Source: a virus
Taxonomy: Duplodnaviria > Heunggongvirae > Uroviricota > Caudoviricetes
IMG/VR virus record: IMGVR_UViG_3300036770_007945
Coordinates: 1 to 64,000 of that record
DNA: 64,000 bases
Reading direction: 5' to 3' (one strand)
How positions within the stretch are numbered: position 1 is the stretch's first letter; each line of letters begins with the position of its first letter. The notes under the pieces are model-generated. The model saw only the letters and a list, made by a program, of their open reading frames with translations. It ran no database searches and was not told the DNA's origin. Below are positions 1 to 64,000 of the stretch, one piece after another. The translations under genes and the position numbers were made by a program.

Positions 1-1
1 A

Positions 2-814
2 AGAGGAAGTTGGACTCAAAGAGCAGATGGTAAGATTGATGTAAAAGGTTTTGTAAAGCTTAAGAAGAGTCTTCTTGTAGAGAGAGTATTAGGTAAAGAA
101 ATTTTCTTTGGTAACGTGGGTGGAAGGTTTGATTGTCGCAATAGCAACCTAACTTCCTTAAAAGGCTGTCCAGAATTTGTAGGCGGGTATTTTAGTTGTT
201 CTGAAAACAACCTCACCTCTCTCGAAGGAGCACCTAAAAAAGTAGGCGGGTATTTTAGTTGTTCTAGAAACAACATCACCTCTCTCGAAGGAGCACCAGA
301 ATATGTAGGCAAGGATTTTGTTTGTTTCAACAACAACATCACCTCCCTGAAAGGAGCACCTAAAAAAGTAGTCGGGTATTTTAATTGTTCTGGAAACAAC
401 CTCACCTCTCTCGAAGGAGCACCTAAAGAAGTAGGTAGGGACTTTGGTTGCGCGTTTAACAACCTCACCTCTCTCGAAGGAGCACCAGAATATGTAGGCA
501 AGGATTTTGTTTGTTTCAACAACAACATCACCTCCCTGAAAGGAGCACCTAAAGAAGTAAAAGGGGGTTTTTGGTGCAGCGACAATAAACTCACCTCCCT
601 GAAAGGAGCACCAGAATATGTAGGAGGGAAATTTGATTGCAGCGTGAACAACCTCACCTCTCTCGAAGGAGCACCAGAATATGTAGGTAAGGATTTTGTT
701 TGTTTCAACAACAATCTCACCTCCCTAGAAGGAATTGGTGAAGTTGGAGGTAAGGTCATTCTAGAACCTGATTGGGTAAACACTTGGGCGAAGTCATTGA
801 AGTCAATATCCTAA
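2..814 (+). CDS. Leucine-rich-repeat-like tandem-repeat protein, 5'-truncated by the window edge (track start 116 is a GTG; the frame is open back to nt 2).
   Basis: About 10 copies of a 20-aa unit, NNLTSLEGAPExVGGxFxCx, are encoded by a 60-bp DNA repeat. No stop occurs in this frame between 2 and 116. The minus-strand ORF 16..783 is the mirror image of this repeat array. Confidence 0.6.
   Translation, partial: RGSWTQRADGKIDVKGFVKLKKSLLVERVLGKEIFFGNVGGRFDCRNSNLTSLKGCPEFVGGYFSCSENNLTSLEGAPKKVGGYFSCSRNNITSLEGAPEYVGKDFVCFNNNITSLKGAPKKVVGYFNCSGNNLTSLEGAPKEVGRDFGCAFNNLTSLEGAPEYVGKDFVCFNNNITSLKGAPKEVKGGFWCSDNKLTSLKGAPEYVGGKFDCSVNNLTSLEGAPEYVGKDFVCFNNNLTSLEGIGEVGGKVILEPDWVNTWAKSLKSIS
140..750. repeat. 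60-bp tandem repeat array (about 10 units) encoding the LRR-like repeats.
   Basis: Units such as AACAACCTCACCTCTCTCGAAGGAGCACC... recur with a 60-nt period (e.g. 207 to 267). Confidence 0.8.
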
Positions 815-1054
815 ATTATTTTGAAGTTAAAAGTAAGATACGCTCAGATTTAGAATAAGAGTAATCATATACTAACAAATAATAAACATTCTAAAAACCT
901 CTTAGATTTAAATCAATCTAAGAGGCTTTACTTGTTAAATGTCTTTGTTCTTGAGTATTAAGATAGAAAGGTCTTTAAACTCCCCGCATAACGTAACTAA
1001 GTTTGAGAAAGTAGGAAGGTGCGTTAACCTTAGAATAATTTAAAAGTTTAAGAA

Positions 1055-1522
1055 TTAGAAATTAGAGTTGAGACAGTCTGGAGATACCTCTATAAGAATT
1101 TCATGTTTTGAAGGAGATATCTCTAAACCATAAATAAATTTATAGATATTTTTAGTTTTTTGCAACAAATTCATATAAGAATATAAGGGATCTTCAATTT
1201 TCAAAAGTTCTTTTTCAGCTCTCTTTGAAATTCCTGCAGAAGAGTCGATGTCCAGCCTAATAGTTCTGGCATTTTCTATACCATAATCAGATATAAAAAG
1301 ACCATGTCGCGTAAGATTTTTTATTACTTCTTTTAAGAAACTAGTAAAAATTTCCAAAGCCTTAGAGTCCTCCACAATTAAGTCTTGCACCATCTGCTCT
1401 ACGGCTATTTCTTTATTAGCACGAATAGTAAAGCGTTGAGCTTTCAAACCCGATAAATTAGAAAACTCTCTTTTAATCTTTAGTTGAAGTTTCGGTGATA
1501 ATTGACTTGCTTTTATTTTCAT
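1055..1522 (-). CDS. Hypothetical protein.
   Basis: A 155-aa ORF in a compact minus-strand arrangement. No motif was recognised. Confidence 0.4.
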   Translation of the reverse strand: MKIKASQLSPKLQLKIKREFSNLSGLKAQRFTIRANKEIAVEQMVQDLIVEDSKALEIFTSFLKEVIKNLTRHGLFISDYGIENARTIRLDIDSSAGISKRAEKELLKIEDPLYSYMNLLQKTKNIYKFIYGLEISPSKHEILIEVSPDCLNSNF

Positions 1523-1560
1523 AGCCTTATTATTAGGAGTTTATATAGTTCGAACACAAG

Positions 1561-2721
1561 TTATTCAGAATCCTTATTTAATTTAATATCTAACGAGATG
1601 AAATCTTCTGTAGACGAGATCTCAGGAATTACCTCGAAAACTTCTTTAGCACGATTCATAACATAAATAATATCATTTACGTCTGCCGGCTGTGTAAATT
1701 TAAGAATAAAGTGCCCAGAAATATCACCCTTATCTATATGAGAAAAAGAGGTCATTTTTTCTTTTTCAAATTTTGTAGATAAAGCAATCTCTACCTCATC
1801 GAGACCGTTTAATGTTTTTTCTTCTATAGCTTGTTCGGTTTTCTCCATCTCTTTATCTTGTATATCCTTAACAATTTCAGAAGCGTCTTCAATATCTTCT
1901 GCGGTAGAAGCTGTAGTTTTTAAAACGTTTTGTTTGATTGCTCTTTCAATTACTTTAGTTGCAGCAGAACCCTCTTGAGAGTTAAACCAGAAATTAATAT
2001 AAGCTTGAAAGGCATCTTTAGAAGTATTACCTTTTAAATCTTTTTCAAACTGTTCTTTGATTTGATATGGAGTGGCAACCGCAATTAAACATTGGGCGTT
2101 GACTTCAGTAGCTTTTCGTTGTTGTCTAGAGACGATTGAAACGTTGTCGCCGCTTCTCTCAACAACACCAGATTCAACACGATGATTAGCAGGGTTATAA
2201 AAGTAGGCGTAATCAAACTTATCGGAATCCAGAGCTTGTAAAGGATTTGCGCTAGCACGAACTTCAGAAACATCTAGTCGTTGTTTCATAAGTTCTTCTA
2301 AATCATCAGCAATATTTTGAACTAATTGTATAGCGCCCGATTTGGTAATAACTTTTTGCCAAATTTTATTTGTATTTTGATCTACGAAGATGTTTTTTGC
2401 AACTGCTTGTAGATTATTTTTTTGCAACTCTTTTTTGAAAGATGCTGTTGATGTTGGAAGGATCTTCTTTCTTGCTTGCACAATACACGTTTTATAGTCT
2501 CCCGGTATTGCTTTATAGTCTACAATGGAGTTAGCAACAACCGTGACAGCATCCCCTAACATTCTTTCAATAACAGGTTTAAAAGCTTCTTCGGTTAAGT
2601 TTTCTTTGTCGCTGACTTCCCCAGAATAATAGTAGGAGACTAGAATTTTATAAGTGTCTTTATCAATAGCGATGAAGCGCTTAAGGTTTGTCGAAATAAC
2701 TTCGTTATGATTGTTTTTCAT
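1561..2721 (-). CDS. Hypothetical protein.
   Basis: A 386-aa ORF. The inner 62-aa ORF 2085..2273 is considered spurious. Confidence 0.5.
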   Translation of the reverse strand: MKNNHNEVISTNLKRFIAIDKDTYKILVSYYYSGEVSDKENLTEEAFKPVIERMLGDAVTVVANSIVDYKAIPGDYKTCIVQARKKILPTSTASFKKELQKNNLQAVAKNIFVDQNTNKIWQKVITKSGAIQLVQNIADDLEELMKQRLDVSEVRASANPLQALDSDKFDYAYFYNPANHRVESGVVERSGDNVSIVSRQQRKATEVNAQCLIAVATPYQIKEQFEKDLKGNTSKDAFQAYINFWFNSQEGSAATKVIERAIKQNVLKTTASTAEDIEDASEIVKDIQDKEMEKTEQAIEEKTLNGLDEVEIALSTKFEKEKMTSFSHIDKGDISGHFILKFTQPADVNDIIYVMNRAKEVFEVIPEISSTEDFISLDIKLNKDSE

Positions 2722-2908
2722 GTTGTTAAAAATCGTTTACATTGATACGAGTAAAAATTAAGTAGCTTTTAAAAATCCTATAAGTTATACTTAGATTATT
2801 TAGACTCGATAAATTTATACATAAAATTAGAGTAGTATCTCTAGATGCTTCTTTCTGTATAAATTGAATCTATTTTTATAACCTCTTAAACCGTTAAACT
2901 TTAATAAA

Positions 2909-3676
2909 ATGACTACTAATAACTCTCTAAGTATTCTGTTTCTCAGTGCTGAAGCTTCCTCGTTAGACAATACACAAGCAGAGATACAGCAAATTACTTT
3001 ATCTCTAGCTAAAGTAGAAGATAATAATATTAAACTTGAGAAACATATATCATTTTTTCTAGAGGATTATCAACTAAAGGATCTCTACATAAAGACTTAT
3101 TTAGATTCTTCTCTTAAGTTTGTAACTCCTCTATGCTTCACGAATACAAGTGTGTATGAACGTTTAAGTAGGTTTTCAAAAGCGGATACTGTTAGCAGAT
3201 TACAAAAAATGCTAGACAAGGTAAAAATCCTTGTAGGCTTTAACCTCCTCGATTATCACCTCCCTCTTTTAAAAAGGTTAGGTTTAGTCTTTACAGATCA
3301 TTCGTTTATTGACTTATTAAAACATATAAATTATCCTACGCACATCAAAAATAAAAACTTCGAAGCGCTTTGTGCCAGTCACAATTTTTTACCTTATAAC
3401 TCGGAGATTTCTAAAACACGAACAGAGGCTTTGAATGAAGGATTACATACTTTGGCAAACCTCTACGGCTTTGATTCTCTCTTGAAAGCAGCTACAGAAG
3501 AGAAAGTTACCCTCATCGCTCGTGTAGGTTTTGATCAAAACTGGATACTAAAAGATTTAGGTTTTGCTTTCAATAATACTACTAAAGCTTGGATGATTAC
3601 TGCTAACGAGGAAGGTTATAATAAAATTGTTGCCACTTTAGGAACAGAGTGTTTAGAGGTTTATAATAAGCCTTGA
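2909..3676 (+). CDS. Hypothetical protein, possibly a DEDD-type exonuclease.
   Basis: A 255-aa ORF. The stretch VGFNLLDYHLPLL weakly resembles DnaQ-family Exo II motifs. This is speculative. Confidence 0.3.
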   Translation: MTTNNSLSILFLSAEASSLDNTQAEIQQITLSLAKVEDNNIKLEKHISFFLEDYQLKDLYIKTYLDSSLKFVTPLCFTNTSVYERLSRFSKADTVSRLQKMLDKVKILVGFNLLDYHLPLLKRLGLVFTDHSFIDLLKHINYPTHIKNKNFEALCASHNFLPYNSEISKTRTEALNEGLHTLANLYGFDSLLKAATEEKVTLIARVGFDQNWILKDLGFAFNNTTKAWMITANEEGYNKIVATLGTECLEVYNKP

Positions 3677-3774
3677 AATTTTTATTTTTAATATAATTAC
3701 TACTATTATTATAGTAATTATATTAAAAACTAAACAGAAACTAATATAATCTTATTAATTATTATTGTATACAT

Positions 3775-4890
3775 ATGACTAAATTTTGTTTTATAGGGGA
3801 TCTTCATTTCGAAGCGTTAAATAAATATTTTGGAAAAGAGACAAATCCTGATAGGTTTATATTTGAACAGCTAGAGAAGGTAGTCAATTATTGCAGAAAG
3901 GTAGGGATTAAAAGTGTTTTTCAGTTAGGAGACGTTTTTGATCAACCTTACCCAGATCAACATGCTATTAAAGAGTTCTTAAGTTTCTTACATAAGAATC
4001 AAGATATAAATTTTTATATAATCGCAGGTAACCACGATTATTCAAATATTAAAACTACCAGCTTAGAAATCGGAACTTTTCTTGCTGACAAGGATTTACT
4101 CAAGAATGTTAAGATTTTCACCAAACCTTCTCATCTTATTATAGAAGGAATTTCTGTATTTTTTGCCCCTTACCCGGTATTTAAGAAATTTGATTTTCTA
4201 GTAGGAACTCCTTGCTTATGCTTGGGGCACTTTGAGGTTTCCGGAGCAAAACACGATAGCGGCCAGTTAATTAAAACCGGTGTCAATGGAGATTTATTAT
4301 ATCCAGAAGATTTCTGGGTATTAGGACATTTACATAGGCATCAGAATATACAACCAAAGATTTATTATACAGGCACAACCTTGCAGTATAATTTCGGAGA
4401 ACCCTTACCTAAAGGTTTTACTGTTTCCGAAATCTCCGAAGTTACAAACCTAAATACTACTGAAACCTCTACCAAAAGTTTAGAAGTAAAACACCAGTAT
4501 ATAACTTTAGATACCCCCTATAGATTAGAAAATGTTTTTATCAACACGCAAGAAGAGTTTGATCAAATTCGCATCAATGATCCTCAATACTTTTATAAAA
4601 TCTTTTTACAAGGTAGTGATTTAATTCTGCCGCAAAAATTCCTTAACGGCTCCGTTCATAACATTTACAAGATTATTAGAAATCGATCTACTACCGAAGA
4701 AAGAGATATGATTAATTCAAACAGTTTGAGTGAGACTTTCAATGATGATTGTGATAAGAGAAAATTATTTGAACCTCTAGGAGGTCTAGAAGACTACTTA
4801 AGTAAAGAGCTTTTTACCCCTGAGGAGATACAAAATACAATGCAGCAAATACAGCAACTATCTGTAGAATATAAACCTAGCAGGAATTAA
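3775..4890 (+). CDS. SbcD/Mre11-like nuclease of the calcineurin-like metallophosphoesterase family (T4 gp47-like).
   Basis: N-terminal GDLHF, then QLGDVFDQ, then IAGNHD: these are metallophosphoesterase motifs I-III in the order typical of Mre11/SbcD. Confidence 0.65.
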   Translation: MTKFCFIGDLHFEALNKYFGKETNPDRFIFEQLEKVVNYCRKVGIKSVFQLGDVFDQPYPDQHAIKEFLSFLHKNQDINFYIIAGNHDYSNIKTTSLEIGTFLADKDLLKNVKIFTKPSHLIIEGISVFFAPYPVFKKFDFLVGTPCLCLGHFEVSGAKHDSGQLIKTGVNGDLLYPEDFWVLGHLHRHQNIQPKIYYTGTTLQYNFGEPLPKGFTVSEISEVTNLNTTETSTKSLEVKHQYITLDTPYRLENVFINTQEEFDQIRINDPQYFYKIFLQGSDLILPQKFLNGSVHNIYKIIRNRSTTEERDMINSNSLSETFNDDCDKRKLFEPLGGLEDYLSKELFTPEEIQNTMQQIQQLSVEYKPSRN

Positions 4891-4935
4891 TATAACGAGA
4901 GAACTAAATATGCTATTACTATTATTATTACTTTT

Positions 4936-5877
4936 ATGAGAGATTTTGTCGAAGAGCAACTAGATTTAGTCAGTGTAGATATCAAGGTTCTTAAGAAGAG
5001 TGATTATGCGTTAGTTCAATGTCCTTTTCATAAGGATGGACAGGAATCTAATCCAAGTTTGATGGTTAATTTAGGTAATCCAAAATACGATGTAGGTTTT
5101 TATTACTGTCTTAGTTGCGGTTCTCAAGGTTCTTGGAATAAACTTGCGCAAGAATTATCTTTGGAGGAGATAGTAAATAATTCCCCAAGACAAAGATTAC
5201 TACCTAAAAAACTCCAAGTCAACTCTCTAAAGATCAAACCAGTGATTCTCGAAAAAGATATCTCTCCTTCTATCTCTTGGCCACAACAAGACTCCTGGAG
5301 GGGAATCAAAGGATCCTTACTCCAGCAAATTTATGCTCGGTTACGCGTAGATTTTCGATCTAAAGATAAACAAATTGTTTTGCCTGTATCAATTAATCGA
5401 AGAGTAGTTGGTTATATTTATGGCTATCTTCAAAAGAGAGATAAAGAGTTAGGATCTAGTTATATTAACAGCAAAGGTGCTTGGGTCAAAGATGCATTAT
5501 TCCCTTTTGATTACGCCGTAAGTTTAGTAAAAAAAGACTCAACATTGCCTTTATATGTAGTTGAAGGTCCTAGAGATGCATTAAACTTACTACAGCACGG
5601 ACTTCCGGCGGTAGCAATACTTGGATGCACGAACTGGTCAAAAAGTCTTCTACCTCTGTTATCAACGGTGAAAGCAAGCTCTTTTATTGTTTTAATGGAT
5701 GGGGATGAAGCAGGAAAAACAGCTGCCATCAATATATACCACGACCTCCTGACAACTTTTCCCAAATCTAAAGTTCAAGTATACGACCTTCCAAATAACA
5801 TGGATCCTGCAGATCTTGATTTAAAAGCCTCTCAACTATTACTACAAACATACAAACATAATTTAAACAACTCCTAA
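4936..5877 (+). CDS. DNA primase with an N-terminal CHC2-like zinc ribbon and a Toprim domain (T4 gp61-like).
   Basis: Zinc ribbon: CPFHKDG...CLSCG. Toprim acidic motifs: VVEGPRDAL and VLMDGDEAGK. Confidence 0.65.
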   Translation: MRDFVEEQLDLVSVDIKVLKKSDYALVQCPFHKDGQESNPSLMVNLGNPKYDVGFYYCLSCGSQGSWNKLAQELSLEEIVNNSPRQRLLPKKLQVNSLKIKPVILEKDISPSISWPQQDSWRGIKGSLLQQIYARLRVDFRSKDKQIVLPVSINRRVVGYIYGYLQKRDKELGSSYINSKGAWVKDALFPFDYAVSLVKKDSTLPLYVVEGPRDALNLLQHGLPAVAILGCTNWSKSLLPLLSTVKASSFIVLMDGDEAGKTAAINIYHDLLTTFPKSKVQVYDLPNNMDPADLDLKASQLLLQTYKHNLNNS

Positions 5878-5944
5878 ACGGTAAACAACTCCTAATTTTT
5901 CTACACAGACTAAGGTTTTCCTTAAGATTAATTATTGAATTGTT

Positions 5945-6934
5945 ATGGATATACAAACGTTACCCGAAAACACTAATATACAACAAGACACAAAGTTTTT
6001 GACTAATCAGGCAGAAGTTATAAGATATCAAACGGTTTTAAATAAAATCGTGCAAGACATCGTCAGCGATAATATCTCAAACCCTTCTACCCAGAAATTT
6101 TTATCGCAGGTCGGATTACTCTCTTTATTAGCAGGATATGTTACTGAAAACGAACTTAATACAGTTCAAGCAGCATTGACAGCACTCTCTAATACATACG
6201 CTACAACTACTAGTCGCGGCTTAGCATACCTTGTGAAACCTATTACCATTACAAATAATGCAACCACTCCAAACTCTAAAATTGATTTTAGTAACGGTAT
6301 TATGAACTTTCACGACGGTTCGGGTCAAGCTACTGCATCAGCTTTAACTAAGATTTTGCAATCAAGCGGCTCCTGGATAGCTGGAAATGATCAAAATGGT
6401 TTATTCAGTGGAGCTAGAGCTAATAATACTTGGTATTATTTATTTGCAATTTATAACTCATCAATAGGAGTAGTCGATTTTGGGTATGACACAAACGTTT
6501 CTGCGACCAACAGACCCGCGGGATACACAAAATATCAATTACTACAAGCGTGCAAAACTGATGCGAGTGGAAATATTATAACAGGAACGTATTTTAAAGA
6601 TGGCTGGTTCTGGTATAACAGTAGACAAGTTGAGTTTGATTGGACTGGAGTGACAAGCACAAACTTAACATTAAGTTTTTACCCGCCAGGAATCAACGGT
6701 TTTGCTTATATGAATGCTGTTTCTAATATGAGCAGCTCAACAGGAGCGAGAAGAATAAGAATTGGTGCTTCTGCATTAAATCTTTCAATAGACACGGGTT
6801 TTACTTATGGCGATACATATGTTTCAAGCGGTTCTGGAGTTACCTCAGTTAATTCTTCTAATCAAATTTATATTATAACTAACGGGACAGGATCATCACA
6901 ATTATATATAAATGGATTTAAACTTAATTTATAA
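5945..6934 (+). CDS. Tail-fibre-like protein, paralogous to the C-terminal part of the 52445..54532 product.
   Basis: The two proteins share a ~130-aa block (PITI.NNA..IDFS.G..F.DGSGQA ... P.GYTK ... DGSGNI). The composition is rich in Ser, Gly, Thr and Asn. Confidence 0.5.
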   Translation: MDIQTLPENTNIQQDTKFLTNQAEVIRYQTVLNKIVQDIVSDNISNPSTQKFLSQVGLLSLLAGYVTENELNTVQAALTALSNTYATTTSRGLAYLVKPITITNNATTPNSKIDFSNGIMNFHDGSGQATASALTKILQSSGSWIAGNDQNGLFSGARANNTWYYLFAIYNSSIGVVDFGYDTNVSATNRPAGYTKYQLLQACKTDASGNIITGTYFKDGWFWYNSRQVEFDWTGVTSTNLTLSFYPPGINGFAYMNAVSNMSSSTGARRIRIGASALNLSIDTGFTYGDTYVSSGSGVTSVNSSNQIYIITNGTGSSQLYINGFKLNL

Positions 6935-6942
6935 ATATTTTT

Positions 6943-7497
6943 ATGAAAACCTTTAAACTTTATCGCTTCTACAGTAATAATGGCGATTACCTGAAAAGCG
7001 TCAAAAACAACCGAACTTTCTTTTCTGGAACTACTATTGGATCTCTTTGTGAAGTCAAAGACGGACAAGAACTTTCTCCTTTTTGTTATACTTTAGAAAG
7101 ACCTTTGTTTTACAACGGAGAGACAAACAAAAGAGATGATTCTAACACTAAAGATATTAATGAAGCTTGTTGTATTAATGTTGGCACATACAATCTTAAA
7201 TGGACTTATTCTCCTAGATTTAAGCGCAATTTATATCTAGTAGCAGGCACGATGGATAGATCAGGTATACGTATACACCCCGCTAATGATATTAACGATC
7301 TTCACGGCTGCATTGCTTTAGGTATGCAGATTAGAAAAGATACTAAGAGCTCTGATGGCTTTACCTACGATTTCATAATTACCGAGTCTAGAAACGCCTG
7401 TAAAAGATTTGAGACCTACTGTAATGGGGAGGAGATACAATTAATTATTGAAGACTTAACGCAGCTTGAAAACCTTAAGAAGATTAAGATTCTTTAA
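6943..7497 (+). CDS. Hypothetical protein with an L,D-transpeptidase (YkuD)-like catalytic motif.
   Basis: IRIHPANDINDLHGCIALG resembles the YkuD catalytic signature (HG...HGC[I/V]R). Confidence 0.3.
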   Translation: MKTFKLYRFYSNNGDYLKSVKNNRTFFSGTTIGSLCEVKDGQELSPFCYTLERPLFYNGETNKRDDSNTKDINEACCINVGTYNLKWTYSPRFKRNLYLVAGTMDRSGIRIHPANDINDLHGCIALGMQIRKDTKSSDGFTYDFIITESRNACKRFETYCNGEEIQLIIEDLTQLENLKKIKIL

Positions 7498-7508
7498 GTT
7501 AATAACCT

Positions 7509-8279
7509 CTAAACAGTAATTAATACTTGAAGAGGTTGGTTTAGGTAAGTCAAATTTTGTCCCGAAGATTGTAAAGAGTCTAAGGTTTTATCAACTAATA
7601 TTCCTACAGTTATAGTTGCTGAAGCCTTCATATCCATGTAATAAGGCTCGTTGTTGAATAAAATCATTGCTACTACAGACTCTAATACATAATGTATAGG
7701 GGCAAGATTATAAAACAGTTCTTGTAAGACGTTTGAATCCAATAAACCTGTTTGATCCAAATAATAAGTAAGACGGTAATGACTTGTAGGGTAAAAGATT
7801 CCTGCTGTTTGGTCTCCTGGATGTTCTAAAATAGTATTATTGTTTGTTAGGTCTTTTTCGACAAAAGCTACAAAATCTTGAGAACCATAGGATGTCCATA
7901 GTTGTTCTAAATGTAGACTAGCGCCACGAATGAAACCAATAAAATCTACTAAACTGAAATCTCCTTGTGTCTCATAGAACTGCGGTAGAAACTCTACTAA
8001 CTTGACATAGTTATCTTGTGTCATGTATTTGCTTAAAAATTTATATCCAAGTAGGTTAGCGTTTCGAATTAATACCCAAAGATCTTGTTTTTGGTTCTCA
8101 CTATACACTAAAGTTTGTCGCAGCTCTGAAAGAGCTTTGATATAAGGAATCACAGAGGTCTTCCAAATCTCTTCTGTTGCCTTCATGTAGTCTGTATAGA
8201 AGGGATTGTTTGCAAGATGCGTCGGTAACAAAGAGGTGAAGTCAACGTTACTGAAAGTAAATTCTGCAGAAGTAGTCAT
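7509..8279 (-). CDS. Hypothetical protein, possibly a virion or baseplate component.
   Basis: A 256-aa ORF immediately downstream of the 478-aa ORF on the same strand. Confidence 0.4.
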   Translation of the reverse strand: MTTSAEFTFSNVDFTSLLPTHLANNPFYTDYMKATEEIWKTSVIPYIKALSELRQTLVYSENQKQDLWVLIRNANLLGYKFLSKYMTQDNYVKLVEFLPQFYETQGDFSLVDFIGFIRGASLHLEQLWTSYGSQDFVAFVEKDLTNNNTILEHPGDQTAGIFYPTSHYRLTYYLDQTGLLDSNVLQELFYNLAPIHYVLESVVAMILFNNEPYYMDMKASATITVGILVDKTLDSLQSSGQNLTYLNQPLQVLITV

Positions 8280-8319
8280 ATGTATATTGTCCTATCTTTA
8301 TAAGGTTTTGCATAACTAG

Positions 8320-9756
8320 TTAAGCTACTATATCACGAGTAGAGTAATAGCTCTCTACAGTTATGCTTGTAAAGTTTACGTATTCGTTTTTTTGAACTAT
8401 AGTATCATTAGGGGAAGACAATGCAAAGTAATCAAGTAATGTCGGATCACCCACAGCATCTCTGATTCTTTTCTCAATATCACTTCTATATATGGAAAAA
8501 CCTAAAGACCCTAAACGTAAAGTTTGTAGAGACTGTAATGCTGTTTGCACAGCTAGTTTTACCGAATTTGGATCTGCTTTACTTGTGCAATATAAAACCA
8601 CATTAATAGTTCTATTTACCGCCGTTGGGTTTAACTGCAAGAACTCTAGATTATCTATTGTTTTAGTTTTCATAAAAGTCACAAAGTCCTGAAACTGCGA
8701 ACTCGTAAATAAAGGGTTTGCCAAGATTACAGCCGTTACTACATTCATATAAGCTTTATCCGCCGGATAGGTTTCTGCTTGACCAAGCAAATTGCAATCT
8801 ATCACTCCTGGGTAAGTTAGAGCAATCGCTTTATATTGAGGACGTGTTACTCCTCCCCCTCTAACATCTGCAGACCTTAAATACGCTCCATGCACTCTGT
8901 AAAACTCAGGATCTTTTGGATCCTCTCCTGAAGACGCCGCTCCTGTAGTTATTCCCGTAACTACCGGATTTGCTAAATAAGAGACAGTAGAACCAATTGG
9001 TAATGTCCCGTTGGTTGCTTTACCTATAGTGTTTACATAAATAAATTCTAATTGGCTGTTTGTAGTAGGAAGTTTACCGTAAAAGCCATCGCCAAATAAT
9101 ACCTCAACTTCTCCTGTCGGAAGAGAGTTCTCATAAAATACTTTACTACCGTTATCTCCAGCTTTAAATAGCCCTTCTGTCGTTTTTGTATACTCTTCTG
9201 TGTTATTCACTATACAATACAAATCTAAATCAGAAATTCCGAAAGCGTCTCCGGAAGTTCCTAAGTAAAAACGCTCATTGATAATGCCAGTAGTTGTTCT
9301 TGATTCTGAAGTTACAGTGCCTTGATATAAAGTTACACTAGCTGAGCTGTTTGGAGAAAGATTAATTGCTGCACGGTTAAAACAATTTACACCGTTAATG
9401 GTGAATTGTGAGTATTTTGCTATGGTTAGACTCTCTCCTGAAGTATTCGTTAAAGTGCATGGAATACTAGCTGGAATTTTTCTTTGTAAGTGTATGCCCC
9501 AGATAGTTCTTGCAATATTTAAAATGGATTTAGACGATCTGGCAGTATCAGGAGAGGTTTCTTGTAAAGCTGCCTCTATAGAAAGTAAATCTGTAACACC
9601 AACATAAGCTGCTAAACTAAGAAGAATGTCTCCAGTTCCTACAGCTAAGGCGTTGTTCCAAGTATCAGGAGCGTTCGCAATCAGGTATGTTCGAAGTTTC
9701 TCTTTATACGCTTCGAAGTCTGTATCTATATTACTCAGCGAAATAGTAGTAGTCAT
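8320..9756 (-). CDS. Hypothetical structural protein.
   Basis: A 478-aa ORF rich in Thr, Ser and Gly. The inner opposite-strand ORFs are spurious. Confidence 0.45.
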   Translation of the reverse strand: MTTTISLSNIDTDFEAYKEKLRTYLIANAPDTWNNALAVGTGDILLSLAAYVGVTDLLSIEAALQETSPDTARSSKSILNIARTIWGIHLQRKIPASIPCTLTNTSGESLTIAKYSQFTINGVNCFNRAAINLSPNSSASVTLYQGTVTSESRTTTGIINERFYLGTSGDAFGISDLDLYCIVNNTEEYTKTTEGLFKAGDNGSKVFYENSLPTGEVEVLFGDGFYGKLPTTNSQLEFIYVNTIGKATNGTLPIGSTVSYLANPVVTGITTGAASSGEDPKDPEFYRVHGAYLRSADVRGGGVTRPQYKAIALTYPGVIDCNLLGQAETYPADKAYMNVVTAVILANPLFTSSQFQDFVTFMKTKTIDNLEFLQLNPTAVNRTINVVLYCTSKADPNSVKLAVQTALQSLQTLRLGSLGFSIYRSDIEKRIRDAVGDPTLLDYFALSSPNDTIVQKNEYVNFTSITVESYYSTRDIVA

Positions 9757-9861
9757 ATTTAAATTTTTTAATTCCCAGATCTTATTTTATGTAGTAAGAA
9801 ATAATTCTATATTACTATCATAAAATTATAAACTAGCATACAAACTTTAGAAGCTACAAGA

Positions 9862-10119
9862 TCAATAGTGTTCGTTTTTGTGACACTCAACACACAAAGA
9901 GGTTAGGTTGCTCCTCTCGTTTTGCCCACCTTTACTTAAAGGAATGATATGATGACTGTGAAGCAAGTGTTTAGCATTATAGAAACTCTTTTTGCACTTT
10001 TGACACTGCCAGTTGTTAGACTGTCTACTAAAAGAGCTTAACTGTTGCCAATTATCTCCATAAGCCTGTTTGCTTTTTGAAAGCCTTCCTTGAATTTTTG
10101 ATACTTTGGAAAGATACAT
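9862..10119 (-). CDS. HNH endonuclease.
   Basis: Motifs CQKC...HHIIP...N...CVECH in an 85-aa protein. Confidence 0.6.
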   Translation of the reverse strand: MYLSKVSKIQGRLSKSKQAYGDNWQQLSSFSRQSNNWQCQKCKKSFYNAKHLLHSHHIIPLSKGGQNERSNLTSLCVECHKNEHY

Positions 10120-10235
10120 TTTACCTCTGACTTGTTTTATACCTTATGTCTTACTAATTTTATTACTAAAATTAACACAGTATTAAGAGATAAATTTCAA
10201 AGATACCTTATACTAATAACGCTATTAAAGAGAAC

Positions 10236-10820
10236 ATGCCAAACATCCCTGCTAACAACACTGTATCAGATATAGATAATCGTATACGTCTTCTGGAAAA
10301 GATTAACGTAGAGACTTTAGATCTAGAAGACTCAATTGCTTACTACGTTGCCTTGACTGAAGTTTTAAAAGAGAAACGTAAATTCGTTCTCAACCTCGCA
10401 CAATATCGAACTGCGGTGCTTATTGAATCTCAATTGCAAGCAATTAAAAAGGTTTTACAAAGTTTAATTCAATTATCTGTTAATAACATTACCAATACTA
10501 CTAGCGTAGATCAATTTTTAACAGAACAAGAGTTAAAGCCAAACAAATTTCGTAACTGGCAAGGACAAGCCTTCGCTAAAGATATTACAGATATAGAGGC
10601 ACAAATTCGCACAATACTTTTTGGAGTCTCCTTCACTTTAGACTTCACAGGTAGTATTTTTAGTATTCTTATTAAGACAGACAGCTTTTTCGATACTACT
10701 ACTGAAATTGAAACATTAAAGAATTACTGTAAAGAAAATAATTTTAAACTAAACAAGACTCCTTCGGGTTATAGTATAGTTATTCCTGAATTAGAGCAAC
10801 GTTTTCAAGTAAAATCGTAA
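10236..10820 (+). CDS. Hypothetical protein.
   Basis: A 194-aa ORF. Confidence 0.4.
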   Translation: MPNIPANNTVSDIDNRIRLLEKINVETLDLEDSIAYYVALTEVLKEKRKFVLNLAQYRTAVLIESQLQAIKKVLQSLIQLSVNNITNTTSVDQFLTEQELKPNKFRNWQGQAFAKDITDIEAQIRTILFGVSFTLDFTGSIFSILIKTDSFFDTTTEIETLKNYCKENNFKLNKTPSGYSIVIPELEQRFQVKS

Positions 10821-10885
10821 ACGTTTCTATATTATACCATAAAACGATTAAATAACGTTTAACGCTTAGCTTAACTGAAATAAAT

Positions 10886-12019
10886 ATGTTTATTAATAAA
10901 CTACTACGAGGTTCATCAAACACTGTTGCAGTATACTTCAAAGATAACAATAATCTTCCGTTAGTGTTATCCTCGCCTCCGACTTTTTCTTTTAACGATT
11001 TTGAAGGGAGTTTGCTCGTCAGTGGTTTGTGTATTCAAGATAATCTAGATTCAAGCAAGTGGACTGCTACTTTCACAGTGCCTTCACAGGCTACAATAAC
11101 TACTTCGGAAACTACTGCATACTCTTTAAACTTTACAGCGGCTCTCCCAAACAATACAACGAAACAGATATCCCGCCTGTATGAGGTTGCTGAATCAAAT
11201 TTCCTTGTAGTCAACAACAATATACCTTTAGTTACAACTTCTGATAGTCTCTTTACAGATTTACTTCAAATCACTTACCCTTTTCAGGTGAGTCAATATA
11301 CTGTAGCTTTGCGCACAGATTTAAATTATATTTTCCAAACCTTCCCTACGATCACCAATCCTAGCGTATATGCAAGCAATCAAAAATACAATATATACAG
11401 ATTTGATTCAAACCAAATATTAAGCGCTATTACTAACACTTCTAATGTTGGTGGAAATCTCCAAGTTGTTTGGAGCTATGTCGTATCAGGAATTACGTAT
11501 ACGAAAATCAACCCCATATACATAGTCAACGCTTTAGGTTTTTCCATGATGCAAGATCTCAGAATGATTTTAGATAAATATCAATTTGTAGATCTTGACC
11601 CTAATCTACAATGGCGTGACTATGAACTCTTACATTTCGTGATAAAAGGCGTTCAGAGGATTAATTCTACCAATCCTCCAACAATGTTTGATCTTTCGAA
11701 TGTTCCTGTCTCTATGACTTATGCGGTAGGTCAAGCAGCTTTAGTAGAAGCCTGTAAATCCTGGTTCCTTGCAGAAGCTGAGAGGGCCTTCGACTTTCAA
11801 GGGCAAGATATATCTTTGAATATTGATCGCACAAATTATATACAGACGATTATGGATAACGCAAATTCCTGGTTAGAAAGCAACTTACCGTCGTTGAAGC
11901 AATCGATTGCTGTGCAAGCAGCTTATGGTTCTCGCGCTATTGCGACTATATCGTTAAGTCCTACTAGTAATTTTCCTGGATTGCAGACTCGCTACTGGCC
12001 AGCTTCACGCCTACTCTAA
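10886..12019 (+). CDS. Hypothetical protein.
   Basis: A 377-aa ORF. Confidence 0.45.
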   Translation: MFINKLLRGSSNTVAVYFKDNNNLPLVLSSPPTFSFNDFEGSLLVSGLCIQDNLDSSKWTATFTVPSQATITTSETTAYSLNFTAALPNNTTKQISRLYEVAESNFLVVNNNIPLVTTSDSLFTDLLQITYPFQVSQYTVALRTDLNYIFQTFPTITNPSVYASNQKYNIYRFDSNQILSAITNTSNVGGNLQVVWSYVVSGITYTKINPIYIVNALGFSMMQDLRMILDKYQFVDLDPNLQWRDYELLHFVIKGVQRINSTNPPTMFDLSNVPVSMTYAVGQAALVEACKSWFLAEAERAFDFQGQDISLNIDRTNYIQTIMDNANSWLESNLPSLKQSIAVQAAYGSRAIATISLSPTSNFPGLQTRYWPASRLL

Positions 12020-12115
12020 CTTATAAATCTTTATTGATTTATTTTTCTACATACTTAAAATTGTTAGAAATGTATTTTAAAATTTACATTTCTATCAATC
12101 TTAAATTTACTTTAT

Positions 12116-12655
12116 ATGTTTAAATCAACCAAAACTTACGGTAATGACAGAGGACTTAGTTGCTGCTTTAGACAATGGAGAGCGAAACACTCTCACTGTT
12201 CTTTACTGCACGGATACTCTATAGGAATCAAATTAACCTTCTCATCAGAGTCTTTAGATGCTTGCAACTGGGTAATGGATTTCGGAGGTCTAAAAGACTT
12301 TAAAGCTTGGGCAGATCATATGTTTGATCATACTCTAATTGTTGCTGAAGATGATCCAGAATTATATTTTTTTAAAGATATGTATAGAAGATCTGGAGTT
12401 CCTTTAGCTATAGGAGAAAAGCCTGAGGACTTCCTACCTTACAAAAGGGAAGGCCTTTGTGACTTGCGCATTGTTCCTGCTGTTGGTTGTGAGATGTTTG
12501 CGAAACTAGCTTTTGATGAAATGAACTCTCTACTTAAAAAAAAGAAAAATTGGGGTATAGTCGGTTCAGATACTCAGCTTGAAAGCGTTGAAGTTTTTGA
12601 ACATGGAGCCAATTCAGCAATCTATATTAATCCAGACCTCTTCAAGAGACTTTAA
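12116..12655 (+). CDS. queD: QueD-like protein of the 6-pyruvoyl-tetrahydropterin synthase (PTPS) family.
   Basis: FRQWRAKHSHCSLLHGYSIGIKL...WVMDFGGLK...DHMFDHTLI aligns by eye to the QueD/PTPS core (AAHRL...C..LHGH...DF..LK...LDH). The second His of the HGH zinc motif is replaced by Tyr. Confidence 0.5.
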   Translation: MFKSTKTYGNDRGLSCCFRQWRAKHSHCSLLHGYSIGIKLTFSSESLDACNWVMDFGGLKDFKAWADHMFDHTLIVAEDDPELYFFKDMYRRSGVPLAIGEKPEDFLPYKREGLCDLRIVPAVGCEMFAKLAFDEMNSLLKKKKNWGIVGSDTQLESVEVFEHGANSAIYINPDLFKRL

Positions 12656-12719
12656 TATACTTAAACAACTCTCTTAGATCTTTTATTTAGGAGAGTTTTA
12701 TAAATACGTTTTAGTTTTT

Positions 12720-13457
12720 CTAACTATTTAAAACTTCCTCAGAACTTTGGAAGGATTTGAATACAAACATTCCAGAGTTGGGCGTATAGGAAGACTTAAT
12801 AGATAGATCCACAGTGGCGTAAATAAAATTTCCTTCAACATCAACTCGGTTTTCGAAACTCATAGAGATATCAGGTATTACAACTGCAGGAATTCTCAAA
12901 TTTGATCCTAAATGCAATCCAATATCTCTAGGGGGTGCTGTAATTAAACTCGCATTGGGATCAAACTGTTTTACAGCAGAAAGCGCAAGATTTTCAGCAA
13001 TACCCTGCTCTCCAGGTGTTAATTCTCTATTACCTTGAGGAATCGACAACCTCGTTAAAATTTCTAACTTGTCCATAATTTCTTTTTTTGCATTCTCATA
13101 AGCAGTTAGAGTAACTTTTAATCTAAACTCTAAAGGACTAGTTCCTCTCCACATCTGGTGACTGAAAGAAGAAATATATGCGTTGCGGTTGGTAGCGCGA
13201 GCGTAGGTTTCGTAAGCGAAGGCTCCCGGTTCACCAACAGCCGGAACATATTTAGCCCCTTTATTGATGAAGTCGATCAAATTACCCTCACTAAAAGCTT
13301 CCCACGAAGAAGAGATACCAAAGCTAATATCCTCAGGTAAGGGAAGCGTAAGTATACCAGCAGGGCTATCTACAGTAGCAGGGATAGATCGATGGACTAG
13401 CCTAATTAAACCGTGACCAGGCAAAGCATTGTTTTGAGGGGTAGGAGAAGTAGCCAT
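12720..13457 (-). CDS. Hypothetical protein.
   Basis: A 245-aa ORF. Confidence 0.45.
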   Translation of the reverse strand: MATSPTPQNNALPGHGLIRLVHRSIPATVDSPAGILTLPLPEDISFGISSSWEAFSEGNLIDFINKGAKYVPAVGEPGAFAYETYARATNRNAYISSFSHQMWRGTSPLEFRLKVTLTAYENAKKEIMDKLEILTRLSIPQGNRELTPGEQGIAENLALSAVKQFDPNASLITAPPRDIGLHLGSNLRIPAVVIPDISMSFENRVDVEGNFIYATVDLSIKSSYTPNSGMFVFKSFQSSEEVLNS

Positions 13458-13557
13458 ATAAGATCTTAATTTGTTACTATGAAGTTATTTAAAAAATCTG
13501 TGTAAGTTTTAAATAAAATTAATACTTTGTTAAGATAGTAATTTATTTTAGACTTAT

Positions 13558-13974
13558 TTACAAAACATCTAGCTGTTGCCTGATTAAATGCAGGAGAAAC
13601 TTTTCTAGAGATGAGAATCCTCTAATGGCTTTGACTTTGTGTAAGCGGACTAAGTCTTTTTGGGGTAGAGATACAATCACTTTGCGTTTTAGTTTGTCCC
13701 CTCCGCCGGCTTGCTCGTATACTTGTTTAGCTCTTTTGATTGCATTAACATACTCATTAGCTCTTCTACGCTGCTCTGGCAATAAGTAGTTTGCAGACTC
13801 GTTAACATATTCAGCTTCTGCTGTATAATGTATATTGTGGTGGCAGGTAGAACAAACCTCCAACAAAGGCCCGTCTTCAGGACCTCCATACTCTTTGGGT
13901 AAAATGTGATGTTTCTCTAACTTGAGTTGTGGATTCAAACAAATAGGACAAGACTGGATACTATGCATAAACAA
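13558..13974 (-). CDS. HNH endonuclease.
   Basis: Motifs CPIC...HHILP...CSTCHHNIH. Confidence 0.6.
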   Translation of the reverse strand: MFMHSIQSCPICLNPQLKLEKHHILPKEYGGPEDGPLLEVCSTCHHNIHYTAEAEYVNESANYLLPEQRRRANEYVNAIKRAKQVYEQAGGGDKLKRKVIVSLPQKDLVRLHKVKAIRGFSSLEKFLLHLIRQQLDVL

Positions 13975-13980
13975 TATGTT

Positions 13981-14580
13981 TTAGTTAAGACCTCTTCTCT
14001 GTAACTTATAAACCTTGTTTAAAGCAGTTAAAGCTCCTAGCATTCCGCTGCCTCGGTGTGTGAAGTAATAGCTTTTGTATTTAGAGCTAAATTTAATAAA
14101 TGGTGCCTGAGGCTCTTTTAGGTTGCTATTGAAAACAACTAACAAAGTTTCTAAATTATCTCGAGGTTTAAATAACGCGACGAAGTATTCTACAACGGAG
14201 CAAAGAGTTAGAAACCTACGATACTTACTTTCTCCTGTAAACATACGAATATCTATTTTAAACATAAGAATTTTAAAGGTATCTTTATGTTTAGGAGTAT
14301 GTTTTAAAACCTGTGTAGAATCCAAGACTCTCCAAGAAAACCATTTACTGTGTAAAGCAGTTTTAATTAAATCGTTAGGGTTGTTTTGCTTCAAGGTAGT
14401 TTTAACTCTGCCCCGTAAAGTGCTATTATCTCCTTTAACAAGTCGGTTATTATAATTAACATTGAGGGGAGAGACCCATGAACCTAAAAGCCAGTTAGAT
14501 CCTAGAAAATTCTTTGGCAAGAATCTGCCAAAGCGCAAAGGGTGAATCCTAACATTTTTGGGAAGAGTTACGCTTATCAC
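13981..14580 (-). CDS. Hypothetical protein.
   Basis: A 199-aa ORF directly upstream of the HNH gene on the same strand. Confidence 0.35.
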   Translation of the reverse strand: MISVTLPKNVRIHPLRFGRFLPKNFLGSNWLLGSWVSPLNVNYNNRLVKGDNSTLRGRVKTTLKQNNPNDLIKTALHSKWFSWRVLDSTQVLKHTPKHKDTFKILMFKIDIRMFTGESKYRRFLTLCSVVEYFVALFKPRDNLETLLVVFNSNLKEPQAPFIKFSSKYKSYYFTHRGSGMLGALTALNKVYKLQRRGLN

Positions 14581-14716
14581 GTGTTAATAAAAGATAACGA
14601 GTGTTAGTAAAAGTTTAAAGGTGTAAATAAAATTAGATTAAGTTTTTAGAGAGTAACTTTAAGGCTCTAGTAGGCGGGTTAAAACCTACTAGATTAAGGA
14701 AGTTATGGTTAGTTTA

Positions 14717-15445
14717 TTAAGAGTTATCTTTCGAATCCTCAGAACCAGCTTCAAGCTGCTTTAAACGTTTAGCTGCATCGGTTTTAATCTTAGCAACATG
14801 AGACTTTTCAGATAGATGAGTTAAATCTGCTTCAGTCATTCTATGAGCAACACTTTGAAACTGTTGGAAAAGAGAGCTGTGACTTTCTTGAGATTCACTA
14901 TCACAAAAAGTATGAACAATAGCAGTCAAGGGTTTAGCTTCATGCTTAGTCGGCTTTTTCGTAGTGCCAGTGCTACTAGCAGCTCTGCGATTTAAATCCG
15001 CAAGAATATCAGAATCCTCAATCGTTACTGTGCGAACAAGATCTTGGCTGCGCAAGTATTCAAGAGCGTCTCGAGCTTCAGAGGTCTTCATGATGCGTTC
15101 ATAAGCTTCTTGAGATACTAGAGTAAGAAGTCTTTGATTAACCAATTGTTTGAAGCTAGCGGATTCAATAATATCTTTTGCTCCAGCCAAATCACTCAAA
15201 GCTATCGGAATCCAGGTAACAGGGACAGTAACATATCGGGTTTTGTCTGTTGTTTCGATAGCGATATGTAGGGTTGCTTCATAAGGCTCTGAGCGAGGAG
15301 CACTACGGAGAACACCATTATATTCCTCGGAGTTGGTAGGAATACGAGCAGTATTCACTGCATAGATACCGTAATCCGGATTTTCTAGTCGGAGCGCTAA
15401 AAGATCCGAAAGAGTAAGGAAATCTGTTTTTTTAAAAATACTCAT
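14717..15445 (-). CDS. Hypothetical protein.
   Basis: A 242-aa ORF. Confidence 0.45.
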   Translation of the reverse strand: MSIFKKTDFLTLSDLLALRLENPDYGIYAVNTARIPTNSEEYNGVLRSAPRSEPYEATLHIAIETTDKTRYVTVPVTWIPIALSDLAGAKDIIESASFKQLVNQRLLTLVSQEAYERIMKTSEARDALEYLRSQDLVRTVTIEDSDILADLNRRAASSTGTTKKPTKHEAKPLTAIVHTFCDSESQESHSSLFQQFQSVAHRMTEADLTHLSEKSHVAKIKTDAAKRLKQLEAGSEDSKDNS

Positions 15446-15471
15446 AATAAAGAAATTAATTAAATTAATAA

Positions 15472-15557
15472 TGGTGGAGAGGGCAGGATTTGAACCTGCG
15501 AACGCTTTCGCGGGCAGATTTACAGTCTGCTGCCATTGACCACTCGGCCACCTCTCC
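15472..15557 (-). tRNA. tRNA-Tyr (GTA) with a long variable arm.
   Basis: The reverse complement reads GGAGAGGTGGCCGAGTGGTCAATGGCAGCAGACTGTAAATCTGC...GGTTCAAATCCTGCCCTCTCCACCA. It has a 7-bp acceptor stem, a GTA anticodon in a 7-nt loop, a long variable arm, a T-loop and an encoded CCA. Confidence 0.85.
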
Positions 15558-15707
15558 AGATGACTTTGAGAAAAGCTACTTTAATATTAAAACTTTTTTC
15601 AGGAATAGGCAACTTAAAAAGAGAGGCTATACTTACTGTGTATCGAAAAAGAGGTTAAGTTTCTTTATCCCAAACTAATTTTAGATCTTGTTTTATAAAA
15701 TTCTGAA

Positions 15708-16061
15708 CTAACTTAAATAATCCTTACCAAAGTGTATAACAAAAAGAAGCAGTTCTTTACATTTAGGTCCATTTAATAGTGTATGAACATAATGTTTAGA
15801 ATCCTTTTTTAATTTCTCGAAGGTAGCATAATCTTTAGGAGAGACTTCTACAGGTTCCTCAGTAGTATCTAAATATAATTGTAGATAACCTGGAGTTTTA
15901 GAGTCTCCTGATACTTCTAGATAGTAATCCCCACAAAGTTTATCAAGTTTCTCCTGGACTCCCTCAGTTTTGAATTGATGTATACGAATTAAAGTAATAA
16001 CCTCCTTGCTTAAGGATTCTGTGAGATTTTCAAAGTTACTACTATCTTTATTATTTGCCAT
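15708..16061 (-). CDS. Hypothetical protein.
   Basis: A 117-aa ORF. Confidence 0.4.
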   Translation of the reverse strand: MANNKDSSNFENLTESLSKEVITLIRIHQFKTEGVQEKLDKLCGDYYLEVSGDSKTPGYLQLYLDTTEEPVEVSPKDYATFEKLKKDSKHYVHTLLNGPKCKELLLFVIHFGKDYLS

Positions 16062-16087
16062 AGAGATGAAGAATTAATATTAAAAAA

Positions 16088-16933
16088 TTATAAATGAGGA
16101 ACTATATTATAAAACACTCGAAAGTATTGAGGGGTTTTCGTAAGCAAATACCCTACAACGGCTTGTCGAATTTGTTTTAAGTCTTTTCTTTCTTTTAAAT
16201 ACATATCCAGTATTGCATAAATACCTAAAAGAAAGGCGTCTGTTTGGTGCTCTGTTAGTTTGCAGTTTCTTTTTAACTGCTTATCGTTTTTCCATGCATC
16301 ATACAAAATATCTAACCCCTTGCCTTCAGGTTTATCTAGTAAATTGTAATAACGCTTCCACTGAGCAGGAATTAAAAGACGTGCAGAAGAGACCTGTTTG
16401 TTAAGGAAGTTATTAACGGTAAGAGACAAATTCAGATTAATGATTTCGTTACTAGGACCTTTAAATCCGCGAGCTTGATATCTTTCCATAACTACGTGAT
16501 CAACAGGGGTATTGAAGACTGTAGAGTTTTTTTCCCTGAAGTCCTGAATGTGAGGAATGATGTTTCCTTGTTTAACTTCTGTTAAGGTTTGTTGTAGAAA
16601 ACCTACATGAGTTAACTTTACGTCTGCAAGAAAATTCATAATATATGCTAAAACCTGTTCATTGTTTGCTTCATCTACATTTAAGGTAAATCTCGGGGTC
16701 TTCACTATGACATATCCAAAGTTCTTAATACCAGGATCTCCGCAGAAAAAAACCACAGAATCCTTCTTGTAGTTATATTTTGCGATAACTAATAGATCTG
16801 TAACAGCCTTTAGAGTAGCCAACAAAGGTTTACTTTTTTTAGCAGACCTCTTATTTTTATCCGCCTTAGTTTTATCAGAAGAGGTTTTAGATTTTTTTAA
16901 AACATTTTTAATGTTTGTTTTTTCAAGAGACAT
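16088..16933 (-). CDS. RuvC-like Holliday-junction resolvase (A22/Ydc2-like).
   Basis: VFFCGDPGIKNFGYVIV resembles the RuvC N-terminal motif (GIDPG..G.a). The N-terminus is basic and Lys-rich. Confidence 0.45.
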   Translation of the reverse strand: MSLEKTNIKNVLKKSKTSSDKTKADKNKRSAKKSKPLLATLKAVTDLLVIAKYNYKKDSVVFFCGDPGIKNFGYVIVKTPRFTLNVDEANNEQVLAYIMNFLADVKLTHVGFLQQTLTEVKQGNIIPHIQDFREKNSTVFNTPVDHVVMERYQARGFKGPSNEIINLNLSLTVNNFLNKQVSSARLLIPAQWKRYYNLLDKPEGKGLDILYDAWKNDKQLKRNCKLTEHQTDAFLLGIYAILDMYLKERKDLKQIRQAVVGYLLTKTPQYFRVFYNIVPHL

Positions 16934-17117
16934 ATTATAGTTATATAAGGTGTTTAGCTTTACTAATATTTGATTGTTGTAGATAAATTATCTTTTAAAA
17001 TAAACAATCTCATTACCTTAGAGAATAAGGACTTTAAAAAGAAAATGCAACGGTTTTTGAAAATAAGATGCACAATAATTTTATTAATATAAAACTACTA
17101 CAAACTTAACGACAACT

Positions 17118-18395
17118 ATGATTTTTGACAACTTTCCAAATCCAGCGAGAACAACAATTTTACCTCCTAACTATAGAAGAGGTGAAGAAGTAAATAAGTA
17201 TGTTGAACATTATGCAGACTCTCAGCTATTAAAAGTAAAAGAAGCTCTAGCTGTGCAAGGTTCGGATATAGTGGTTTGGAATAGGCAATTAGGTAATAGA
17301 TACTGCACCTGTCAGGATTTAGAGTCTGTAATTAATAACAACCCAGCAGCTATCGAAGAAAGACCTTTAGTTATAGCGGAAGTAAAGAAGAGAGAAATTA
17401 GTCAAATAGGAACAACACCTAAAGTAGTTATGCGCTCTAAAAGTCAACTAGGAAACTTACTACAAGAGGCAAATTTAAAAGATTTATCAGGTATTGTAGA
17501 GGGTTTGTATGAGGATGTTCCGGAACTTACACTGTATCAAGGGGAGCCTTCAGAGAAATTAAAAGGAACAACAAATTCTGCGCTCGAAGAAGCCTTCATT
17601 AGACAAAAAGAAAACTTAGGAACAGAAAACGCAGAACATGTAAATTGCCCAATTTGTTTTGGCACTAGAAGAAGTGATAGCTATCAACCACACAAAGGTT
17701 CGAGATTGGTCCTCGATGCATCAGATTTTTATAAGCAGCAGCTTACAGGCGTTTCTATTGATCGCACAAATTTTCCTTACAGATTTAGATTTTTAGGGGA
17801 AAACTCTTCAATACTGTGGGAATTAAGTTTACCTAAATATTTTAAGGTAGTCTCAATAAAAGCTTACAACATGGAGAATATAACTACCGCAGTAGATTTA
17901 ACCTTCGATATCGATAAGAGTAATAATTTTAATTCTTTAAGTTTAGACAACCTCCAAGCTCGCAGCGGCCTAAACAACAACGTAACTAGAGTTAAAGCGA
18001 CATATTCTAAAGACCGGGTTTCAAAAAACTTACAAACAATAGAACCTGTCTTAACGCACTTAGAAATTGTTATTCTTTACTCTAACACTTACGAGAAAGG
18101 GGAGCTACCTTTATTGAATATCCCTGAACACATAGACTATCAAGAGATGTTTTTAAGATCTAGAATAGTATTGTCTCCGGAGACTCCTTTATATAGAAAT
18201 GACTTGATCAGTGAAAATAAGTATGGACTCTTATGGCAAGTTGTAGATTTAGATAAATCCAATACCAATACAGGAAAACCTTTAAGACTGAGTGCCTCTA
18301 TTAGGTTGGTTCAAAATTCAGAAAGATTATATAATCTATCAGTGTTTACGAAAAAATTAACTCAAAGCCGTCTTGATTATACAAGCGCTTCGTAA
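17118..18395 (+). CDS. Hypothetical protein with a CxxC zinc-ribbon-like motif.
   Basis: A 425-aa ORF containing NCPICFGTRRSD. Confidence 0.45.
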   Translation: MIFDNFPNPARTTILPPNYRRGEEVNKYVEHYADSQLLKVKEALAVQGSDIVVWNRQLGNRYCTCQDLESVINNNPAAIEERPLVIAEVKKREISQIGTTPKVVMRSKSQLGNLLQEANLKDLSGIVEGLYEDVPELTLYQGEPSEKLKGTTNSALEEAFIRQKENLGTENAEHVNCPICFGTRRSDSYQPHKGSRLVLDASDFYKQQLTGVSIDRTNFPYRFRFLGENSSILWELSLPKYFKVVSIKAYNMENITTAVDLTFDIDKSNNFNSLSLDNLQARSGLNNNVTRVKATYSKDRVSKNLQTIEPVLTHLEIVILYSNTYEKGELPLLNIPEHIDYQEMFLRSRIVLSPETPLYRNDLISENKYGLLWQVVDLDKSNTNTGKPLRLSASIRLVQNSERLYNLSVFTKKLTQSRLDYTSAS

Positions 18396-18561
18396 ATAAA
18401 GGCCTGGCAGATTAAAAATACCTCTATAAAATAATTTCCTAGCCTTGATTAAACAAAAGAATTCAAGATAGATTCAGTTTTATACATTACTGATACTTTC
18501 TTGTATTTTTATTTAAGAAAAGACCTTTTAAAACAAATAACAACAATTAATTAAAAAACTT

Positions 18562-19935
18562 ATGAATACTTTACTAATTAGCTTAATAAGCTTTTTTACT
18601 TTATCAATAATAATAACCTTGCTAGTTGCTTTTTTATTGCGTCGGGTTGTTCCTACAAACGAGGTGCACATCGTCCAGTCTTCTAAAAAGACTACATCTT
18701 ATGGAAAAGAGCAAGGACAAAACACCTACTATGAATTTCCTTCGTGGGTGCCTATCGTAGGGATTACAAAGACTATTTTGCCTGTGAGCGTTTTTGATTT
18801 AGACTTACGCGGATATGAAGCTTATGATAAAGGTAGACTACCTTTCTTGACAGAAATCAAAGCTTTCTTCCGAATCGACGATAGCAACTTAACAGCTCAA
18901 AGAATTTCTTCGTTTGAAGAACTTAAAGAGCAACTGCTCGCAATAGTGCAAGGAGCTGTTAGAACAATTCTTGCAAAATATGATATCGAACAGATCATGC
19001 AGGAGCGTGCAAAATTTGGAGAGGAATTCACAAAAGAGATTGAAAAAGAGCTGACAAGCTGGGGGGTTGTGTCTGTAAAAAACCTCGAATTAATGGATAT
19101 AAGAGATCAGCAAAACATCAACGTCATTCGTAACATAACAGAGAAAAAGAAATCTTTAATAGATAAAGAATCCAGAATAGAGGTCGCCAAAAATACTCAA
19201 TTAGCAAAAGCCGCCGAGATTGAAGCATCAAAGAAAACCGAACTGTTAACTCAAGAGGCTCAACAGGAGATAGGTCAGAGGCAAGCCTTAACAAAAAAAG
19301 AGATCGGAATCTCAGAACAGAAAACGTTACAGGATATTAAGGAACAAGAGAAAGTAACAAAAGAAAAGGAGATGGAGATAGTTCGAGTGGAAGAGGTAAA
19401 AAGAGCGGAAATCCAGAAAGATAAGCAAGTGGTAGAGGCTAACCAACAAAAAGAAACAAACATTACTTTGGCGGAGGGTGTAAAGCAACAAACCATTTTA
19501 GAGGCGGAAGCTAAATTACAAGCACAAAAACTCAACGCCGAAGGTATAAAAGTTGAAGGTGAAGCAAAAGCGACAGCAGAAGATGCAATGCAGTTGGCTC
19601 TAATAAAAGGCCAAGTTACTCTAGCTGATAAAGTTGGGAACAACGAAGGCTATCAAAACTATCTAGCTACTGTCCGTAAAATAGAGGCTGTGCAAATCAT
19701 AGGAGTAGAGCAAGCCAAAGCAATTAAGGACGCTGATATAAAAATTATTGCTAATGGAGGCAGCGTAGAGCAAGGAGTGAACAAAATCGGAGATATACTC
19801 TCAGCTAGAGGCGGCTTACAATTATCAAGTGCTTTAGAGTCTTTTAATCAGACAGAAGTAGGGAGATCCCTAATAGAAAGCTTTATTTCCTTAGGTTCCT
19901 CGCAGAAGCGTGATAAAGAATCTTCGCAAAAGTAA
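18562..19935 (+). CDS. SPFH (band-7) / flotillin-like membrane protein.
   Basis: An N-terminal hydrophobic segment is followed by a band-7-like core (...FFRIDD...ILAKYDIEQIMQERAKFGEEFTKEIEKELTSWGVVSV...) and a long Glu/Lys/Gln/Ala-rich coiled coil typical of flotillin/YqiK. Confidence 0.6.
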   Translation: MNTLLISLISFFTLSIIITLLVAFLLRRVVPTNEVHIVQSSKKTTSYGKEQGQNTYYEFPSWVPIVGITKTILPVSVFDLDLRGYEAYDKGRLPFLTEIKAFFRIDDSNLTAQRISSFEELKEQLLAIVQGAVRTILAKYDIEQIMQERAKFGEEFTKEIEKELTSWGVVSVKNLELMDIRDQQNINVIRNITEKKKSLIDKESRIEVAKNTQLAKAAEIEASKKTELLTQEAQQEIGQRQALTKKEIGISEQKTLQDIKEQEKVTKEKEMEIVRVEEVKRAEIQKDKQVVEANQQKETNITLAEGVKQQTILEAEAKLQAQKLNAEGIKVEGEAKATAEDAMQLALIKGQVTLADKVGNNEGYQNYLATVRKIEAVQIIGVEQAKAIKDADIKIIANGGSVEQGVNKIGDILSARGGLQLSSALESFNQTEVGRSLIESFISLGSSQKRDKESSQK

Positions 19936-20278
19936 AAATAAATTTAAAATATATGTTGCTAATTAAAAAATAAACGCTAACATAGTTTATAAGTTTTTAA
20001 ATTAATTTTTAAAAATTTAAATTAAATAGGCTAACAGCAAAAATTTATTGCACTGTAAAGCATCAGGGGAAGGTTAGAGTCCTTCAACCCGCTTTATGCG
20101 GGTTAAGCTCTAGAATCATCGGAGCGGATTAAAATGCCTATTGTTAAACTAGAGGGGCTAACAGCAATTTTTTTTCTTTGGCGAAAACAAAAAATGCCCC
20201 TCGCATTAAAAAAATATATGGAAAACAAATTTTTTGAAAGTTTTAATGAAACTCTAACAACGAACGGAGCATTAACTA

Positions 20279-20584
20279 ATGCTACTTCACTATGGAACCA
20301 CAAAAGATTGTGATGGATTTTTGACGCATCATTTTATTAATAATGAAGAGAAAATTACAATACAGCTTGAAAAATCTTTTGGCTCTAATATTTTTGTTAA
20401 AAAGGATGGAGAATTAATTTACTCTCCATACAACCATTATCTTTGTCGTAACTTGAATATTTTTCAAGTGTTTTATATTCACATTAATTTACGTTTAATA
20501 AAATTAAAAAGCAAAAAAAAAATAGTTTTTACTCCCTTAGAAAAAGCTTTATATGATAAGCACTTCAAAAATTTCTACGGTTAA
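20279..20584 (+). CDS. Hypothetical protein.
   Basis: A 101-aa ORF. Confidence 0.3.
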   Translation: MLLHYGTTKDCDGFLTHHFINNEEKITIQLEKSFGSNIFVKKDGELIYSPYNHYLCRNLNIFQVFYIHINLRLIKLKSKKKIVFTPLEKALYDKHFKNFYG

Positions 20585-20626
20585 TTTTTCTGTAAAAAGG
20601 GAATTATTAACTTAAACTAAAAATAT

Positions 20627-20863
20627 ATGAAAAATTTAACAAAAAAGCAACTTGAGGTCATCAATCGGATTGAAAATATTTTAAGTATTTCTATTTTGCA
20701 AAATTGTTCCTATCTAAGAAATAACGTTATAAAGTGCTCAACTGGTATGGATCAAGAAAGGCAGATGCATTATATAAATTATTTAAATCGAAGCTTGCAG
20801 CCTTATGATTTTTGCAGGGTTGAAAGCAATGGTGGTCTCGGAATAGCTATTATCATAAAATAA
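20627..20863 (+). CDS. Hypothetical protein.
   Basis: A 78-aa ORF. Confidence 0.3.
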   Translation: MKNLTKKQLEVINRIENILSISILQNCSYLRNNVIKCSTGMDQERQMHYINYLNRSLQPYDFCRVESNGGLGIAIIIK

Positions 20864-20895
20864 TACTAACTATTAAATTAATGTTCGAATAATGT

Positions 20896-21657
20896 ATGAA
20901 CAATACCCCTCTCAGGGATAAAAAAAAGAGTCCTCGATTTAAGCCGAAACCTATAACTCTACTGAAGGAAGAAATTTCAGAGCAGTCAATAACCCTGCTT
21001 GACCAACTTTATACAAAATTATTAGAGGTTAATCGAATAGTAACTCCTGAGATAGCTGAACGCCTTTGGGAATACCAGTGGCAAGAACTAACGCAAAGAA
21101 AGCTGCCACTAAGAATTAAAGAAAAATCTAAAGAAGCTTTGTGCGTTATAAAAAAGACTGCTCAAATACAAACATTTAAAGATCTAGTTGATTTTCAACA
21201 AAAAATATTAATAACTTCAGGTAGGTTACGAGAGTCTATACGAATAGCTAATATGCAGGTATTCTACCCCACTATCACGAGAAAGGCTTGGCGAGCCCCT
21301 TCACAAAAAAGTCTTCCAAAGCTTATAGAAGAACTAGACAGGTTTTTACAGGAGCCTTTTAAAAAGGATACCCCTTTGATAAAAATTTGTTTAGTTCAAT
21401 ACTTAATACTGACGGTTCATCCGTTTTGTGATGGAAATGGGAGAGTTTCTAGACTTATACTACCTCATTTATTACCAAGAGACTTACCCTTTCGGTTACA
21501 AGGAGTCAACTACTATTTTAAGAGTGAAGAATTTTATAACCTTATTGCTGAAGTAAGCGCTTTTGATTTTCCTGGAGATATAAACATATGGATTCAAGGA
21601 TGGAGTCTTATAGTCCAGAGTTATTTAGATTCATTACACCGATTACTAACAGAGTAA
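20896..21657 (+). CDS. Fic/Doc-family protein (probable AMPylase or related nucleotidyl/phosphocholine transferase).
   Basis: Canonical Fic motif HPFxDGNGRxxR, present here as VHPFCDGNGRVSRLI. Confidence 0.75.
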   Translation: MNNTPLRDKKKSPRFKPKPITLLKEEISEQSITLLDQLYTKLLEVNRIVTPEIAERLWEYQWQELTQRKLPLRIKEKSKEALCVIKKTAQIQTFKDLVDFQQKILITSGRLRESIRIANMQVFYPTITRKAWRAPSQKSLPKLIEELDRFLQEPFKKDTPLIKICLVQYLILTVHPFCDGNGRVSRLILPHLLPRDLPFRLQGVNYYFKSEEFYNLIAEVSAFDFPGDINIWIQGWSLIVQSYLDSLHRLLTE

Positions 21658-21843
21658 TCACCTTTTAATTTTCTGTCTATTAAGTGTAAAAATTTTATAA
21701 CAAACAACTTATGACTAAATATATTAAATTAAAGGATTTACCTTTAAAAATCCAGGCTGCTGTTAAAAAGGAAGTTGCGTTAAAGAGTCTATCCTATCCA
21801 CACACCTGCGCGATATCCTCAACAGAGTTAGACTACAGTTTGC

Positions 21844-22098
21844 TTGGAGCAACAACGCCGCGAGCCAGAGCTAATAGATGACTTAGAGACACACAGGCCG
21901 GGTAATCTACATAGACTTAGCGATATAGAGGTCCGCAATTTGCAAACCTTCTTATCCGATTACGTTATTGAGGGCTTCACCATAGACAAAGACAGATTAA
22001 GCACTCTGGATGACTTGACAGAAGAAGCTTTTAAGAACAGAATAGCATGGAAGGCAGAAAAACGTGCTAAGTTTATCTTAGATCCCGATTTAGATTAA
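21844..22098 (+). CDS. Hypothetical protein.
   Basis: An 84-aa ORF. Confidence 0.3.
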   Translation: MEQQRREPELIDDLETHRPGNLHRLSDIEVRNLQTFLSDYVIEGFTIDKDRLSTLDDLTEEAFKNRIAWKAEKRAKFILDPDLD

Positions 22099-22190
22099 AA
22101 ACCTTAAAAATAAAAGTTGCTTTTTAAATTTAATTTTCTAGTATATTAGCGCTACTATAATAGTTACTAAGTAATTCTAATATAGTTACG

Positions 22191-22267
22191 CGCCGGATTA
22201 GCTCAGTTGGTAGAGCGTAGAGCTGTTAACTCTAATATCGTAGGTTCGAGTCCTACTCCGTCAGCCA
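22191..22267 (+). tRNA. tRNA-Asn (GTT)-like gene.
   Basis: Canonical D arm (GCTC-AGTTGGTA-GAGC), anticodon arm (TAGAG-CTGTTAA-CTCTA, anticodon GTT), T arm (GTAGG-TTCGAGT-CCTAC) and a 3' GCCA. The acceptor stem as I fold it has two mismatches out of seven pairs. Confidence 0.6.
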
Positions 22268-22268
22268 T

Positions 22269-22343
22269 AAGTCAATAGTTTAATTGGTAAAACATTGGTC
22301 TCCAAAACCGAAATTATTAGTTCGAGTCTAATTTGGCTTGCCA
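22269..22343 (+). tRNA. tRNA-Trp (CCA).
   Basis: 7-bp acceptor stem (AAGTCAA/TTGGCTT with one G-U pair), D arm GTTT-AATTGGTA-AAAC, anticodon loop CTCCAAA (CCA), T arm ATTAG-TTCGAGT-CTAAT, discriminator G and CCA. It abuts the Asn-like gene. Confidence 0.8.
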
Positions 22344-22739
22344 AAATCGTAAATAAAATATGTCGGGGTTGAGCTGTAAAAAGCTACACACGAATGATAG
22401 GGGCAATTGAATTGGCTAAAAGGTATTTTGCTTTAATATGCTGGCAATAGTTGGTATATTTTCAGGGAAGTCGTGATAACCTAAGCACTAGTTGACCTAA
22501 CCAAGCCTTACAGAGGAGGGAAACCTTCGCCCCGACACTAAATCGTAAATATTTAAATGGCTAGTGTTGTGGTGGAATATAAACACTAACTTTTGAGTGA
22601 AAAACTCAATACACTACTTGAAAAGTGTGCCGACGAATACACAACCCACGAAATCGGAACTCCGCAAGGAATGAATAGCGATAATGAGTTGTAATGCAAA
22701 GGTGTAAGTCCTTTGCCAACACTAGCCCTTTAAATATTT

Positions 22740-22764
22740 AACTCGGCACGGGTAAAGAAAAGTG
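22740..22764 (+). repeat. Copy 1 of the AACTCGGCACGGGTAAAGA motif.
   Basis: Exact 19-nt core, shared with copy 2. Confidence 0.8.
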
Positions 22765-23231
22765 TAAAAGTAAGTTTTTCGACTGGAAGGGTTTCTGTTA
22801 TTGAGATAAAAAAACCGCAAAGTGACCCTCGGGAAAGTCCGACCAAACCTAGCCAGGTAAAGATGAGGGCAGAAAAACGGTTGAAAGTTAGCAACTAAAC
22901 CGATAGTTGAATTTAGCCAGTGGTTAAGTTTGGCGCAATAGGGTCTAACCCGCATAATAAATTCTTTCTTTGTTAATTGACCTAACAAAGATAAAAAGAA
23001 AAAGCTTTGCGGTAAAATTAGTAAATATTATCAATGGTTGCTACAGTAGGCAACTAGATTAAAACGAAGCCAGAACAATTGCAATTAGCTGGTGCGACAA
23101 ACAAAACATTATATATTTTGAGTGCTAACAATAAATATATGATGGGCGGTTAAATACAGTTTTTCGTTGATAATAACCCGCTAGAATAGGGCAATTATTT
23201 CTAGTCAGTTAGTCCTTCTGTAAAAAGGCAC

Positions 23232-23256
23232 AACTCGGCACGGGTAAAGATGAGTG
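23232..23256 (+). repeat. Copy 2 of the AACTCGGCACGGGTAAAGA motif.
   Basis: Identical 19-nt core followed by TGAGTG. Confidence 0.8.
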
Positions 23257-23430
23257 TAGAATCCTTCGTCCTAGCGAAACATCTAGGCGAGTTAGGAGGC
23301 TCGTGGAAAACAAGCTTGATGAAAGTCATGGCGGCTCCGTTGCAAGTCGGGATAAGAGCTCTAATGCAACAAAAGTCTGACAAGGCAACATAGTAATATA
23401 ATAAAGAGTGATTATCTTTATATTATTACG

Positions 23431-23460
23431 AGAGGGGATTAATCACCCCCTCTTTGTTTC
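23431..23460 (+). terminator. Rho-independent terminator.
   Basis: AGAGGGG-ATTAATCAC-CCCCTCT forms a 7-bp GC-rich stem followed by TTGTTTC. Confidence 0.6.
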
Positions 23461-23461
23461 T

Positions 23462-23486
23462 AACTCGGCACAGGTAAAGAAGAGTG
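23462..23486 (+). repeat. Copy 3 of the motif (AACTCGGCACAGGTAAAGA).
   Basis: 18 of 19 positions are identical. It lies immediately after a terminator hairpin. Confidence 0.8.
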
Positions 23487-24043
23487 CGCATATTTAATAC
23501 TACGAAAGATGGGTTAAGTTCGATTGACGTTTAATGATTATAATTAAACGTGAGTAGTGTTACTTCAGTTAGCTTTCTGTAAAAAAGTATAAATAATGGT
23601 GAGTCATACTCACAAGTAGTCTTCTGAACGAAACAATTTTTTGTTCGCACCAGTCAGGAGTGACTATACAATTCGGAAAGACGAATGACTGTTTTTGTTT
23701 TTGCAAAGTATTGGTTTCAGTCTAAAATACTCAATACTTAGAGACTAGTGGAAAGACACTTGACGGCTCGGAAAGAAAAGTCACGGCGCAATCAACTTTG
23801 TTTTACAAGGTTGTTCAACGAGGGAGAAAAAGGGCGAGATACAGCGGTTGTAAAGTATTTTATTAATCGTGAGAGGCGGGAAGAAATCCAGAAATGGTAG
23901 GCGGGGCTGTATCGAAATAAACATTAAGCCAAAGTAACTCAACTATATAGAGCTTTACGCGGTAGTAGGTTATCTGTAGGAATTGGATAACCGGCAAGTT
24001 TATAGATATAAGAAAGTAACTTAAATTAATCTAATTAATAGCA

Positions 24044-24298
24044 ATGACCTACACCGAAGCATATTTAATAGTAATAGCAGACGCTGTTTCAACTTTTGCT
24101 GGAGGATTAATTTTCGCTAGTTTAATATTAACGTTCATCTCCGGAGGTTTAGGTTTCTTCGAGAATAATTCGACTGCTAAAAAACTTTTCTGGTTTTTAT
24201 TCCTACCACTGTTATGTTTTAGTATAGTTGCGAAAACTTTATTACCAACAACAGAGCAGTTATTAATCATTTACGGCTTAACTCTAGCAAGTTGTTAA
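24044..24298 (+). CDS. Small membrane protein with 2-3 predicted TM helices.
   Basis: An 84-aa ORF consisting almost entirely of hydrophobic segments. Confidence 0.4.
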   Translation: MTYTEAYLIVIADAVSTFAGGLIFASLILTFISGGLGFFENNSTAKKLFWFLFLPLLCFSIVAKTLLPTTEQLLIIYGLTLASC

Positions 24299-24415
24299 AT
24301 TTCACTAAATTTTTATTTCGATAGATTCCTGCTAAAATCTCTTGCATACTATTTTGTTTGTTGTTATTATAGTCGTGTTTTAAAATATAACTATAACAAC
24401 AACAATAACAAACGT

Positions 24416-25471
24416 ATGAGAAAACTAGCAACTATTAGAAAAATTAATGATTTACAGCCAATTGAAGGTGCTGATAAAATAGAATTAGCAACTGTAGATG
24501 GTTGGAAAGTGGTAGTTACCAAAGGATTAAATATTGGTGATAAAATTGTTTATTGCGAAATTGATTCTTTTCTACCAATCAAGCCCGAATTTGAATTTTT
24601 AAGAAAAAGTTCTTACAAAAAACTTATTGATGGCACAGAAGGTTTTAGATTAAAAACTATTAAACTTAGAGGACAGATCTCACAAGGTTTGTGTATTCCA
24701 CTAAATGAATTACCGCAACTCGCCAATAATCAAATTGGTGATGATGTAAGTGAAATTTTGGGAATAATTAAATACGATCCACCAATCCCAGCTTCATTAA
24801 GCGGATTAGCAAAGGGCAACTTTCCTTCTTTCTTAAGAAAGACTGATGAAGAAAGAGTTCAAAACTTAGCTAAAGAATATCAAGAATATCTAAAAAGTGG
24901 TAAAAAGTTTTATGCTACAGAAAAATTAGATGGCTCATCAGCTACTTTTTACTTAAGAGATGGTGTTTTTGGAGTTTGTTCAAGAAACTTAGAACTAAAA
25001 GAAGAGGTTTATGTTCCTGAGGATATTTTGTGCGAAGATGGGGTAATAAGAACTAAAAAACAAAATTCATTCTGGAAAGTAGCTAGGGAATTAGATATTG
25101 AAAATAAATTAAAACAATTGCCATTTAATGCTTGCTTGCAAGGAGAGTTAATTGGAGAAGGGATACAAGGAAATCCTTATAACATTAAAGGACACTCTGT
25201 TAGATTTTTTAATTTGTTCAATATTGATACTTATGAATATAAACCAATTTACGATTTAGAGTATTTCTGCAAGGAAAATGCTTTGCAAACAATTCCTATT
25301 GTTTCTTCTGAGTTTCTTTTGCCCAATACGATTGATGAGCTTCTTCTTTTAGCAGAAGGAAAATCAAACCTCTTTGATTGCGAGCGAGAAGGTTTAGTAA
25401 TTAGGGATATTGATAATACTATAAGCTTTAAAGTAATTTCCAATAAATTTTTAATAAAGACTAACAATTAA
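24416..25471 (+). CDS. RNA ligase of the nucleotidyltransferase superfamily.
   Basis: Motif I KxDG is present as ATEKLDGSSATFY. The N-terminal MRKLATIRKI...ELATVDGWKVVV resembles the N-terminal module of the Rnl-type RNA-ligase families. Confidence 0.55.
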   Translation: MRKLATIRKINDLQPIEGADKIELATVDGWKVVVTKGLNIGDKIVYCEIDSFLPIKPEFEFLRKSSYKKLIDGTEGFRLKTIKLRGQISQGLCIPLNELPQLANNQIGDDVSEILGIIKYDPPIPASLSGLAKGNFPSFLRKTDEERVQNLAKEYQEYLKSGKKFYATEKLDGSSATFYLRDGVFGVCSRNLELKEEVYVPEDILCEDGVIRTKKQNSFWKVARELDIENKLKQLPFNACLQGELIGEGIQGNPYNIKGHSVRFFNLFNIDTYEYKPIYDLEYFCKENALQTIPIVSSEFLLPNTIDELLLLAEGKSNLFDCEREGLVIRDIDNTISFKVISNKFLIKTNN

Positions 25472-25482
25472 ATAATAAAAAT

Positions 25483-25905
25483 ATGAAAGAGTTAAATAAT
25501 GAAAATATGAAAGAGTCTAAAGAATTCCTTAAGATTGAAATTCTTGTGATGGTAGTGTTAGGCCTTATGGTTTACCTTGCGTATAAAAGGTCTACAAATC
25601 TTACAGAAGCTATAAATTATGCAAATCAGGTTAACCACTACACCAAAGAGCGCGGTTTGCCAACAATTGAACAACCGGAAAGAGTAAACTGTAAAGTAAT
25701 TAACCAGTCTTTAGTAGCGGATCCAAGAAGAGACAGCTTGAAGTTTAAAAGAGGGAGGAAAATAACAACGTTTGATTGTGGATACAAAATAGGAATAATC
25801 TCTACAGACGACGACGCTATTTTTCGAAAAGCGAAAGAGAATAGTATTTTAAAAGTCTATTTCTATAGAGGATCTTACCAGATTTTAGGTATAGACCATG
25901 AGTAA
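25483..25905 (+). CDS. Hypothetical membrane-anchored protein.
   Basis: A 140-aa ORF with one N-proximal hydrophobic helix. Confidence 0.4.
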   Translation: MKELNNENMKESKEFLKIEILVMVVLGLMVYLAYKRSTNLTEAINYANQVNHYTKERGLPTIEQPERVNCKVINQSLVADPRRDSLKFKRGRKITTFDCGYKIGIISTDDDAIFRKAKENSILKVYFYRGSYQILGIDHE

Positions 25906-26410
25906 TGAAGTTTTTTTAATATCAGACACACATTTTGGGCACAGTAATCTTCTTGCATTTAAAGATGGGTTAGGTCAACCAATTCGCCCTTATAAGACTC
26001 TCGAAGAGATGGAAGAAGCTCTGATAAGTAACTGGAATAGTGTCGTTCGCCCTAACGATAGAGTCTATCATTTAGGAGATGTGGCAATGTCGAAGAAAGG
26101 CTTATTATGTTTAAGAAGGTGTAATGGTAATAAGGTATTAATTCGAGGAAACCACGATACCTTTAAATTAAAAGATTATGCAGAACACTTTAAAGACATA
26201 CGAGGCGCTTGTGTTTTAGGTGGGTATGTGCTTACCCATATTCCAATTCACAGGGAGTGTTCAGGGAAATTCAAAAAGAATATACATGGACACCTCCACG
26301 CGAATAAACTCAATGATTCTTTTTACATCAATGTGAGTGTCGAACAAATTAACTTTACTCCTATCAATTTTGAGGAATTGCAAGTAGATGATCTCTTAAT
26401 AACAACTTAA
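25898..26410 (+). CDS. Calcineurin-like metallophosphoesterase.
   Basis: Motifs ISDTHFGH, YHLGD and RGNHD, followed by GHLH. Confidence 0.65.
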   Translation: MSNEVFLISDTHFGHSNLLAFKDGLGQPIRPYKTLEEMEEALISNWNSVVRPNDRVYHLGDVAMSKKGLLCLRRCNGNKVLIRGNHDTFKLKDYAEHFKDIRGACVLGGYVLTHIPIHRECSGKFKKNIHGHLHANKLNDSFYINVSVEQINFTPINFEELQVDDLLITT

Positions 26411-26425
26411 TTCAGTAATAATTAT

Positions 26426-27127
26426 ATGAACAATAACTATATGAATATACCTTTCAAAGTAAGACTACTGACGCCAACAGCAAAGGCGCCAGAAAAGCCA
26501 GATGAAGCAAGTTTGTGGGATCTATTTGCCGATAGCTTCTCAACCCAAGAATTACAAGATTTTTCCTCTAGTGGTGAGGATAGCTTCACTTCATTGAACA
26601 AACTTCTCACTTACGAATTAGCAGAGAGCCAGTATATAACAACTTTTGATGGGGGCAAAAAAGGTTTAGATGATGATTTAAAAGTGTTTAGGAGATTCGG
26701 TCTTGAAATATACGAAGACTCTGAGCAAAGAGATTGCGTAGGTTTTGAGTTATACCCACAAGGACGGGTGTTAGTCAGAACCGGGATCTCTTTAGAACTG
26801 CCAATAGCTTTCGGAGCTCCTCAGGGATCTTGGTATTTCAAGGAAGAACAAGAAAAAACCAGAGCTTTAAACGCAATTGATGTCTACGCTGTAGCCGATA
26901 TTTACCCTCGGGAAGAATTAGCTTTAAAACACGGGATCGCGATTTTAAACTCGCCTAATACTGTAGATAGTTCTTATAAGAACGAATTATGCATAGTTCT
27001 TCTTAATGCAGGGCATGAACCTTATGTTGTTTGCAAAGGCAGTAAGGTTGCTCGAATGTTAATTCGCCCTCATTATAGGAGTTCCTTCCAGATTGTAACC
27101 GACCCAAGAAATAGTCAAACCTCTTAA
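26426..27127 (+). CDS. dUTPase / dCTP-deaminase-fold protein.
   Basis: RTG (an RSG-like motif 2), GIAILNSPNTVDSSYKNELCIVLLN (motif-3-like G.iDsdYrGe..v.l.N) and VARMLI (motif-4-like). There is a ~90-aa insertion after the motif-1-like region. Confidence 0.5.
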   Translation: MNNNYMNIPFKVRLLTPTAKAPEKPDEASLWDLFADSFSTQELQDFSSSGEDSFTSLNKLLTYELAESQYITTFDGGKKGLDDDLKVFRRFGLEIYEDSEQRDCVGFELYPQGRVLVRTGISLELPIAFGAPQGSWYFKEEQEKTRALNAIDVYAVADIYPREELALKHGIAILNSPNTVDSSYKNELCIVLLNAGHEPYVVCKGSKVARMLIRPHYRSSFQIVTDPRNSQTS

Positions 27128-27149
27128 TTTAGGAATAATCTAGAAATTT

Positions 27150-27428
27150 ATGACTATGATAATATCTGAACAAGCCATAAAAGTCTTCGAAATAATTAAA
27201 AGTCTTTTAGAAAATTCTTTCGGAAGGCTTGGTTATAATATAGAGTTTAATACTAAACTAACTACTAAAGGCTTACAACTGTCACCTTATGCTCTTTGTG
27301 AACTCAAAGAGGCTTTAGAAGATTTATGTTTTGTGCCTCTAAGTGCGGAGACCTTCAACCGCTGTGATACCATTGGGGACGTTATAGAACTCATAATAGT
27401 AAGCCTAAAAGAGAGTTACTATAAATAA
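27150..27428 (+). CDS. Hypothetical small acidic protein.
   Basis: A 92-aa ORF. A faint resemblance to acyl-carrier protein was not pursued. Confidence 0.35.
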   Translation: MTMIISEQAIKVFEIIKSLLENSFGRLGYNIEFNTKLTTKGLQLSPYALCELKEALEDLCFVPLSAETFNRCDTIGDVIELIIVSLKESYYK

Positions 27429-27574
27429 GGAAAACAAGGTTTAATCGGAATTTTTGATGAAACATTAAAAACATGTATTAAAATAAAGAAATATTATACT
27501 TGCTTTTAAAAATAGAGTAATTACTATTTATTAAGTTACGAATAAATAATAAACAAATAAATAAATAAAAACAT

Positions 27575-28756
27575 ATGAAAAAAGCAGAAATAAAAAAAAG
27601 AGTGTTAAAAAACGGCAAACCTCTTAATTTAAATGACTTCGAGTGGGATGAAGAGACTAAAACATTCTCAACAAGTGAGATCGGATTGGTTTTAGATTTT
27701 ACACTGATTAGTGGCTGCAGTTTTAAAACTGGCGATTACTGCACTTTTAAGACTGGGGATAACTGCAGTTTTAAAACTGGGGATAGCTGCATTTTTAAGA
27801 CTGGGAGTGCTTGTGTTTTTAAAACAGGGAATACCTGCACTTTTGACGCAGGCTACGACTGCACTTTTACCACAAGCGATCACTGCACTTTTAACACAAG
27901 CTACGACTGCACTTTTAACACAGGTTGGCACTGCACTTTTAACACAGGCGGTGACTGCACTTTTAACACAGGCTATAGCTGCAATTTTATCACAAACAAT
28001 AGGTGTATTTTTAACACAAGCTATAACTGCACTTTTAAGACAGAGTCTGACTGCACTTTTAACACAGGCGACTACTGCACTTTTAAGACAGAGTCTAACT
28101 GCACTTTTAACACAGGCGACTACTGCACTTTTAACACAGAGTCTAACTGCACTTTTAACACAGGCGACTACTGCACTTTTAACACAAGCTACGACTGCAC
28201 TTTTAAAACTGGTCTTGAATGTGTAATTGTCAATCGCAATGTTTTTGAAGTAATCCAGCCAAAAGAAGGTGATATAATACAAATTTGCCCTAAAAGTATA
28301 GAAGGTCATTTAGTGAATGGTATCCATAGTATAACTGGTAAAAAATCAATAATAGCAGATGGAATATTATCAGAGATTATATCAAAAAAAGGCAATGTCT
28401 ATAAGGTTATCAATCACGGCGAAACTAAAAAATCTTTTTTAGTTGAAAAAGAAATTAACAATAAAAAATATTACTCTCACGGAGCTTCTCTAAAAGAAGC
28501 TAAAGAAAGTTTAGTATTTAAAATAAGTGATCGAGATTTATCAAAGTGGGAACATTTAAATCTTACTAGTGAGATTAGTTTTGAAGAAGCTATAATGCTA
28601 TACAGAGATATAACTGGAGCTTGTAGAGAAGGAACTAAATACTTTGTTGATAATAATGTTGATAAGAAAAAAGATAAATATTCAATTACTGAATTGTTAG
28701 AAATAACAAAAGACCGGTATGGATACTCCGAATTTAAAAACTTCTTTAATAAATAA
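27575..28756 (+). CDS. Cys-containing octapeptide-repeat protein, paralog A.
   Basis: About 20 tandem 8-aa units (C[T/S/V]F[K/N/T]TG..), encoded by a 24-bp DNA repeat. They are flanked by a ~45-aa N-terminal domain and a ~180-aa C-terminal domain shared with paralog B. Confidence 0.7.
   Translation: MKKAEIKKRVLKNGKPLNLNDFEWDEETKTFSTSEIGLVLDFTLISGCSFKTGDYCTFKTGDNCSFKTGDSCIFKTGSACVFKTGNTCTFDAGYDCTFTTSDHCTFNTSYDCTFNTGWHCTFNTGGDCTFNTGYSCNFITNNRCIFNTSYNCTFKTESDCTFNTGDYCTFKTESNCTFNTGDYCTFNTESNCTFNTGDYCTFNTSYDCTFKTGLECVIVNRNVFEVIQPKEGDIIQICPKSIEGHLVNGIHSITGKKSIIADGILSEIISKKGNVYKVINHGETKKSFLVEKEINNKKYYSHGASLKEAKESLVFKISDRDLSKWEHLNLTSEISFEEAIMLYRDITGACREGTKYFVDNNVDKKKDKYSITELLEITKDRYGYSEFKNFFNK
27710..28225. 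repeat. 24-bp tandem repeat array (TGCACTTTTAACACAGGCGACTAC-like).
   Basis: It encodes the CxFxTGxx units. Both strands are ORF-open across it. Confidence 0.8.
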
Positions 28757-28770
28757 ATAAATAAAAACAT

Positions 28771-29856
28771 ATGAATAAACTACAAATACAACGAAGAGTC
28801 TTGCAGCACGGTGAGGCTCTACCTCTAACTCGTTTTGAGTGGGATGAAAAAACTAGAACATTTTCAACAGAGGAGGAGGATTTAGTTTTAGATTTCAGCG
28901 GTATAGAAGGCTACACTTTCAAAACAGGATTCCACTGTGTCTTCAAGACAGGCGGGTATTGTAATTTTATCACAGAAGGCTTCTGCGTTTTCTTTACAAG
29001 TGAAGGCTGTAATTTCACTACAGGTCATAGTTGCACTTTCACTACAGGTCATAGTTGCACTTTCACTACAGATAATGGTTGCACTTTTACTACAGGTCAT
29101 AGTTGCACTTTTAGAACAGAAGGTTGTTGTAATTTCGTTACTGGTAGTAATTGTCATTTTGCTGCTACAGAAAGGTATTGCACTTTTAAGACTGGTGGTA
29201 GTTGCACTTTCATTACAGGAGATGACTGCACTTTCGATACTGGTAGTGACTGCACTTTCGATACAGGAGATGACTGCATTTTTTCTTCTACACACTGCTC
29301 CTTGTTTCATGTAGGCGAGAGAAGTGTGATTATAAGAAAAAGGCCTTTTTTTGAAATCATAAAGCCGAAAGAAAAAGAAGTTATTCAGTTATGTCCTGAA
29401 AACTTGGGGGGCTACTTATCTAACGGTCTATATAAAGGGAAACCTCATATCGTAGCAGATGGAATATTATCAGAAATTGTATCAAAAAAAAGCAATGTCT
29501 ATAAAGTTATTAATCGTGGTGAAACTAAAAAATCTTTTTTAGTTGAAAAAGAAATTAATAATAAAAAATACTATTCTCATGGAGCTACGCTAAAAGAAGC
29601 TAAAGAAAGTTTAGTATTTAAAATAAGCGATCGAGATTTATCAAAGTGGGAACATTTAACTCTTCAAAGTGAAATTAGTTTTGAAGATGCTGTAATGCTC
29701 TATAGAGACATAACAGGAGCTTGTAGCGAAGGAACTAGATATTTTGTTGATAATAATATTGATAAGAAAAAAGATAAATATTCAATTGCTGAATTATTAA
29801 AAATAACAAAAAATCAGTATGGATACTCCGAATTTAAAAACTTCTTTAATAAATAA
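28771..29856 (+). CDS. Cys-containing octapeptide-repeat protein, paralog B.
   Basis: Same architecture with ~16 repeats. The C-terminal ~130 aa are ~90% identical to paralog A. Confidence 0.7.
   Translation: MNKLQIQRRVLQHGEALPLTRFEWDEKTRTFSTEEEDLVLDFSGIEGYTFKTGFHCVFKTGGYCNFITEGFCVFFTSEGCNFTTGHSCTFTTGHSCTFTTDNGCTFTTGHSCTFRTEGCCNFVTGSNCHFAATERYCTFKTGGSCTFITGDDCTFDTGSDCTFDTGDDCIFSSTHCSLFHVGERSVIIRKRPFFEIIKPKEKEVIQLCPENLGGYLSNGLYKGKPHIVADGILSEIVSKKSNVYKVINRGETKKSFLVEKEINNKKYYSHGATLKEAKESLVFKISDRDLSKWEHLTLQSEISFEDAVMLYRDITGACSEGTRYFVDNNIDKKKDKYSIAELLKITKNQYGYSEFKNFFNK
28905..29300. repeat. 24-bp tandem repeat array, second copy.
   Basis: Related units: TGCACTTTCACTACAGGTCATAGT. Confidence 0.75.
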
Positions 29857-29874
29857 ATAAATAAATAAAAACGT

Positions 29875-30585
29875 ATGAAAATGTCAAAAAGTGTATTTAA
29901 TAATCTAAAAATAGAAGCTCTTTATATGAAAATGCCTGGAAGAGTTTTTAATAATCTAGAAATTGAAGCAATAATTGCTGGAAACAAAACTCAATTTAGA
30001 GAAGTAACAAAAATACAACCTACTAACCCTTCACAAGTCCCTTTAGTAGTCACTGAGGGAAGTCTTATAACAGAAGGCCTTGTGACGTTCGCAGAGTTTA
30101 GTAATTCTTATGAAATCTTATCAGAGACACGAGCATTTTTTTGTCCTTATTATGAAGGCCAGAGAATTTTTGTGAAAGAGCACCCGCAAACCACAAGAAG
30201 AGAATCAAATTTAATACTCGATATTAAAAAGGTAAGGCTTGAAAGACTAGAAGAAATAACCGAAGAAGATTGTATAAAGGAAGGTGTTACCTTATTACCA
30301 GGCATCAACTACGAGGCTGGAGATTCGGAGGATCCTAAATTTTATTACGGCGATTTAATAGAGGCTGCTTGTAAGAGCTGTGCTTCAGGAAATACTTCAG
30401 TAAGTGGAATACCAGGTGTTTGCGGTGCCTGTATACACAATCCAAATCCCTACACTAACCTTTTTGATAATCCTCTTGATGCTTTTATAACGCACTGGGA
30501 TTCAACCCATAAAAATCCTAAGCATAAGTTCGATACCAACCCTTATGTTTGTGTAGTTGATTTCATTGTAGAGCTAGATAAATAG
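29875..30585 (+). CDS. Hypothetical protein.
   Basis: A 236-aa ORF preceded by the same AATAAATAAATAAAAAC[A/G]TATG junction as the two repeat genes. It has an internal N-terminal duplication (VFNNLKIEA twice). Confidence 0.45.
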   Translation: MKMSKSVFNNLKIEALYMKMPGRVFNNLEIEAIIAGNKTQFREVTKIQPTNPSQVPLVVTEGSLITEGLVTFAEFSNSYEILSETRAFFCPYYEGQRIFVKEHPQTTRRESNLILDIKKVRLERLEEITEEDCIKEGVTLLPGINYEAGDSEDPKFYYGDLIEAACKSCASGNTSVSGIPGVCGACIHNPNPYTNLFDNPLDAFITHWDSTHKNPKHKFDTNPYVCVVDFIVELDK

Positions 30586-30607
30586 CTTAACCTTAACTTA
30601 AAAATAT

Positions 30608-31153
30608 ATGAAAATAGAAGATCGTTTTCTTAGTTCTAAAATAACTCACAATGCAGGTGATTTTAGAGGGATACTTTGGGAAAATTGGGAAGTTGTAATA
30701 AATTTTTTAGAGGGAGAAACTCCCAAACTGGTTGCTAAAACTTTTAAAAGAGAGTGCGCAACAGAGAAAGAAGCAAAAAAGTTAGAAGCAAAAGCGCTGT
30801 CAATCATAAAACTAGCAGTAAAGGATCCTAAGAACAAATTTTTTAAAAATGGAGAAGAAGTAAGAATTACTATACCTACTTTAGAAGAAGTAGAAACAAT
30901 AGAATCTACGGAAAATACTAAAACTAAAGATCTTTATAGAATTTTAGGCAAAACTCTTACTCTGAGCAGAATTTTAACATCCTTAGAGCCTTACCCTAAC
31001 AACTACGGACTTATCGCAGGCAATATCTCTAAAATCAATAGAAAAGAGGGTAGTTACAAGTTTCTTTGTAAGTGGGACTTAGAGAAAGAAACCCTCGAGG
31101 AGCAAAGTGAAGAGACTCAAAAAACAATTTATGAGCTACTAACTATGGAGTAA
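30608..31153 (+). CDS. Hypothetical protein, paralogous to the 35848..36300 product.
   Basis: Shared C-terminal block ...GK.LTL.RIL...ETLEEQSEETQ... Confidence 0.45.
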   Translation: MKIEDRFLSSKITHNAGDFRGILWENWEVVINFLEGETPKLVAKTFKRECATEKEAKKLEAKALSIIKLAVKDPKNKFFKNGEEVRITIPTLEEVETIESTENTKTKDLYRILGKTLTLSRILTSLEPYPNNYGLIAGNISKINRKEGSYKFLCKWDLEKETLEEQSEETQKTIYELLTME

Positions 31154-31154
31154 A

Positions 31155-31358
31155 ATGACAAATTCAAAATTTATAATACATAACAAAAGTAGTTTAAGTG
31201 ATTTGCAAGCTTTCGAGCTTATAAATAATGTCATTAAGCTTAGCAAAATGCTGGGTAATGCAGATTGCTATTGTCCTACTACACACTTCAATAAAGCTAC
31301 TGTATGTGTTAAGAAACTAAAATCCGAAACTTTTATTTTTACAGTAACTGACGAATAA
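31155..31358 (+). CDS. Hypothetical small protein.
   Basis: A 67-aa ORF. Confidence 0.3.
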   Translation: MTNSKFIIHNKSSLSDLQAFELINNVIKLSKMLGNADCYCPTTHFNKATVCVKKLKSETFIFTVTDE

Positions 31359-31429
31359 CTAAAAATATATGAGAGAATTTAAATTTAGAGCTTACGACAA
31401 AGAACGAAAAAAAAATTAAGTTTTTTGAC

Positions 31430-31720
31430 TTGAAGGAAATATATGCTGACTGTTATCACAATGTCAGGTTTTTAAAAAATGCACCTCATGAACACGAAAA
31501 TGACGGTTGGGAGCAATTTGAACTAATGCAATTTACAGGCTTAAAAGACAGAAATGGGAAGGAGATTTATGAAGGTGATATACTTTCTCACAGATATTAT
31601 TCTATGCTTGTTATATGTGAATTTGTGGATGGATCTTTCATATTTGATGATGTTTCAAAATATGATAAATCATTAGAAGTTATTGGCAACATTTACGAAA
31701 ATCCTGAACTATTAACTTAA
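31430..31720 (+). CDS. YopX-family protein.
   Basis: GLKDRNGKEIYEGDIL plus the C-terminal IGNIYENPELL signature. Confidence 0.6.
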   Translation: MKEIYADCYHNVRFLKNAPHEHENDGWEQFELMQFTGLKDRNGKEIYEGDILSHRYYSMLVICEFVDGSFIFDDVSKYDKSLEVIGNIYENPELLT

Positions 31721-31731
31721 AACAATAAAAT

Positions 31732-31866
31732 ATGACTAAACAAGAAATAATTGAAATCTTAGATCAAATAATAAAAAATTATTATAACTACGAAAAAACT
31801 TTATACTCTCCTCTTCAATTAAAGGAATTAGCTGAAGCCTGCAAAAAGTTAATTGAGAAAGCTTGA
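31732..31866 (+). CDS. Hypothetical small protein (44 aa, below the ORF-track threshold).
   Basis: An ATG-initiated ORF, MTKQEIIEILDQIIKNYYNYEKTLYSPLQLKELAEACKKLIEKA, in an otherwise empty gap. Confidence 0.25.
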   Translation: MTKQEIIEILDQIIKNYYNYEKTLYSPLQLKELAEACKKLIEKA

Positions 31867-32021
31867 AATTTTTATACACCTTTGTATTTAAAGACTCTAT
31901 TTATAAAAATATAGATCCAATAAATAGGAAATAAAAAAATATTTTTATTTTGTTGCCTTATAAAATTTTTGATTTAAAATAGGAGTTGTAAATATTCTAA
32001 CAACCTAAATTTAAATAAAAT

Positions 32022-32417
32022 ATGTTTAGCAAAACACAATTTCGTTTCTGGAATAAACTAAGTAAAAAGATGCAAGAGGTAACATATGTAGACTGGCAAA
32101 CAAAAGAAGTCTACATAGGAGAAGATCTTGAAGACTTAGTCGACGGAGTCTTATTAGAGTATACCGGGAAAAAAGACAAAAAAGGTAGAGAGATTTATGA
32201 AGGCGATATTCTGAAAATAAAAACAGGGGTGGATGTAATTATTGGAGATGTCTTTTATGATAGCCAGGATTACTCACGTTTTCAGGTTCGGCACCCTGAA
32301 GGCTGCCACAGCCGTTTTGGTTTAAATAGAGACACCGATGTAGTGGCTACTTGTGAGGTTTTTGAAATCATAGGTAACATTTATGAAAACCCTGACATAA
32401 TAAATAAGATACTTTAA
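32022..32417 (+). CDS. YopX-family protein, paralog of the 31430..31720 product.
   Basis: TGKKDKKGREIYEGDIL plus the C-terminal IGNIYENPDII. Confidence 0.6.
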   Translation: MFSKTQFRFWNKLSKKMQEVTYVDWQTKEVYIGEDLEDLVDGVLLEYTGKKDKKGREIYEGDILKIKTGVDVIIGDVFYDSQDYSRFQVRHPEGCHSRFGLNRDTDVVATCEVFEIIGNIYENPDIINKIL

Positions 32418-32446
32418 CTTCACTTTAACTTTAACTTAAATAGAAT

Positions 32447-32785
32447 ATGTTTATCCTAGAAAAAGAAATCCAAGAAGCAAACAAGAAAGAGATACTCTCT
32501 CTACTTGGATATGAAGGCTCTTCTAAAGAAGCTACTCGTAGAGAGCTTACTCTCGATTTAGTTCTAATTGCTCTCAAAAAGAGACAAGATAGGGGAGGGA
32601 GATGTTCCTACTTAAATCCGGAATTTATCTTCTCCGATAACCAACATTTATTGCGATTATCTTCTCTACGTGATTGGGATAATGATATATACTGGGATTT
32701 GACAAAAAGAACTCTCGAAGAGCAAGAATACCGTCTTCAAGAACAGATATATTACTACATGAAAGCTACAAAGGAACAAGAATGA
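32447..32785 (+). CDS. Hypothetical protein.
   Basis: A 112-aa ORF whose stop overlaps the next start. Confidence 0.4.
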   Translation: MFILEKEIQEANKKEILSLLGYEGSSKEATRRELTLDLVLIALKKRQDRGGRCSYLNPEFIFSDNQHLLRLSSLRDWDNDIYWDLTKRTLEEQEYRLQEQIYYYMKATKEQE

Positions 32786-33135
32786 AAAGTTTAGAACAAA
32801 GAATCTCGGATTTCTTAGTGAAAAAGCGCGAGATCCAGGAGTCAGAACGTTCCGGAGAGGATTTCGATTACTCTATACCTATGGAGATGATGGAGGAAGC
32901 GTCAGAGATCTTTGAAGACTTAAAGAGAGACCTCTGGCAACCAATTGAGACGGCTCCTAAAGATGGCTCCTTGATTATAGTAACGCGTAAGTGGGCAGGA
33001 TATCATCCTCCTACACCCCACTTTGCGCTATATCATAGAACCGCTGAAGGAAAAGAGTATTTTCGAAGTTTAACCGGATTAAAGATCGACGGTATAGACT
33101 ACTGGATGCCTCTACCGGAACCCCCTAAAAAATAA
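32782..33135 (+). CDS. DUF551-like phage protein.
   Basis: WQPIETAPKDGS...IIV...DYWMPLPEPP matches the characteristic DUF551 pattern. Confidence 0.5.
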   Translation: MKSLEQRISDFLVKKREIQESERSGEDFDYSIPMEMMEEASEIFEDLKRDLWQPIETAPKDGSLIIVTRKWAGYHPPTPHFALYHRTAEGKEYFRSLTGLKIDGIDYWMPLPEPPKK

Positions 33136-33186
33136 CAGTTACTTATTTTATTTTATACAAAAACACAGATTCTAAACTTAAACTAA

Positions 33187-33579
33187 ATGAATATGATTAA
33201 TATTACCTCAGAAAATATAAAGACAGAAGTCCTAGAAACTTCACACTCCTTACCAGTCTTAGTTGATTTTTGGGCTTCTTGGTGTGGTCCTTGTAGACAA
33301 TTATTGCCAACCTTAGAGAGATTAGAAAAAAGCTATGAAGGTTTATTAAAAACTGTAAAGTGTGATGTCGAAGAGGCTCCTGATTTAGTAGAATCTTACA
33401 AGATCATAAGTGTGCCTACGCTTATTGTGTTCTACAAAGGAGAGATAGTTACCAAAAAAACCAGTAGTAAACCTAGTGAAGTAGAGACTTGGGTTAAATC
33501 TTTTTTTGATGACTCTTGGGTTAAATCTTTTCTTGATGACCCAAAAGTTTATCTACAGTTGCTCAAAATAAATAAGTAA
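33187..33579 (+). CDS. Thioredoxin.
   Basis: WCGPC active site in DFWASWCGPCRQL. Confidence 0.8.
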   Translation: MNMINITSENIKTEVLETSHSLPVLVDFWASWCGPCRQLLPTLERLEKSYEGLLKTVKCDVEEAPDLVESYKIISVPTLIVFYKGEIVTKKTSSKPSEVETWVKSFFDDSWVKSFLDDPKVYLQLLKINK

Positions 33580-33635
33580 GCCGCTATTCTTAGTAGCGTT
33601 TTAAACAGTTTTTTCAAGAAGAGGTCTAGCAGAAA

Positions 33636-33662
33636 GAAACTGATTACAAATACTGATCAGTT
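33636..33662. terminator. Candidate bidirectional terminator between convergent genes.
   Basis: AACTGAT-(11-nt loop)-ATCAGTT forms a 7-bp stem followed by TTCTTTT. Confidence 0.4.
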
Positions 33663-33667
33663 TTCTT

Positions 33668-34075
33668 TTAATTAGGTTTTTTCTTCATAAGTTGATTTCT
33701 ACGAACTCTTGCCCAAGATTGCCCAGCATCACCGCCCCAAAGAGCCCATGCGATTCTACCTGCACTAGGGAAGCCTTCGTCACCTGGATAAAAGCCTTTG
33801 CCTTTCTTATCTACCTCATGGCGACTAAAATAAGAATGCATACGTTTTACCGTTTCAGGGCTAAGCTTTTGTTTACGTTTTAACTGATTTGCTCTCGCGA
33901 CTCCTACAGCTGTTCCTCCGCGATTAAACTCTTTTCTCCACTTCAAACCCTTTACAGCTTCTGCGGCCATCGCATCTGTAGGTTTAAGATCTATATCATT
34001 TTTAGCTAACGTTTTTAATTCCTGTTTTATTCTTTGCTGAGTTGGTATTGAAAAACGAGAAATAGAAATAAGCAT
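33668..34075 (-). CDS. Hypothetical protein.
   Basis: A 135-aa ORF with a Gly/Trp-rich C-terminal segment (SAGRIAWALWGGDAGQSWA). Confidence 0.45.
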   Translation of the reverse strand: MLISISRFSIPTQQRIKQELKTLAKNDIDLKPTDAMAAEAVKGLKWRKEFNRGGTAVGVARANQLKRKQKLSPETVKRMHSYFSRHEVDKKGKGFYPGDEGFPSAGRIAWALWGGDAGQSWARVRRNQLMKKKPN

Positions 34076-34210
34076 AGAGAGTAAAATTAATAATGTGGTA
34101 GTTTTTAAATCCTAAATGTTGTTGCTTTAATAATTAGATTAATTTACATTAAAGGCATAAAGATAATTTTCTTAATAAAATTAAGGATACCCTTAAAGAC
34201 TAATAATACT

Positions 34211-34807
34211 ATGTATTCTAGAAAAAATCATATTTACCTTAATAGTGGTCCTCCAATTAAAAATGAGAAGGCTCTGCGCTTCACCGCAGTAGTCGGCTCG
34301 ATTATACTGACCCTTTTATGTTTATCAAGTAGAGACGTTAAAGCCTCAGAGATATGTTATGTTAAGTGGTTAGGAATAGATAAGATATACTCACGAAAGG
34401 TCGCGTGTCTTGTTCCTCCGGCATTAGCAAAAGCTGTAGTGATTAAAGAGAGGTTAATAATCCTCTTTCCAATAATTAACAAGCAGACTACAAGAGGTCT
34501 TGATCTAGAAGTCTTAGTTGAAGTAACCATCAAACAAAAAATTTCTTTAGAAACCTTTAGAAGACTCGAAGAAAATCCTATGTTATTTTTAAGGAAAACT
34601 TTAGAGAAACAGTTAGGGACTCTTATAGAGAGCTTTTATTCTAGAGAGCCTGAAGAAGCAGCTTTTAAAAAGTTAGACGTATTAATAGAGAGCCTCTTAA
34701 TGAGTATTCAACAGGAAAACCAAGTTTTTAAAGATGTCATCGTAAGAAATATTCAAATCAAACGAAAAGTTTTCAAACAACCTCTTAAAAACAGAAACAT
34801 TTTTTAA
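34211..34807 (+). CDS. Hypothetical protein.
   Basis: A 198-aa ORF with an N-terminal hydrophobic segment. Confidence 0.4.
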   Translation: MYSRKNHIYLNSGPPIKNEKALRFTAVVGSIILTLLCLSSRDVKASEICYVKWLGIDKIYSRKVACLVPPALAKAVVIKERLIILFPIINKQTTRGLDLEVLVEVTIKQKISLETFRRLEENPMLFLRKTLEKQLGTLIESFYSREPEEAAFKKLDVLIESLLMSIQQENQVFKDVIVRNIQIKRKVFKQPLKNRNIF

Positions 34808-34890
34808 ATACTAGTTGCCTTATAAAAATTTTAAGTTAATATAGGAGTTGAATCATTTTAATAACTAATAACAACAATTTTAAATTTTAT

Positions 34891-35265
34891 ATGACAAAAC
34901 AAAACGAAAACAAAGTAAATTTAGGGAACTCTGGGGAACAACCGTCTTTTTATTATCAATTAGATTTAATCTCTAACTCAGGAGAGCTCGGGAAAGAGGT
35001 AGCTTCTCATGTGGAAAAAGCTATCTTCAGCGATAGTGATCTCATCATTGAGGAAGCGACAACCATTTTAGAAATTTTAAGTAATCGAGGTGTCCACCTA
35101 CTTAGTAGCGAATCTATATCAAAATACTTGCAGTTTTATGCGTCTTGCCTACAAGACGGTATTAAACTTAGTCTAGGAAGTTCAATCTGCATCATTAGCG
35201 ATTTAATAAAGCATGCAGCACGTAACGGAGATGAATCTACAATATCTGAGCAACCCCGTAATTAA
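34891..35265 (+). CDS. Hypothetical protein.
   Basis: A 124-aa ORF. Confidence 0.4.
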   Translation: MTKQNENKVNLGNSGEQPSFYYQLDLISNSGELGKEVASHVEKAIFSDSDLIIEEATTILEILSNRGVHLLSSESISKYLQFYASCLQDGIKLSLGSSICIISDLIKHAARNGDESTISEQPRN

Positions 35266-35273
35266 ACTATCGT

Positions 35274-35516
35274 ATGAATAATAATAACGATTTAATCTTC
35301 TATATACCTACAGTAATAACTATCGCGATAAACATCGTGTTTCTCGTATATTTGTTTGTAAAGGCGAAAGGAGATTTATGGAAGTATACGTTAGTCTTAA
35401 TCTTGTTATCTCTAATGTGCATTAGATTAGAAATCCGCAGATTAAAGGAGGAAATAGCTAAAGTAGAAGAAGTAAAGATTTACTGCAAAACCTTAATAGA
35501 ACAACGGCTTTTTTAA
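35274..35516 (+). CDS. Small membrane protein.
   Basis: An 80-aa ORF with two hydrophobic helices. Confidence 0.35.
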   Translation: MNNNNDLIFYIPTVITIAINIVFLVYLFVKAKGDLWKYTLVLILLSLMCIRLEIRRLKEEIAKVEEVKIYCKTLIEQRLF

Positions 35517-35540
35517 TTTAAACAACTAATTATTATCTAT

Positions 35541-35774
35541 ATGTTATCTATTTTTTCTCGAAAGTTTAATATAAATGAGAATGAAAATTCTTACAATATC
35601 ATTAAAACCTCAACATTTTCAAAAAATAGTGAGGCTAAGTCTGCAAAGTATTATTATGAAGGTGGAAAAATTAATCATGAAAAGACGGATTTAATTTTAC
35701 ACGGCAAAACCGACGGAAGCCTAACAGAATTGAAAAAACTTCACAAAAGAGCAAGAGATCTTTTATACTCTTAA
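35541..35774 (+). CDS. Hypothetical small protein.
   Basis: A 77-aa ORF. Confidence 0.3.
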   Translation: MLSIFSRKFNINENENSYNIIKTSTFSKNSEAKSAKYYYEGGKINHEKTDLILHGKTDGSLTELKKLHKRARDLLYS

Positions 35775-35847
35775 TTCTAAACTCTTCGGTATTTTATTTA
35801 ATTGTTTTAATTAAATAAAATACCGTGAGAACAATAAATAAAAATAT

Positions 35848-36300
35848 ATGTCAAAAACTTTGGAACAAATACAGCAGGAAAATCGAGAATTTATATTAGA
35901 AGCAATTCACTGTTGCGATTATAGGGAAGCTTTAATGAAAGAGTTAGGAGTTGGCTGTAAAGTTAAGGTTAAAAAATTTTTTTCTAACTCTGACTCTGAC
36001 TTTTGCGAAGAAATACTAATCGTTGATAAGTATTGTGTTTTGTTTCTCAATTATATACAAACATTAGATTCTGCGCAAAATCATGAAATAACTGAAATTA
36101 TAGGTAAGCCGCTCACTCTTACACGAATACTTTCTGCTATCAATGCTAAAGGAGGTTTTTACGATCCTATCAGGCTAGATGATGAATCTAATACTCTTAA
36201 CTTTGACTATCAAGATTTATCATTTAATCTAAACGTTGAAACACTCGAAGAGCAAAGCGAGGAAACCCAAAGATTTCTAAACAAATTTTTTAATAACTAA
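35848..36300 (+). CDS. Hypothetical protein, paralog of the 30608..31153 product.
   Basis: Shared C-terminal block (IIGKPLTLTRIL...ETLEEQSEETQ). Confidence 0.45.
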   Translation: MSKTLEQIQQENREFILEAIHCCDYREALMKELGVGCKVKVKKFFSNSDSDFCEEILIVDKYCVLFLNYIQTLDSAQNHEITEIIGKPLTLTRILSAINAKGGFYDPIRLDDESNTLNFDYQDLSFNLNVETLEEQSEETQRFLNKFFNN

Positions 36301-36312
36301 AATAAAAATAAT

Positions 36313-36549
36313 ATGAAAAATCAAAAAGATATTCCTGATATAATAAACTCGCAACTTCTAGGAAAAATTGCTCAACATTTAAGATGTAGTAGTAAACTTG
36401 CTAAGTCTATAAAAGCGGATCTAGAAAAATTGAAACACCTTAACGAAGAAGACAAGAGACGAGATAAGATACTAAAAGAATCTTTTGATGTTTGTGAAAA
36501 ACAATTACACACTATTAAAAAAAGGAACAAAATAATTTTATGCAGGTAA
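36313..36549 (+). CDS. Hypothetical small protein.
   Basis: A 78-aa ORF. Confidence 0.3.
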   Translation: MKNQKDIPDIINSQLLGKIAQHLRCSSKLAKSIKADLEKLKHLNEEDKRRDKILKESFDVCEKQLHTIKKRNKIILCR

Positions 36550-36770
36550 AATTTATAAAAAACTTCAAGCTCTTTTTAGAGAAGCTACTAATCCTGTTTT
36601 TGATAATCCTCTTACTAAATTCCTGCAAAGAACTTAAGGAACCTGTTAAGAATACTGATAGCGAGCAGGCAGGGCTTTATAACCACTGTTTCTCTATAAT
36701 TCATAACATTAAAGTCTGTGAACAAATAACAAATTTTATTTTGTTTTTGCAAGAGGCTAAAGACTTATAA
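36540..36770 (+). CDS. Hypothetical small membrane protein.
   Basis: A 76-aa ORF with an N-terminal hydrophobic helix. Confidence 0.3.
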   Translation: MQVKFIKNFKLFLEKLLILFLIILLLNSCKELKEPVKNTDSEQAGLYNHCFSIIHNIKVCEQITNFILFLQEAKDL

Positions 36771-36781
36771 ATACAGAATAA

Positions 36782-37312
36782 CTAACGGTTCGTAACCGCA
36801 TCAAGATCACAAGTATCGTAACTGAAAGTAATAGAAACGTTAACGCTATCGGGAGCAGTAGTTCCTTGCATTGATACCGCACCTATAGTTTGAACAAAGC
36901 TACCTGTCATGACTACTTCACAAGCAACATCATTACGGGTGTTATAAACTCTTAAAATAATATCTCTTGAATAGTCAGTTTTAGTTCCTGAAGTTGTTCC
37001 TGATTCGGTTCCAGCCAGTATCTCTTTCCAAGCACGGAAAGCATTGTATATAGACATACTAGAGTCCTCAACAAAAGAAGCAGTAAAGGTGCCAGGGAAA
37101 ACTGTCGTTCCTGCAGAATTATGGCTTCTAAAACCTTGAACAACTACTTCAAGGCGAGCGACCTCAATTTGTGGCATTTCAAAACCTGTGCATTGTATAC
37201 TAAGCTTCTTTTCTACCCCCGAACCTCCAGGAATATTAGGAATGATCATTTCATAAAGGTTGTTACCTATAACGTCTATTGACTTTACATCTGAAAATTT
37301 TGTTCTAGCCAT
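36782..37312 (-). CDS. Tail tube protein (T4 gp19-like).
   Basis: The size (176 aa), the position directly downstream of the sheath gene, and the C-terminal pattern F..W..I.AG...Y....Y......G....G...D all resemble T4 gp19. Confidence 0.65.
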   Translation of the reverse strand: MARTKFSDVKSIDVIGNNLYEMIIPNIPGGSGVEKKLSIQCTGFEMPQIEVARLEVVVQGFRSHNSAGTTVFPGTFTASFVEDSSMSIYNAFRAWKEILAGTESGTTSGTKTDYSRDIILRVYNTRNDVACEVVMTGSFVQTIGAVSMQGTTAPDSVNVSITFSYDTCDLDAVTNR

Positions 37313-37333
37313 ATTTCTTTATAATAAAATAAA

Positions 37334-39904
37334 TTAAGTTAAGTTTAAATCCGCAGCACTCACTCCACTTTTTGTGACAATAAGTCTAACCCCTATCGCC
37401 TGTGTAGGAATAGTGGGAGTTATATAGATATCCAAGTTTAGAATACCTGCATCTATATCTGTAGGTTTATTATTGCGTTCGTCCGAGATAACTTCAAAAG
37501 CTTGTAAACCTCGTTTATCTTGGATAGGTCTTAAGAATGAGGTAATAAGATTAACTATCTGAGTTCTAGTAAAATCATCGTTAGGTTCAAAAACTGAAAA
37601 ATCTAAGGATCTTTCTACACTGATAGTAATAATGATGAATAATCTTCTAACGCTGACAAAACTTAGAGCGCTAGATTTAGCCTGTAAAGTCTTGTCGCCC
37701 CAAACAACATAACCGATACCACTTTTTTGAATAATGGAGTTAATTTGATTTGGATAGGTAATTGTAAGATCTGATTTCTTAGGCAATGTTCTTAACCCTA
37801 TTACGTCCGGTATGTTTCCGCGATTTAAACCTGCAGGAGAAAACCAAGTTTCTGCTACCGTATCAGTATAAGCATAACGAGCACCGATATAACCCGAAGG
37901 AGGAACAAATCTTTGTGTGTTATTGAACTCATCTAGAATAAGTAAGTCAGGGTAGTAGAAAGCCCCATAAGAACTGTTAATATTTAGAGAGTTTTTACGA
38001 TACTCTGTGATACTTTGAGTAGTTTGTTTATCTGAAGGAGCATCTAGAACCGCTATGCAATCCTTACGCGTTTCTGCTAAAGAAATCATGTATTGTTGAA
38101 CGCTTGGATCATAATAACCTGCATTAAGAAGTATACGAATATCATAACGTTCTTTATCATCGAAATCCGCCCAGCCTTGTTTGACTTGAGCGCTGGTAGC
38201 AATAGCACCATCGTCACCCCCTGCAAGGTAAAGAATAGCAGGAGTAGTTTGCTTAACCACGTTAGTAGAGAGAATAGGTGTTTGTTGCGCAATTCGAATA
38301 TTTGAAGAACGCGAAGCTGATTTATTAATGACCTCACTAATGTTTTGTTGAACGCCAAAGCCATCGTTTTGCATACCTAAACTTACAACATAACTTTCAA
38401 CAGGTGTAGAAACATTATCTCTAGAGTATACTTCTAAAGTAAAGGTATTAGTTGTAGGTGTATTAGCTAAGGTTTCTACAATAGTAATTGTTGCCTGAGA
38501 AGTTCCTCCTGATACAACAAAGTCAGAAAGTGTTAAGCTAGTAGTAGAATTTGGAGCAACGATTTCAATAACTCTATCATTGGAAGGACTATTAGGAATA
38601 GAGACAACTTGAGCCGATCCTGCACCATAAAGTGTAGCTAAAGTGTTTTGGATGTTAGTAGCAAGATTTGATAGTGTAGTATCGCTATCGGTTGCAAAAG
38701 AAGTAGTAGTGATTGCGGTATTGTTGATAAATCCTGTGATAGAGTTGCCTGTAACGAGGGCTGCAGATATTGTAAGAGTAAGTCTTTGTTTAATACCTTC
38801 ATCTATAGATGCAATTTTAACACCGTAATCGTTGCCCCAAGCACCAGGATTTTCAGAGAAGACCTCAAAGAGTTCGACATTTTCTTCTATAGATGCTGTT
38901 GGCGCTCCAGACCCTGAGAGGTTTAAGTTATCCAAAAACAGACTTGCAGTCGTTGGGTAAATCACCGTGATGATTCTATTGTCATTAATTCCACTACCAG
39001 TTTTGATAGTCTCAATAGAAGAGGTAGCTTGAGAAGCGCCACCAGTCACTGCAACTCCTGTCAATGTTAAGGTATTAACTCCTCCTTGTGGAGATTCAAT
39101 AATAATATTAAGGTCGTTAGAACCAGCTTCAACGTAAGCATTACCGGCGCCTGCAGTAATCAAGGCAGCAGCCAAAGCAGCCATTGTAGCTGCACTTGAA
39201 GTAGCGTAAGTGACTGGAGATATAGCTGTAGACACACCGTTAATAACAACGTTGGCATTAATAACATTAGAAGTCACCAAAGCTGCGGAGAATTTTAGTC
39301 TCAGTAAGGTTTTTACGGGGTTACCTGAAGTTTCGTTAACCACTTTAACTAAACCGCCAGAAGCAAATAAATTTAGTTTGGTTTGTAAAGCAGCGGCAAA
39401 CAGATCCAAAGTATTGTTATTACTTGTTGTATACGTCGCGGTTGCCGTCTCTGTAACTAATCCATCGGAAACTTCTACAGCGATTGTATTACCTGTTAGG
39501 AGTTTATCATTAAGACGAATCAAGGATAGTTTGTGGTTACCTGAAAGATAACTAGAAGTCAGTCCTTGAGGAAATTGTGTATATAGAGTTCTAGTAGGAT
39601 TAATCTCTTTATCTTGATAAAAGATAACACCAGCATACTTGGCACCGTTAACTACTCGACGGCAGAACAAAGCACCTGATTGTTTTAAGAAAGCTAGCGC
39701 AGTGTCGTGCCCGTAACTAACAGAAGCGTCTGGAAAGCCATATAGATCAAGAAACTGATTTCTACCTCCCGTAATTAAGGTAGGTGCTAAGGGCCCTCTT
39801 TTTGATTCAAAAACTACAGCTCCGATTGAAGTCGCCGCACCATCGATTCTTTGTGATAAATCGACTTCAGTTACATATACGCCTGGTGATGGATAGATAG
39901 TCAC
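37334..39904 (-). CDS. Contractile tail sheath protein.
   Basis: The 856-aa protein has a C-terminal conserved sheath block (...ARYAYTDTVAETWFSPAGLNRGNIPDVIGL...) and sits in the sheath-tube gene order. Confidence 0.7.
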   Translation of the reverse strand: MTIYPSPGVYVTEVDLSQRIDGAATSIGAVVFESKRGPLAPTLITGGRNQFLDLYGFPDASVSYGHDTALAFLKQSGALFCRRVVNGAKYAGVIFYQDKEINPTRTLYTQFPQGLTSSYLSGNHKLSLIRLNDKLLTGNTIAVEVSDGLVTETATATYTTSNNNTLDLFAAALQTKLNLFASGGLVKVVNETSGNPVKTLLRLKFSAALVTSNVINANVVINGVSTAISPVTYATSSAATMAALAAALITAGAGNAYVEAGSNDLNIIIESPQGGVNTLTLTGVAVTGGASQATSSIETIKTGSGINDNRIITVIYPTTASLFLDNLNLSGSGAPTASIEENVELFEVFSENPGAWGNDYGVKIASIDEGIKQRLTLTISAALVTGNSITGFINNTAITTTSFATDSDTTLSNLATNIQNTLATLYGAGSAQVVSIPNSPSNDRVIEIVAPNSTTSLTLSDFVVSGGTSQATITIVETLANTPTTNTFTLEVYSRDNVSTPVESYVVSLGMQNDGFGVQQNISEVINKSASRSSNIRIAQQTPILSTNVVKQTTPAILYLAGGDDGAIATSAQVKQGWADFDDKERYDIRILLNAGYYDPSVQQYMISLAETRKDCIAVLDAPSDKQTTQSITEYRKNSLNINSSYGAFYYPDLLILDEFNNTQRFVPPSGYIGARYAYTDTVAETWFSPAGLNRGNIPDVIGLRTLPKKSDLTITYPNQINSIIQKSGIGYVVWGDKTLQAKSSALSFVSVRRLFIIITISVERSLDFSVFEPNDDFTRTQIVNLITSFLRPIQDKRGLQAFEVISDERNNKPTDIDAGILNLDIYITPTIPTQAIGVRLIVTKSGVSAADLNLT

Positions 39905-39957
39905 AGTCTTATAAAATTTAAGTTAATATTTGTTTGTTATTCATTAATTCTAATTAG

Positions 39958-40284
39958 CTACTCCTTAGTTTTTGCTTTAGTAACTTTATTCTTAGATGAT
40001 GTCTGTTCTGAAGAACTTGTTTCTAAAATAGAAGGAGTTTCTTCAACCTTTGCCTCGGGAACCGTAGTGATTATAGTTTTATTTTGCATAATCTGTATAG
40101 CGGTAATGTCGTAGTCAAAAAGGAAACTGTCGTCTATATTGCTAATAGCGTTTGCATTTAACTGAATGACATCTCCGGCGGCATTTTTCAGTAAGATAGG
40201 GTATGCTCGCTTATTGCGCACTTTTCTTATCATAATCTCTTGTTTTGGTATTAAATCAATAAACATTGAAGTTAGAATTAACAA
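39958..40284 (-). CDS. Hypothetical protein.
   Basis: A 108-aa ORF upstream of the sheath gene on the same strand. Confidence 0.4.
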   Translation of the reverse strand: MLILTSMFIDLIPKQEIMIRKVRNKRAYPILLKNAAGDVIQLNANAISNIDDSFLFDYDITAIQIMQNKTIITTVPEAKVEETPSILETSSSEQTSSKNKVTKAKTKE

Positions 40285-40394
40285 CTTCGTTAATATCAGA
40301 AAATTAGAGTGCTTACAGTAAAGTTGTCTAGAACGCTTCTCACACTGTATTGGTTTAAAGTTTAATAACCTTTTTTAAATTTACTGTAGACTCT

Positions 40395-40949
40395 ATGAAA
40401 TTTATGTTGCTTTTTAAAGTTTACCCTTTATTATACCTATCGATACTTATACTTTTAATAACTTTAATAACTCGTATTATGAAACTCTTACAATTAACTA
40501 ATCAAGAAAACGCAACACAGCTTGTTGAAGCTTTAAATACTTTTGCTTCTTATAAGGAGGCAGAAGAAGCTTTAAATAGTCTTAAGAAGCAAGCAGAAGA
40601 AGCTCGAAAGTTAATACTAGAACAACTTCCCTTGCTGGATGCAACGCTAACTTTACCTAAACTAGAAGTATTTTTGGATGATGTCAAGTCGGCAAAAGCA
40701 TTCATGATTGAGGCTTCTTCTAGCAGAACCACTTTCCTTACTGCAGAAGACATTGAGAAAGAGATAAAGAAAGCTAAACAACTCAAGGTAGGGGACATAA
40801 AGTCTAATCCTAGAGTAACTTTTAAAGTCTCTAGGGTGGAAAAGAACCTGGATAAACCTTTTGTAGAATCTACACAACTAGCGCCTCAAGAAGTATCTCC
40901 CGCAACGGAAGTTTCGATACAAACCGAAGTTTTAGCAACAAATTCATAA
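40395..40949 (+). CDS. Hypothetical membrane-anchored coiled-coil protein.
   Basis: An N-terminal hydrophobic helix followed by a Glu/Ala/Lys-rich helical region. Confidence 0.4.
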   Translation: MKFMLLFKVYPLLYLSILILLITLITRIMKLLQLTNQENATQLVEALNTFASYKEAEEALNSLKKQAEEARKLILEQLPLLDATLTLPKLEVFLDDVKSAKAFMIEASSSRTTFLTAEDIEKEIKKAKQLKVGDIKSNPRVTFKVSRVEKNLDKPFVESTQLAPQEVSPATEVSIQTEVLATNS

Positions 40950-40967
40950 CTTAAGATTTAAATAATT

Positions 40968-42308
40968 ATGGCAATTATAACAATAAAATCTAACCGCAAG
41001 GGATTCTCTTATGAGTTAAATAAGAATCCGAAATCCGGATTGCAGGCAAAAAGCTGCAGAGAGGGGATTCTTTTTGGTTTCTTTTCTCGGAAAGGTAAGA
41101 CTTTTAATCTATATTTTCAGGATAGTCCTCTTCTAGTATCCTTTCCCAACACGGAAGAGACGGAGGTAAACTACAACGACTTGACTAGGTATACTAGTCC
41201 TGAATGCTACCTGCATATGCTCGATAAAGGAATCTCTATCAAAGAGCCTGAAGAAGACGTAGAGTCGTTTAACGGCACTTACACTATGTCATTAAGTGGT
41301 GTTACAATCAAAAATACGGAGTTAGCTAAACTATTTGTCTCAGGTGTTCAAGATAAAGTTAAGATTGTTTTCAAAAAACTTTTATTAGAAAATGATGAGA
41401 TCTTTGCTGTGACTTTCGAAATGAAAGCGACATGTCTATACAATATAGTGCAAGTAGTTAAGCTTTTTCTACTTTTAATGTTTGCTCATAACACATCAGG
41501 TGAAAAGCAAAGATACTTTGCTCCGGAACAGGTATGGAAGTATTTACAGCAACTAGTTAGATTAAACCTAAACTATAAGTTACGCTGTGTTTTTAAAGAT
41601 TCTTTTCTACAAAACAGCCTTTTCAAAACAAAATATAAAGAGTTATTAGAAAGGTCTCCTACGCACAGTTATACTTTTAATGTCGATTCAAATCTACAAC
41701 AATGTAAAAACTACATCATGGCTTTACCTATGGTGCATGACTATAAACACATTATAACATTAGGAGATCTAGCAGGGGCTTATTATAAGACTTTGATTAA
41801 GAAGCTAGTAGACACAAAGGAAGATAATATTTACCTTTCGTTATTAGGTGTAAATGATAGGATTGCTTCAAAAGCGTCTCAAGATTCTGTTCAGGAGGCA
41901 TGCGCCGTAAACATTTATAACACAGTAGAAGATATAAAGTCTTCCTTAGGAGATTTTACTAAGAAAGGGGCGGCCACTTTAATAATCCATCTTGAGGATT
42001 TAGAAAAATATTCGCAAAAACCTTTGATTAGTGTCTCTGATGAAGAGGAGGGTAGTATAAATTCCGCTTGCGAGTTGATTAAAGGTCTAAGCGCAAAACA
42101 ATTCACTCTCGAAGACTTACAGGTAAGTAAAATAGTAGTAGTCGACTGTTTAGAATCTGAGGATGACTCTCAAGTAGATACTAAATACCGCTTGCTATTT
42201 TTAAAGGCTTTGGGATGTTCATGGGAGTTAATAAATAGCACTTTAGTAGGGGATAGAGTTGACGATTATCAGCCTTACCGTGTCGATATCTACAACGAGC
42301 TTTACTAG
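40968..42308 (+). CDS. Hypothetical protein.
   Basis: A 446-aa ORF. Confidence 0.45.
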   Translation: MAIITIKSNRKGFSYELNKNPKSGLQAKSCREGILFGFFSRKGKTFNLYFQDSPLLVSFPNTEETEVNYNDLTRYTSPECYLHMLDKGISIKEPEEDVESFNGTYTMSLSGVTIKNTELAKLFVSGVQDKVKIVFKKLLLENDEIFAVTFEMKATCLYNIVQVVKLFLLLMFAHNTSGEKQRYFAPEQVWKYLQQLVRLNLNYKLRCVFKDSFLQNSLFKTKYKELLERSPTHSYTFNVDSNLQQCKNYIMALPMVHDYKHIITLGDLAGAYYKTLIKKLVDTKEDNIYLSLLGVNDRIASKASQDSVQEACAVNIYNTVEDIKSSLGDFTKKGAATLIIHLEDLEKYSQKPLISVSDEEEGSINSACELIKGLSAKQFTLEDLQVSKIVVVDCLESEDDSQVDTKYRLLFLKALGCSWELINSTLVGDRVDDYQPYRVDIYNELY

Positions 42309-42432
42309 TTACGAAAAGAGGTTAATAAACTAAAATCGTTTCGTTGACGCTTAAAAAAAGAATTAAGTAAGAAGTTTACTTAATATAGATAAAACTTATC
42401 TATCTTATAAACTATCAATATTTTATAAAAAT

Positions 42433-42882
42433 ATGACTAAGAAAAAAATACCGGTTACTAAGCCGAAAACTAAGAAAGCTTCTAAAAGCACTACAACAGA
42501 GATCAAAACTTTTAATGTATATAATGCAAAAGGTCTAACCTTTCTTAAAGAGTGTTTAGAGGAGCTTTCTAATAAAACCAACTGTTCAAAACGTTTAAGC
42601 AGGATTCATAGTTATATCTCTGAACTATCTCTCAAAGGTAAACCTAAAGATGTGGTGGCTCAAAGCTCTGTAGGAAATCTTATCAGACTTTTCGCAGAAA
42701 ATAACCCACAACATGAAGTGACCAAACTTGACATAGAAATGCTTTTAAAGGCTAAAATTCTTACAAGTTCTAAAAAAATTGCAGAATACTTCTCTGAAAA
42801 TTTTACTCACTTTCAAGCTTGCTACATAGGTAAGCTAAAGAGTGGTAAAGCTTCTATCAACTATAACACTAAAAATTCTTAA
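42433..42882 (+). CDS. Hypothetical basic, Lys-rich protein.
   Basis: N-terminal MTKKKIPVTKPKTKKASK. It may be a DNA-binding or internal virion protein. Confidence 0.35.
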   Translation: MTKKKIPVTKPKTKKASKSTTTEIKTFNVYNAKGLTFLKECLEELSNKTNCSKRLSRIHSYISELSLKGKPKDVVAQSSVGNLIRLFAENNPQHEVTKLDIEMLLKAKILTSSKKIAEYFSENFTHFQACYIGKLKSGKASINYNTKNS

Positions 42883-42999
42883 GATCCTGAGAGTTTTAAA
42901 TTTTGAAATTAAAAGTTAGACTGCTTTATGTAGTTTGACTTTTAATTTTAGAGTGATAGAGGTTTTATAAAACCTTACAAAATTTTTGTTGATTAATAT

Positions 43000-43824
43000 A
43001 TGCTCCTTCCACATCTCAGAGATTTAAAAAATCCACAAGCTACTATCGAAAAAAACAAAACTTATTTAGCTAGAGTCGTAAACAATAACGATCCAAGCAA
43101 ATTGGGTAGAGTTCAAATACGGATTGCAAAACTTCATAGGGGAGTGAGTGATAGTGATTTGCCTTATGCAAGTCCCTTGACCTTTAGTTTACAAGGAAAT
43201 AACCAAACAGGCTCTCTCAACATTCCGGTCAATGGCTCTACAGTCGTAGTAGAATATTTTGACGATTACAGTATTTTTTACAAAGGCAGCTTTTATAGCT
43301 CCTCTTCTGTCCCTTCTGAACTGACCTCTTCCGGTTATCCTAATTGTTATGGTTTTGTTGACGCGAGCGGAAATAAGTTAATAGTAAATACACAAATAGA
43401 TACTTTTACATTTACTCATTTATCAGGCACAACATTTAGTATTACACAAGACGGATCAGTGTTGATACAATCAGGAAAAACTTTGAAGATAGAAGCCGAT
43501 AAAATAGAAATGAAAGCTACTACAGATATTGCTATATCTAGTGCAAATCTAAACATTGATACTAGTGCGAGTATTAATTTAAAAAGTCTAGGAAATATCC
43601 TAATTCAAGGAGGTTCGGTTCTTTTAACATCTGCAGCAGCTGTAACGATGAATGCTGCAAATTTTATATTAAATGCAGTGTTTAACTTGGTCCCTTTAAC
43701 AGGTTGGGTGACTCCGCCAGCGGCGCAAGCAACTCCGTCTACTGCTTCTGTGACCCCGCCTGTAGCGCCTACTCCTAGAACTAAACCTACAATAACGGGT
43801 TTCACAAATCAAACAGACTATTAA
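43000..43824 (+). CDS. Baseplate central spike protein (gp5 N-terminal OB / gpV-like).
   Basis: The N-terminus (ARVVNNNDPSKLGRVQIRIAKLHRG...LPYASP) resembles the OB domain of phage baseplate assembly protein V/gp5. The C-terminus is repetitive and beta-rich (...KIEADKIEMKATTDIAISSANLNIDTSASINLKS...). Confidence 0.5.
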   Translation: MLLPHLRDLKNPQATIEKNKTYLARVVNNNDPSKLGRVQIRIAKLHRGVSDSDLPYASPLTFSLQGNNQTGSLNIPVNGSTVVVEYFDDYSIFYKGSFYSSSSVPSELTSSGYPNCYGFVDASGNKLIVNTQIDTFTFTHLSGTTFSITQDGSVLIQSGKTLKIEADKIEMKATTDIAISSANLNIDTSASINLKSLGNILIQGGSVLLTSAAAVTMNAANFILNAVFNLVPLTGWVTPPAAQATPSTASVTPPVAPTPRTKPTITGFTNQTDY

Positions 43825-43842
43825 AGCAAAATTCAAAAGTAT

Positions 43843-45033
43843 TTATAGCATTGAGTTGTTCTTTAGATTCCTTCCATGATTAGTTAAAGTAATTAATTCT
43901 CTGAAGATGTTTCTAGTTATATTGATAGTTTTACCTGTAACGACATAATTACCACTGTAAACCTCTTCTTTGGAATCTTCGAATTTCTGGTCTATAGAAA
44001 CCTTGACTGTATCTAATAGCCGTATTTTAGTATACTCGTTGATAGTAACTACTTTCAAAACATTAGAATATAAATAGCGCAATCTTTGGTTTTTTGCGTA
44101 AGCTTTATAATAATTGTTATAAGTATTACCAACGTCTAAAGGTAAATGCTGATAGTTTACTTCTTTGATTATACTCTTTCCTTTTTTGTTTATTTCACTC
44201 ACAGGCGTTCTACGATTAAAAGTAACGGTGGAACTTTCAAAATCCTGAGAAGTTTGCACACTTTTTTGTAAGAAGGTTTTGCCATAAGAACCTAATGCAT
44301 TATATAAACCAGCGAGATTCTTAGCTTGGTAAGATGCAAAGACATAAGAATTTTTTTCTATTGCTTTATTTTCGCGACTTACTTCAGTCCCTGCATAAGT
44401 AGCCTTAGTTAAATATTCTAATTGATGTTTAGGGTTAGCTGCAAGCAGTCCAGTAAGATCTTTAAAAATTAAAGTTTTAGGATGTGTAACTCCTATAATT
44501 GGGAGAGCCGTTGGATTAATAAAACTATAGTCGCAGAGGTGATTTGCAAAAGTAAAATAGGTTCTCCCGTGACTATACCAAACTTGACTATCCCCTGTAG
44601 TTATTATATCAACGGAGAGATCGCATTCTTTTCCAAGGCGAGTCAAGACTCCCGATACCGAGCCTTTATAAGAGGTGGCAGGAAGAGCTACAAGAAATTT
44701 ATAAGTATTAAGTATTGCATGCACCGTAATATCGTAACCCTCATCTGTAGTAGTTGAAGGAGTTATATCAGGTGCGCCGAAAACCACTAAGTTTAAATTA
44801 TAGGGGAAATCTATTATTGAATGCCTTATCTCTACACTGAACGGTGCTAAATCATATAAGGAGGTGCGAACAAACTCTAAATCACTGTCTCGGCAATTTA
44901 ATTTGATTTGACACGTAGGTAAACCAATCTGAGTATTCTCTATATACTCAAAACTAGATAGTAGTGTAGGAGTAGCTGGCTCTGTTTGAAATTTTATGTC
45001 CACTGTTATCTTTGCATCAATCTGAAATTGCAT
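43843..45033 (-). CDS. Hypothetical baseplate or tail protein, possibly a hub component.
   Basis: A 396-aa ORF adjacent to the spike and gpX-like genes. The call rests on synteny only. Confidence 0.3.
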   Translation of the reverse strand: MQFQIDAKITVDIKFQTEPATPTLLSSFEYIENTQIGLPTCQIKLNCRDSDLEFVRTSLYDLAPFSVEIRHSIIDFPYNLNLVVFGAPDITPSTTTDEGYDITVHAILNTYKFLVALPATSYKGSVSGVLTRLGKECDLSVDIITTGDSQVWYSHGRTYFTFANHLCDYSFINPTALPIIGVTHPKTLIFKDLTGLLAANPKHQLEYLTKATYAGTEVSRENKAIEKNSYVFASYQAKNLAGLYNALGSYGKTFLQKSVQTSQDFESSTVTFNRRTPVSEINKKGKSIIKEVNYQHLPLDVGNTYNNYYKAYAKNQRLRYLYSNVLKVVTINEYTKIRLLDTVKVSIDQKFEDSKEEVYSGNYVVTGKTINITRNIFRELITLTNHGRNLKNNSML

Positions 45034-45073
45034 ACGTATTTAGTTTAAAATTTATTTTAAAAATCTATCTTGG

Positions 45074-45451
45074 TTAGACCTCAACAGCCCCTGCAGCTGC
45101 GTTAACCTCACCACTCTTATACGCCAATAAAAAAGAATCAACATCCTCTTTGAGCGGTATTTTAATTGCTTCTCCGGGGGGTAGATTTAAAGGGTGATGT
45201 AGATTGGTGTTGTAAGCAAAAAGCAACCACCATAGAGAGGTGTTTTGATATGCTTTATAACTAAGTAAGTCTAAGCGATCCCCTTGCTTTAAAATATAGG
45301 TGTTGAATCTAGTCACTTTAGATTTTAAGAGTGTTAGATAGCTAGAACCGAAATAATCTAATCTAGTAGGTAGTTTAGAGTTCTCAACGGTAAAACTTTT
45401 AATAAGTTTACTGCGATGATAACTTGGATTTTCAGCACTACTTCTTCTCAT
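45074..45451 (-). CDS. Tail protein X-like protein with a LysM-like fold.
   Basis: YILKQGDRLDLLSYKAYQN matches the LysM/gpX pattern (Y.V..GDTLD.i....). Confidence 0.4.
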   Translation of the reverse strand: MRRSSAENPSYHRSKLIKSFTVENSKLPTRLDYFGSSYLTLLKSKVTRFNTYILKQGDRLDLLSYKAYQNTSLWWLLFAYNTNLHHPLNLPPGEAIKIPLKEDVDSFLLAYKSGEVNAAAGAVEV

Positions 45452-45457
45452 AAGTAT

Positions 45458-46207
45458 TTAAGACCTCCATTGTGAAACTTTGTTCATCAAAGATCCTGCA
45501 TCGGACTTACTGTCCGAAGGAGATCCTCCAACTATAGTTAATTCATAATCCAAATAGTTAAGGTCGACTCTGACTTTGATACGATCAGTAGTATTACCAT
45601 ACTCGTAACCACGTAAGTTTGAAGGCCAACACTTCTTAAGAACTATAGACATGTATCTCTGCTTTGTAGTTTCTAGCGCTTCATTATCTACGACGGGTAG
45701 AGCTATAAATTCTATATCTTTGCCGTAAACAGCGGGGACCCCGTAGATTCTTGTATCTTTATTGTAGACTTGCTTCATCCACTTATTAAAATAATCTGTA
45801 GTAGCGTAATCTTCGGTTTCATAGAACGTCGCTGTGATCGGTTGTGTAGCCGGTTGTCCTGGAAACGAAACCATTCTACCATTATAGTAGCGGTCCTCCT
45901 TACCTAAGTCTAACGTGGGGTGCACATCAATGGTCTCGCAGAGTATGACTCGGGAATCTGGAGCAGCCGATAAGAATTTACTTATAGCTTTAAGTATCGG
46001 ATTCTTTGCGGTAGTTTTTGGTTCTTCCGCTTTCTCACTAGGAAGAGGTGGAAGGATTAAATTCCAACGCCAGGTAGGTGCAGGTCTGTTTAAATTTCTA
46101 ATATCCTTGAAACTAACTGCCTTGACATTTCGCGAAGGAGGACTCTCAGGAGACTTTTTAGAAACAGCATCTTTAACTTTTTGAATTAATGCAGAAGGAG
46201 TTAACAT
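45458..46207 (-). CDS. Hypothetical protein.
   Basis: A 249-aa ORF. Confidence 0.4.
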   Translation of the reverse strand: MLTPSALIQKVKDAVSKKSPESPPSRNVKAVSFKDIRNLNRPAPTWRWNLILPPLPSEKAEEPKTTAKNPILKAISKFLSAAPDSRVILCETIDVHPTLDLGKEDRYYNGRMVSFPGQPATQPITATFYETEDYATTDYFNKWMKQVYNKDTRIYGVPAVYGKDIEFIALPVVDNEALETTKQRYMSIVLKKCWPSNLRGYEYGNTTDRIKVRVDLNYLDYELTIVGGSPSDSKSDAGSLMNKVSQWRS

Positions 46208-46393
46208 AATTGATGAATCGTTGCCAATAACTATAAGGTTAAAGATAGAAAGAGTATAAATAAAATTAAAGCGCTGAATAAATAAATAAAATTTTTACTT
46301 TTACTCTTGATTTTAAAAATTGTTATAGTAAAATTGTTTGAGTTAGTAATAACGTCAAAAATTTCTTTTTAAACTTAAATTTATATAAATATT

Positions 46394-47653
46394 ATGTCAT
46401 TTTGGTCCGCCATTGAAAACAAAAAATCTAACTTTGATAAAGTTAAATTTGTGCAAGCCAACCAAGTCGTTGAGCTTGTTGATAAAGAAAAAGACTTAAG
46501 AGGAGACTCTTTTGTCAATGCTAGACTTCTAGGCAACTTTGTCGGTTTTCGTATTCTTACCGTTCCTTTACTTAAGGACGGTAAATTCTTGAGAAAAGGT
46601 AATCACTTAGTTGGTTATCCTAAAGCTAGTTTAGGTTATAATTATCTGTCAGGAGAGTTAGATGAATCCAAGTGTCCTTACTTACAGATGATTAATGCTT
46701 CTAATACAACGATCGTCAACGCCGTAATCTCTTTCATTACAGATCCAGCATCAACTATGAAAGATAAAGACGAACTAGCTAATTATATTAGGCATTATGG
46801 ACTTTCTGCTGCTTGGGAAGACAAGCAGATGAAAGCTTTATTGGAAGGTTCTAAAGAGTTGGTTGCTTTATTGAAGCCAATCATGACTAGAGGTCATGAA
46901 GAATACTATACCAATATAGTTCTTGATCCTATGCAAGCGGAAAAGAATCCAAGCTACTATGATATGTCTAGTAGAACAGCTTATGAAGCTACTTTGAGAG
47001 ATTTTCCTTTATACACTGAAACCTACGGTAAGCAGGTATACTTTAAGGAGAGTAAAGCTAGTGCAGCTCCAACTCCGGTTAAAGTTCTTAAGGTCACTAG
47101 TAGTCATCTAAGAACAATCTTCAAAGATGTAGTCAAAGAAAATTTGATTACAAACAGCGAAGGTAACGATGAAGTCCGTAATATAGAAGATCCGACAGTA
47201 GGTTCTTATATTAAGATTCGATTGGAGACTTTGGCTAATCTTAAACAAGCCAACGGTAATCCTACAACCACTTATAAATTTGCTTTAGGCACCATTCCTC
47301 GAAAACCTTTAACTGAAAACGAATCCAAATATCTATTGTGGGATTTAAGTAAAATTTCAGGCAATGAGACCTACGAAGAAGCTGTAGGTTTGCTTGCTCG
47401 TTTAGGTTATTCACCAAAGCGACCGGTTTCAACAGTTTCTTTCTCACCGGAAGCTTTTGGTTTACCGGTTGTAAATTCAGGAGTTAATGCCGGAACTAAG
47501 GTAACCAGTGAAGGGCAACCAGCATCTATCAATAAAACTTTATCTCAAGGTAATGTTCCAGTAGTAAATACAACTCCTGTTGAACCTCGAGCTCAAACAC
47601 AACCGGTATCACAACTCTCAGCAGATAACTTCGACGAAATCTTCGGAGGCTAA
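46394..47653 (+). CDS. Hypothetical protein, possibly an ssDNA-binding protein.
   Basis: A 419-aa ORF immediately upstream of the RecA-like gene. The acidic C-terminal tip (...DNFDEIFGG) is reminiscent of SSB C-terminal tails. The functional call is weak. Confidence 0.4.
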   Translation: MSFWSAIENKKSNFDKVKFVQANQVVELVDKEKDLRGDSFVNARLLGNFVGFRILTVPLLKDGKFLRKGNHLVGYPKASLGYNYLSGELDESKCPYLQMINASNTTIVNAVISFITDPASTMKDKDELANYIRHYGLSAAWEDKQMKALLEGSKELVALLKPIMTRGHEEYYTNIVLDPMQAEKNPSYYDMSSRTAYEATLRDFPLYTETYGKQVYFKESKASAAPTPVKVLKVTSSHLRTIFKDVVKENLITNSEGNDEVRNIEDPTVGSYIKIRLETLANLKQANGNPTTTYKFALGTIPRKPLTENESKYLLWDLSKISGNETYEEAVGLLARLGYSPKRPVSTVSFSPEAFGLPVVNSGVNAGTKVTSEGQPASINKTLSQGNVPVVNTTPVEPRAQTQPVSQLSADNFDEIFGG

Positions 47654-47745
47654 GACTTGTCAACATTGGAGGTAAGAAATATTTCTTACCTCCAACTACT
47701 ACCTCCCTTCTTAAAAGTTTCAATACTTAACAACTAATCAAATTT

Positions 47746-49290
47746 ATGCGCGATATTTTAACTAAACACTTACTAAAGGTGATTAAAGAACAAGAGAAAG
47801 AAGGAAAACTAACGCTACTACATAATGTTAGTAACTTTCCTCTTTCTACCGGATCTCTCTCTTTAGATTTCTTTTTCAATGGGGGAATAATACCTCGTTT
47901 CTATACTTTCGCCGGACCTGAGCAGTCAGGTAAATCCTTAATTGCTTCTACCATCCTTGCTTCTGCCTCTAAACAAGGCTTAGACAGCTTAATTTATTTT
48001 GATGCTGAAGAGACTTTCAATGCTGATGTAGTGAGTGGTTTGTTTGGGGTTACTGCTGACGAACTCTTAGGAGTAAAAGACTCTATTGATTCGAAAAGAG
48101 AATCGAAAAAGAAGGCAGAGAAAGAGCCTAAAGGGTTATCAGTGAAAGGTAGACCCAAACTCTATGTTCTTACAGGAAACTCTCTACAGGGGGTAATGGA
48201 TGGCGTTGTTAGTATCGTAGAAGCACTACCAGATAAAGTTTTCTTAGAAGCTGAGAATAAATGGTTCTTTAAATTTCAAAAAGACAACAAGGAGAGTAAG
48301 GAATTACTTAACACTTTAGATTTCTTGACCCCTGATGAAGCGGTATCAAAAAAGTATGGAGTAGACAAATTTATTTTTTGTGCTGATCCTAATTCTAAGC
48401 CTCAAAGCTCCGGACTTCAAGCAATCATTGTTATCGATAGTTTAGCGAGTTTGATTGCTGATAGTGAAAAAGAAGATGGCCCAACCCAACAGATGGCTTT
48501 AGAGGCTCGTCTTTTTTCTAAACACATCAAGAGGTTTGCGGGGATGTTGAGTCAAAAACAGGTTGCTGTTTTAGCAACTAACCACACAAAAGAAAACCCC
48601 AACGTCATGTATGGTTCTAAAGAATACGAACCTGGAGGTAACGCATTAAAGTTTTATGCCTCTGTCCAAACTAGAGTTGCTTCTATCTCTTCGTCAACCG
48701 CTGGCTGGGGAGGAACAGGCCCTGTCTTTGAAGAAGAATCGGCTAAAGGAGAAGGCTTCACCGATAAGTATCAATTCAAGCGTTTTAAGTTAATCAAAGA
48801 TAAGTTTGGAGGTGGTGTAGGTAGCACTCTCGTTCAACGTATTTGGCTTGAAGATTGTTTTGGAGAGTCTAGAGGCTATGATCCTGTTTTAGACACTTTA
48901 GAGTATTTAAAAATGACTAACCAGCTTGAAGAAAGTAGAGGTAGATATACATTATTAATTAAGCACCCTGCATTAGAAGGTAAAAGCTTTACTTTCAAAC
49001 AATTTAAACAGTTTATTCTCCATTCATGCTTCAAAGATTATGAATTGCCTTTAGAAACATATAAAGAGGTCTTTAAACTTAACGACTTCGTAGATTTAAG
49101 AGCTTTCTGCTTTGAGCAGTTGAGAACTAGAGAAGTATTTCTTAACAGCTCTCTTAATTCAACTACTACTGATACAGTAAACATAGGTTTAAACAAAGAA
49201 AGCTTAAGTTTAAATAATGGTTTGACCTCTGATGAAGAGTTTGACCCAGAAACAGGAGAAATTCGCAAAATTCCTGTAACTTCCTTCTAA
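47746..49290 (+). CDS. RecA/UvsX-like recombinase.
   Basis: Walker A is AGPEQSGKS. A RecA core block, IIVIDSLASLIA...QMALEARLFSKHIKRFAGMLSQKQVAVLATNH, matches iVvDSvaAL...ARlmsqalRkl...vifiNQ. Confidence 0.65.
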   Translation: MRDILTKHLLKVIKEQEKEGKLTLLHNVSNFPLSTGSLSLDFFFNGGIIPRFYTFAGPEQSGKSLIASTILASASKQGLDSLIYFDAEETFNADVVSGLFGVTADELLGVKDSIDSKRESKKKAEKEPKGLSVKGRPKLYVLTGNSLQGVMDGVVSIVEALPDKVFLEAENKWFFKFQKDNKESKELLNTLDFLTPDEAVSKKYGVDKFIFCADPNSKPQSSGLQAIIVIDSLASLIADSEKEDGPTQQMALEARLFSKHIKRFAGMLSQKQVAVLATNHTKENPNVMYGSKEYEPGGNALKFYASVQTRVASISSSTAGWGGTGPVFEEESAKGEGFTDKYQFKRFKLIKDKFGGGVGSTLVQRIWLEDCFGESRGYDPVLDTLEYLKMTNQLEESRGRYTLLIKHPALEGKSFTFKQFKQFILHSCFKDYELPLETYKEVFKLNDFVDLRAFCFEQLRTREVFLNSSLNSTTTDTVNIGLNKESLSLNNGLTSDEEFDPETGEIRKIPVTSF

Positions 49291-49457
49291 ACTCCAAACT
49301 AACCTTAATTAAGAGGATTATTGTCACCACCAGTAACCCTTTTCAAAACATTTTAAAGTCCTCCAAGCGATTCTTTTTTTTAGTAGTAATCTTAAATCTT
49401 TTAACTGAGTAACTTATAATAGTTTAACTATGAAACCTCTACATCTCAGATTTTTGT

Positions 49458-50159
49458 TTAGCTTTGTAGGAACCAATGCTGTTCAAAATGTTTAGTAGCT
49501 TCCTGATCCTGGGCAATCCAGGCACGCATATCTTTGATGTGTTTTAGAAGAAATTTTAAATCATTAGCAGGTTCTGCGTAGTAGTCTTCTCTCCACCACT
49601 CTACACCATCGGAAATTAAATACGAAAATTTTTCTAAACCTGTGCAATACATATACAATCTATGTTGTAGTGAGTATTGGTATTTATATTTTTTTCTTCT
49701 TTGAGAGTATTTAATATCATATATTCGTTTTTCCTTATGGTTGATAAAATCCGCTACTCCTGTCAAACGATAAATAACATCTTCAGAACTAATATCTGAT
49801 TTTAAACTTCCATTGACTCTTTCTTGGAAAGTGCTACCCGATACAATTTTTGCTAAATCTTCTACTATTTCCTGAAACTTCTTTTGGTCTGGTTGTAAGT
49901 CCGAAGGGAAAGTTTTAGGGATCATCAACTCTAAAGGGTGCCCACACGTCCTGTTATAGATGAATTCCTCAAACTCGCGACCTCGAAATAAGGGCGAAGT
50001 AGGTTCAGCAACCACTTCTAATTTGGCTAGCTTACTTAAAAAGTTTTTTCGCGCTTCTGCAACTCTTTGCTGCTCATCCTCTGTTATAGGAGTTTTAAGT
50101 CCTGAGAGATAACTGAAATCGTTTAGAATAGTTGGTGTGATTTTAATGATTGTTGACAT
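49458..50159 (-). CDS. Hypothetical protein, possibly a PD-(D/E)XK nuclease.
   Basis: GVADF...YDIKYS could be the D...(D/E)xK triad. This is a low-confidence call. Confidence 0.3.
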   Translation of the reverse strand: MSTIIKITPTILNDFSYLSGLKTPITEDEQQRVAEARKNFLSKLAKLEVVAEPTSPLFRGREFEEFIYNRTCGHPLELMIPKTFPSDLQPDQKKFQEIVEDLAKIVSGSTFQERVNGSLKSDISSEDVIYRLTGVADFINHKEKRIYDIKYSQRRKKYKYQYSLQHRLYMYCTGLEKFSYLISDGVEWWREDYYAEPANDLKFLLKHIKDMRAWIAQDQEATKHFEQHWFLQS

Positions 50160-50339
50160 AAATGTTTTTTAGAAATTACAAAGAAATTAACCTTTAATTC
50201 TAGAGGTTATTTTTATAGTTGCAATAAGATTTTTGTATTTTTATAATGAAAAAATTCTAATAAAATTTTAGAATAGAGGTCGTTGTTAGGACGCCTTAAT
50301 TTTAGTTTATTTTTTCTCAATCCACTAACCGTTTCCATA

Positions 50340-51491
50340 ATGAGCATCCTAGCTATTCCGACGTATTTCTCTCAAGTCTCGAAAGCTTTAGAAGAGATAC
50401 AACCTAACATACCAGTATATATAATGAAGAGACACATACTGGAAGAAAAAGTAAAGACTTTTAGTGCAATTTTTCAAGGAAGAGTCCTTTACTCGGTGAA
50501 AAGCAACCCCTGTGAAAAAATTCTAACAACTTTATATAGTTTAGGAATAAAACATTTTGATGTCGCATCGATTAAAGAAGTAGAATTATTACGAAGAATT
50601 TTACCTCAAGCTGTTTTATATTACATGCATCCTGTGAAGAGTGCGTCTAGTATTAGAGACGCTTATTTTAATCATAACGTTAAAATTTTCTCGTTAGACT
50701 CCATAGAGGAGTTACATAAAATCTACAAAGCAACAAACAATGCAAAAGACTTATCTCTACATGTTAGGATAGCAACTGAAAATAAATCTTCTGCTTTCAA
50801 CCTCTCCTCAAAATTTGGTATAGATCTAGATAAAGCTTACGAGCTTTTGATTGAGACTCGAAAGCTTGCTTCTCAATTTGGCATATGTTTTCATGTAGGT
50901 TCTCAATGTTTAGATGCGCATGCCTTCAATCAAACCTTAAGTAGACTGTCTTCCTACTTGATAGAGAAGAAAATATCTATAGACGTTGTAGATATAGGTG
51001 GAGGTTTCCCTGTTAGATATCCAGAAATGATACCTATGAATCTAAACATCTATTTAGATAAAGTGAACTCCGCAATAAATACTTTTAGAGAGGTTTTTCC
51101 TCGTTGTGATGTTTGGGCAGAGCCCGGTCGCGTTTTAGTAGCTGAAGCAGGTTCTTTAGTTGTGAGAGTAGATAGGAGAAAGGATAACGTCCTATATATC
51201 AATGATGGAGTATACGGGGGGTTGTTTGACGCAGGCACTCCCGCTTTTCGTTATCATGCAACGGCTTACAGGGGGTCACCTAATAAAGGGGAAACTCTTT
51301 CTCAAGATAATGTCATGTTCTCTTTTTATGGGCCTACTTGTGATTGTTTGGACTATATGGAGGGGCCATTCATACTACCCAAAAACATAAAAGAAGGGGA
51401 CTATATAGAACTTCATAATCTTGGAGCTTACTCAAAAAGTCTCAGAACTAACTTTAATGGTTTTTATGACTACTTGGAGCTAGACTTGTAA
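50340..51491 (+). CDS. PLP-dependent decarboxylase of the ornithine-decarboxylase (fold III) family.
   Basis: YSVKSNP is the PLP-Lys motif (YAVKCN-like). The DIGGGFP, AEPGR and GPTCDCLD motifs are characteristic of ODC-type enzymes. The track start at 50283 is a TTG; the first ATG is at 50340. Confidence 0.7.
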   Translation: MSILAIPTYFSQVSKALEEIQPNIPVYIMKRHILEEKVKTFSAIFQGRVLYSVKSNPCEKILTTLYSLGIKHFDVASIKEVELLRRILPQAVLYYMHPVKSASSIRDAYFNHNVKIFSLDSIEELHKIYKATNNAKDLSLHVRIATENKSSAFNLSSKFGIDLDKAYELLIETRKLASQFGICFHVGSQCLDAHAFNQTLSRLSSYLIEKKISIDVVDIGGGFPVRYPEMIPMNLNIYLDKVNSAINTFREVFPRCDVWAEPGRVLVAEAGSLVVRVDRRKDNVLYINDGVYGGLFDAGTPAFRYHATAYRGSPNKGETLSQDNVMFSFYGPTCDCLDYMEGPFILPKNIKEGDYIELHNLGAYSKSLRTNFNGFYDYLELDL

Positions 51492-51514
51492 GCAGTCCCT
51501 TAAGAGTTCTGTTT

Positions 51515-52270
51515 TTAAATTAACCTGGAATACTTTTTAACTCCAGGAGGTATCTTCTTAGCAAGCTTCTTTGTCACTTTATCTAGTTTTTTGTTAACGA
51601 GGTCTAAGGCTTTAGTTGTAGTGATGTCCGCCACCTCATAGTTATCCATAGCAAACGTTGCTTTAATTTTTAAAAGCTGTTTGTCTACGTGATCGTTACT
51701 AAAACTTAATCCTTCTAGAGATAAAGGAAAGACTCCATTGATAGTTACTTTTAGAGCGAGATCCCCTTTAGTGTTATAGACGTTTAAGGATACGTTATCA
51801 ACGCAGTAAGCAGCTTTAGTATTATTAATAACGTTTGGTATCAGTTTACTTGTAAACTTTTTTAAAGCTCCAGGAACCATTCCCTGCAAACCGCTAGAGA
51901 TTAAAGACTTACCTTCTTGAGAGTGCCCTGTTTGCGTGTCTGAAATATTGTTTAACCAGACGTAGATTAGTTGGTAAGAATCAGCATTGTATCCAAGTAA
52001 ACTTGTATCTCCACTAACGAGAAATTCGCAAGAAAATTCTTGAGAGCCAAACTTCTTAATACCTCTGTGAGGAACTTTATAACCGTGCATCTCGACTATC
52101 AAGGGTTCAATTTCAATTGGGGGTAGTGAGACACTCGTGCATTTTAAAACTACTTCTTTACTTTGTGTAAAACCGCTGCCAGGAACCACCCCTAAGTTTA
52201 ATAGATAATCATTCGAGGTAAGGACGGAGTCGACTAAGGGTTTAATGTCAGAAAATGAAGCGCGAGCCAT
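51515..52270 (-). CDS. Tail-tube-fold baseplate protein (gp19 paralog, gp48/gp54-like).
   Basis: N-terminal MARASFSDIK matches the tube protein's MARTKFSDVK. The C-terminal pattern is also related. Confidence 0.45.
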   Translation of the reverse strand: MARASFSDIKPLVDSVLTSNDYLLNLGVVPGSGFTQSKEVVLKCTSVSLPPIEIEPLIVEMHGYKVPHRGIKKFGSQEFSCEFLVSGDTSLLGYNADSYQLIYVWLNNISDTQTGHSQEGKSLISSGLQGMVPGALKKFTSKLIPNVINNTKAAYCVDNVSLNVYNTKGDLALKVTINGVFPLSLEGLSFSNDHVDKQLLKIKATFAMDNYEVADITTTKALDLVNKKLDKVTKKLAKKIPPGVKKYSRLI

Positions 52271-52444
52271 ATTTAAATAGTTACTAAAAAGTTACTGATG
52301 TTAGTAATAGTAAACTTGTATAAAACTTTATTACCTAAGAGTAAAATTAGCGGAGCTTATAAAGATTCTTAGAAGTCTGTTGATGTTTAGCTAATTTTTA
52401 AGGAGGACAAACATAAGATTAATTAACGTCTACCTATAATAAAC

Positions 52445-54532
52445 ATGGCATATACCGCATACATTACCACCGCAGGACAAGAAGCAATAGCAGCCGCTCA
52501 GTATTCTGGTTACAAGATCTCGCTAGTGCGCTTTGTAATAAGTAACACCCTAATTACTGAGACTAACCCTGTAGTTATACGAAACTATACTCAATTGCCT
52601 GGAACAGTGGTTTTTGACAGTGGCAATAATCCCGCAGGCAACATACTCACTTATACTAAAAACGCAACCACTGGTATTACAATAACTACTTATTTAAACT
52701 CAACTTTAGGGGATTTCACGATAGGTTCAATTGGTTTATACTTAGAAGACGGAACACTCTTTGCTATTCTGAAATTGACAGAGACTTACTCTAAAACAAA
52801 GAACACTAGTAGCGTTGCTGGTAATACTATTGCTTTCCCGTTTTCTTTTGTATTGACGTTGCAGGATGTTTTGAACCTAAGTGTAACACCTGAAAGTGTT
52901 ACCTCGCTATCTCAGGTTGCAACCGAAGCAGATTTACCTCTATATAGTATTGCCCCTTACGCAAATTACTTTATTCAAAATTTTGCCAGCACAAATCAAA
53001 CAGCTATTGCGTGTAGAACAAATACAGGTTGGCAATATATTGTCTCTTATAACCACGATGTTTTAGAAAACTGGGTAAAAGCTCTCCCAGAAAATTTTGC
53101 AACAGGCGTTGTAGAGGGCAACATTGTTTATTTAGACACAGTATTAGGTAAATGGACAAATCTCGATGGTGATGGCGATGAAAAAAAACTTATTGGCATT
53201 AGACAAGGAAATGGTGTGCGCACAGGCAACTTCTTTTATCGAAACAATGCCTTCGTTCCTGGAGAGAATTACTTTTGCGACACTTATCCGCAAGTAGGTA
53301 AATTAACTTTGAGAAGTTCAAGATACTATATTGGCACAGCCTTAACAAACTCATTACTCAAAGTTGCGGTCTCATACGATGCACAAAATTTTACACCGAC
53401 AGCTCCTACACATTACGACGCACACGTTGTTTCCGGTAGTATTATAAGATTAGTTTTGGATGATGTTAACTTATACCCAGACTCTTATTATCATGGACTT
53501 TCTGTTAGTTTTGTATCTCCTATAAACTGCGTAGCAAACCAACAAATACAAATAGGTTCTTCTTTAGCCGTAGTTCCTCTTACCAAAAGATTGACAGGCT
53601 TAGCAGGTTCTTATTCCTCTCTAGAAGCGGGTGCTTTTCCCGCAGGATCTTTACTGAAGCTAATATACCTCAAAGAGGCGGAAGGCTTTGTTATAGAGGC
53701 TGAAAAATTACAAGCTTCTACAACTACGCGGGGTGTTTCTTACCTCAACAACCCAATTACCATTGCAAATAATGCCTCTGATGCAAACAACGATATTGAT
53801 TTTAGTGCGGGAAATTTTCAATTTAGCGACGGCTCAGGTCAAGCTTTAGCAACCGCAATAATGACAAAAAGACTTGATGCAACTTGGTCGGCAGGCAGTG
53901 GAAATGGTGGTTTATTTAATGGAACTGCTGTTCCAAAAGCAGTTAATTCCACTTACCACTGCTATAAAATTTACAATCCAACGACTGGTGCAGAAGATTC
54001 TGGATTCTTACTTGGTATTTCAGGAACTGCACCAAATCCAACCAGCGTGCTTCCTAGTGGCTATACTAAATTCAAAAGGGTTGCTTCAATTCTAACCGAT
54101 GGAAGCGGAAACATTCGAGCATTTACGCAATTTGGAAATTATTTTAAATATACATCGGGAATTTCTGATGTGAATACTAGTTTCGTTGCTGGCTCTACTA
54201 CACCAACGGTTTCCACCCCATTTGGAATTAATTCTCTTGGAATTTTTAATATAGGCTTAAGTATTTCTTCTATCTCAACGGGAAATAATATTTGGTCGGT
54301 GATAAGTGATTTTAATCAGACATCAAGTTTAGGAATAGTATCGATTCCACAAGCAAGCGTGAATGTTACGAAAATTCCTTCGTTTATCAATATTGCTTCT
54401 AGTCCCGCTTTTGCTTTTACCAATTTATCAAGTCAAGTTAAAATATTTAATAATGAGGGGGTTCTAGCCACAACTCTTGCTAGCATAAGTCTTTTAACCC
54501 ATGGCTTTATCGATATTAATTTAAATTCATAA
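52445..54532 (+). CDS. Tail fibre or receptor-binding protein.
   Basis: A 695-aa Ser/Thr/Gly/Asn-rich protein. A C-terminal block is homologous to the 5945..6934 product. Confidence 0.5.
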   Translation: MAYTAYITTAGQEAIAAAQYSGYKISLVRFVISNTLITETNPVVIRNYTQLPGTVVFDSGNNPAGNILTYTKNATTGITITTYLNSTLGDFTIGSIGLYLEDGTLFAILKLTETYSKTKNTSSVAGNTIAFPFSFVLTLQDVLNLSVTPESVTSLSQVATEADLPLYSIAPYANYFIQNFASTNQTAIACRTNTGWQYIVSYNHDVLENWVKALPENFATGVVEGNIVYLDTVLGKWTNLDGDGDEKKLIGIRQGNGVRTGNFFYRNNAFVPGENYFCDTYPQVGKLTLRSSRYYIGTALTNSLLKVAVSYDAQNFTPTAPTHYDAHVVSGSIIRLVLDDVNLYPDSYYHGLSVSFVSPINCVANQQIQIGSSLAVVPLTKRLTGLAGSYSSLEAGAFPAGSLLKLIYLKEAEGFVIEAEKLQASTTTRGVSYLNNPITIANNASDANNDIDFSAGNFQFSDGSGQALATAIMTKRLDATWSAGSGNGGLFNGTAVPKAVNSTYHCYKIYNPTTGAEDSGFLLGISGTAPNPTSVLPSGYTKFKRVASILTDGSGNIRAFTQFGNYFKYTSGISDVNTSFVAGSTTPTVSTPFGINSLGIFNIGLSISSISTGNNIWSVISDFNQTSSLGIVSIPQASVNVTKIPSFINIASSPAFAFTNLSSQVKIFNNEGVLATTLASISLLTHGFIDINLNS

Positions 54533-54534
54533 AT

Positions 54535-55671
54535 ATGTTTATTTTTCAAAATCCAAAAACTAAAATAATATCAACTTTTAATAATTTATCTGAAGTAGGG
54601 ATGGGCTTTATTGATTGGATAAATATTACCGACACGGACGAAGCAAAAAATTATTTGTTGCAAAAAGCAAAAGACGAAAAAATTGCTGAACTAGACAACT
54701 ATTACAGCTCAGGAAAATGTTGGGAATTTACTGTGAGATCCGAAAAATTAAAAGCTAGCTTAACGCAAGAGGTAAATTGGTTTGCTACTAAACTACCGGC
54801 AGTGGATACAAATATTCAAATACTACTTACGACCGCAGAAAATAGTAGAGTTCCTGTTCAAATTTCAGAAGCCCGCGCTAAAAAGCTCAACAATCTCATA
54901 ACTATAGATTTGTCCAGTAAATTGCGTGTTGCAAAGCTTACAGGAGAAGCGCATATCAACAAACTCTATAGCGGGTTATCGGATACCTTGAAAGAAAAAA
55001 CTAATGAGGATTCTTTAGAAGAAGCTCTGCATACTCTCAGGGATATAGAAGTAACCGATTACTTTCAGAATATTTCTCGTTGTATAGATTTAGATCTGAT
55101 TAGAGAGGACGGTAGCTTGGTTAACACTAACCCTACACTACGCGAGGCAAAAGATGAAAAAATTGCAGAAATTAAAAATATTAGGGATAAAAAGAATATC
55201 GATCCTTCTGTAAGTAAAGGGGAGTTAGTAGATATTAATTCTGCCCATCTACAAGGTTCAGGAAAGTTCGTAGATTTTTTCTTTGACTGTAATAAACATC
55301 CGACTAACCCTCTATCTGAGCCAACAGTTCTTTTAAGCCACTGTATTTCAAACAAGACTGCTATTCCTTACTTTGCTAAAAACAAAGAAGGAGAATCTAT
55401 CGTTATCAGGCTTACTCCTGAGCTAGCAAGCGATATTGAACGCCACTTGATAGATAGAAATTGCAATAACTTCACGTTAGCAAAAATCATTATAAAATAT
55501 ATCGAAGACTATTGCACTACAGTAGAAGAAGTTCAAAAAGTGACTTGGGATCCTCGCTATTTAAATGAGCAAGAGGTAAGAGAAGTGGTTGCGAATACCT
55601 CACAAGAGACAAACGCAGACAAGAAATCTTCAACTGAGGTAGATAATACACCTACGGAATCTAAAGAATAA
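54535..55671 (+). CDS. Hypothetical protein, possibly a fibre assembly or attachment factor.
   Basis: A 378-aa ORF immediately after the fibre gene, with an internal duplicated AKDEKIAE segment. Confidence 0.35.
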   Translation: MFIFQNPKTKIISTFNNLSEVGMGFIDWINITDTDEAKNYLLQKAKDEKIAELDNYYSSGKCWEFTVRSEKLKASLTQEVNWFATKLPAVDTNIQILLTTAENSRVPVQISEARAKKLNNLITIDLSSKLRVAKLTGEAHINKLYSGLSDTLKEKTNEDSLEEALHTLRDIEVTDYFQNISRCIDLDLIREDGSLVNTNPTLREAKDEKIAEIKNIRDKKNIDPSVSKGELVDINSAHLQGSGKFVDFFFDCNKHPTNPLSEPTVLLSHCISNKTAIPYFAKNKEGESIVIRLTPELASDIERHLIDRNCNNFTLAKIIIKYIEDYCTTVEEVQKVTWDPRYLNEQEVREVVANTSQETNADKKSSTEVDNTPTESKE

Positions 55672-55689
55672 CTAAAGAAATAAAGTATT

Positions 55690-56088
55690 ATGAAACCAGA
55701 AGTTCTTAACTCTATTACGGATTTAAACACCTCATACCTTACCGGATTTAAAGCTAATGACCTAATAGTAACCGGAACGGATGCTATTAATCAACAAATT
55801 TTAAACCTACTAAGCACTTCACCAAAGGATATACTATTTCAACCAGAATTAGGTTCGATGCTTGAATATTACTTATTTGAACCTATAGACACAAACACCG
55901 CATACAACATTAAAATCTGGGTGTTAGAAGCTTTAGAACGGTGGCTACCTTTTATTACAATGCTTCCTGAAGAGTCTTCAGTTATTCCAGACTTACAAAA
56001 TCAAAGTTATAACATCCGCATTACCTACAGAGTAAACGGCACAGATGTTATAAGTAATGTGTTAGCCCAGTTTAGCCGGAGCATGTAA
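55690..56088 (+). CDS. Baseplate wedge protein (T4 gp25 / GPW-like).
   Basis: The protein is 132 aa. ILNLLSTSPKD...QPELGSMLEYYLFEPID...WVLEALERWLPFI matches the GPW/gp25 signature. Confidence 0.55.
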   Translation: MKPEVLNSITDLNTSYLTGFKANDLIVTGTDAINQQILNLLSTSPKDILFQPELGSMLEYYLFEPIDTNTAYNIKIWVLEALERWLPFITMLPEESSVIPDLQNQSYNIRITYRVNGTDVISNVLAQFSRSM

Positions 56089-56103
56089 CCGCTTAATAAG
56101 CAA

Positions 56104-57312
56104 CTATATCTCTTGCTCTAAGCCTTGTGAGGATATACGTATATGATCACCGAACGGCGGTATAATGCTAACGTCGTAGAGGTCTTGGACTATGACGAAA
56201 AGGGTATCGCAGTAACCCTCTTCTCCCCACCCCTTACTCGGTTCCCCATCACTAAAAATGATTAATAGGTCGGGGTTTATATCATTATTTTTCAAGTGCT
56301 CCCAATTCAATTCAAACCCAGTATACCTTTCCCTATTAATCTCATAATCCTGTAACAAAACCCCCTCTCCGTTACGCAAAACTTGAGCATTATTAACAGT
56401 CTCTCCGAAATTCCAGATATGAACTTCTAATTGAGTCTCTTCGTTTAATAAAGATCCTACTTCTTTTAAAAATTTTTTTACCCATTTTGGAGAGACGCTA
56501 GTAGAAGTATCAATCCCTATAGCTAGCAACACTTTGTCTTTTTTTAAAATACCTGGAGTAATTATTCCAAGCGATTGTAGTTTTCTCGAAGGCACGCTAT
56601 ATGTAAAATCTACATGTATCTTTTGTCGGATGATTCTAGATAACTCCTGCTGCCAACATACTTCACCTTGAGCACTTTCAGCCGTTAAGAGAATAGTGGA
56701 TACCTCCTGCAATAACGGATGATTGTCTAAAGCTACTGCCCTTTTAAATTTTTCAGTAAAGTCTCCCTCACCCTCTAAAACTATTTTTGAGTCCTTCAGT
56801 TGAGAAGTCTCCTCCCCAAGAGAATGTTCGTCTAAGGTCTCGAGAGTTTGAGTTTGTGTTTCTTCAGCACTCTGTTTTAAAAGATCTGCGTAGATTTGCT
56901 CAGAGGTCATTTCATCATACTTACTGTCATATAAAGCTCCTTGAATCTTGTAACCAATTTTATGCTTTACGAGTAATCTATTAACAGTGTAATCACAAGC
57001 AATGTTCCAGAGATGTTGATTGTAATTCTCTAGTGATATACTCCTATCAAAGTGGTTTAATATACAATGTAAGAGTTCGTGAGCTAGTAAGAATACCACT
57101 TCGTCATCACGCAAACCTTCTACAAATTCCTGATTAAAATATATAGCTTTTTGGTTTATAACCGCAGCAGTTTTAACAGGACTACTTTCTCCTACTAAAA
57201 AGTAGTCAAAAGCTGTAGTCAGCGTTCCTAACCAACTTGCCTCCTTATAGAGGTTAAGTCGCGCTTTCAAAATCTTCTGGATACAAGGTTCAAAGTTTAT
57301 AATAGATTTCAT
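56104..57312 (-). CDS. VWA-domain protein with an N-terminal HExxH metallopeptidase-like domain (DUF2201-type MoxR partner).
   Basis: HExxH motif is LAHELLHCILNH. The MIDAS-like motif is IGIDTSTSVS. It lies immediately downstream of the MoxR ATPase gene on the same strand. Confidence 0.55.
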   Translation of the reverse strand: MKSIINFEPCIQKILKARLNLYKEASWLGTLTTAFDYFLVGESSPVKTAAVINQKAIYFNQEFVEGLRDDEVVFLLAHELLHCILNHFDRSISLENYNQHLWNIACDYTVNRLLVKHKIGYKIQGALYDSKYDEMTSEQIYADLLKQSAEETQTQTLETLDEHSLGEETSQLKDSKIVLEGEGDFTEKFKRAVALDNHPLLQEVSTILLTAESAQGEVCWQQELSRIIRQKIHVDFTYSVPSRKLQSLGIITPGILKKDKVLLAIGIDTSTSVSPKWVKKFLKEVGSLLNEETQLEVHIWNFGETVNNAQVLRNGEGVLLQDYEINRERYTGFELNWEHLKNNDINPDLLIIFSDGEPSKGWGEEGYCDTLFVIVQDLYDVSIIPPFGDHIRISSQGLEQEI

Positions 57313-57324
57313 GACGCAAGACCT

Positions 57325-58587
57325 TTAAATTTTAATATGAAGTATTAGACTCTGAATTCTGTCCTTGATGTTATTAACGTGAGTAACGAAAAGATCGCAC
57401 AGAGAGTCTTCAAGGAGTGTTCCAGATTCTTTCTGCCAATAACCAAAGGAGACTGCTTTACCTTTGACCGCATGTAGAAGATGCTTACAGTGTTCAGGCA
57501 CACTACTAAAGAAAACCACTTCAAGTTCGGGATCCCCTGACAGTAATTTTAAAATTGTATAAGATTTGACTAATCGCTCTAAACCAGCGGCACTATCGGA
57601 AGGAGCCCCTTTAGTATATGTAGACAAGCTCTCTACTATAGATGTAGAGGTTTTGAATAACAGTTCTCTCTCTTTTATGTCTCGTAGTAACAACACCTCT
57701 TCTATGTCCATTTTAAGGTATTTTGAAATACTAATGTGTTTGCTGTCTTTTAAGTTATACTTAATCCAATTAATAAAGGCTGCCGCTGAGTTTCGAGAAA
57801 TACAAGAAGAAACCGCTTCAATTAAAAGAGGCGAGTTATTTCCATAAGAGTAATCTTTTAATGCTAAATCCCTTAAAGCTTCTTCTGTAGGTGCTAGCTC
57901 TTTTAAACAAGCATCTACACTTGCCCAGCTTCTCGGGGTCGCAAAAGCTCTGTCTTTAAAGGTGTGAGGTTCTTTAGAAAGAGTGAATAAAGCCTTCGGC
58001 TCTTCTTCAATGAATTTAATGATTGCTGAATGAATATTATTCTTTCTAGCCCAATCAAGCCAGGCATTGCTACAATACTTTATTTCTATATGCACGAAGC
58101 GGTTTAGAAGAGGAGTAGCCATTTTAAATGTGACTCCTCTATCGCTATCTCTATTACCTGCAGCCACTACAGAAACTTTTGCTGGCAATGTATAGTCACC
58201 TATTTTTCTATCAAGAACGAGCTGATACGCTGTTGCCTGCACTGAAGGGGTAGCGCAATTAAACTCATCTAAAAAAAGAATACTATCATCCTCAGGATCT
58301 GTAGGTAGACAAGAAGGAACTGCCCAGTTCATAGTAGTCTTACTTGAGTCTAAGAAAGGAATTCCTCTTAGATCTGAAATATCTAACTGCGAAAGCCTCA
58401 AGTCTATTACCTTGCGTTTTCCCTCTAAAGCAACCTGTTTAATTAGATCTGATTTACCTACACCAACAGGTCCATGTATAAATAGAGGTTTTTGTAATTT
58501 TAAAAAGAGTTTAACTAAAGGCAAAGCTTTTTCAAGATCTAAAGGTTCTAAGTCTTGAAGCTTTATTTGTTGTATATTATTAGTCAT
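57325..58587 (-). CDS. MoxR-family AAA+ ATPase.
   Basis: Walker A is HGPVGVGKSDL. Walker B is ILFLDEFN. The downstream ...VVAAGN... region is typical of MoxR/CbbQ. Confidence 0.65.
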   Translation of the reverse strand: MTNNIQQIKLQDLEPLDLEKALPLVKLFLKLQKPLFIHGPVGVGKSDLIKQVALEGKRKVIDLRLSQLDISDLRGIPFLDSSKTTMNWAVPSCLPTDPEDDSILFLDEFNCATPSVQATAYQLVLDRKIGDYTLPAKVSVVAAGNRDSDRGVTFKMATPLLNRFVHIEIKYCSNAWLDWARKNNIHSAIIKFIEEEPKALFTLSKEPHTFKDRAFATPRSWASVDACLKELAPTEEALRDLALKDYSYGNNSPLLIEAVSSCISRNSAAAFINWIKYNLKDSKHISISKYLKMDIEEVLLLRDIKERELLFKTSTSIVESLSTYTKGAPSDSAAGLERLVKSYTILKLLSGDPELEVVFFSSVPEHCKHLLHAVKGKAVSFGYWQKESGTLLEDSLCDLFVTHVNNIKDRIQSLILHIKI

Positions 58588-58694
58588 AAAAAGATTATTA
58601 TATGGTTACTATTTAAACAACTATATAATAATTACAATTTTTTTAAAAGGCAACAAAATAAATAAAAAATTTTGATATCTTTTTACTTTTAGTT

Positions 58695-59264
58695 TTACTC
58701 TTTATCCCCGAGGTTTAGGTTTGACCGAATTAGGAGTTCTTTTCCTACTAACTGAGGAGTAAGGGCTTCGATTAAAGCATCTCGCTGCTTTGAGTCCTTC
58801 TTAATGTAGCATAGTGTGACATGAGGCACGTAACCTGCAAAGGTATTTATGTGAGGCAAAAACTGTAGTCTTTGATGAGCTTCGAGAATACTTGGGGTCA
58901 AGCTTATTTTAGCTATGATACAGTAATACTCTTCTTCTGGGTATGGGCTATCAAAATACTCAACACTCTCAACTTTAACGCTCGAGAGAGTCCACCCCTT
59001 TAGAACTGTTTTAATTTGCTTGGCAATTTTCTTTGCTGGTGACAATAATCCATACAGTAAGGTGACGTGCGGGTTTTTATCCGCTACCCAACCTTTAATC
59101 CAATGTTTTTTAGGATCCGTTGATGTATAAAATTCATACGGCTCTGAAAACTTTTCAATAGTGATAGGATAAACATCAGCCATAACGCAACCCAAAGCAC
59201 TCAAATCTATATCTAGATCTTTATACAGTTCCTTAAATTGATGAGCACTATGTTGTTTATCCAT
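58695..59264 (-). CDS. 2H phosphoesterase (LigT / 2',3'-cyclic phosphodiesterase family).
   Basis: Two H-x-T-x motifs, NPHVTLLYG and VPHVTLCYI, are spaced ~85 aa apart. Confidence 0.6.
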   Translation of the reverse strand: MDKQHSAHQFKELYKDLDIDLSALGCVMADVYPITIEKFSEPYEFYTSTDPKKHWIKGWVADKNPHVTLLYGLLSPAKKIAKQIKTVLKGWTLSSVKVESVEYFDSPYPEEEYYCIIAKISLTPSILEAHQRLQFLPHINTFAGYVPHVTLCYIKKDSKQRDALIEALTPQLVGKELLIRSNLNLGDKE

Positions 59265-59270
59265 TCAAAG

Positions 59271-59768
59271 CTATTCTTGGCCTTCGTAGATATTTAACCA
59301 ATCTGGTTTTTGATGTGGATCTCTAGCTGAAGGGTTGTAAGCATAAAATAAACTGCAAGCCGCCTCTATTTGATTGTTATTTACTAACTCTTGCATTGCT
59401 ATTTCCAAATCTCTTCGGGCAATTAATATTTCTCCGTAAGCTTCTGAAAACAGTTGACAATACTCAATGCCGTTCGCTCCATAAGAGTGGTAAAGGATAG
59501 GTAAGCTGACTTTTGCATTGATGATACGTAGTGGTAAAACTTCTAGAGTGCTTTTTAAATAGACAGCTACATTTTCTGTATTTGTATCTGTATTTGTATC
59601 TGTATTTGTATCTGTATTTATATTCTCTATATTTACATTTTCTGTATTTGCATCTGTATTCCCTACATTATCTGTATTTGTATCTGTAGTAAGCTCTTCG
59701 GTATTTTTAGAAGGCTGATTATCATTTTGATTAGAAGACTTTTGGTTATTCTTATTGCGTTTGAACAT
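59271..59768 (-). CDS. Hypothetical protein with a TD/TN dipeptide repeat tract.
   Basis: ...NTDTNTDTNTDTNTENV... is encoded by a 12-bp tandem repeat. The N-terminus is Asn/Gln-rich. Confidence 0.4.
   Translation of the reverse strand: MFKRNKNNQKSSNQNDNQPSKNTEELTTDTNTDNVGNTDANTENVNIENINTDTNTDTNTDTNTENVAVYLKSTLEVLPLRIINAKVSLPILYHSYGANGIEYCQLFSEAYGEILIARRDLEIAMQELVNNNQIEAACSLFYAYNPSARDPHQKPDWLNIYEGQE
59575..59690. repeat. 12-bp tandem repeat (TCTGTATTTGTA, about 8-9 copies including degenerate ones).
   Basis: Read directly from the sequence. Confidence 0.8.
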
Positions 59769-59828
59769 AATGTATTAAATTGTGTTAATATTTATATAAA
59801 ATTAGATTGACTTTCTTCTCGTATAGAC

Positions 59829-60920
59829 TTACTTCTTGTTACAGGTGACGTCTGCTAGTGTTTCCCAATCATCACTGAATTTTGCTAAGTCTGCAATCTT
59901 CTTCACTGTGCGTAAAGATAATTCTCTTAGGGTATCTAATGATTTCTCAACATAGTTTATAATTTGTTGTTGTTTCTCTTTAGAGAAGCGATAAGAGTAT
60001 AACATCTCGGATTCAAGAATAACTTGCTTGATTCTAATGAACTTATCTCTATTAGAGTTGATATCTAAACTTAAATAATGACAACGGGATTCAATAGCCT
60101 GTAAGTGTTCTTTTAAAGCACCGCTCTTGATCTGATCAAATTTAAGATTCGTTATGAAAACGATCTGACCTTCGAAATCAAAGCTGTTAGGAATATCTTT
60201 ACGTTCTAAGGTTCTGCTATCCGAACCCCAAGTAACAGTGCGTTTCTCCGTAGTATCTAATACTGCTTTGAAAAGGTTAAGTGTATTTTGATCATAGAAG
60301 ACAGAATCGCAGTCATCAAAGACTAATATGCTATTTCGGTCTTTAAATTCAAAAAGCTTTTGATAAATGAAAAAAGCAGTAGCTGTTCCTTTAATGAATT
60401 CGTATTTCATGTTTTCATTTTCTAAGCGCTGTAGTTTTAACTGCGTCTCTATGCCATGTGTTTTACCTACCCCTGCTGGACCAGAAACTACTAAAGCTCT
60501 TATGACTCCTGAGGCAACAGCTTCTACTAAAGATTCCATGACTTTAAATCGTTTTCTAATGCGATTCGCTGCCTGTTCTTCAGTCTCTTCTATTAATGGC
60601 TGTTTTATATCTTCCATAGCGTCTATTTCTTGTTTTATTTCTTTAAAGGAGAATTCTCCTAGATCATTAATATTAGAGTTCAGCAATGATTCTTCTTCAG
60701 TATTAAAAAATTGATACTGAGTTTGTGGAGTCACTCTTACGGATACAATTTGATTATCTTTCAAAATAATACAAAATTTTTCTCCGTCTTTAGCTTTCAT
60801 TCCGTTGTGTGAATACGCTCGTAGTCTCGGACTGACCATGAGAAAGTTGCCAGAAATGCTTTCTTGTTTGTAGAAAGCATTATTTAATTTAACTGCATTG
60901 TCTTGTTTTTTAGTTGACAT
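59829..60920 (-). CDS. P-loop NTPase (AAA+/DnaC-like).
   Basis: Walker A is SGPAGVGKTHG. Walker B is ILVFDDCD. A sensor-1-like FITN follows. Confidence 0.5.
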   Translation of the reverse strand: MSTKKQDNAVKLNNAFYKQESISGNFLMVSPRLRAYSHNGMKAKDGEKFCIILKDNQIVSVRVTPQTQYQFFNTEEESLLNSNINDLGEFSFKEIKQEIDAMEDIKQPLIEETEEQAANRIRKRFKVMESLVEAVASGVIRALVVSGPAGVGKTHGIETQLKLQRLENENMKYEFIKGTATAFFIYQKLFEFKDRNSILVFDDCDSVFYDQNTLNLFKAVLDTTEKRTVTWGSDSRTLERKDIPNSFDFEGQIVFITNLKFDQIKSGALKEHLQAIESRCHYLSLDINSNRDKFIRIKQVILESEMLYSYRFSKEKQQQIINYVEKSLDTLRELSLRTVKKIADLAKFSDDWETLADVTCNKK

Positions 60921-61016
60921 ATATAAAATTTTTGTTGTTATTATTAGTATTTTATTTTTATTACCTATTTAATTCTAACTCTTTAATTATATATATCAAC
61001 TAATTTTTTTAATCTT

Positions 61017-62237
61017 TTACTTTTTATACAAAAAATTAAAAAATTTCTGCCAGATATTTTTAGGAGAGAAGTTCTTAACTTCCTCCTTTCTTGCTAGCTC
61101 CCGAAAATTACTACTATTACTTCTATTTAAGACTTCTTTCTGTCTTTTTCTTTCAACAAATAAAGGCTCTAACTCTTTCATAGTAGGTAAGGAGGTTTTT
61201 GGTAGTGTATATCCAGGCAACTCGTCTTGCATCTGCTTGACAAAAGCTTCTAAGGTTAAATCGCAATACTCATCAATCCAATCTGCAATATAGAATAGTT
61301 TATCAGAGTCTTCTAACAAGACACCAAATAGAATCGGATCTTTGTCTTTCACTTTCTGCGCTGTCGACTTTACACTATCTGCCTCTTTTGTATAATCTAA
61401 GTATAAGATGTGAAACGATTCAAAAATCCCTTGTTCCTGGGCAAGAGTTAGTTTCTCCATTACCTCGTCAGGGATGGCTCGAGGAAACTCTCGCAAAGGC
61501 TTAAAGTATGCTGTTTTGCCTGCGACATTTCTTATGAATTGCTCTACTGTCTTCTTAGAGACATAAGTAGTATAGTTTAGAGCCGCCGCTTCTCGAATCT
61601 TAACTAACTCTAACATCTTATCACGGGATCTTTCATTTAAGGCTAACTGACCGCTTCGAAGAGTAGCTTCGTAAAGTCTCCTAAATTTTAAAATCTCTTC
61701 CTCTACTGCTTTCTTTTCGACTTCTGTTAGAGTTCCTTTGACAACGTTAAAAAGAATTTTAGGTGAGACCACTCGACGGTTTGCCGGAAAAGAGCTATAT
61801 AGATCTTTAAGCTGTCTTGTAATAAAAGAATCTTCTGAGTCTTGGTTAAACGCTTCTGCCTTTTCTTGCTCTGCTTTCTGTAAAGCTTCCCACAGGTCTT
61901 TCGCTTCCTTTTCTGTTAACTCCCTATAACCTACGTGCTGTGATAAAGGCGAAAATAACTCATTGACTACTTTATCAATGACTTCTTCCTTCTGTTCTTT
62001 TGTAGGTTGTTGTTCAGGAGATAAGTTGTGGAAAGTTCTTATTTCCTCCTCAAGATCTTTTTTCCGCAATACGTCGGTCGCAATCGTTGAGAGGGACATA
62101 ACACTATACTCTTCCGAATCATTCATTTCCGTAGCAGTAACCAGCTGTTGAAGTTTGTCTTCTTTCAAAGGTTCTTCATAAGAAGCGTTCACGGATTTCG
62201 GAGTGAATTTCAAAGAATTGTTACGGTTATTAGTCAT
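61017..62237 (-). CDS. Hypothetical protein.
   Basis: A 406-aa acidic, helical protein. Confidence 0.45.
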   Translation of the reverse strand: MTNNRNNSLKFTPKSVNASYEEPLKEDKLQQLVTATEMNDSEEYSVMSLSTIATDVLRKKDLEEEIRTFHNLSPEQQPTKEQKEEVIDKVVNELFSPLSQHVGYRELTEKEAKDLWEALQKAEQEKAEAFNQDSEDSFITRQLKDLYSSFPANRRVVSPKILFNVVKGTLTEVEKKAVEEEILKFRRLYEATLRSGQLALNERSRDKMLELVKIREAAALNYTTYVSKKTVEQFIRNVAGKTAYFKPLREFPRAIPDEVMEKLTLAQEQGIFESFHILYLDYTKEADSVKSTAQKVKDKDPILFGVLLEDSDKLFYIADWIDEYCDLTLEAFVKQMQDELPGYTLPKTSLPTMKELEPLFVERKRQKEVLNRSNSSNFRELARKEEVKNFSPKNIWQKFFNFLYKK

Positions 62238-62270
62238 AATTATATATGTATTTTAAGGTTAATAAAGTAG

Positions 62271-62510
62271 TTACGGGCAGTTAACTACTCGGCCATCTTT
62301 TTTAAAATGTGGCACAATTATAATCTGCCCAGAGTCTTCAAACTTTAAGTATTGAACTTGGTCTACACAAAATTTTTCATACTTAACTCCAGGCACCTCG
62401 GCAACTACGGCTTCAAACACAGTAGGAGCTTTAAGGGAGTCTATATTAACGTTGATCTTCGTCATAGTGTCTATTAACAACGCATAAATGTATAAATTCA
62501 TTGTGATCAT
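62271..62510 (-). CDS. Hypothetical small protein.
   Basis: A 79-aa ORF. Confidence 0.3.
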   Translation of the reverse strand: MITMNLYIYALLIDTMTKINVNIDSLKAPTVFEAVVAEVPGVKYEKFCVDQVQYLKFEDSGQIIIVPHFKKDGRVVNCP

Positions 62511-62531
62511 AGTTTAATCAATATTTGTTCT

Positions 62532-63857
62532 TTAGAGTCGAGGGTCTAGAGTCTTTTCCTGCTCCTCTATTGCAATGATGTTCGCTAAGACATTCTTATA
62601 GTGATCATTATCTACACTTAAATCTTTATAAGGAATTTTAAGTAATTGTTGAGCATTATTGAACTCCTCTATACTCAACCTCATCTTATTTTTAACATCC
62701 TTTTTAGCTAATAATTTTTGATACTTCGCTGGATTTTCTAAATAATCGAAACCATAAACAAGGCGTAGAAATTCTGGAGTTCTTACTTTTAAAGCCGGTG
62801 CAATGTTCTTCTGGGCTACTTCACTAACGTCTTCCAAGATTGGTTTAACCACAACCCCCTCTAAGTCAGAAGTGGCGTTCGAAGGATTAGCAGCCCCTGC
62901 AGCTACCTTTAATCTCAATAAAGCCTCTTTTAAAGAGAGGTTATTACCGTAATTCTCTTGACAATTGTAAGTAATGCTTGGGTCTTGGCTAATTTCCCAA
63001 TAAGATTGTGCAAAATCCGGTAGAATCTCTGTTCCATCTCGCAATACAATTTTTAAAATTGCAAAAGGTTTAAAAGTTAGGTTTCCTGCAGAGCCAAAAA
63101 GTTCAACCTGTTCAGAAAAGCGTTTGCAGCTACCTTTTAAGAGGGTGAGCTTTTCTTTTGAATCTAACACTAAGTCATTACCTTGTAAAGACTTTAGAGT
63201 ATGAAGAGTTTCTTTTGCGCGTTCCCCTAGATTAGAGGCGCTTGAATCTTTAAGACTATCTAACAAATCCATCTTTGATTTTAAGAACATAGGGAAGCTT
63301 TCTGCTTGTAAAATTTTTAATTCCTTAGCTATCAATTTTGTTAGAGGTTTATAAGTTTTATTTACTAAACCTTTACCTAAACTAAACCAAGGCAATAACT
63401 CCCCATCTAATATAAGGCATTCAATATCATATTTGTCATACAAGGCTTTTACCTTCGCAGAATGTTTAATGCGACGGAAGAAAGCTCTAAAGTTTTCTAT
63501 ACTGCCCTTGTCTTTGAAAACTCTATTAATTTTATAACCACCTCTTGAGATCATATAACAATCCGAAATTTGATCTTTGAGGTAAACAGTGCACCTGCTA
63601 CCCATATATTTTGGTTGAATTATAACTTGGTTAACTTTTTTATCTTTATAATAATTCAGGGCTGCAGACAACTCCTCTAAGGATTTTTCGTCACTTGCTG
63701 AAGGAGCTATAGTATTCGCCACAAAATTCACTTTGTGTTTTGCAAGATTTTTGATTCTTCTTATTGTAGCGCTGTCAGAGACCTCAGTAAATTTAACAGT
63801 ATTAGTGTCAAAGAGTGAGAATAGTTGTGGGCGTTTACTAGCAAAAGTATTATTCAT
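62532..63857 (-). CDS. ATP-dependent polynucleotide ligase (DNA/RNA ligase, nucleotidyltransferase superfamily).
   Basis: Motif I variant IIQPKYMGSR, motif III LILDGELLPW, motif IV EGVVVKP and motif V KVRTPEF occur in the canonical order. Confidence 0.5.
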   Translation of the reverse strand: MNNTFASKRPQLFSLFDTNTVKFTEVSDSATIRRIKNLAKHKVNFVANTIAPSASDEKSLEELSAALNYYKDKKVNQVIIQPKYMGSRCTVYLKDQISDCYMISRGGYKINRVFKDKGSIENFRAFFRRIKHSAKVKALYDKYDIECLILDGELLPWFSLGKGLVNKTYKPLTKLIAKELKILQAESFPMFLKSKMDLLDSLKDSSASNLGERAKETLHTLKSLQGNDLVLDSKEKLTLLKGSCKRFSEQVELFGSAGNLTFKPFAILKIVLRDGTEILPDFAQSYWEISQDPSITYNCQENYGNNLSLKEALLRLKVAAGAANPSNATSDLEGVVVKPILEDVSEVAQKNIAPALKVRTPEFLRLVYGFDYLENPAKYQKLLAKKDVKNKMRLSIEEFNNAQQLLKIPYKDLSVDNDHYKNVLANIIAIEEQEKTLDPRL

Positions 63858-64000
63858 TAAATCCTGCGCCTCTGTTTCAAAAAAGAGCTTGCTTTTCTTC
63901 TTTGTTTGATTTGAAAATTCGTAGACGGTTAATCCTGAGTTACAGTAGACTCCAGAATCTATACCTACTTTATTCTTATACTTAAAACCTTTAGCTGTTG

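Follow-up and report, generated by a model that had tools for sequence, protein, structure and literature searches.

The tRNA cluster of phage T4 has long been known to hold stable RNAs without an assigned function. In the 64-kb stretch of viral DNA analyzed here (the window), a long gap in the coding sequence opens directly behind two tRNA genes, at positions 22344–24040, which raises the question of whether it carries a degenerate protein gene, a series of promoters, or a set of structured small RNAs in a T4-like position.

Nowhere else in the window does so long a stretch lack a stop-free run of 100 codons as in this gap, which had been singled out beforehand in a sequence-only reading. Each of the six frames contained 27–51 stop codons across 22344–24040, and the longest plus-strand ATG open reading frame (ORF) encoded 47 aa (in unit 2, see below), for which no homologue was found. 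In addition, substitutions relative to L038, a related locus with 92.5% identity, were distributed 6/9/8 by codon phase and single-base indels were present, giving no sign of the protein-coding conservation that would mark a frameshifted or degenerate gene. The six-frame stops, the 47-aa maximum and the L038 comparison thus agree with the initial judgment that no credible ORF exists here, and the region is non-coding. Its G+C content was higher than that of the window (0.378 versus 0.349), as had been claimed, but the enrichment is modest (94th percentile of 1.7-kb windows), and coding stretches of equal G+C exist elsewhere in the window. The source is best explained as a large, low-GC, uncultivated myovirus; BLAST searches for near and distant matches against 50,697 phage records returned tRNA matches only and no close relative.

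Modules of the tRNA cluster and their relatives

ARAGORN and Rfam called three tRNAs in the window (Asn, Trp and Tyr only), the first two of which head the cluster. As judged from comparison with related loci, the region behind them is divided into separate RNA modules, all on the strand of the tRNAs, namely two tRNA-like modules (A and X), four pseudoknot-headed units, two anticodon-arm-like hairpins, the M/N block and the junction Z. The features are as follows:

22191–24040, plus strand: tRNA/stable-RNA cluster as a whole
22191–22267 and 22269–22343, plus strand: tRNA-Asn(GUU) and tRNA-Trp(CCA), with encoded CCA (ARAGORN; Rfam, 58 and 64 bits)
22344–22355 and 22540–22551, plus strand: spacer motif AAATCGTAAATA, first and second copy
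22362–22537, plus strand: module A, with a 7–8 bp closing stem GUCGGGG/CCCCGAC and a 5-bp GAAA-tetraloop hairpin (22515–22528)
22559–22727, plus strand: module X, tRNA-shaped, with an 11-bp closing stem, a D-arm-like hairpin, a variable centre and a 7-bp T-arm-like hairpin (22696–22716)
22737–22771 (core 22741–22765), plus strand: predicted pseudoknot copy 1 (model R1, 37.8 bits, E = 8.7e-8), preceded by a AAAUAUUU spacer
22842–22876, plus strand: predicted pseudoknot copy 1b, GCC/GGC variant (R1, 33.3 bits, E = 1.5e-6)
22877–23205, plus strand: body of unit 1b, 92.5% identical to L038 and partly present in L016 (fold z = -2.8)
23206–23229, plus strand: end hairpin 1, CAGUUAG + (U)CCUU-CUGUAAA-AAGG(C)
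23229–23263, plus strand: predicted pseudoknot copy 2 (R1, 39.1 bits, E = 3.6e-8), starting 2 nt past end hairpin 1
23264–23429, plus strand: body of unit 2 (fold z = -2.6)
23430–23461, plus strand: intrinsic-terminator-like hairpin with an 8-bp GC-rich stem and a 9-nt loop, then UUGUUUCU (MFE structure)
23459–23493, plus strand: predicted pseudoknot copy 3 (R1, 38.7 bits, E = 4.9e-8)
23566–23588, plus strand: end hairpin 2, CAGUUA + GCUUU-CUGUAAA-AAAGU, with compensatory changes versus GCCUU/AAGGC
23596–23776, plus strand: modules M and N, with hairpins GUGAG/CUCAC, UUCG-GAAAGA-CGAA, AAGUAUUG/CAAUACUU and AGUG-GAAAGA-CACU
23838–23913, plus strand: module Z, a three-way junction of ~76 nt with an 8-bp closing stem GAUACAGC/GCUGUAUC

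Two long-range inverted repeats had been reported for the region and were thought to reflect extended RNA structure. Both are present, GTCGGGG/CCCCGAC at 22362–22368 and 22530–22536, each accompanied by AAATCGTAAATA, and GGCTAGTGTTG/CAACACTAGCC at 22559–22569 and 22717–22727, and they correspond to the closing stems of the tRNA-like modules A and X, an assignment supported by the relatives. In these, AAATCGTAAATA precedes the first tRNA by 5 nt and follows the last tRNA or tRNA-like module at a distance of 1 nt. The stem and hairpin of module A abut, giving a predicted 12-bp stack similar to a tRNA minihelix; the module carries a 135-nt insertion found in this phage only, L047 having a 45-nt minimal form with both ends identical, and its fold z-score is -1.95 on the plus and -0.39 on the minus strand. 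In module X, the T-arm-like hairpin abuts the 3' strand of the closing stem, the D-arm-like stem covaries (GUG/CAC here versus GCG/CGC in relatives; alignments A4 and A7), and the versions in L002, L003 and L012 have a canonical GGUUCGAAUCC T-loop. Since the fold z-score of module X is -5.6 and that of its reverse complement -7.05, fold energy does not assign its strand. Neither A nor X was called as a tRNA by ARAGORN or Rfam RF00005, and neither has a cloverleaf with an anticodon arm; a variable domain takes the place of the centre, around which both keep a stack of acceptor-like and T-arm-like stems and X keeps its D-arm-like hairpin as well.

Homologues of the M/N block (72–93% identity) were detected in L013, L029, L036, L038, L039, L042, L055, L057 and L067, and in relatives the block directly precedes a pseudoknot. 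The second terminator proposed at 23651–23700 (CAGTCA/TGACTG) did not hold, its stem not being conserved in relatives and only its T-run kept, which corresponds to the U-run at 23690–23700 of the M/N block. A general theme of GAAAGA-hexaloop hairpins was also considered and rejected, since the region has only 2 of them and the related loci, over 57 kb, only 7. For module Z, RNAalifold with 9 sequences predicted 24 pairs, 8 of which had double compensatory changes; in L004 this module lies upstream of the tRNAs.

The same overall layout, in which tRNAs are followed by tRNA-like modules, a pseudoknot, a variable body, the CAGUUA hairpin and the next gene, is common to ~60 uncultivated low-GC phage contigs, with an order of modules that varies (e.g., among the window, L004 and L038). 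Contigs of this kind are also present in MAG bins that bear the names Rickettsiales and Ca. Fonsibacter. Clustering placed 41 distinct units in 20 clusters, with at least 20 unrelated body types; the L001-type body comprises a hairpin and a tRNA-like domain, with compensatory changes, and no homologue of the body of unit 2 was found among 148 related loci. Many relatives have an ORF of ~190 aa behind the unit; the window contains no homologue of it, and it matched no family. The RNA ligase encoded downstream, used as bait, yielded no confirmed relatives in viral contigs, and the one record with the exact protein, a 5-kb Logan contig of 100% identity (SRR11566349), adds no variation.

Uniform transcript units of 230–240 nt, each starting at a repeated motif, had been postulated. 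Units in ~60 related loci indeed have the motif at their 5' boundary, but the lengths vary: from motif to the next motif or end signal, the window units measure 105, 387, 230 and 127 nt, the overall range is ~105–490 nt, and the distance from pseudoknot to hairpin in relatives is ~115–490 nt. Moreover, the units do not generally end in terminators, as was also assumed, but usually in the conserved anticodon-like hairpin. The terminator described directly before copy 3 was recovered as the GC-rich 8-bp hairpin and T-run at 23430–23461, and its location inside the cluster implies that read-through or an internal promoter would be needed for unit 3 onward.

The pseudoknot motif and the end hairpin

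The 19-nt motif reported three times, AACTCGGCACRGGTAAAGA, was found exactly at 22740, 23232 and 23462, and no further copy with up to 3 mismatches occurs in the 64 kb (chance expectation, 0.01). The covariance model R1 raised the total to four, as the supposed partial copy at ~22856 proved to be a real and structurally equivalent GCC.../...GGC variant at 22842–22876 (E = 1.5e-6), belonging to an ACCUA-GCCU class with at least 15 loci. By contrast, the CTCGG..CACGG-like copy suggested at ~23770 was not scored by R1, and the homologous bases in relatives form a GAAAGA-loop hairpin just 5' of the canonical motif. All four R1 sites in the window lie on the tRNA strand and within 22344–24040, the next-best score having E = 0.57, and the model identified 44 sites in 34 viral loci (1–4 per locus).

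Together with the following [A/T]RAGTG, the motif is predicted from its covariation to be an H-type RNA pseudoknot of ~26 nt. Stem S1 pairs ACUC(G) with (C)GGGU (columns 5–8/14–17 of alignment A1), and stem S2 pairs GCAC in the S1 loop with GUGC past the 8-nt purine loop AAAGAWGA (columns 10–13/26–29), leaving loops of 1 nt (L1), 0 nt (L2) and 8 nt (L3). In A1 (MAFFT, 27 distinct instances), 86.7% of the cells were paired (S1, 81.5%; S2, 92.2%), and compensatory two-sided changes affected 7 of the 8 pairs of S1 and S2. Many instances are related by descent, and the independent stem types number ~8 rather than 27. None of 500 shuffles matched the observed covariation, and slid controls were paired at 15–35%. 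The stem variants include ACCU/AGGU, AGUC/GGCU, AAUC/GGUU, GCCU/AGGC, GCUC/GAGC, UGCC/GGCA and GCAAC/GUUGC, and eleven U-G pairs fall at one S1 position. Compensatory changes and U-G pairs make sense only in plus-strand RNA, and these eleven pairs fix the strand of the predicted knot. The loop AAAGAWGA is near-invariant (G21 invariant; A19, A20 and A22 at least 90%). Two covarying helices with sterically feasible loops place the motif in the H-type class, in which S1 and S2 would form simultaneously; the two share column 13, and they may instead form two alternating hairpins.

In architecture only, the knot appears to us to resemble the BWYV-type and preQ1-I knots (~26–34 nt, S1 of 4–5 bp, S2 of 3–4 bp and a very short L1), and its conserved A-rich loop could presumably lie in the S1 minor groove as it does there. 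Unlike the luteovirus frameshift knots of the BWYV type and preQ1-I, it is neither set in coding sequence beside a slippery site nor followed by a regulated gene. Several other roles for the knot and its flanks were rejected. A small ORF from the AUG inside AAAGAUGAG is contradicted by AAG or AAA at this position in many of 53 distinct knots, including 2 of the 4 in the window; long-range pairing of the 5' flank UAACU with CAGUUA would compete with S1 and is missing from the ACCUA class; and the tail CAGAA, which could pair with UUCUG of the hairpin, is not conserved.

The end hairpin, in which CAGUUA is followed by a stem of 5 bp with the 7-nt loop CUGUAAA, is near-invariant in relatives, its exact 23-mer occurring in 32 viral contigs, and stem variants (CCCUU/AAGGG, CCAUU/AAUGG, GCUUU/AAAGU) keep the pairing. 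It directly follows a TTGACA-17-TATAAT promoter in L032 and L051. A tmRNA or permuted tRNA ending in this hairpin was rejected, as ARAGORN was negative and no D-arm precedes it; the latter is explained by the body-specific sequence upstream of CAGUUA.

Rfam was searched with the whole window at gathering thresholds, and also with the region (E ≤ 10), with 14 related loci and with a 61-nt query made up of knot and hairpin; tRNAs alone were returned. The pseudoknot and the hairpin are absent from Rfam 15, and the pseudoknot is previously undescribed. The covarying helices in the motif, module Z and module X support the original proposal of a structured small-RNA cluster in the position of the T4 tRNA cluster.

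A proposed mechanism for the cluster and its alternatives

On balance, and with modest confidence, we favor the view that the locus is a T4-like set of tRNA and stable-RNA genes in which the pseudoknot and the hairpin would serve as shared end modules of hypervariable small RNAs. By analogy with T4, the cluster and the tRNAs would be transcribed together into a single precursor or a small number of them, which host RNase P- and RNase E-type enzymes could cut at the AU-rich spacers, the tRNA-like structures and the CAG/UUA site before the hairpin. Each released RNA would then carry the pseudoknot at its 5' end or close to it, and the hairpin would mark the border to the following unit, as a boundary or 3' cap. 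The knot could block 5'-end-dependent decay and/or provide a handle for one common protein, with the specific activity residing in the hypervariable, often tRNA-like bodies, and the identical end modules could act as recombination points that shuffle bodies between phages. A plain 5' hairpin would suffice against decay, and the near-invariant AAAGAWGA suggests a more specific role involving a protein, a ligand or catalysis. Some pseudoknots, copy 1b among them, lie inside a longer unit and have no obvious cleavage spacer before them, an observation that counts against the end-module view, as does the terminator-like hairpin inside the cluster.

Another reading, which we consider unlikely, is that the tRNA-like modules and the hairpin are mimics or decoys for enzymes that act on anticodon arms and thus an anti-defence RNA arsenal; the targets considered were host anticodon nucleases, tRNA-targeting defences, tRNA-guanine transglycosylase (TGT) and MiaA. 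The hairpin has the geometry of an anticodon arm (5-bp stem, 7-nt loop), its loop is identical to that of the phage's own tRNA-Tyr(GUA) at 15472–15557, and it stands free between true tRNAs in L018; its UGU at 33–35 and AAA at 36–38 are identity elements of TGT and MiaA. The window also encodes an unusual set for RNA end healing and sealing (RNA ligase, Hen1_N, 2H phosphoesterase, PNKP-type ligase and metallophosphoesterases) and a QueD/PTPS homologue, and phage tRNAs are reported to counter tRNA-cleaving defences (PMC11464382). Against this stand the conserved CAGUUA, which has no tRNA counterpart, the fact that loops of 7 nt with a U in second place are not uncommon, and a stem matching no bacterial tRNA: none of the 78 exact matches to the hairpin 17-mer in 185,579 genomes lies inside a tRNA gene, and the hairpin was not found to reproduce the anticodon arm of a bacterial tRNA-Tyr exactly. 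The mimic reading is compatible with the end-module explanation of the pseudoknot. A more specific version appears still somewhat less probable, in which the units form a cassette system of knot, interchangeable and often tRNA-like body and tRNA-Tyr anticodon-arm mimic, where bodies and mimic would be decoys for, or inhibitors of, host immunity directed at tRNAs or of tRNA-modifying enzymes such as TGT, beside the RNA ligase, Pnkp/Hen1-like and 2H repair enzymes, with the knot as a protein handle or as a minimal catalytic or ligand-binding element.

About equally doubtful is an active pseudoknot that makes or regulates the unit boundaries, either as a small self-cleaving ribozyme or as a preQ1-I-type ligand knot. 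An extremely conserved loop beside freely covarying stems fits such a role, as does the location of the knot, which in 6 loci immediately follows the 3' end of a tRNA-like acceptor stem (...CAAUUGCC|ACCUAGCC) and in others begins 13 nt behind a tRNA-like module; the QueD homologue would suit a ligand knot. For a ribozyme, 26 nt would be smaller than any self-cleaving RNA known. Phages do place theta ribozymes, which are catalytic knots, within ~5 nt of tRNA ends (PMC10879173). An HDV-like threading fails here, as the would-be P1 strand AAAGAWGA is near-invariant while its upstream partner is unrelated between units, and neither HDV-like nor pistol-like threading finds a P1 or P2 partner. Moreover, the 61-nt query gave no match to the HDV, pistol, hatchet, twister, hammerhead or preQ1 models (cmscan, E ≤ 10), L1 of at most 1 nt and L2 of 0 nt leave no room for a ligand pocket, and the knot precedes a non-coding body of 60–330 nt and the end hairpin rather than forming the 5' leader of a regulable gene.

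A very improbable explanation is that the boundary sequences act at the DNA level, as short homologies for swapping non-coding cassettes without RNA function, a model offered by the promoter-stem-loop cassettes of T4-type hyperplastic regions. Bodies are indeed shuffled, with an order that differs between phages, and a chimeric knot in L053 (ACCUAGCCUAGG...GAGUGC) resembles a recombination product inside the motif. Recombination homology predicts identical rather than covarying sequences, and the reading is weakened because homology does not select compensatory changes or one-strand U-G pairs.

Least credible of all, at a probability close to negligible, is the idea that the motif serves as promoter for an RNA polymerase of T7/SP6 type encoded by the phage, the alternative named in the sequence-only reading: the motif sits at unit starts, copy 3 follows the terminator-like hairpin, and ...GGTAAAGAAGAG has a superficial resemblance to SP6 ...CTATAGAAGAG, yet the motif is confined to this locus, with 0 copies elsewhere in the 64 kb, it essentially never precedes protein genes in 70 related loci (1–4 copies per locus, essentially all in non-coding RNA context), both of its halves covary as helices with strand-specific U-G pairs where a promoter would show sequence conservation without covariation, and Pfam recognized no RNA polymerase among 60 proteins of the window, whose largest ORF encodes the 856-aa tail sheath and which is exceeded in length by the genome (a related contig has 174,761 bp). 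In a dozen relatives the knot is closely preceded by a T4-late-type TATAAATA, a sequence with no more than marginal enrichment in the window (15 copies versus 9.7 expected).

Known systems and significance

In phage T4, a single transcript of ~1.75 kb is the precursor both of eight tRNAs and of the species I and II RNAs (PMC2330249). Like species I and II, the RNAs proposed here are small, share the strand of a phage tRNA cluster and lie within it or behind it, and several modules have tRNA-like closing stems and T-arm-like hairpins. No sequence similarity beyond the tRNAs was found among the 50,697 phage records, and many more modules are present here; the shared pseudoknot, the anticodon-like hairpin and the hypervariable bodies are features of this cluster, none of them described for T4, and precursor processing, known in T4, is conjectural here. 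Theta ribozymes, which are HDV-like and trim the 3' trailers of phage tRNAs (PMC10879173), are likewise small knotted RNAs that tailed phages place immediately 3' of their tRNAs, and the present knot, behind tRNA or tRNA-like genes, could similarly define RNA ends. They are nested double pseudoknots of at least 50 nt within ±5 nt of the tRNA end (PMC10879173), whereas the knot described here has ~26 nt. Unlike theta ribozymes, it has no P1 helix and usually lies at least 13 nt from the tRNA-like end or after other elements. GOLLD and ROOL, elaborate non-coding RNAs of phages and prophages, also tend to adjoin tRNA genes. Each has one large conserved fold, whereas the present cluster is a chain of short interchangeable modules, and neither the window nor any of 14 related loci matched the GOLLD or ROOL model of Rfam.

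The locus thus offers a richer and comparatively tractable example of the RNAs in phage tRNA clusters, represented in dozens of freshwater-type uncultivated contigs, in which end modules bracket at least 20 unrelated RNA bodies exchanged between genomes, and the alignments already suffice to define two new RNA families, the pseudoknot and the hairpin. Should the end modules prove to be tags for processing or stability, they would provide compact reusable parts for expressing stable RNAs; if the modules and bodies do mimic the targets of tRNA-directed defence or modification enzymes, the cluster would be a new RNA-based and rapidly diversifying counter-defence locus.

The non-coding block and its surroundings

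The window is a low-GC phage segment (G+C 0.349) encoding a tail sheath, a RecA-like protein, a primase-like protein and a baseplate spike. No close relative of it was found among 50,697 deposited phage genomes, and its tail sheath was ~34% identical to the sheaths of Rhizobium phage RHEph12 and Ralstonia phage phiRSL1. A Logan contig from SRR11566349 (L149, 5087 nt) was 100% identical to positions 22825-27911, indicating that the same phage was present in that sample. Several neighbouring genes were also recorded, namely a Fic/DOC-domain protein with HPFxDGNGR (20896-21657), lying ~0.5 kb 5' of the tRNA cluster with two small ORFs between; an ORF at 27575-28756 with many imperfect tandem repeats of period ~24 nt (staggered self-matches), overlapped by several nested ORFs on both strands; and a homologue of PLP-dependent ornithine/DAP/arginine decarboxylases (50283-51491, E=1e-38), an auxiliary metabolic gene unusual in phage. 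The cluster opens with two tRNA genes:

22191-22267, + strand: tRNA-Asn
22269-22343, + strand: tRNA-Trp

The 1.7 kb that follow had been read as holding no credible ORF, and this held, with 27-51 stops in each frame; nowhere else in the window is there an ORF-free stretch as long. Next in size among stretches lacking a 100-codon open frame come 35266-35841 (576 nt) and 36301-36781 (481 nt), neither with an Rfam match. A decayed gene is contradicted by substitutions relative to a 92.5%-identical relative, which fell 6/9/8 by codon phase and thus showed no codon periodicity, by the presence of single-base indels, and by the longest + strand ATG ORF reaching just 47 aa, with no homologue in a collection of 5.8 billion protein clusters. 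The reported G+C enrichment was real (0.378) but only modest, at the 94th percentile of 1.7-kb windows. At the gathering threshold and at E<=10, Rfam searches of the window region returned nothing beyond tRNA, and neither 14 related loci nor a 61-nt hairpin-plus-motif query matched a non-tRNA family.

The repeated motif as a predicted pseudoknot

The 19-mer AACTCGGCACRGGTAAAGA was present at 22740, 23232 and 23462, as the sequence-only reading had described, together with both long inverted repeats and the hairpin and T-run preceding copy 3; no further copy with up to three mismatches was found in the window (0.01 expected by chance). With its following bases, the motif was aligned across 27 distinct instances by MAFFT (A1), giving a nearly gap-free alignment fitted to no structure, in which two helices were examined, S1 (columns 5-8 with 14-17) and S2 (columns 10-13 with 26-29). 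Paired cells made up 86.7% of A1 (92.2% for S2 alone), with both-sided changes in seven of the eight pairs and 39 doubly changed cells, the instances representing ~8 independent stem types and not 27 separate events. None of 500 column shuffles reached the observed values, and pairing fell to 15-35% when the partner was slid by 1-3 columns as a control. For S1, ACUC...GGGU was replaced by ACCU...AGGU, AGUC...GGCU or AAUC...GGUU, and for S2, GCAC...GUGC by GCCU...AGGC, GCUC...GAGC, UGCC...GGCA or GCAAC...GUUGC. One S1 pair was U-G in 11 sequences and would read C-A on the opposite strand, which assigns the structure to the + strand RNA.

The S2 5' strand is the loop of the S1 hairpin, and the connecting loops measure 1 nt (L1), 0 nt (L2) and 8 nt (L3, the near-invariant AAAGAWGA). 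The motif is predicted to be a compact, sterically ordinary H-type pseudoknot of ~26 nt, hereafter the knot. Column 13 can pair with either column 9 or column 26, and covariation is seen for both; the junction may thus hold a triple, or two hairpins may alternate. A covariance model made from A1 (R1) identified four sites in the 64-kb window, all on the + strand and all with E<=1.5e-6, the next score being E=0.57:

22737-22771, + strand: knot site 1
22842-22876, + strand: knot site 1b (ACCUA-GCC class)
23229-23263, + strand: knot site 2
23459-23493, + strand: knot site 3

Site 1b corresponds to what had been taken for a partial copy near 22856. In contrast, the copy claimed near 23770 is not a knot: the homologous bases in L038, L055, L057 and L067 form a GAAAGA-loop hairpin, which a canonical knot follows in those four relatives but not in the window.

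Unit ends, modules and layout in relatives

The exact 19-mer occurred in 8 IMG/VR and 36 metagenome contigs, and the unit-end element CAGTTAGCCTTCTGTAAAAAGGC in 32 IMG/VR contigs; contigs with either had a G+C of ~27-34%, and one locus came from a 174,761-bp contig. In related loci, the motif lies downstream of tRNA genes on the same strand. Two exact 19-mers (L041 930-948 and L070 3052-3070) lack the S2 3' strand (…GATGTTATTGACATT), have ORFs on the opposite strand, and are probably chance or unrelated occurrences. In ~60 loci, the order was ORFs, AAATCGTAAATA, tRNAs, AAATCGTAAATA, optional tRNA-like modules and the knot, followed by a 60-330-nt body, CAGUUA with a hairpin, 3 nt, TATTAACTTAAA, ~11 nt and ATG. 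The window expands this layout to four knots and two end hairpins. A 97-aa ORF consisting almost entirely of Gly-Asn/His/Tyr/Ser/Asp dipeptide-like repeats (GNGHGDGHG…) was seen 3' of the RNA unit in L002 (1021-1314).

Across 57 contexts, the knot was immediately preceded by an AU-rich spacer that follows a tRNA-like module (22 of 57), a GAAAGA hairpin, an end hairpin or, in six loci, the 3' terminus of a tRNA-like acceptor stem, indicating that the knot marks a 5' boundary, in line with the proposal that units start at the motif. The 41 distinct knot-to-hairpin units fell into 20 unrelated body clusters, the best sampled of which shows compensatory changes and joins a long hairpin to a tRNA-like domain made up of an acceptor, a long arm and a UUCAAGU T-loop. 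The unit 2 and unit 3 bodies of the window had no homologues among the related loci collected. The other elements of the window were as follows:

22344-22355 and 22540-22551: AAATCGTAAATA
22362-22537: module A, tRNA-like
22559-22727: module X, tRNA-like, with an 11-bp closing stem
23206-23229 and 23566-23588: end hairpins
23596-23776: modules M and N, small hairpins, 72-93% identity in nine loci
23838-23913: module Z, a three-way junction in which 8 pairs are doubly compensated across 9 sequences
7493, 20605, 31710, 34830 and 39917: exact copies of TATTAACTTAAA
15472-15557, - strand: tRNA-Tyr(GUA) carrying a long variable arm, located 6.6 kb before the cluster

The commonest end hairpin is GCCUU-CUGUAAA-AAGGC, and its pairing is kept in the variants CCCUU/AAGGG, CCAUU/AAUGG and, in the window, GCUUU/AAAGU. 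Its geometry is that of an anticodon arm, and its CUGUAAA loop is identical to the anticodon loop of the phage's own tRNA-Tyr(GUA), encoded on the opposite strand. None of the 78 hits of the exact 17-mer of the end hairpin in 185,579 bacterial and archaeal genomes lay within a tRNA gene. The CAGTTA prefix accompanied 4 of the 78, on phage-like contigs (L093, L102, L125 and L144), two of them also with the knot. Their bins are MAGs labelled Rickettsiales bacterium, Ca. Fonsibacter lacus and Ca. Peribacteria. Mis-binning of phage contigs by composition is the probable cause, and the assignments give a weak hint of a freshwater SAR11-like host bacterium. The end hairpin stands alone between real tRNAs in L018 and directly follows a consensus TTGACA-17-TATAAT promoter, ahead of a knot, in L032 and L051; it is thus an independent punctuation element, more than the 3' partner of the knot.

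In L047, module A has a minimal 45-nt form, a 7-bp stem and 5-bp GAAA hairpin making a 12-bp minihelix, relative to which the window carries a 135-nt insertion. Module X contains a D-arm-like hairpin with a compensatory change, a variable centre and a T-arm-like hairpin abutting the 3' strand, with the canonical GGUUCGAAUCC loop in versions from other loci; it is much more stably folded than its shuffled versions (z=-5.6), a score that does not discriminate strands, as the reverse complement reaches z=-7.05. Module Z lies upstream of the tRNAs in L004, and L038 has yet another module order. In over 30 related loci (L003-L066), tRNA genes are flanked by the 12-mer AAATCGTAAATA or its variant AAATCGTGAATA. 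One copy lies 5 nt ahead of the first tRNA, and another comes 1 nt past the encoded CCA of the last tRNA or past the tRNA-like modules; the 12-mer may be a processing site or promoter-like element. TATTAACTTAAA lies 10-13 nt 5' of start codons (e.g., at 39917-39928, - strand, just ahead of the tail sheath gene) and 3 nt past the end hairpin in relatives; with one mismatch allowed, the window holds 10 copies, including the five exact ones, versus 3.6 expected, and it is likely a gene-expression signal of this phage group.

Proposed processing, possible mimicry and RNA-repair genes

These comparisons show a non-coding, modular locus of structured RNA, encoded on the same strand as the tRNAs, whose unit boundaries carry two new conserved structural elements; we consider this description very probably correct. 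The mechanism of processing and stability is offered more tentatively, and description and mechanism combined are slightly favoured. After the T4 precursor, which carries eight tRNAs with species I and II RNAs (PMC2330249), the locus and its tRNAs would be on one transcript, paralleling that joint arrangement; the terminator-like hairpin at 23430-23461 inside the cluster would require read-through or an internal start. The precursor would be cleaved at AU-rich spacers, tRNA-like structures and CAG/UUA, the knot capping the 5' end structurally and/or offering a handle for a common protein, and the end hairpin serving as a boundary or 3' cap. The near-invariance of AAAGAWGA exceeds the needs of simple end protection.

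tRNA mimicry or decoys would offer an attractive, non-exclusive explanation, because the window is rich in RNA-repair genes and has a QueD/PTPS homologue:

3775-4890 and 25898-26410: metallophosphoesterases
12116-12655: QueD/PTPS homologue (179 aa, E=5e-14)
24416-25471: RNA ligase (PHA02142 OB and RNA_ligase)
40968-42308: protein with the Hen1 N-terminal domain (Hen1_N)
58695-59264: 2'-5' RNA ligase/2H phosphoesterase
62532-63857: PNKP-type ligase domain

PTPS/QueD is an enzyme of 7-deazaguanine (preQ0/queuosine) synthesis, and the window showed no other recognisable que gene. The several end-healing and sealing genes within 64 kb suggest that this phage has to contend with host defences that cleave RNA or tRNA. 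A knot with catalytic or ligand-binding activity is a less likely possibility. The sequence-only alternative of a phage RNA polymerase promoter is contradicted by the confinement of R1 sites to the locus within the 64-kb window, the covariation of the helices and the layout in relatives.

Stable RNAs in phage tRNA clusters are a known kind. Neither the pseudoknot nor the anticodon-like hairpin, nor the arrangement of hypervariable bodies as cassettes, is in Rfam 15 or was described in the literature we searched; all three appear to be new. In the proposed mechanism, the variable bodies would be the seat of function and would be shuffled by recombination at the shared ends, which the chimeric knot of L053 fits.

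Follow-up and report, generated by a model that had tools for sequence, protein, structure and literature searches.

Adjacent phage genes encoding a predicted octapeptide solenoid joined to a conserved C-terminal domain of a large, unnamed family

In the beetle Tenebrio molitor, the antifreeze protein TmAFP is a secreted thin beta-helix whose Cys residues are engaged in intra-coil disulfides, and region IV of the Marinomonas primoryensis antifreeze protein (PDB 3p4g) consists of 19-residue Ca2+-binding coils with a Gly/Asp-rich turn. In tail spikes, a variable beta-helix is followed by a constant C-terminal domain, the intramolecular chaperone. Two further systems have a period of eight residues, i.e. 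the ice-nucleation protein (INP, PF00818; coil AGYGSTQTAGEESSLT), which forms 2 x 8 = 16-residue coils (PMC9418140), and the T4 gp5 beta-helix with its VxGxxxxx motif, the length of which is tunable by added units (PMC4576200).

The window analysed here is a 64,000-nucleotide stretch of the record of a large uncultured tailed phage (IMG/VR IMGVR_UViG_3300036770_007945), and it contains two adjacent paralogous ORFs of 393 and 361 aa on the + strand, designated A and B (Table 1), which exist as described in an earlier note made from the sequence alone. The two proteins are 60% identical overall (BLASTP, E = 1e-157).

Table 1. Location of the gene pair, its parts and the adjoining AATA tracts in the window.
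Feature	Position	Strand	Evidence
Gene A (393 aa): N-cap, octapeptide solenoid (predicted), linker, conserved C-terminal domain	27575..28756	+	ORF list; >500 full-length homologues; AF2 pLDDT 87.9
A N-terminal cap, aa 1-47 (W24/D41/F42 conserved)	27575..27715	+	Family alignment, AF2
A array, 21 units C-T-F-x-T-G-x-x, aa 48-215	27716..28219	+	DNA period 24/48; Cys spacing exactly 8
A degenerate last unit, C-cap and linker, aa 216-253	28220..28333	+	AF2, alignment
A conserved C-terminal domain, aa 254-393	28334..28753	+	
Gene B (361 aa), paralogue of A	28771..29856	+	ORF list, BLASTP
B N-terminal cap, aa 1-47	28771..28911	+	Comparison with A
B array, ~17 units (15 canonical), aa 48-183	28912..29319	+	Unit spacing, TRF
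B C-cap and linker, aa 184-221	29320..29433	+	Comparison with A
B conserved C-terminal domain, aa 222-361	29434..29853	+	88% aa, 89% nt identity to A
(AATA)n tract just 5' of A ATG	27541..27569	+	TRF, alignment, pattern search
(AATA)n tract across A stop codon and B leader	28748..28765	+	TRF, alignment, pattern search
(AATA)n tract across B stop codon and leader of next gene (29875)	29848..29869	+	TRF, alignment, pattern search

The shared N-terminal domain, put earlier at about 45 aa, extends over 47 aa at 57% amino-acid identity (66.7% nucleotide identity over the first 45 codons), and in the AF2 model of A it forms a short helix followed by strands running into the solenoid. For the C-terminal domain, the earlier figure of about 90% nucleotide identity over ~130-180 aa was right for the near-identical stretch of ~135 aa (89-91% over the last 100-140 codons) and not for 180, as the identity drops to 75% when widened to the last 180 codons. 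Between array and C-terminal domain, strands at aa 217-247 prolong the solenoid in the model of A, and the family alignment displays a conserved 'CVIVxRxxFEVI...P...G' pattern in this C-cap and linker region.

The N-terminal domain, array and C-terminal domain are kept in one frame in more than 500 homologues, and the dN/dS of the C-terminal domain between A and B is 0.17; the reading frame is therefore genuine and does not arise from the repetitive sequence. The long alternative-frame ORFs that overlap the arrays (27692-28309 and 28888-29310 on the - strand, 27711-28226 and 28937-29314 on the + strand) were rejected as repeat artefacts. [quoted passage not shown]

The array of A contains 22 Cys residues spaced exactly 8 residues apart (aa 48-216) and 21 canonical units, with Phe at position 3 in all 21, Thr at position 5 in 20 and Gly at position 6 in only 13. 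In B, 15 canonical units are preceded by a unit with Tyr and followed by a degenerate one; one unit is 9 and one 7 residues long, and four 'CTFTTGHS/CNFTTGHS' units display a T-x-T face. The arrays reported previously (~20 versus 16 units) are therefore present and in register, with counts here of 21-22 in A and 15-17 in B, whereas the invariance of Thr-Gly was overstated. At the DNA level, TRF returned periods of 24 and 48 (20.5 copies, 75-78% match, scores 394-436), with an array span of 27715-28206 in A, a periodicity far beyond chance. Units 14-19 of A are three near-identical 48-nt copies of two units each, the newest expansions in this gene. In the subfamily unit logo, which was built from units chosen for Cys1 and Phe3, positions 1, 2, 3 and 5 are conserved, positions 4, 7 and 8 are the most variable, and position 6 is Gly in 67%.

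The regular beta-solenoid anticipated for these repeats was recovered by AF2, which gave a confident model of A (pLDDT 87.9) with one strand per 8 residues; the prediction was run on the monomer only, and an intertwined trimer lies outside its reach. Strand lengths alternate 4/3 across aa 89-147, i.e. with a two-unit period, and the best fold match of the model is to two-sheet single-chain solenoids. The evidence favours a flat, INP-like single-chain solenoid, in which each predicted coil takes up two units, i.e. 16 residues. The 16-residue coil is provisional, since unit numbers in the family have no even preference (61 even, 61 odd) and some relatives have 24-residue super-periods. In such a fold, Cys1, Phe3 and Thr5 of every unit would stack as inward ladders, Thr2 and the variable position 4 would lie on two flat faces, and positions 6-8 would make the turns. 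One ladder-forming Cys per unit agrees with the earlier proposal, and this Cys is probably buried, because the analogous Ser ladder of the ice-nucleation coil faces inward.

The likeness to INP is one of analogy and modelling. Both would have an octapeptide sub-repeat, two per 16-residue coil, in a flat two-sheet solenoid, with an inward ladder of small residues immediately ahead of every strand (Ser5 and Ser13 for INP, Cys1 for A and B) and an outward Thr-x-[Thr/polar] face. The Ser equivalent to Cys1 faces inward and T-x-T outward in the INP model as published (PMC9418140). The core differs, being Ser/Gln/Ala in INP and Cys/Phe/Thr in A and B, as does the length (50-80 coils versus 15-22 units); moreover, INP is an outer-membrane protein, whereas A and B would be cytoplasmic phage proteins with another C-terminal domain. 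Neither A nor B matches PF00818 at E <= 1. Their relative P0118, which has N- and C-terminal domains as in A but S-T-Q-[KT]-A-G-x-x units, clears the Pfam Ice_nucleation threshold (35.2 bits versus 27). Nothing in A or B, which lack a signal peptide or membrane segment, points to ice activity. The earlier note had placed an 8-residue period outside the common solenoid classes; INP and T4 gp5 speak against this, and the period is not unprecedented, since relatives with the same N- and C-terminal domains pass the Pfam thresholds for ice-nucleation or T4 gp5 repeats. Other repeat classes were considered and rejected: the period is 8 and not 5 or 6, without a Pfam match to pentapeptide or hexapeptide solenoids, and a Ca2+ beta-roll of RTX or MpAFP type, for which a GGxGxDxUx nonapeptide or a 19-residue xGTGND coil is diagnostic, is contradicted by the same period and by the lack of GGxGxD or a Ca2+ motif in A and B. 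With 3p4g, which is an extracellular adhesin, the likeness is in fold only (9% sequence identity).

The C-terminal domain was found by exhaustive search in ~1340 clusters at 50% identity, always in C-terminal position, with 285 confirmed matches in IMG/VR. Among 141 sequences taken from a library that represents clusters at 50% identity, D262 (139/141) and H302, K316, Y343 and C350 (each 140/141; numbering of A) are near-invariant, and G303, T347, G348 and T378 also belong to the near-invariant set. In the predicted structure, C350 directly precedes a helix and H302 ends a strand, and the whole may be described as a conserved 140-aa alpha/beta domain with an Asp/His/Lys/Tyr/Cys constellation. 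At least five repeat types, unrelated to one another, occur in fusions with this domain, among them octapeptides, LRR-like 18-21-mers and nonapeptides. A and B belong to a large, unnamed phage superfamily, in which a constant C-terminal domain is preceded by a swappable solenoid. Stand-alone C-terminal domains (TJE1 orf51, P0121 and P0122) turned out to be truncated gene calls, which are also among the short matches (P0121, P0122), and an array-less full-length family member was not securely seen.

Searches of A and B against Pfam, PHROGs and NCBIfam returned nothing above threshold, and a PDB sequence search, both by single sequence and by profile, gave nothing significant (best RIO2 kinase, E = 0.13). 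The C-terminal domain does not match the papain-like fold of papain-like, NlpC-P60 or LRAT cysteine enzymes, a fold in which Cys is placed at a helix N-terminus and His on a strand. DUF4261 was matched weakly by 19 of the 141 members (best E = 0.0011, below threshold) and carries no functional information. Nucleic-acid binding through a basic C-terminal domain is not a family trait (median pI 8.05, interquartile range 5.95-9.12). Peptidase_S74, the autocleaving C-terminal chaperone of trimeric tail spikes, had no match in A or B and is absent from the 25 families matched most among the 141 members. PADLOC returned only a spurious weak repeat match, and the literature search found nothing relevant on this family, phage Cys-ladder solenoids or DUF4261. 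Among INPHARED phages there was no near-identical DNA, and by tblastn the C-terminal domain was present only in Tetrasphaera phage TJE1, the sole carrier in culture that was identified, and Dulem virus 31. The reference genome scan yielded no more than 16 MAG contigs; as these belong to unrelated phyla and are most probably phage contigs caught up in the bins, no host is assignable.

The genes that flank family members are of the early, replication and recombination classes and include YopX, a helicase-like family, SSB, DnaB, Sak/ERF and YqaJ; initiator-like genes also adjoin family arrays in replication modules. The tail sheath gene lies on the other strand, ~7.5 kb away from A and B. Family members are often present in several copies: L001 contains four paralogues in tandem, and a single contig of 72 kb contains three copies. 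A and B are probably cytoplasmic, non-virion proteins, and the gene neighbourhood suggests early expression. The earlier idea of an extracellular adhesin or receptor-binding element is disfavoured by this context of early, replication and recombination genes in place of virion genes.

The reading that we prefer, tentatively, is a cytoplasmic, non-virion protein of three parts, with a recognition solenoid and a conserved effector or docking C-terminal domain. The solenoid would be a rapidly evolving surface that recognises a variable partner, probably one of the host's proteins, and would bring the constant C-terminal domain to this partner early in infection. The C-terminal domain would either be an enzyme or dock onto a universal target, and paralogues in tandem, A and B among them, would make a small panel of specificities. 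The recognition-plus-effector function as a whole is one that we infer, and for the effector role it is the conservation pattern that suggests it. By analogy, LRR-NEL effectors (IpaH/SspH) likewise combine a variable repeat solenoid, which recognises the target, with a constant domain at the C-terminus that has an invariant Cys, although the C-terminal domain of A and B has no likeness in sequence or fold to NEL, or to any solved structure. Automatic annotation has given the names 'E3 ubiquitin-protein ligase' and 'SspH2' to proteins of one matched phage. A bolder form, which we consider unlikely, would see the superfamily as a re-targetable effector system, in which the solenoid gains, loses and shuffles units and so comes to recognise changing proteins of the host, defence factors for example, the C-terminal domain is an enzyme of new fold with an Asp/His/Cys (plus Lys and Tyr) set, modifying or cleaving the bound target early, and A and B are again a specificity panel.

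The fast evolution of the repeats, proposed in the earlier note, is evident among relatives: gene pairs with 97-100% identical C-terminal domains differ in unit number (15 v 12, 14 v 12, 30 v 11), and between genes of equal unit number 78 of the 84 differences are at positions 4, 6, 7 and 8. The rest of the protein thus changes far more slowly than the unit number and surface residues of the solenoid. Instead of selection, relaxed constraint and slippage during replication could lie behind this fast change, and the solenoid would in that case be a stable spacer or solubility module, drifting by slippage and unequal recombination, with only the C-terminal domain functional. The interchange of non-homologous solenoid types before the same C-terminal domain is in keeping with a neutral rod of this kind, as are unit numbers of 5 to 30 per protein without a preferred value and the near-identical 24- and 48-nt copies, which favour slippage. 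Such a rod is an unlikely explanation, given that long intact arrays with strictly conserved scaffold positions occur in hundreds of lineages, that paralogues with different arrays are retained side by side, that the differences concentrate at exposed positions while the flanking domains are nearly identical, and that full-length members have not been securely seen to dispense with the array.

It is improbable that the proteins form an intertwined trimer, i.e. a triple-stranded beta-helix like that of gp5/VgrG (PF22178), and serve as a fibre or spike, which might be carried by the virion, with the C-terminal domain as trimerisation or assembly module. The phage origin and the 8-residue period of the gp5 helix (PMC4576200) are shared, six family members match Pfam Gp5_trimer_C (P0168 barely above threshold, 31.4 versus 30.9 bits), and a constant domain after a variable array recalls the tail-spike chaperones. 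Against this, A and B themselves have no Gp5_trimer_C match, and their F-x-T-G motif differs in spacing from the V-x-G of gp5, Gly being three residues past the hydrophobic position and not two. The monomer is modelled with confidence as closest to two-sheet single-chain solenoids, and the same C-terminal domain follows LRR-like arrays, which are single-chain folds. While gp5 is a baseplate protein, the gene context of A and B is non-structural, early and distant from the tail sheath gene. Furthermore, the conserved part is here at the C-terminal end, where fibres usually have their variable, receptor-binding part.

The cysteines were suggested earlier to serve metal binding or a disulfide ladder, and a thiol ladder for metals, an Fe-S-like cofactor or disulfides would accord with the perfect register of the 22 Cys of A, with the conservation of the other scaffold positions in the subfamily logo, and with TmAFP, a thin beta-helix stabilised by intra-coil disulfides. 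TmAFP (12-residue TCTxSxxCxxAx coils) resembles A and B in regularly spaced Cys and a Thr-x-Thr face, the latter in the CTFTTGHS units of B, and differs from the 8/16-residue period found here. In sister arrays with the same end domains, Ser, Ala or Asn replaces Cys throughout (P0118, P0132, P0128, P0139, P0145), and there is accordingly no requirement for a thiol ladder that binds metal or forms disulfides. The lack of a signal peptide would place the proteins in the reducing cytoplasm, and judging from the two-fold arrangement of the coil, the residue facing Cys1 across the core would be Thr5 and not another Cys. A thiol function is thus very improbable, and the TmAFP type of disulfide-braced helix was rejected on the missing signal peptide and the Cys replacements.

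Two further explanations are the least credible. The 24-nt array could act as DNA, with iterons of an in-gene replication origin (the lambda ori lies inside gene O) and a secondary protein repeat, as the position of arrays in replication modules by DnaB, initiator-like and helicase-like genes might suggest; this is most improbable with copies only 75-78% alike, which vary at wobble positions and variable codons and keep the fold residues, with up to four tandem arrays per genome, and with arrays encoding well-formed solenoids of several classes. A DNA mimic or anti-restriction protein, an acidic solenoid in the manner of pentapeptide-repeat proteins or Ocr, would suit the acidic array regions (pI 4.5 in A, 5.1 in B) and the early-gene context, but is hardly believable when the N-terminal and repeat part has a family median net charge of only ~ -1.9 per 100 residues, one third of the members are not acidic there, and the flat faces bear Thr, Lys and Asn instead of carboxylate rows.

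The C-terminal domain is the more significant result: a confidently predicted domain without a solved relative, yet with an enzyme-like set of invariant residues. It marks a large, unnamed phage superfamily missed by Pfam, PHROGs and NCBIfam, one likely reason being that gene callers truncate the genes and short-read assemblies break inside them, which is a practical warning for phage annotation. The Cys/Phe/Thr-cored octapeptide solenoid, as modelled, would join a small set of 8/16-residue solenoids. If the solenoid is indeed a fast-evolving recognition module, these genes would mark arms races between phages and their hosts, and would provide a natural, length-tunable binding scaffold.

Genes A and B, adjacent paralogues composed of an N-cap, an octapeptide array (CTFxTGxx units), a linker and a conserved C-terminal domain (C-domain), were confirmed as two plus-strand ORFs where the earlier note had placed them, and quite probably each encode a single-chain solenoid resembling that of ice-nucleation protein (INP), with an inward Cys/Phe/Thr core, joined to a conserved novel C-domain. 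The two products are 60% identical overall (BLASTP). The array of A has 22 Cys at exact 8-residue intervals (aa 48–216) and 21 canonical units, and that of B 15 canonical units, a Tyr-initiated first unit, a degenerate last unit, and a single 9-residue and a single 7-residue unit. Tandem Repeats Finder reported a 24/48-nt DNA array of 20.5 copies with 75–78% match.

Coordinates of the genes, tRNAs and (AATA)n tracts in the window
Feature	Position	Strand	Description
Gene A	27575-28756	+	ORF, 393 aa
Gene B	28771-29856	+	ORF, 361 aa
RNA ligase	24416-25471		PHA02142 OB fold + RNA_ligase
Hen1 protein	40968-42308		Hen1 N-terminal domain
Pnkp-type protein	62532-63857		Pnkp-type ligase domain
tRNAs (3)	15472-15557, 22191-22267, 22269-22343
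(AATA)n tract	27541-27569		before A
(AATA)n tract	28748-28765		between A and B
(AATA)n tract	29848-29869		after B

AlphaFold2 (122-sequence alignment, pLDDT 87.9) predicted the regular solenoid considered earlier, with a short strand recurring at 8-residue intervals between the N-cap and aa 247. In a logo of 1667 units from 122 proteins, where Cys1 and Phe3 are fixed because units were chosen by the C-x-F pattern, the positions read C, T (84%), F, [K/N/D/T], T (96%), G (67%), [S/Y/...] and [D/N/G/Y], with 5–30 units per protein (median 14). A coil of two units (16 residues) is suggested by the model, in which strand lengths alternate 4/3 across aa 89–147, and by the newest expansions in A, three near-identical 48-nt, two-unit copies; against certainty, odd unit numbers are as frequent as even ones in the 122 proteins, and some relatives have 24-residue super-periods.

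Repeat number varies among relatives, with 15/12, 14/12, 14/15 and 30/11 units between genes whose C-domains are 97–100% and N-domains 96–98% identical. Where two genes had as many units as each other, unit positions 4, 6, 7 and 8 accounted for 78 of the 84 differences, and in one such pair the array differed at 35% of sites, the N-domain at 6% and the C-domain at 13%. These are the data to be set beside the rival explanation that the array is a neutral spacer.

Nucleotide identity of A and B is 89–91% over the last 100–140 codons, in agreement with the near-identical C-terminal part described in the earlier note, and only 66.7% over the first 45 codons. A simple recent duplication, the proposal made there, accounts for the pair less well than 3′-end gene conversion or recombination would: the pair is a mosaic, with dS of 1.29 for the N-domain and 0.33 for the C-domain. 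Each copy is bounded by (AATA)n tracts, three in all, which hold nine of the ten matches in the window (≤1 mismatch; about 0.6 expected by chance); another site lies at 46277-46290. The tracts might be where recombination duplicated the cassette, or might act as a translation or transcription signal that the genes have in common. They form the leader 'AATAAATAAATAAAAAC[A/G]TATG', common to A, B and the next gene (29875-30585), which gave no Pfam match and in which the first roughly 17 codons are tandemly duplicated (MKMSKSVFNNLKIEALY / MKMPGRVFNNLEIEAII).

The 8-residue period, initially thought to lie outside known solenoid classes, has precedents. The 16-residue coils of INP consist of two octapeptide halves, with Ser ladders facing inward directly before each strand and T-x-T facing outward (PMC9418140), and the T4 gp5 C-terminal beta-helix has the motif VxGxxxxx (PMC4576200); the octapeptide/16-residue coil is thus already known from INP. 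A gp5-like trimeric fibre is accordingly a rival to the single-chain solenoid. One homologue, P0168 (units S-T-I-[K/D]-A-[S/G]-x-x), just passed the Pfam Gp5_trimer_C threshold, and another, P0118 (S-T-Q-[K/T]-A-G-x-x), which shares its N- and C-domains with A (C-domain 62% identical), passed that of Ice_nucleation, which is unexpected for a phage protein; A and B reached neither. In the aligned variants C is replaced by S/A/N, F by Q/I/V and T by A, so that Cys1 would fall where the INP coil has its inward ladder. A ladder with functional thiols, metal or disulfides, as first envisaged, is unlikely because entire family arrays are free of Cys and A and B have no signal peptide; Cys is most plausibly a small residue buried in the core. 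Cys-free INP-like arrays, with units S-T-Q-[K/T]-A-G-x-x or S-S-T-I-x-A-G-x, occur in some family members (P0118, P0132, P0134 and P0128).

Over 500 homologues retain N-domain, array and C-domain together in the A/B reading frame. The long competing ORFs on the opposite strand and in other frames are by-products of the stop-free repeats. Public gene calls matching 27575-29856 are cut short at 147 and 176 aa (P0121, P0122; full length 393 and 361 aa). The call 'orf51' of Tetrasphaera phage TJE1 (132 aa; L031 about 7640-8411) is truncated too: 120 residues further upstream in frame, three LRR-like repeats among them, are missing from it.

The C-domain is under purifying selection (dN/dS 0.17). 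Modelled alone (pLDDT 94.1), it is predicted to form a five-strand meander, a helix and a small helical part. When A was aligned with 140 members of a library of 50%-identity cluster representatives, G348 was invariant (141/141), followed by H302, K316, Y343 and C350 (140/141 each), D262, G303 and T378 (139/141 each) and T347 (138/141). In the model C350 directly precedes a helix and H302 is at a strand end, a pattern that looks like a putative catalytic or ligand site. A permuted papain-like enzyme was unsupported at fold level. Pfam, PHROGs and NCBIfam gave no family match for the C-domain and the PDB none by sequence, and BFVD returned five phage proteins, all uncharacterised, and nothing else.

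An exhaustive profile search with the C-domain yielded 1340 representative clusters (E≤1e-3), or 799 when the limit was set at E≤1e-10, with the domain C-terminal in all. This one domain type follows many unrelated arrays: octapeptides (CTFxTG, STVTTG, ATIKAG, STIDAG, NTITAG, NSSVEA), LRR-like 20-mers (LTSLPEGLTVGGSLDLRG), the commonest type, and 18-mers, 21-mers and nonapeptides. The homologous ORF reaches the contig end within the array in 31 of 79 IMG/VR loci (L020-L098); the arrays therefore systematically break short-read assemblies, and within-population repeat variation may be involved. The literature search found no paper describing the family. A beta-solenoid repeat protein with a constant functional domain is a known kind; new are the CTFxTGxx unit with its Cys/Phe/Thr core, the unannotated C-domain without a solved relative, and solenoid-class swapping across the whole superfamily.

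The window comes from a large myovirus-like phage with tail sheath, tail fibre, RecA/UvsX-like protein, RNA ligase, dUTPase, Hen1 and Pnkp-type RNA repair domains and three tRNAs; deposited phages gave no near DNA match, and the best tail sheath relatives are only about 35% identical. The Shine-Dalgarno motif, upstream of 2 of 28 window genes checked (leaders A/T-rich), suggests by its scarcity a host not dependent on such initiation, e.g. Bacteroidota. RNA ligase, Hen1, Pnkp-type domain and tRNAs look like an RNA/tRNA repair toolkit, which would possibly counter host anticodon nucleases. This early region also encodes, upstream, SPFH/Band 7 and Fic/DOC proteins (18562-19935, 20896-21657) and includes A and B; in a 284-kb contig a Band 7 gene (L002 12312-13664) is about 1 kb downstream of homologue P0011.

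Family genes sit in series of small same-strand genes adjoining replication/recombination functions: RNA ligase, phosphoesterase, dUTPase and YopX in the window, SbcCD-like genes in L002, DnaB, Sak and YqaJ in phage locus L100, and ERF with exonuclease in TJE1. Recurring neighbours are YopX (18 loci, most frequent), a helicase-like family (17) and an SSB-like family (8). Two small paralogous window genes (31430-31720, 32022-32417) end in the YopX-like motif 'IGNIYENPE/D'. Copies are two in tandem in the window, three dispersed in one 72-kb contig and single in others; a 109-kb phage contig (L001 7834-12390) has four tandem paralogues (349, 374, 438 and 358 aa) with N- and C-domains in common, differing octapeptide arrays and reading frames overlapping by 4 nt. 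The reference-genome scan matched only MAG contigs of unrelated phyla, most likely binned phage contigs.

Iterons embedded in the array DNA and a DNA mimic are further rivals. As to function, we tentatively prefer, as possible rather than probable because what bears on it is architecture, conservation pattern, context and evolutionary dynamics, that the fast-evolving solenoid would serve as a recognition scaffold in the cytoplasm early in infection, presenting the constant C-domain as an effector or docking domain.

Follow-up and report, generated by a model that had tools for sequence, protein, structure and literature searches.

Do the co-directional genes between positions 56104 and 63857 of the window, by which we mean the whole 64,000-nt stretch of phage DNA analyzed here, form one accessory system, or do they represent separate modules? 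The original prediction raised the first possibility. We favor the second, with a probability of about 0.65: the block would be a co-directional, non-structural cluster of separate modules lying side by side in an uncultivated myovirus. The modules are RNA repair, a 2H phosphodiesterase, an NrdC.10-type ATPase with a phrog_10081 protein, and a MoxR-class ATPase with a zincin-vWA protein. The source phage (~140 kb) carries genes for a tail sheath, a gp25-like baseplate protein and a UvsX-like recombinase.

The block extends beyond the window edge

The ORF list contains eight consecutive co-directional minus-strand ORFs from 56104 to 63857, with intergenic gaps of 21, 33, 96, 60, 6, 107 and 12 nt. 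While these predicted genes are real, the upper boundary initially assigned to them had to be moved. No stop codon interrupts the frame of the ligase gene between 63857 and the window end (64000), and a metagenomic contig, L094, which is 100% identical to window positions 59590-64000, carries a 913-aa gene whose start lies about 1273 nt past that end. Consequently, the ATG at 63857 is a window-edge artefact. L094 also reveals one more co-directional gene, of 122 aa, upstream, so that the block comprises nine genes. Its GC content is that of the remaining window. No minus-strand terminator-like site was found in the intergenic gaps of the block; a single transcript is therefore possible.

The ligase gene is predicted to encode a trifunctional Pnkp

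The window holds the 3' part of the ligase gene (62532..64000, minus strand), which matches PNKP_ligase (5.5e-28) and whose open frame extends into sequence alignable to the end of a metallophosphatase domain. The complete 913-aa protein on L094 combines AAA_33, Metallophos and PNKP_ligase domains (kinase, phosphatase and ligase) and has the motifs GPSGAGKS, GDVHG, GDFIDKG, GNHE and KYMG. The best PDB match of the ligase part is 4XRP_B, the Rnl of the Pnkp1-Rnl-Hen1 complex (E=5e-40). Thus, the ligase domain originally called is genuine, but it is a piece, cut by the window edge, of what appears to be trifunctional Pnkp, the bacterial RNA-repair enzyme.

Homologues of Pnkp occur in RNA-repair operons with Hen1, RlaP, kinase or phosphatase genes. 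Other viral Pnkp genes adjoin Hen1, and none of the block's genes was present at those loci. The expected partner, whose activation of the ligase is documented (PMC4411300), is encoded here by a Hen1-like gene (40968..42308, plus strand; Hen1_N E=4.7e-27) located 20 kb from Pnkp on the opposite strand. Its methyltransferase half is degenerate: when aligned to five Hen1 proteins, it shows GDLAG in place of GCGEG and lacks the motifs EVxEH and RHxDH.

The domain architectures and catalytic motifs are observed; the enzymatic steps and targets proposed here and below, like co-transcription of the block, are inferred. Pnkp would heal and seal RNA, typically tRNA, cut by host ribotoxins or anticodon nucleases to leave 2',3'-cyclic phosphate and 5'-OH ends. 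The kinase would phosphorylate the 5' end and the Mn-phosphatase would clear the 3' end. Sealing would fall to the ligase, whose active site is expected to require the Hen1 N-terminal domain for its opening. Since the methyltransferase half of the Hen1-like protein looks inactive, repair in this phage would probably occur without subsequent protective 2'-O-methylation.

An obligate pair: a MoxR-class ATPase and a HExxH-vWA protein

The ATPase (57325..58587, minus strand) matches phrog_1297 (E=8.5e-79), has Walker A at residues 39-46 and Walker B at 103-108, and finds midasin as its best PDB match. It belongs to the MoxR class, although calling it a canonical MoxR is an overstatement because its matches are limited to AAA and AAA_5. 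The adjoining gene (56104..57312, minus strand) encodes, as predicted, a vWA protein with an N-terminal zincin-like HExxH domain (DUF2201_N E=5.6e-21; DUF2201, the vWA part, E=1.7e-7). Its MIDAS is complete, and the C-terminal domain of its model matches vWA and I domains. Across 39 sequences, H78, E79, H82, H87, D268, S270, S272, T331 and D355 do not vary.

That the two are partners was confirmed in a survey of 80 viral and 80 bacterial/archaeal loci carrying the vWA-peptidase. The ATPase gene lies upstream of it in 68/80 bacterial/archaeal loci and in 79/80 viral loci, the latter not being independent samples because most come from one broad clade with PA5oct-like synteny. The two proteins are an obligate pair, which Iyer et al. 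2021 (PMC7824862) had already reported from group 2.2 jumbo phages. In the most likely mechanism, the vWA MIDAS site would capture a target protein through one of its acidic residues, the AAA+ ring would use ATP to remodel this protein, and its cleavage would fall to the fused HExxH domain. Other MoxR-vWA pairs include RavA-ViaA, CbbQ-CbbO and NorQ-NorD, to which Rea1/midasin can be added.

We also searched the same loci for the other block genes within 8-10 kb. Pnkp, 2H and the 406-aa protein described below were found in 0/160 loci at the tblastn cut-off used (E<=1e-3), which may miss a very divergent 2H, and an NrdC.10-like protein was found in just one of the 160. Neither these counts nor a related lineage that lacks the pair (see below) support the proposed functional tie between the MoxR-vWA pair and the ligase, 2H and P-loop proteins.

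The remaining genes include a NrdC.10-family ATPase and a 2H phosphoesterase

The P-loop protein (59829..60920, minus strand) is an AAA+ ATPase with Walker A at 147-154 (GPAGVGKT), Walker B at 198-203 (ILVFDD), FITN, and SRC at 278-280. Its proposed DnaC/IstB-like nature is not supported: phrog_3277 scores E=0.0048 versus E=4e-87 for phrog_1250, the T4 NrdC.10 family. Tblastn matches to it occur in 1307 phage records, some of them to genes annotated nrdC.10, and there the protein stands on its own.

Upstream lies the gene for the 406-aa protein (61017..62237, minus strand), whose C-terminal ~240 aa match phrog_10081 (E=1.7e-28), a widespread phage domain. The 'transposase' label of this family is without support. 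The protein gave no Pfam or PDB match, has an invariant DPIxFG...WxDEYCD motif, and counts 114 relatives in IMG/VR. In the 80 loci of these relatives retained for comparison, the block's ligase, NrdC.10-like, MoxR and vWA genes were absent from all, and a 2H homologue lay ~6 kb off in one. The adjacent 79-aa protein (62271..62510, minus strand) had no family match except a weak one to phrog_7772.

As originally described, a 165-aa low-complexity protein (59271..59768, minus strand) carries TD/TN repeats, encoded by a 12-nt unit in 4.1 copies with 97% matches (59575-59623; repeat region to 59688). No homologue of it was found in the related phages L177, L179 and L182, where other small ORFs take its place; this position is a variable slot.

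The 2H phosphoesterase call (58695..59264, minus strand) was likewise upheld, by two HVT motifs (66-68 and 148-150; H66 and H148) and a match to Pfam 2_5_RNA_ligase2 (E=2e-7, 31.6 bits, cut-off 27). Its AF2 model (pLDDT 94) resembles penguinpox cGAMP PDE, plant CPDase and Usb1 and, to a lesser degree, Acb1 and LigT. Among viral structures, actinophage phosphoesterases come nearest (TM 0.8), and actinophages also contain the closest relatives in sequenced phages; the model places the protein with them in a distinct viral subgroup. The enzyme would either open 2',3'-cyclic RNA ends or destroy host immune nucleotide messengers.

Conservation of the block probably follows genome-wide colinearity

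Gene-neighborhood conservation, which the original prediction proposed as a check, gave a split result. Two divergent lineages related to this phage, L177/L178 and L182/L183, contain the full block, with amino-acid identities of 29-61%. In a third, L179/L180, Pnkp through 2H is kept, including the 79-aa protein at 44% identity, but the genes next to 2H are an SbcC-like gene and a DNA ligase instead of the MoxR-vWA pair. The order Pnkp, small ORF, 406-aa protein, NrdC.10-type ATPase, variable slot and 2H is maintained in all three at 41-66% identity. The same relatives also keep the flanking genes, namely a 251-aa ORF (n4, 51515-52270), a tail fibre, a gp25-like gene and a PLP decarboxylase. 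Therefore, the synteny is genome-wide and not specific to the block. PA5oct carries these families dispersed over about 15 kb.

Separate modules or one system

Together, the missing pair in L179/L180 and the syntenic flanks speak for lineage colinearity of separate modules rather than a demonstrated system, although the order within the lineage could reflect selection for linkage instead of plain colinearity. It is very improbable that a single accessory system comprises all eight or nine genes, with MoxR-vWA remodelling acting on or with the end-processing enzymes. The co-directional genes, short gaps, lack of terminator-like sites between them and recurrence of the full block in two lineages would fit such a system. 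Against it stand L179/L180, the flanking synteny, the absence of Pnkp, 2H and the 406-aa protein from the 160 pair loci, the other viral Pnkp loci, which have Hen1 and none of the block's genes, and the lack of any PADLOC defence-model match for the block proteins. Outside this phage lineage, the observed pairing statistics and synteny leave the MoxR-class ATPase and the HExxH-vWA protein as the sole genes travelling together. Unrelated pathways, named beforehand as evidence against a single system, largely account for the genes; for the ligase, the pathway is RNA repair (Pnkp/Hen1) and not DNA replication. A smaller unit is conceivable but unlikely: the 122-aa gene, Pnkp, the 79-aa and 406-aa proteins, the NrdC.10-type ATPase and 2H as a lineage-specific extended RNA-repair or counter-defence module, the 406-aa protein and the ATPase being new cofactors, 2H opening cyclic phosphates and MoxR-vWA a mere neighbor. 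This sub-block is present in 3/3 related lineages, including the one without the pair, and a displaced, catalytically degenerate Hen1 leaves room for other cofactors. In addition, Iyer et al. 2021 (PMC7824862) ascribe to 2H enzymes the removal of cyclic ends on behalf of RNA ligases, and the closest actinophage 2H, that of NiceHouse (46% identity), has an RNA ligase and a polynucleotide kinase within ~4 kb, a hint that 2H works with RNA repair. However, according to PMC3675462, the Pnkp phosphatase domain itself already handles 2',3'-cyclic phosphate, homologues of the two proposed cofactors elsewhere are never beside Pnkp or one another, 2H occurs alone in small phages, and the window phage and its three relatives are kin, so that the conserved order may be inherited colinearity.

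The individual roles of two of the modules can be read in different ways. For 2H, immune evasion by degrading cyclic or 2'-5' oligonucleotide messengers (CBASS, type III CRISPR, Panoptes-type), instead of RNA-end healing, is a serious candidate, if somewhat less likely than not. The best solved structural match is the penguinpox cGAMP PDE (TM 0.62-0.69, E=2e-7), the phage BCSR5 PDE is also among the matches, and the gene shows high conservation (up to 67% identity) and also occurs alone in small phages. Such messengers are cleaved by many of the diverse viral 2H PDEs, yet certain groups were inactive on the 18 assayed (bioRxiv 10.1101/2025.08.21.671373). Furthermore, the protein scores 16.2 bits against Pfam Acb1 (cut-off 27) with a TM of just 0.41-0.43 (query-normalised), Arabidopsis CPDase and Usb1, which act on RNA or ADP-ribose cyclic phosphates, match almost equally, and fold alone does not give the substrate. 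For the pair, a function as virion-assembly chaperone and protease, not as a host-takeover or replication-phase factor, seems somewhat doubtful. It has been proposed by analogy with the MoxR/vWA tail-development proteins of Acidianus two-tailed virus (Iyer et al. 2021, PMC7824862); the window vWA gene adjoins baseplate and tail-fibre genes, and the PA5oct ATPase record bears an ESI-MS/MS note. In contrast, the neighbors of the pair in the 80 viral loci and PA5oct are RNase H, QueE, DHFR and ThyA-type genes, and the pair is also found in chromosomes of Acidobacteria, Brucella and Rhizobium (prophage copies not told apart). None of the papers found describes an experiment on an assembly role.

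Comparison with known systems

The predicted Pnkp shares with the Pnkp-Hen1 and Pnkp1-Rnl-Hen1 systems its three catalytic modules and their order, together with the P-loop, metallophosphatase and ligase lysine motifs. Its ligase part aligns with the 4XRP Rnl end to end, and the phage genome also encodes the ligase-activating N-terminal domain of Hen1. It differs in that Hen1 is distant rather than adjacent and has lost its methyltransferase motifs, that unrelated genes lie beside this phage-borne Pnkp, and that it scores 136 bits against the TIGR04075 equivalog, far below the cut-off of 750. A phage example of the Pnkp-Hen1 system is ORF197/198 of Xanthomonas phage XacN1. The NrdC.10-type ATPase matches the phrog_1250 HMM over its full length and is 36-39% identical to genes annotated nrdC.10, but carries an N-terminal extension of ~100 aa compared with T4 NrdC.10. 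The 2H enzyme shares two HxT motifs and the 2H fold with viral PDEs (T4 Acb1, avian poxvirus cGAMP PDE), LigT/ThpR and plant CPDase (TM 0.5-0.7), while falling under the Acb1 Pfam cut-off and grouping apart, with the actinophage phosphoesterases. Finally, the MoxR-vWA pair matches that of jumbo phages (PMC7824862) in gene order and architecture, with an AAA_5/MoxR-class ATPase followed directly by a vWA protein with full MIDAS and N-terminal HExxH; here, however, it resides in a ~140-kb phage, not a jumbo phage, and is adjoined by the 2H gene and a baseplate module instead of RNase H and QueE.

Genomic setting of the block

The block consists of eight minus-strand ORFs (g1 to g8; window 56104-63857) encoding proteins of 441, 79, 406, 363, 165, 189, 420 and 402 aa, respectively, separated in that order by gaps of 21, 33, 96, 60, 6, 107 and 12 nt. 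At 0.34-0.38, its GC content does not differ from that of the remaining window, which carries the myovirus genes for a tail sheath, a baseplate wedge protein, a gp25-like protein, a UvsX-like recombinase and three tRNAs. No close relative of this phage was found among 50,697 sequenced phages; its tail sheath shares at most 34-39% identity with that of any of them, and megablast of the block against the same records returned no match.

Profile searches bore out the domains originally predicted for g1 (a PNKP_ligase domain), g5 (a TD/TN low-complexity protein, with 4.1 copies of a DNA repeat of 12-nt period), g6 (a 2H phosphoesterase with two HVT motifs) and g8 (DUF2201_N, carrying HExxH, plus a DUF2201 vWA domain). 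They likewise confirmed g4 as an AAA+ P-loop protein and g7 as an AAA/AAA_5 ATPase. An Rfam scan of 55000-64000 found nothing, and the PADLOC defence-system models gave 0 matches at E<=0.001 for the nine block proteins searched.

Relative to shuffled sequence, there is no enrichment of sigma-70 promoter-like sites (29 vs 25±5.8), of terminator-like sites (6 vs 4.5±2.3) or of the T4 late-promoter motif TATAAATA (15 vs 9.7±2.8). One TATAAATA copy is located at 59789-59796 (-), where it precedes the g5 start codon by 21 nt, and a sigma-70-like site (10/12) at 60999-60972 (-), within the g3-g4 gap. Since both motif classes are unenriched, these sites hint at internal promoters only weakly, if at all.

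The ligase belongs to a complete Pnkp

The g1 ligase is truncated at the window edge. Its reading frame stays open up to the window end, a tblastn match to a metallophosphatase-ligase fusion passes the ATG at 63857 to reach 63992, and 46 residues beyond this ATG can be aligned to where the phosphatase domain in protein P0003 ends. Looking up the exact 441-aa sequence returned no record because the true gene is longer than the listed ORF. The corresponding look-up of the 406-aa g3 protein led to L094, a metagenomic contig that is 100% identical to window 59590-64000 over 4411 nt and runs 6.2 kb further.

On L094 the full gene encodes 913 aa, with an N-terminal AAA_33 kinase, a central Metallophos and a C-terminal PNKP_ligase domain. 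The product carries the Pnkp motifs GPSGAGKS (27-34), GDVHG (233-237), GDFIDKG (276-282), GNHE (304-307) and KYMG (555-558), and all Pnkp catalytic motifs are invariant across four orthologues. This is the kinase-phosphatase-ligase architecture known from bacterial Pnkp. The protein scores 135.8 bits against the NCBIfam TIGR04075 equivalog, far under the cut-off of 750, and is consequently a divergent relative of bacterial Pnkp rather than an equivalog. Over its whole length, the ligase part aligns with Rnl from the Capnocytophaga Pnkp1-Rnl-Hen1 complex (4XRP, E=5e-40). A co-directional 122-aa gene precedes Pnkp on L094, and beyond it an opposite-strand gene ends the block. This corrects the annotation: the apparent stand-alone ligase is a complete Pnkp. 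Matches to the ligase domain occur in 5 of the 50,697 phage records, making a complete phage-borne Pnkp rare among phages. IMG/VR pattern scans with single MoxR and ligase proteins returned 0 relatives.

An unlinked Hen1-like gene

Ligase homologues occur within RNA-repair operons, split or fused, together with Hen1, RlaP, kinase and phosphatase. Hen1 is adjacent to Pnkp in four contigs (L184, L186, L007 and L009), and in L184 and L186, both viral, it lies directly upstream. Scanning the 69 ORFs of the window outside the block revealed a Hen1-like gene at 40968-42308 (+), whose product matches Hen1_N (PF22032, E=4.7e-27, residues 3-230). Unlike in these four contigs, the Hen1-like gene here lies about 20 kb from Pnkp and on the plus strand.

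In an alignment with five Hen1 proteins, the C-terminal half of the Hen1-like protein aligns with the Hen1 methyltransferase domain, and its motifs are degenerate: GCGEG is replaced by GDLAG, and EVxEH and RHxDH are absent or deleted. We found no methyltransferase Pfam match for this protein, and a PDB sequence search gave no match. The Hen1 N-domain unlocks the Pnkp ligase (PMC4411300). As the N-domain is kept and the methyltransferase motifs are lost, ligase activation has apparently been retained and methylation lost. The protein may be a natural 'activator-only' Hen1, in which case the activation and methylation functions of Hen1 would have been separated by nature in this phage.

A second RNA ligase (PHA02142 OB-fold plus a PF09414 RNA_ligase domain) is encoded at 24416-25471 (+), about 2 kb from a tRNA-Asn/tRNA-Trp pair at 22191-22343 (+); a tRNA-Tyr gene lies further off, at 15472-15557 (-). 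Counting Pnkp, the phage therefore has two different RNA ligases as well as tRNAs of its own.

The 2H phosphoesterase and the conserved proteins g3 and g4

The HVT motifs of g6 (66-68 and 148-150) are invariant in 43 sequences, and its model (pLDDT 94) matches 2H structures. Its relatives are far closer than those of the other block genes, at up to 67% identity, and the nearest homologues among sequenced phages are from actinophages; among predicted viral structures it likewise groups with actinophage phosphoesterases (TM about 0.8). The best solved fold matches are a penguinpox cGAMP PDE (TM 0.62-0.69), an Arabidopsis CPDase, Usb1 and a Burkholderia phage PDE, and the Acb1 and LigT structures match less well than these four. 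An assignment to the Acb1 anti-CBASS nucleases was rejected: the score against PF23474 (16.2 bits) is below the cut-off of 27, and the Acb1 structures 7T26/7T27, at rank 26-27, are not close matches (TM 0.41-0.43 by query, 0.54-0.56 by target). Substrates of viral 2H enzymes vary widely, some of them cleaving 0 of 18 tested messengers (10.1101/2025.08.21.671373). In phage NiceHouse, the 2H gene has genes for an RNA ligase and a polynucleotide kinase no more than 4 kb away; elsewhere, 2H is surrounded by replication genes or small ORFs.

The g4 protein is a member of the T4 NrdC.10 family (phrog_1250, E=4.1e-87, residues 9-360, over the full-length profile) and carries an RFC-like SRC motif. 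By tblastn it matches 1307 phage records, some annotated nrdC.10 and many mis-labelled 'thioredoxin'. The DnaC/IstB-like identity first proposed for it was not upheld, with phrog_3277 as the only such match (E=0.0048, no stretch passing alone) and no IstB or DnaC Pfam match. We also considered a Trl1-like pathway combining a 2H CPDase, g4 as P-loop kinase and the ligase; it was rejected on two grounds: g4 is an AAA+ protein bearing an SRC motif, and Pnkp has its own kinase. The 'thioredoxin' label on NrdC.10-family AAA+ proteins in many T4-like records and the 'HNH endonuclease' label on phrog_1314, an HExxH-vWA family, both look like propagated mis-annotations.

The C-terminal phrog_10081 domain of g3 is widespread, with 114 IMG/VR relatives and further ones in SPbeta-like and Enterococcus phages, and its motif DPIxFG...WxDEYCD is invariant. 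A profile of this domain gave no credible Pfam or PDB match. At the 80 loci inspected of these 114, the only other block gene near the g3 relative was a single 2H.

MoxR and vWA form a two-gene unit

The g7 protein carries Walker A (GPVGVGKS) and Walker B (ILFLDE) motifs and matches AAA (28.7 bits, cut-off 21.2) and AAA_5 (23.6 bits, cut-off 22), with midasin as its best PDB match. It gave no AAA_3 match, so its subfamily is not MoxR proper; what was called a canonical MoxR ATPase is an AAA+ protein of the MoxR class (AAA_5). In g8, the candidate zincin residues H78, E79, H82 and H87 (HExxH plus a putative third zinc ligand) and the MIDAS residues D268, S270, S272, T331 and D355 (DxSxS...T...D) are invariant in 39 homologues. 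DUF2201_N is matched at E=5.6e-21, and the fold search is dominated by the vWA domain. Both domains are well predicted in the AlphaFold model (pLDDT 76), joined by a disordered linker, and the C-terminal one matches vWA and integrin I domains (Foldseek, E about 1e-5). A CobS/CobT-type chelatase reading of the pair, based on a weak phrog_249 match, was set aside on account of the invariant HExxH domain.

As anticipated for a MoxR and its vWA partner, a MoxR-like gene lies upstream on the same strand at 79 of 80 IMG/VR loci with a g8 relative, the exception being at a contig edge, and at 68 of 80 such loci in bacterial and archaeal genomes; the N4-like Erwinia phage S6 likewise has the two genes side by side. 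Near the viral loci we found an NrdC.10-like gene once and Pnkp, 2H, g2, g3, g5 and Hen1 never, and near the cellular loci none of the other block genes. In most viral loci and in PA5oct, a phage carrying the same families scattered over about 15 kb, the pair is surrounded by RNase H, QueE, DHFR and ThyA-type genes. The pair is thus a strict two-gene unit, common to many phages and cellular genomes and unconnected with RNA repair, which narrows the search space for its substrate. Literature searches on DUF2201 and on N4-like phage vWA/ATPase proteins yielded nothing useful.

Unrelated cargo of 1.3-9 kb separates the two genes in about a dozen viral loci. The inserts reach 6.6-9 kb in L092, L093, L100, L103, L134, L135, L147, L159 and L165, where the cargo encodes an AMP-binding enzyme, a tryptophan-halogenase-like protein and a ketoacyl synthase. 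The PA5oct insert between MoxR and vWA consists of a homing endonuclease gene and small ORFs. The MoxR-vWA gap looks like an insertion hot spot.

The block is conserved within one phage lineage

Contigs found through the 2H gene show 29-66% amino-acid identity to the window phage and represent three divergent lineages. Two of them (L177/L178 and L182/L183) keep the block in the order: gene of about 120 aa, Pnkp, (small ORF), g3, g4, two to three variable small ORFs, 2H, MoxR and vWA. The third (L179/L180) has the same series through 2H, followed by an opposite-strand SbcC-like gene and a DNA ligase, with no MoxR-vWA at that position. No g5 homologue was found in any of the related contigs.

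The flanking genes for a 251-aa protein, a tail fibre and a PLP decarboxylase are also kept in L177 and L182/L183, in part with their strand opposite to that of the block, as is the gp25-like gene within the L177 stretch compared. Since the flanks are conserved as well, synteny is a feature of the lineage as a whole rather than of the block. Outside this lineage, the block families are scattered or alone. The proposal of one system is not sustained: its components co-occur only within a single phage lineage.

When window 51515-56088 was compared with L177 13297-19496 and L182 15911-20567 for strand, the tail-fibre, gp25-like and decarboxylase genes were on the strand opposite to the block in the window and co-directional with it in L177/L182; the 251-aa gene shows the reverse pattern. 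These differences indicate a rearrangement abutting the end of the vWA gene. The decarboxylase (50283-51491, +; ornithine/arginine/DAP type, Orn_Arg_deC_N E=1e-38), conserved in L177 and L182, is a possible polyamine auxiliary metabolic gene.

The pooled Pfam scan of the 69 ORFs outside 56104-63857 also returned Band_7/SPFH (7e-16), Fic/DOC (7e-11), YopX (two ORFs), PTPS/QueD-like, thioredoxin, dUTPase and HNH matches; for SPFH proteins, Burroughs and Aravind have reportedly proposed a link with RNA repair. A calcineurin-like phosphoesterase adjoining a DnaG-type primase with zinc ribbon and Toprim (3775-4890, +, and 4936-5877, +) is probably an SbcD/Mre11-type nuclease.

A probable cluster of separate modules

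The block is best read as a cluster of separate modules that is conserved within the lineage and possibly co-transcribed. From the architectures, motifs and linkage counts we infer the enzymatic steps and targets as follows. Pnkp would carry out RNA repair with an activator, the Hen1-like protein, encoded elsewhere in the genome. The 2H phosphodiesterase could act in RNA-end healing or in evasion of immune signalling, and g3 and g4 would stand among these modules as two uncharacterised conserved phage proteins. In the MoxR/zincin-vWA pair, the MIDAS site most likely captures a target that is remodelled at the expense of ATP and cleaved.

Other readings join more of the genes. An extended repair module running from Pnkp to 2H and peculiar to this lineage is unlikely; the retention of this stretch where MoxR-vWA is missing speaks for it, whereas g3 and g4 relatives elsewhere are never next to Pnkp or to one another. 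Still less probable is a new multi-component repair or counter-defence module made up of Pnkp, the 79-aa g2, the phrog_10081 protein g3, the NrdC.10-type AAA+ protein g4 and 2H, in which Pnkp repair would be rewired around an unlinked, non-catalytic Hen1 activator. The degenerate Hen1-like gene about 20 kb away fits such a scheme, which, if true, would provide the first functional context for the widespread T4 NrdC.10 and phrog_10081 families. The fully integrated system of the original prediction is the most doubtful: the order conserved in two related lineages speaks for it, the dispersal of the families outside the lineage against it.

The modules can be compared with known systems one by one. 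The pair with an N-terminal metallopeptidase has already been described in group 2.2 jumbo phages, where a role in virion assembly was proposed (Iyer et al. 2021, PMC7824862). Our counts add that MoxR-vWA is a strict two-gene unit without a link to RNA repair. Pnkp/Hen1 has likewise been noted in a phage, XacN1 (PMC5852040); what is new here is a full-length Pnkp in a phage of such size and a Hen1 that seems reduced to its activating domain. Each module belongs to a known kind, and the block reveals no new kind of system.
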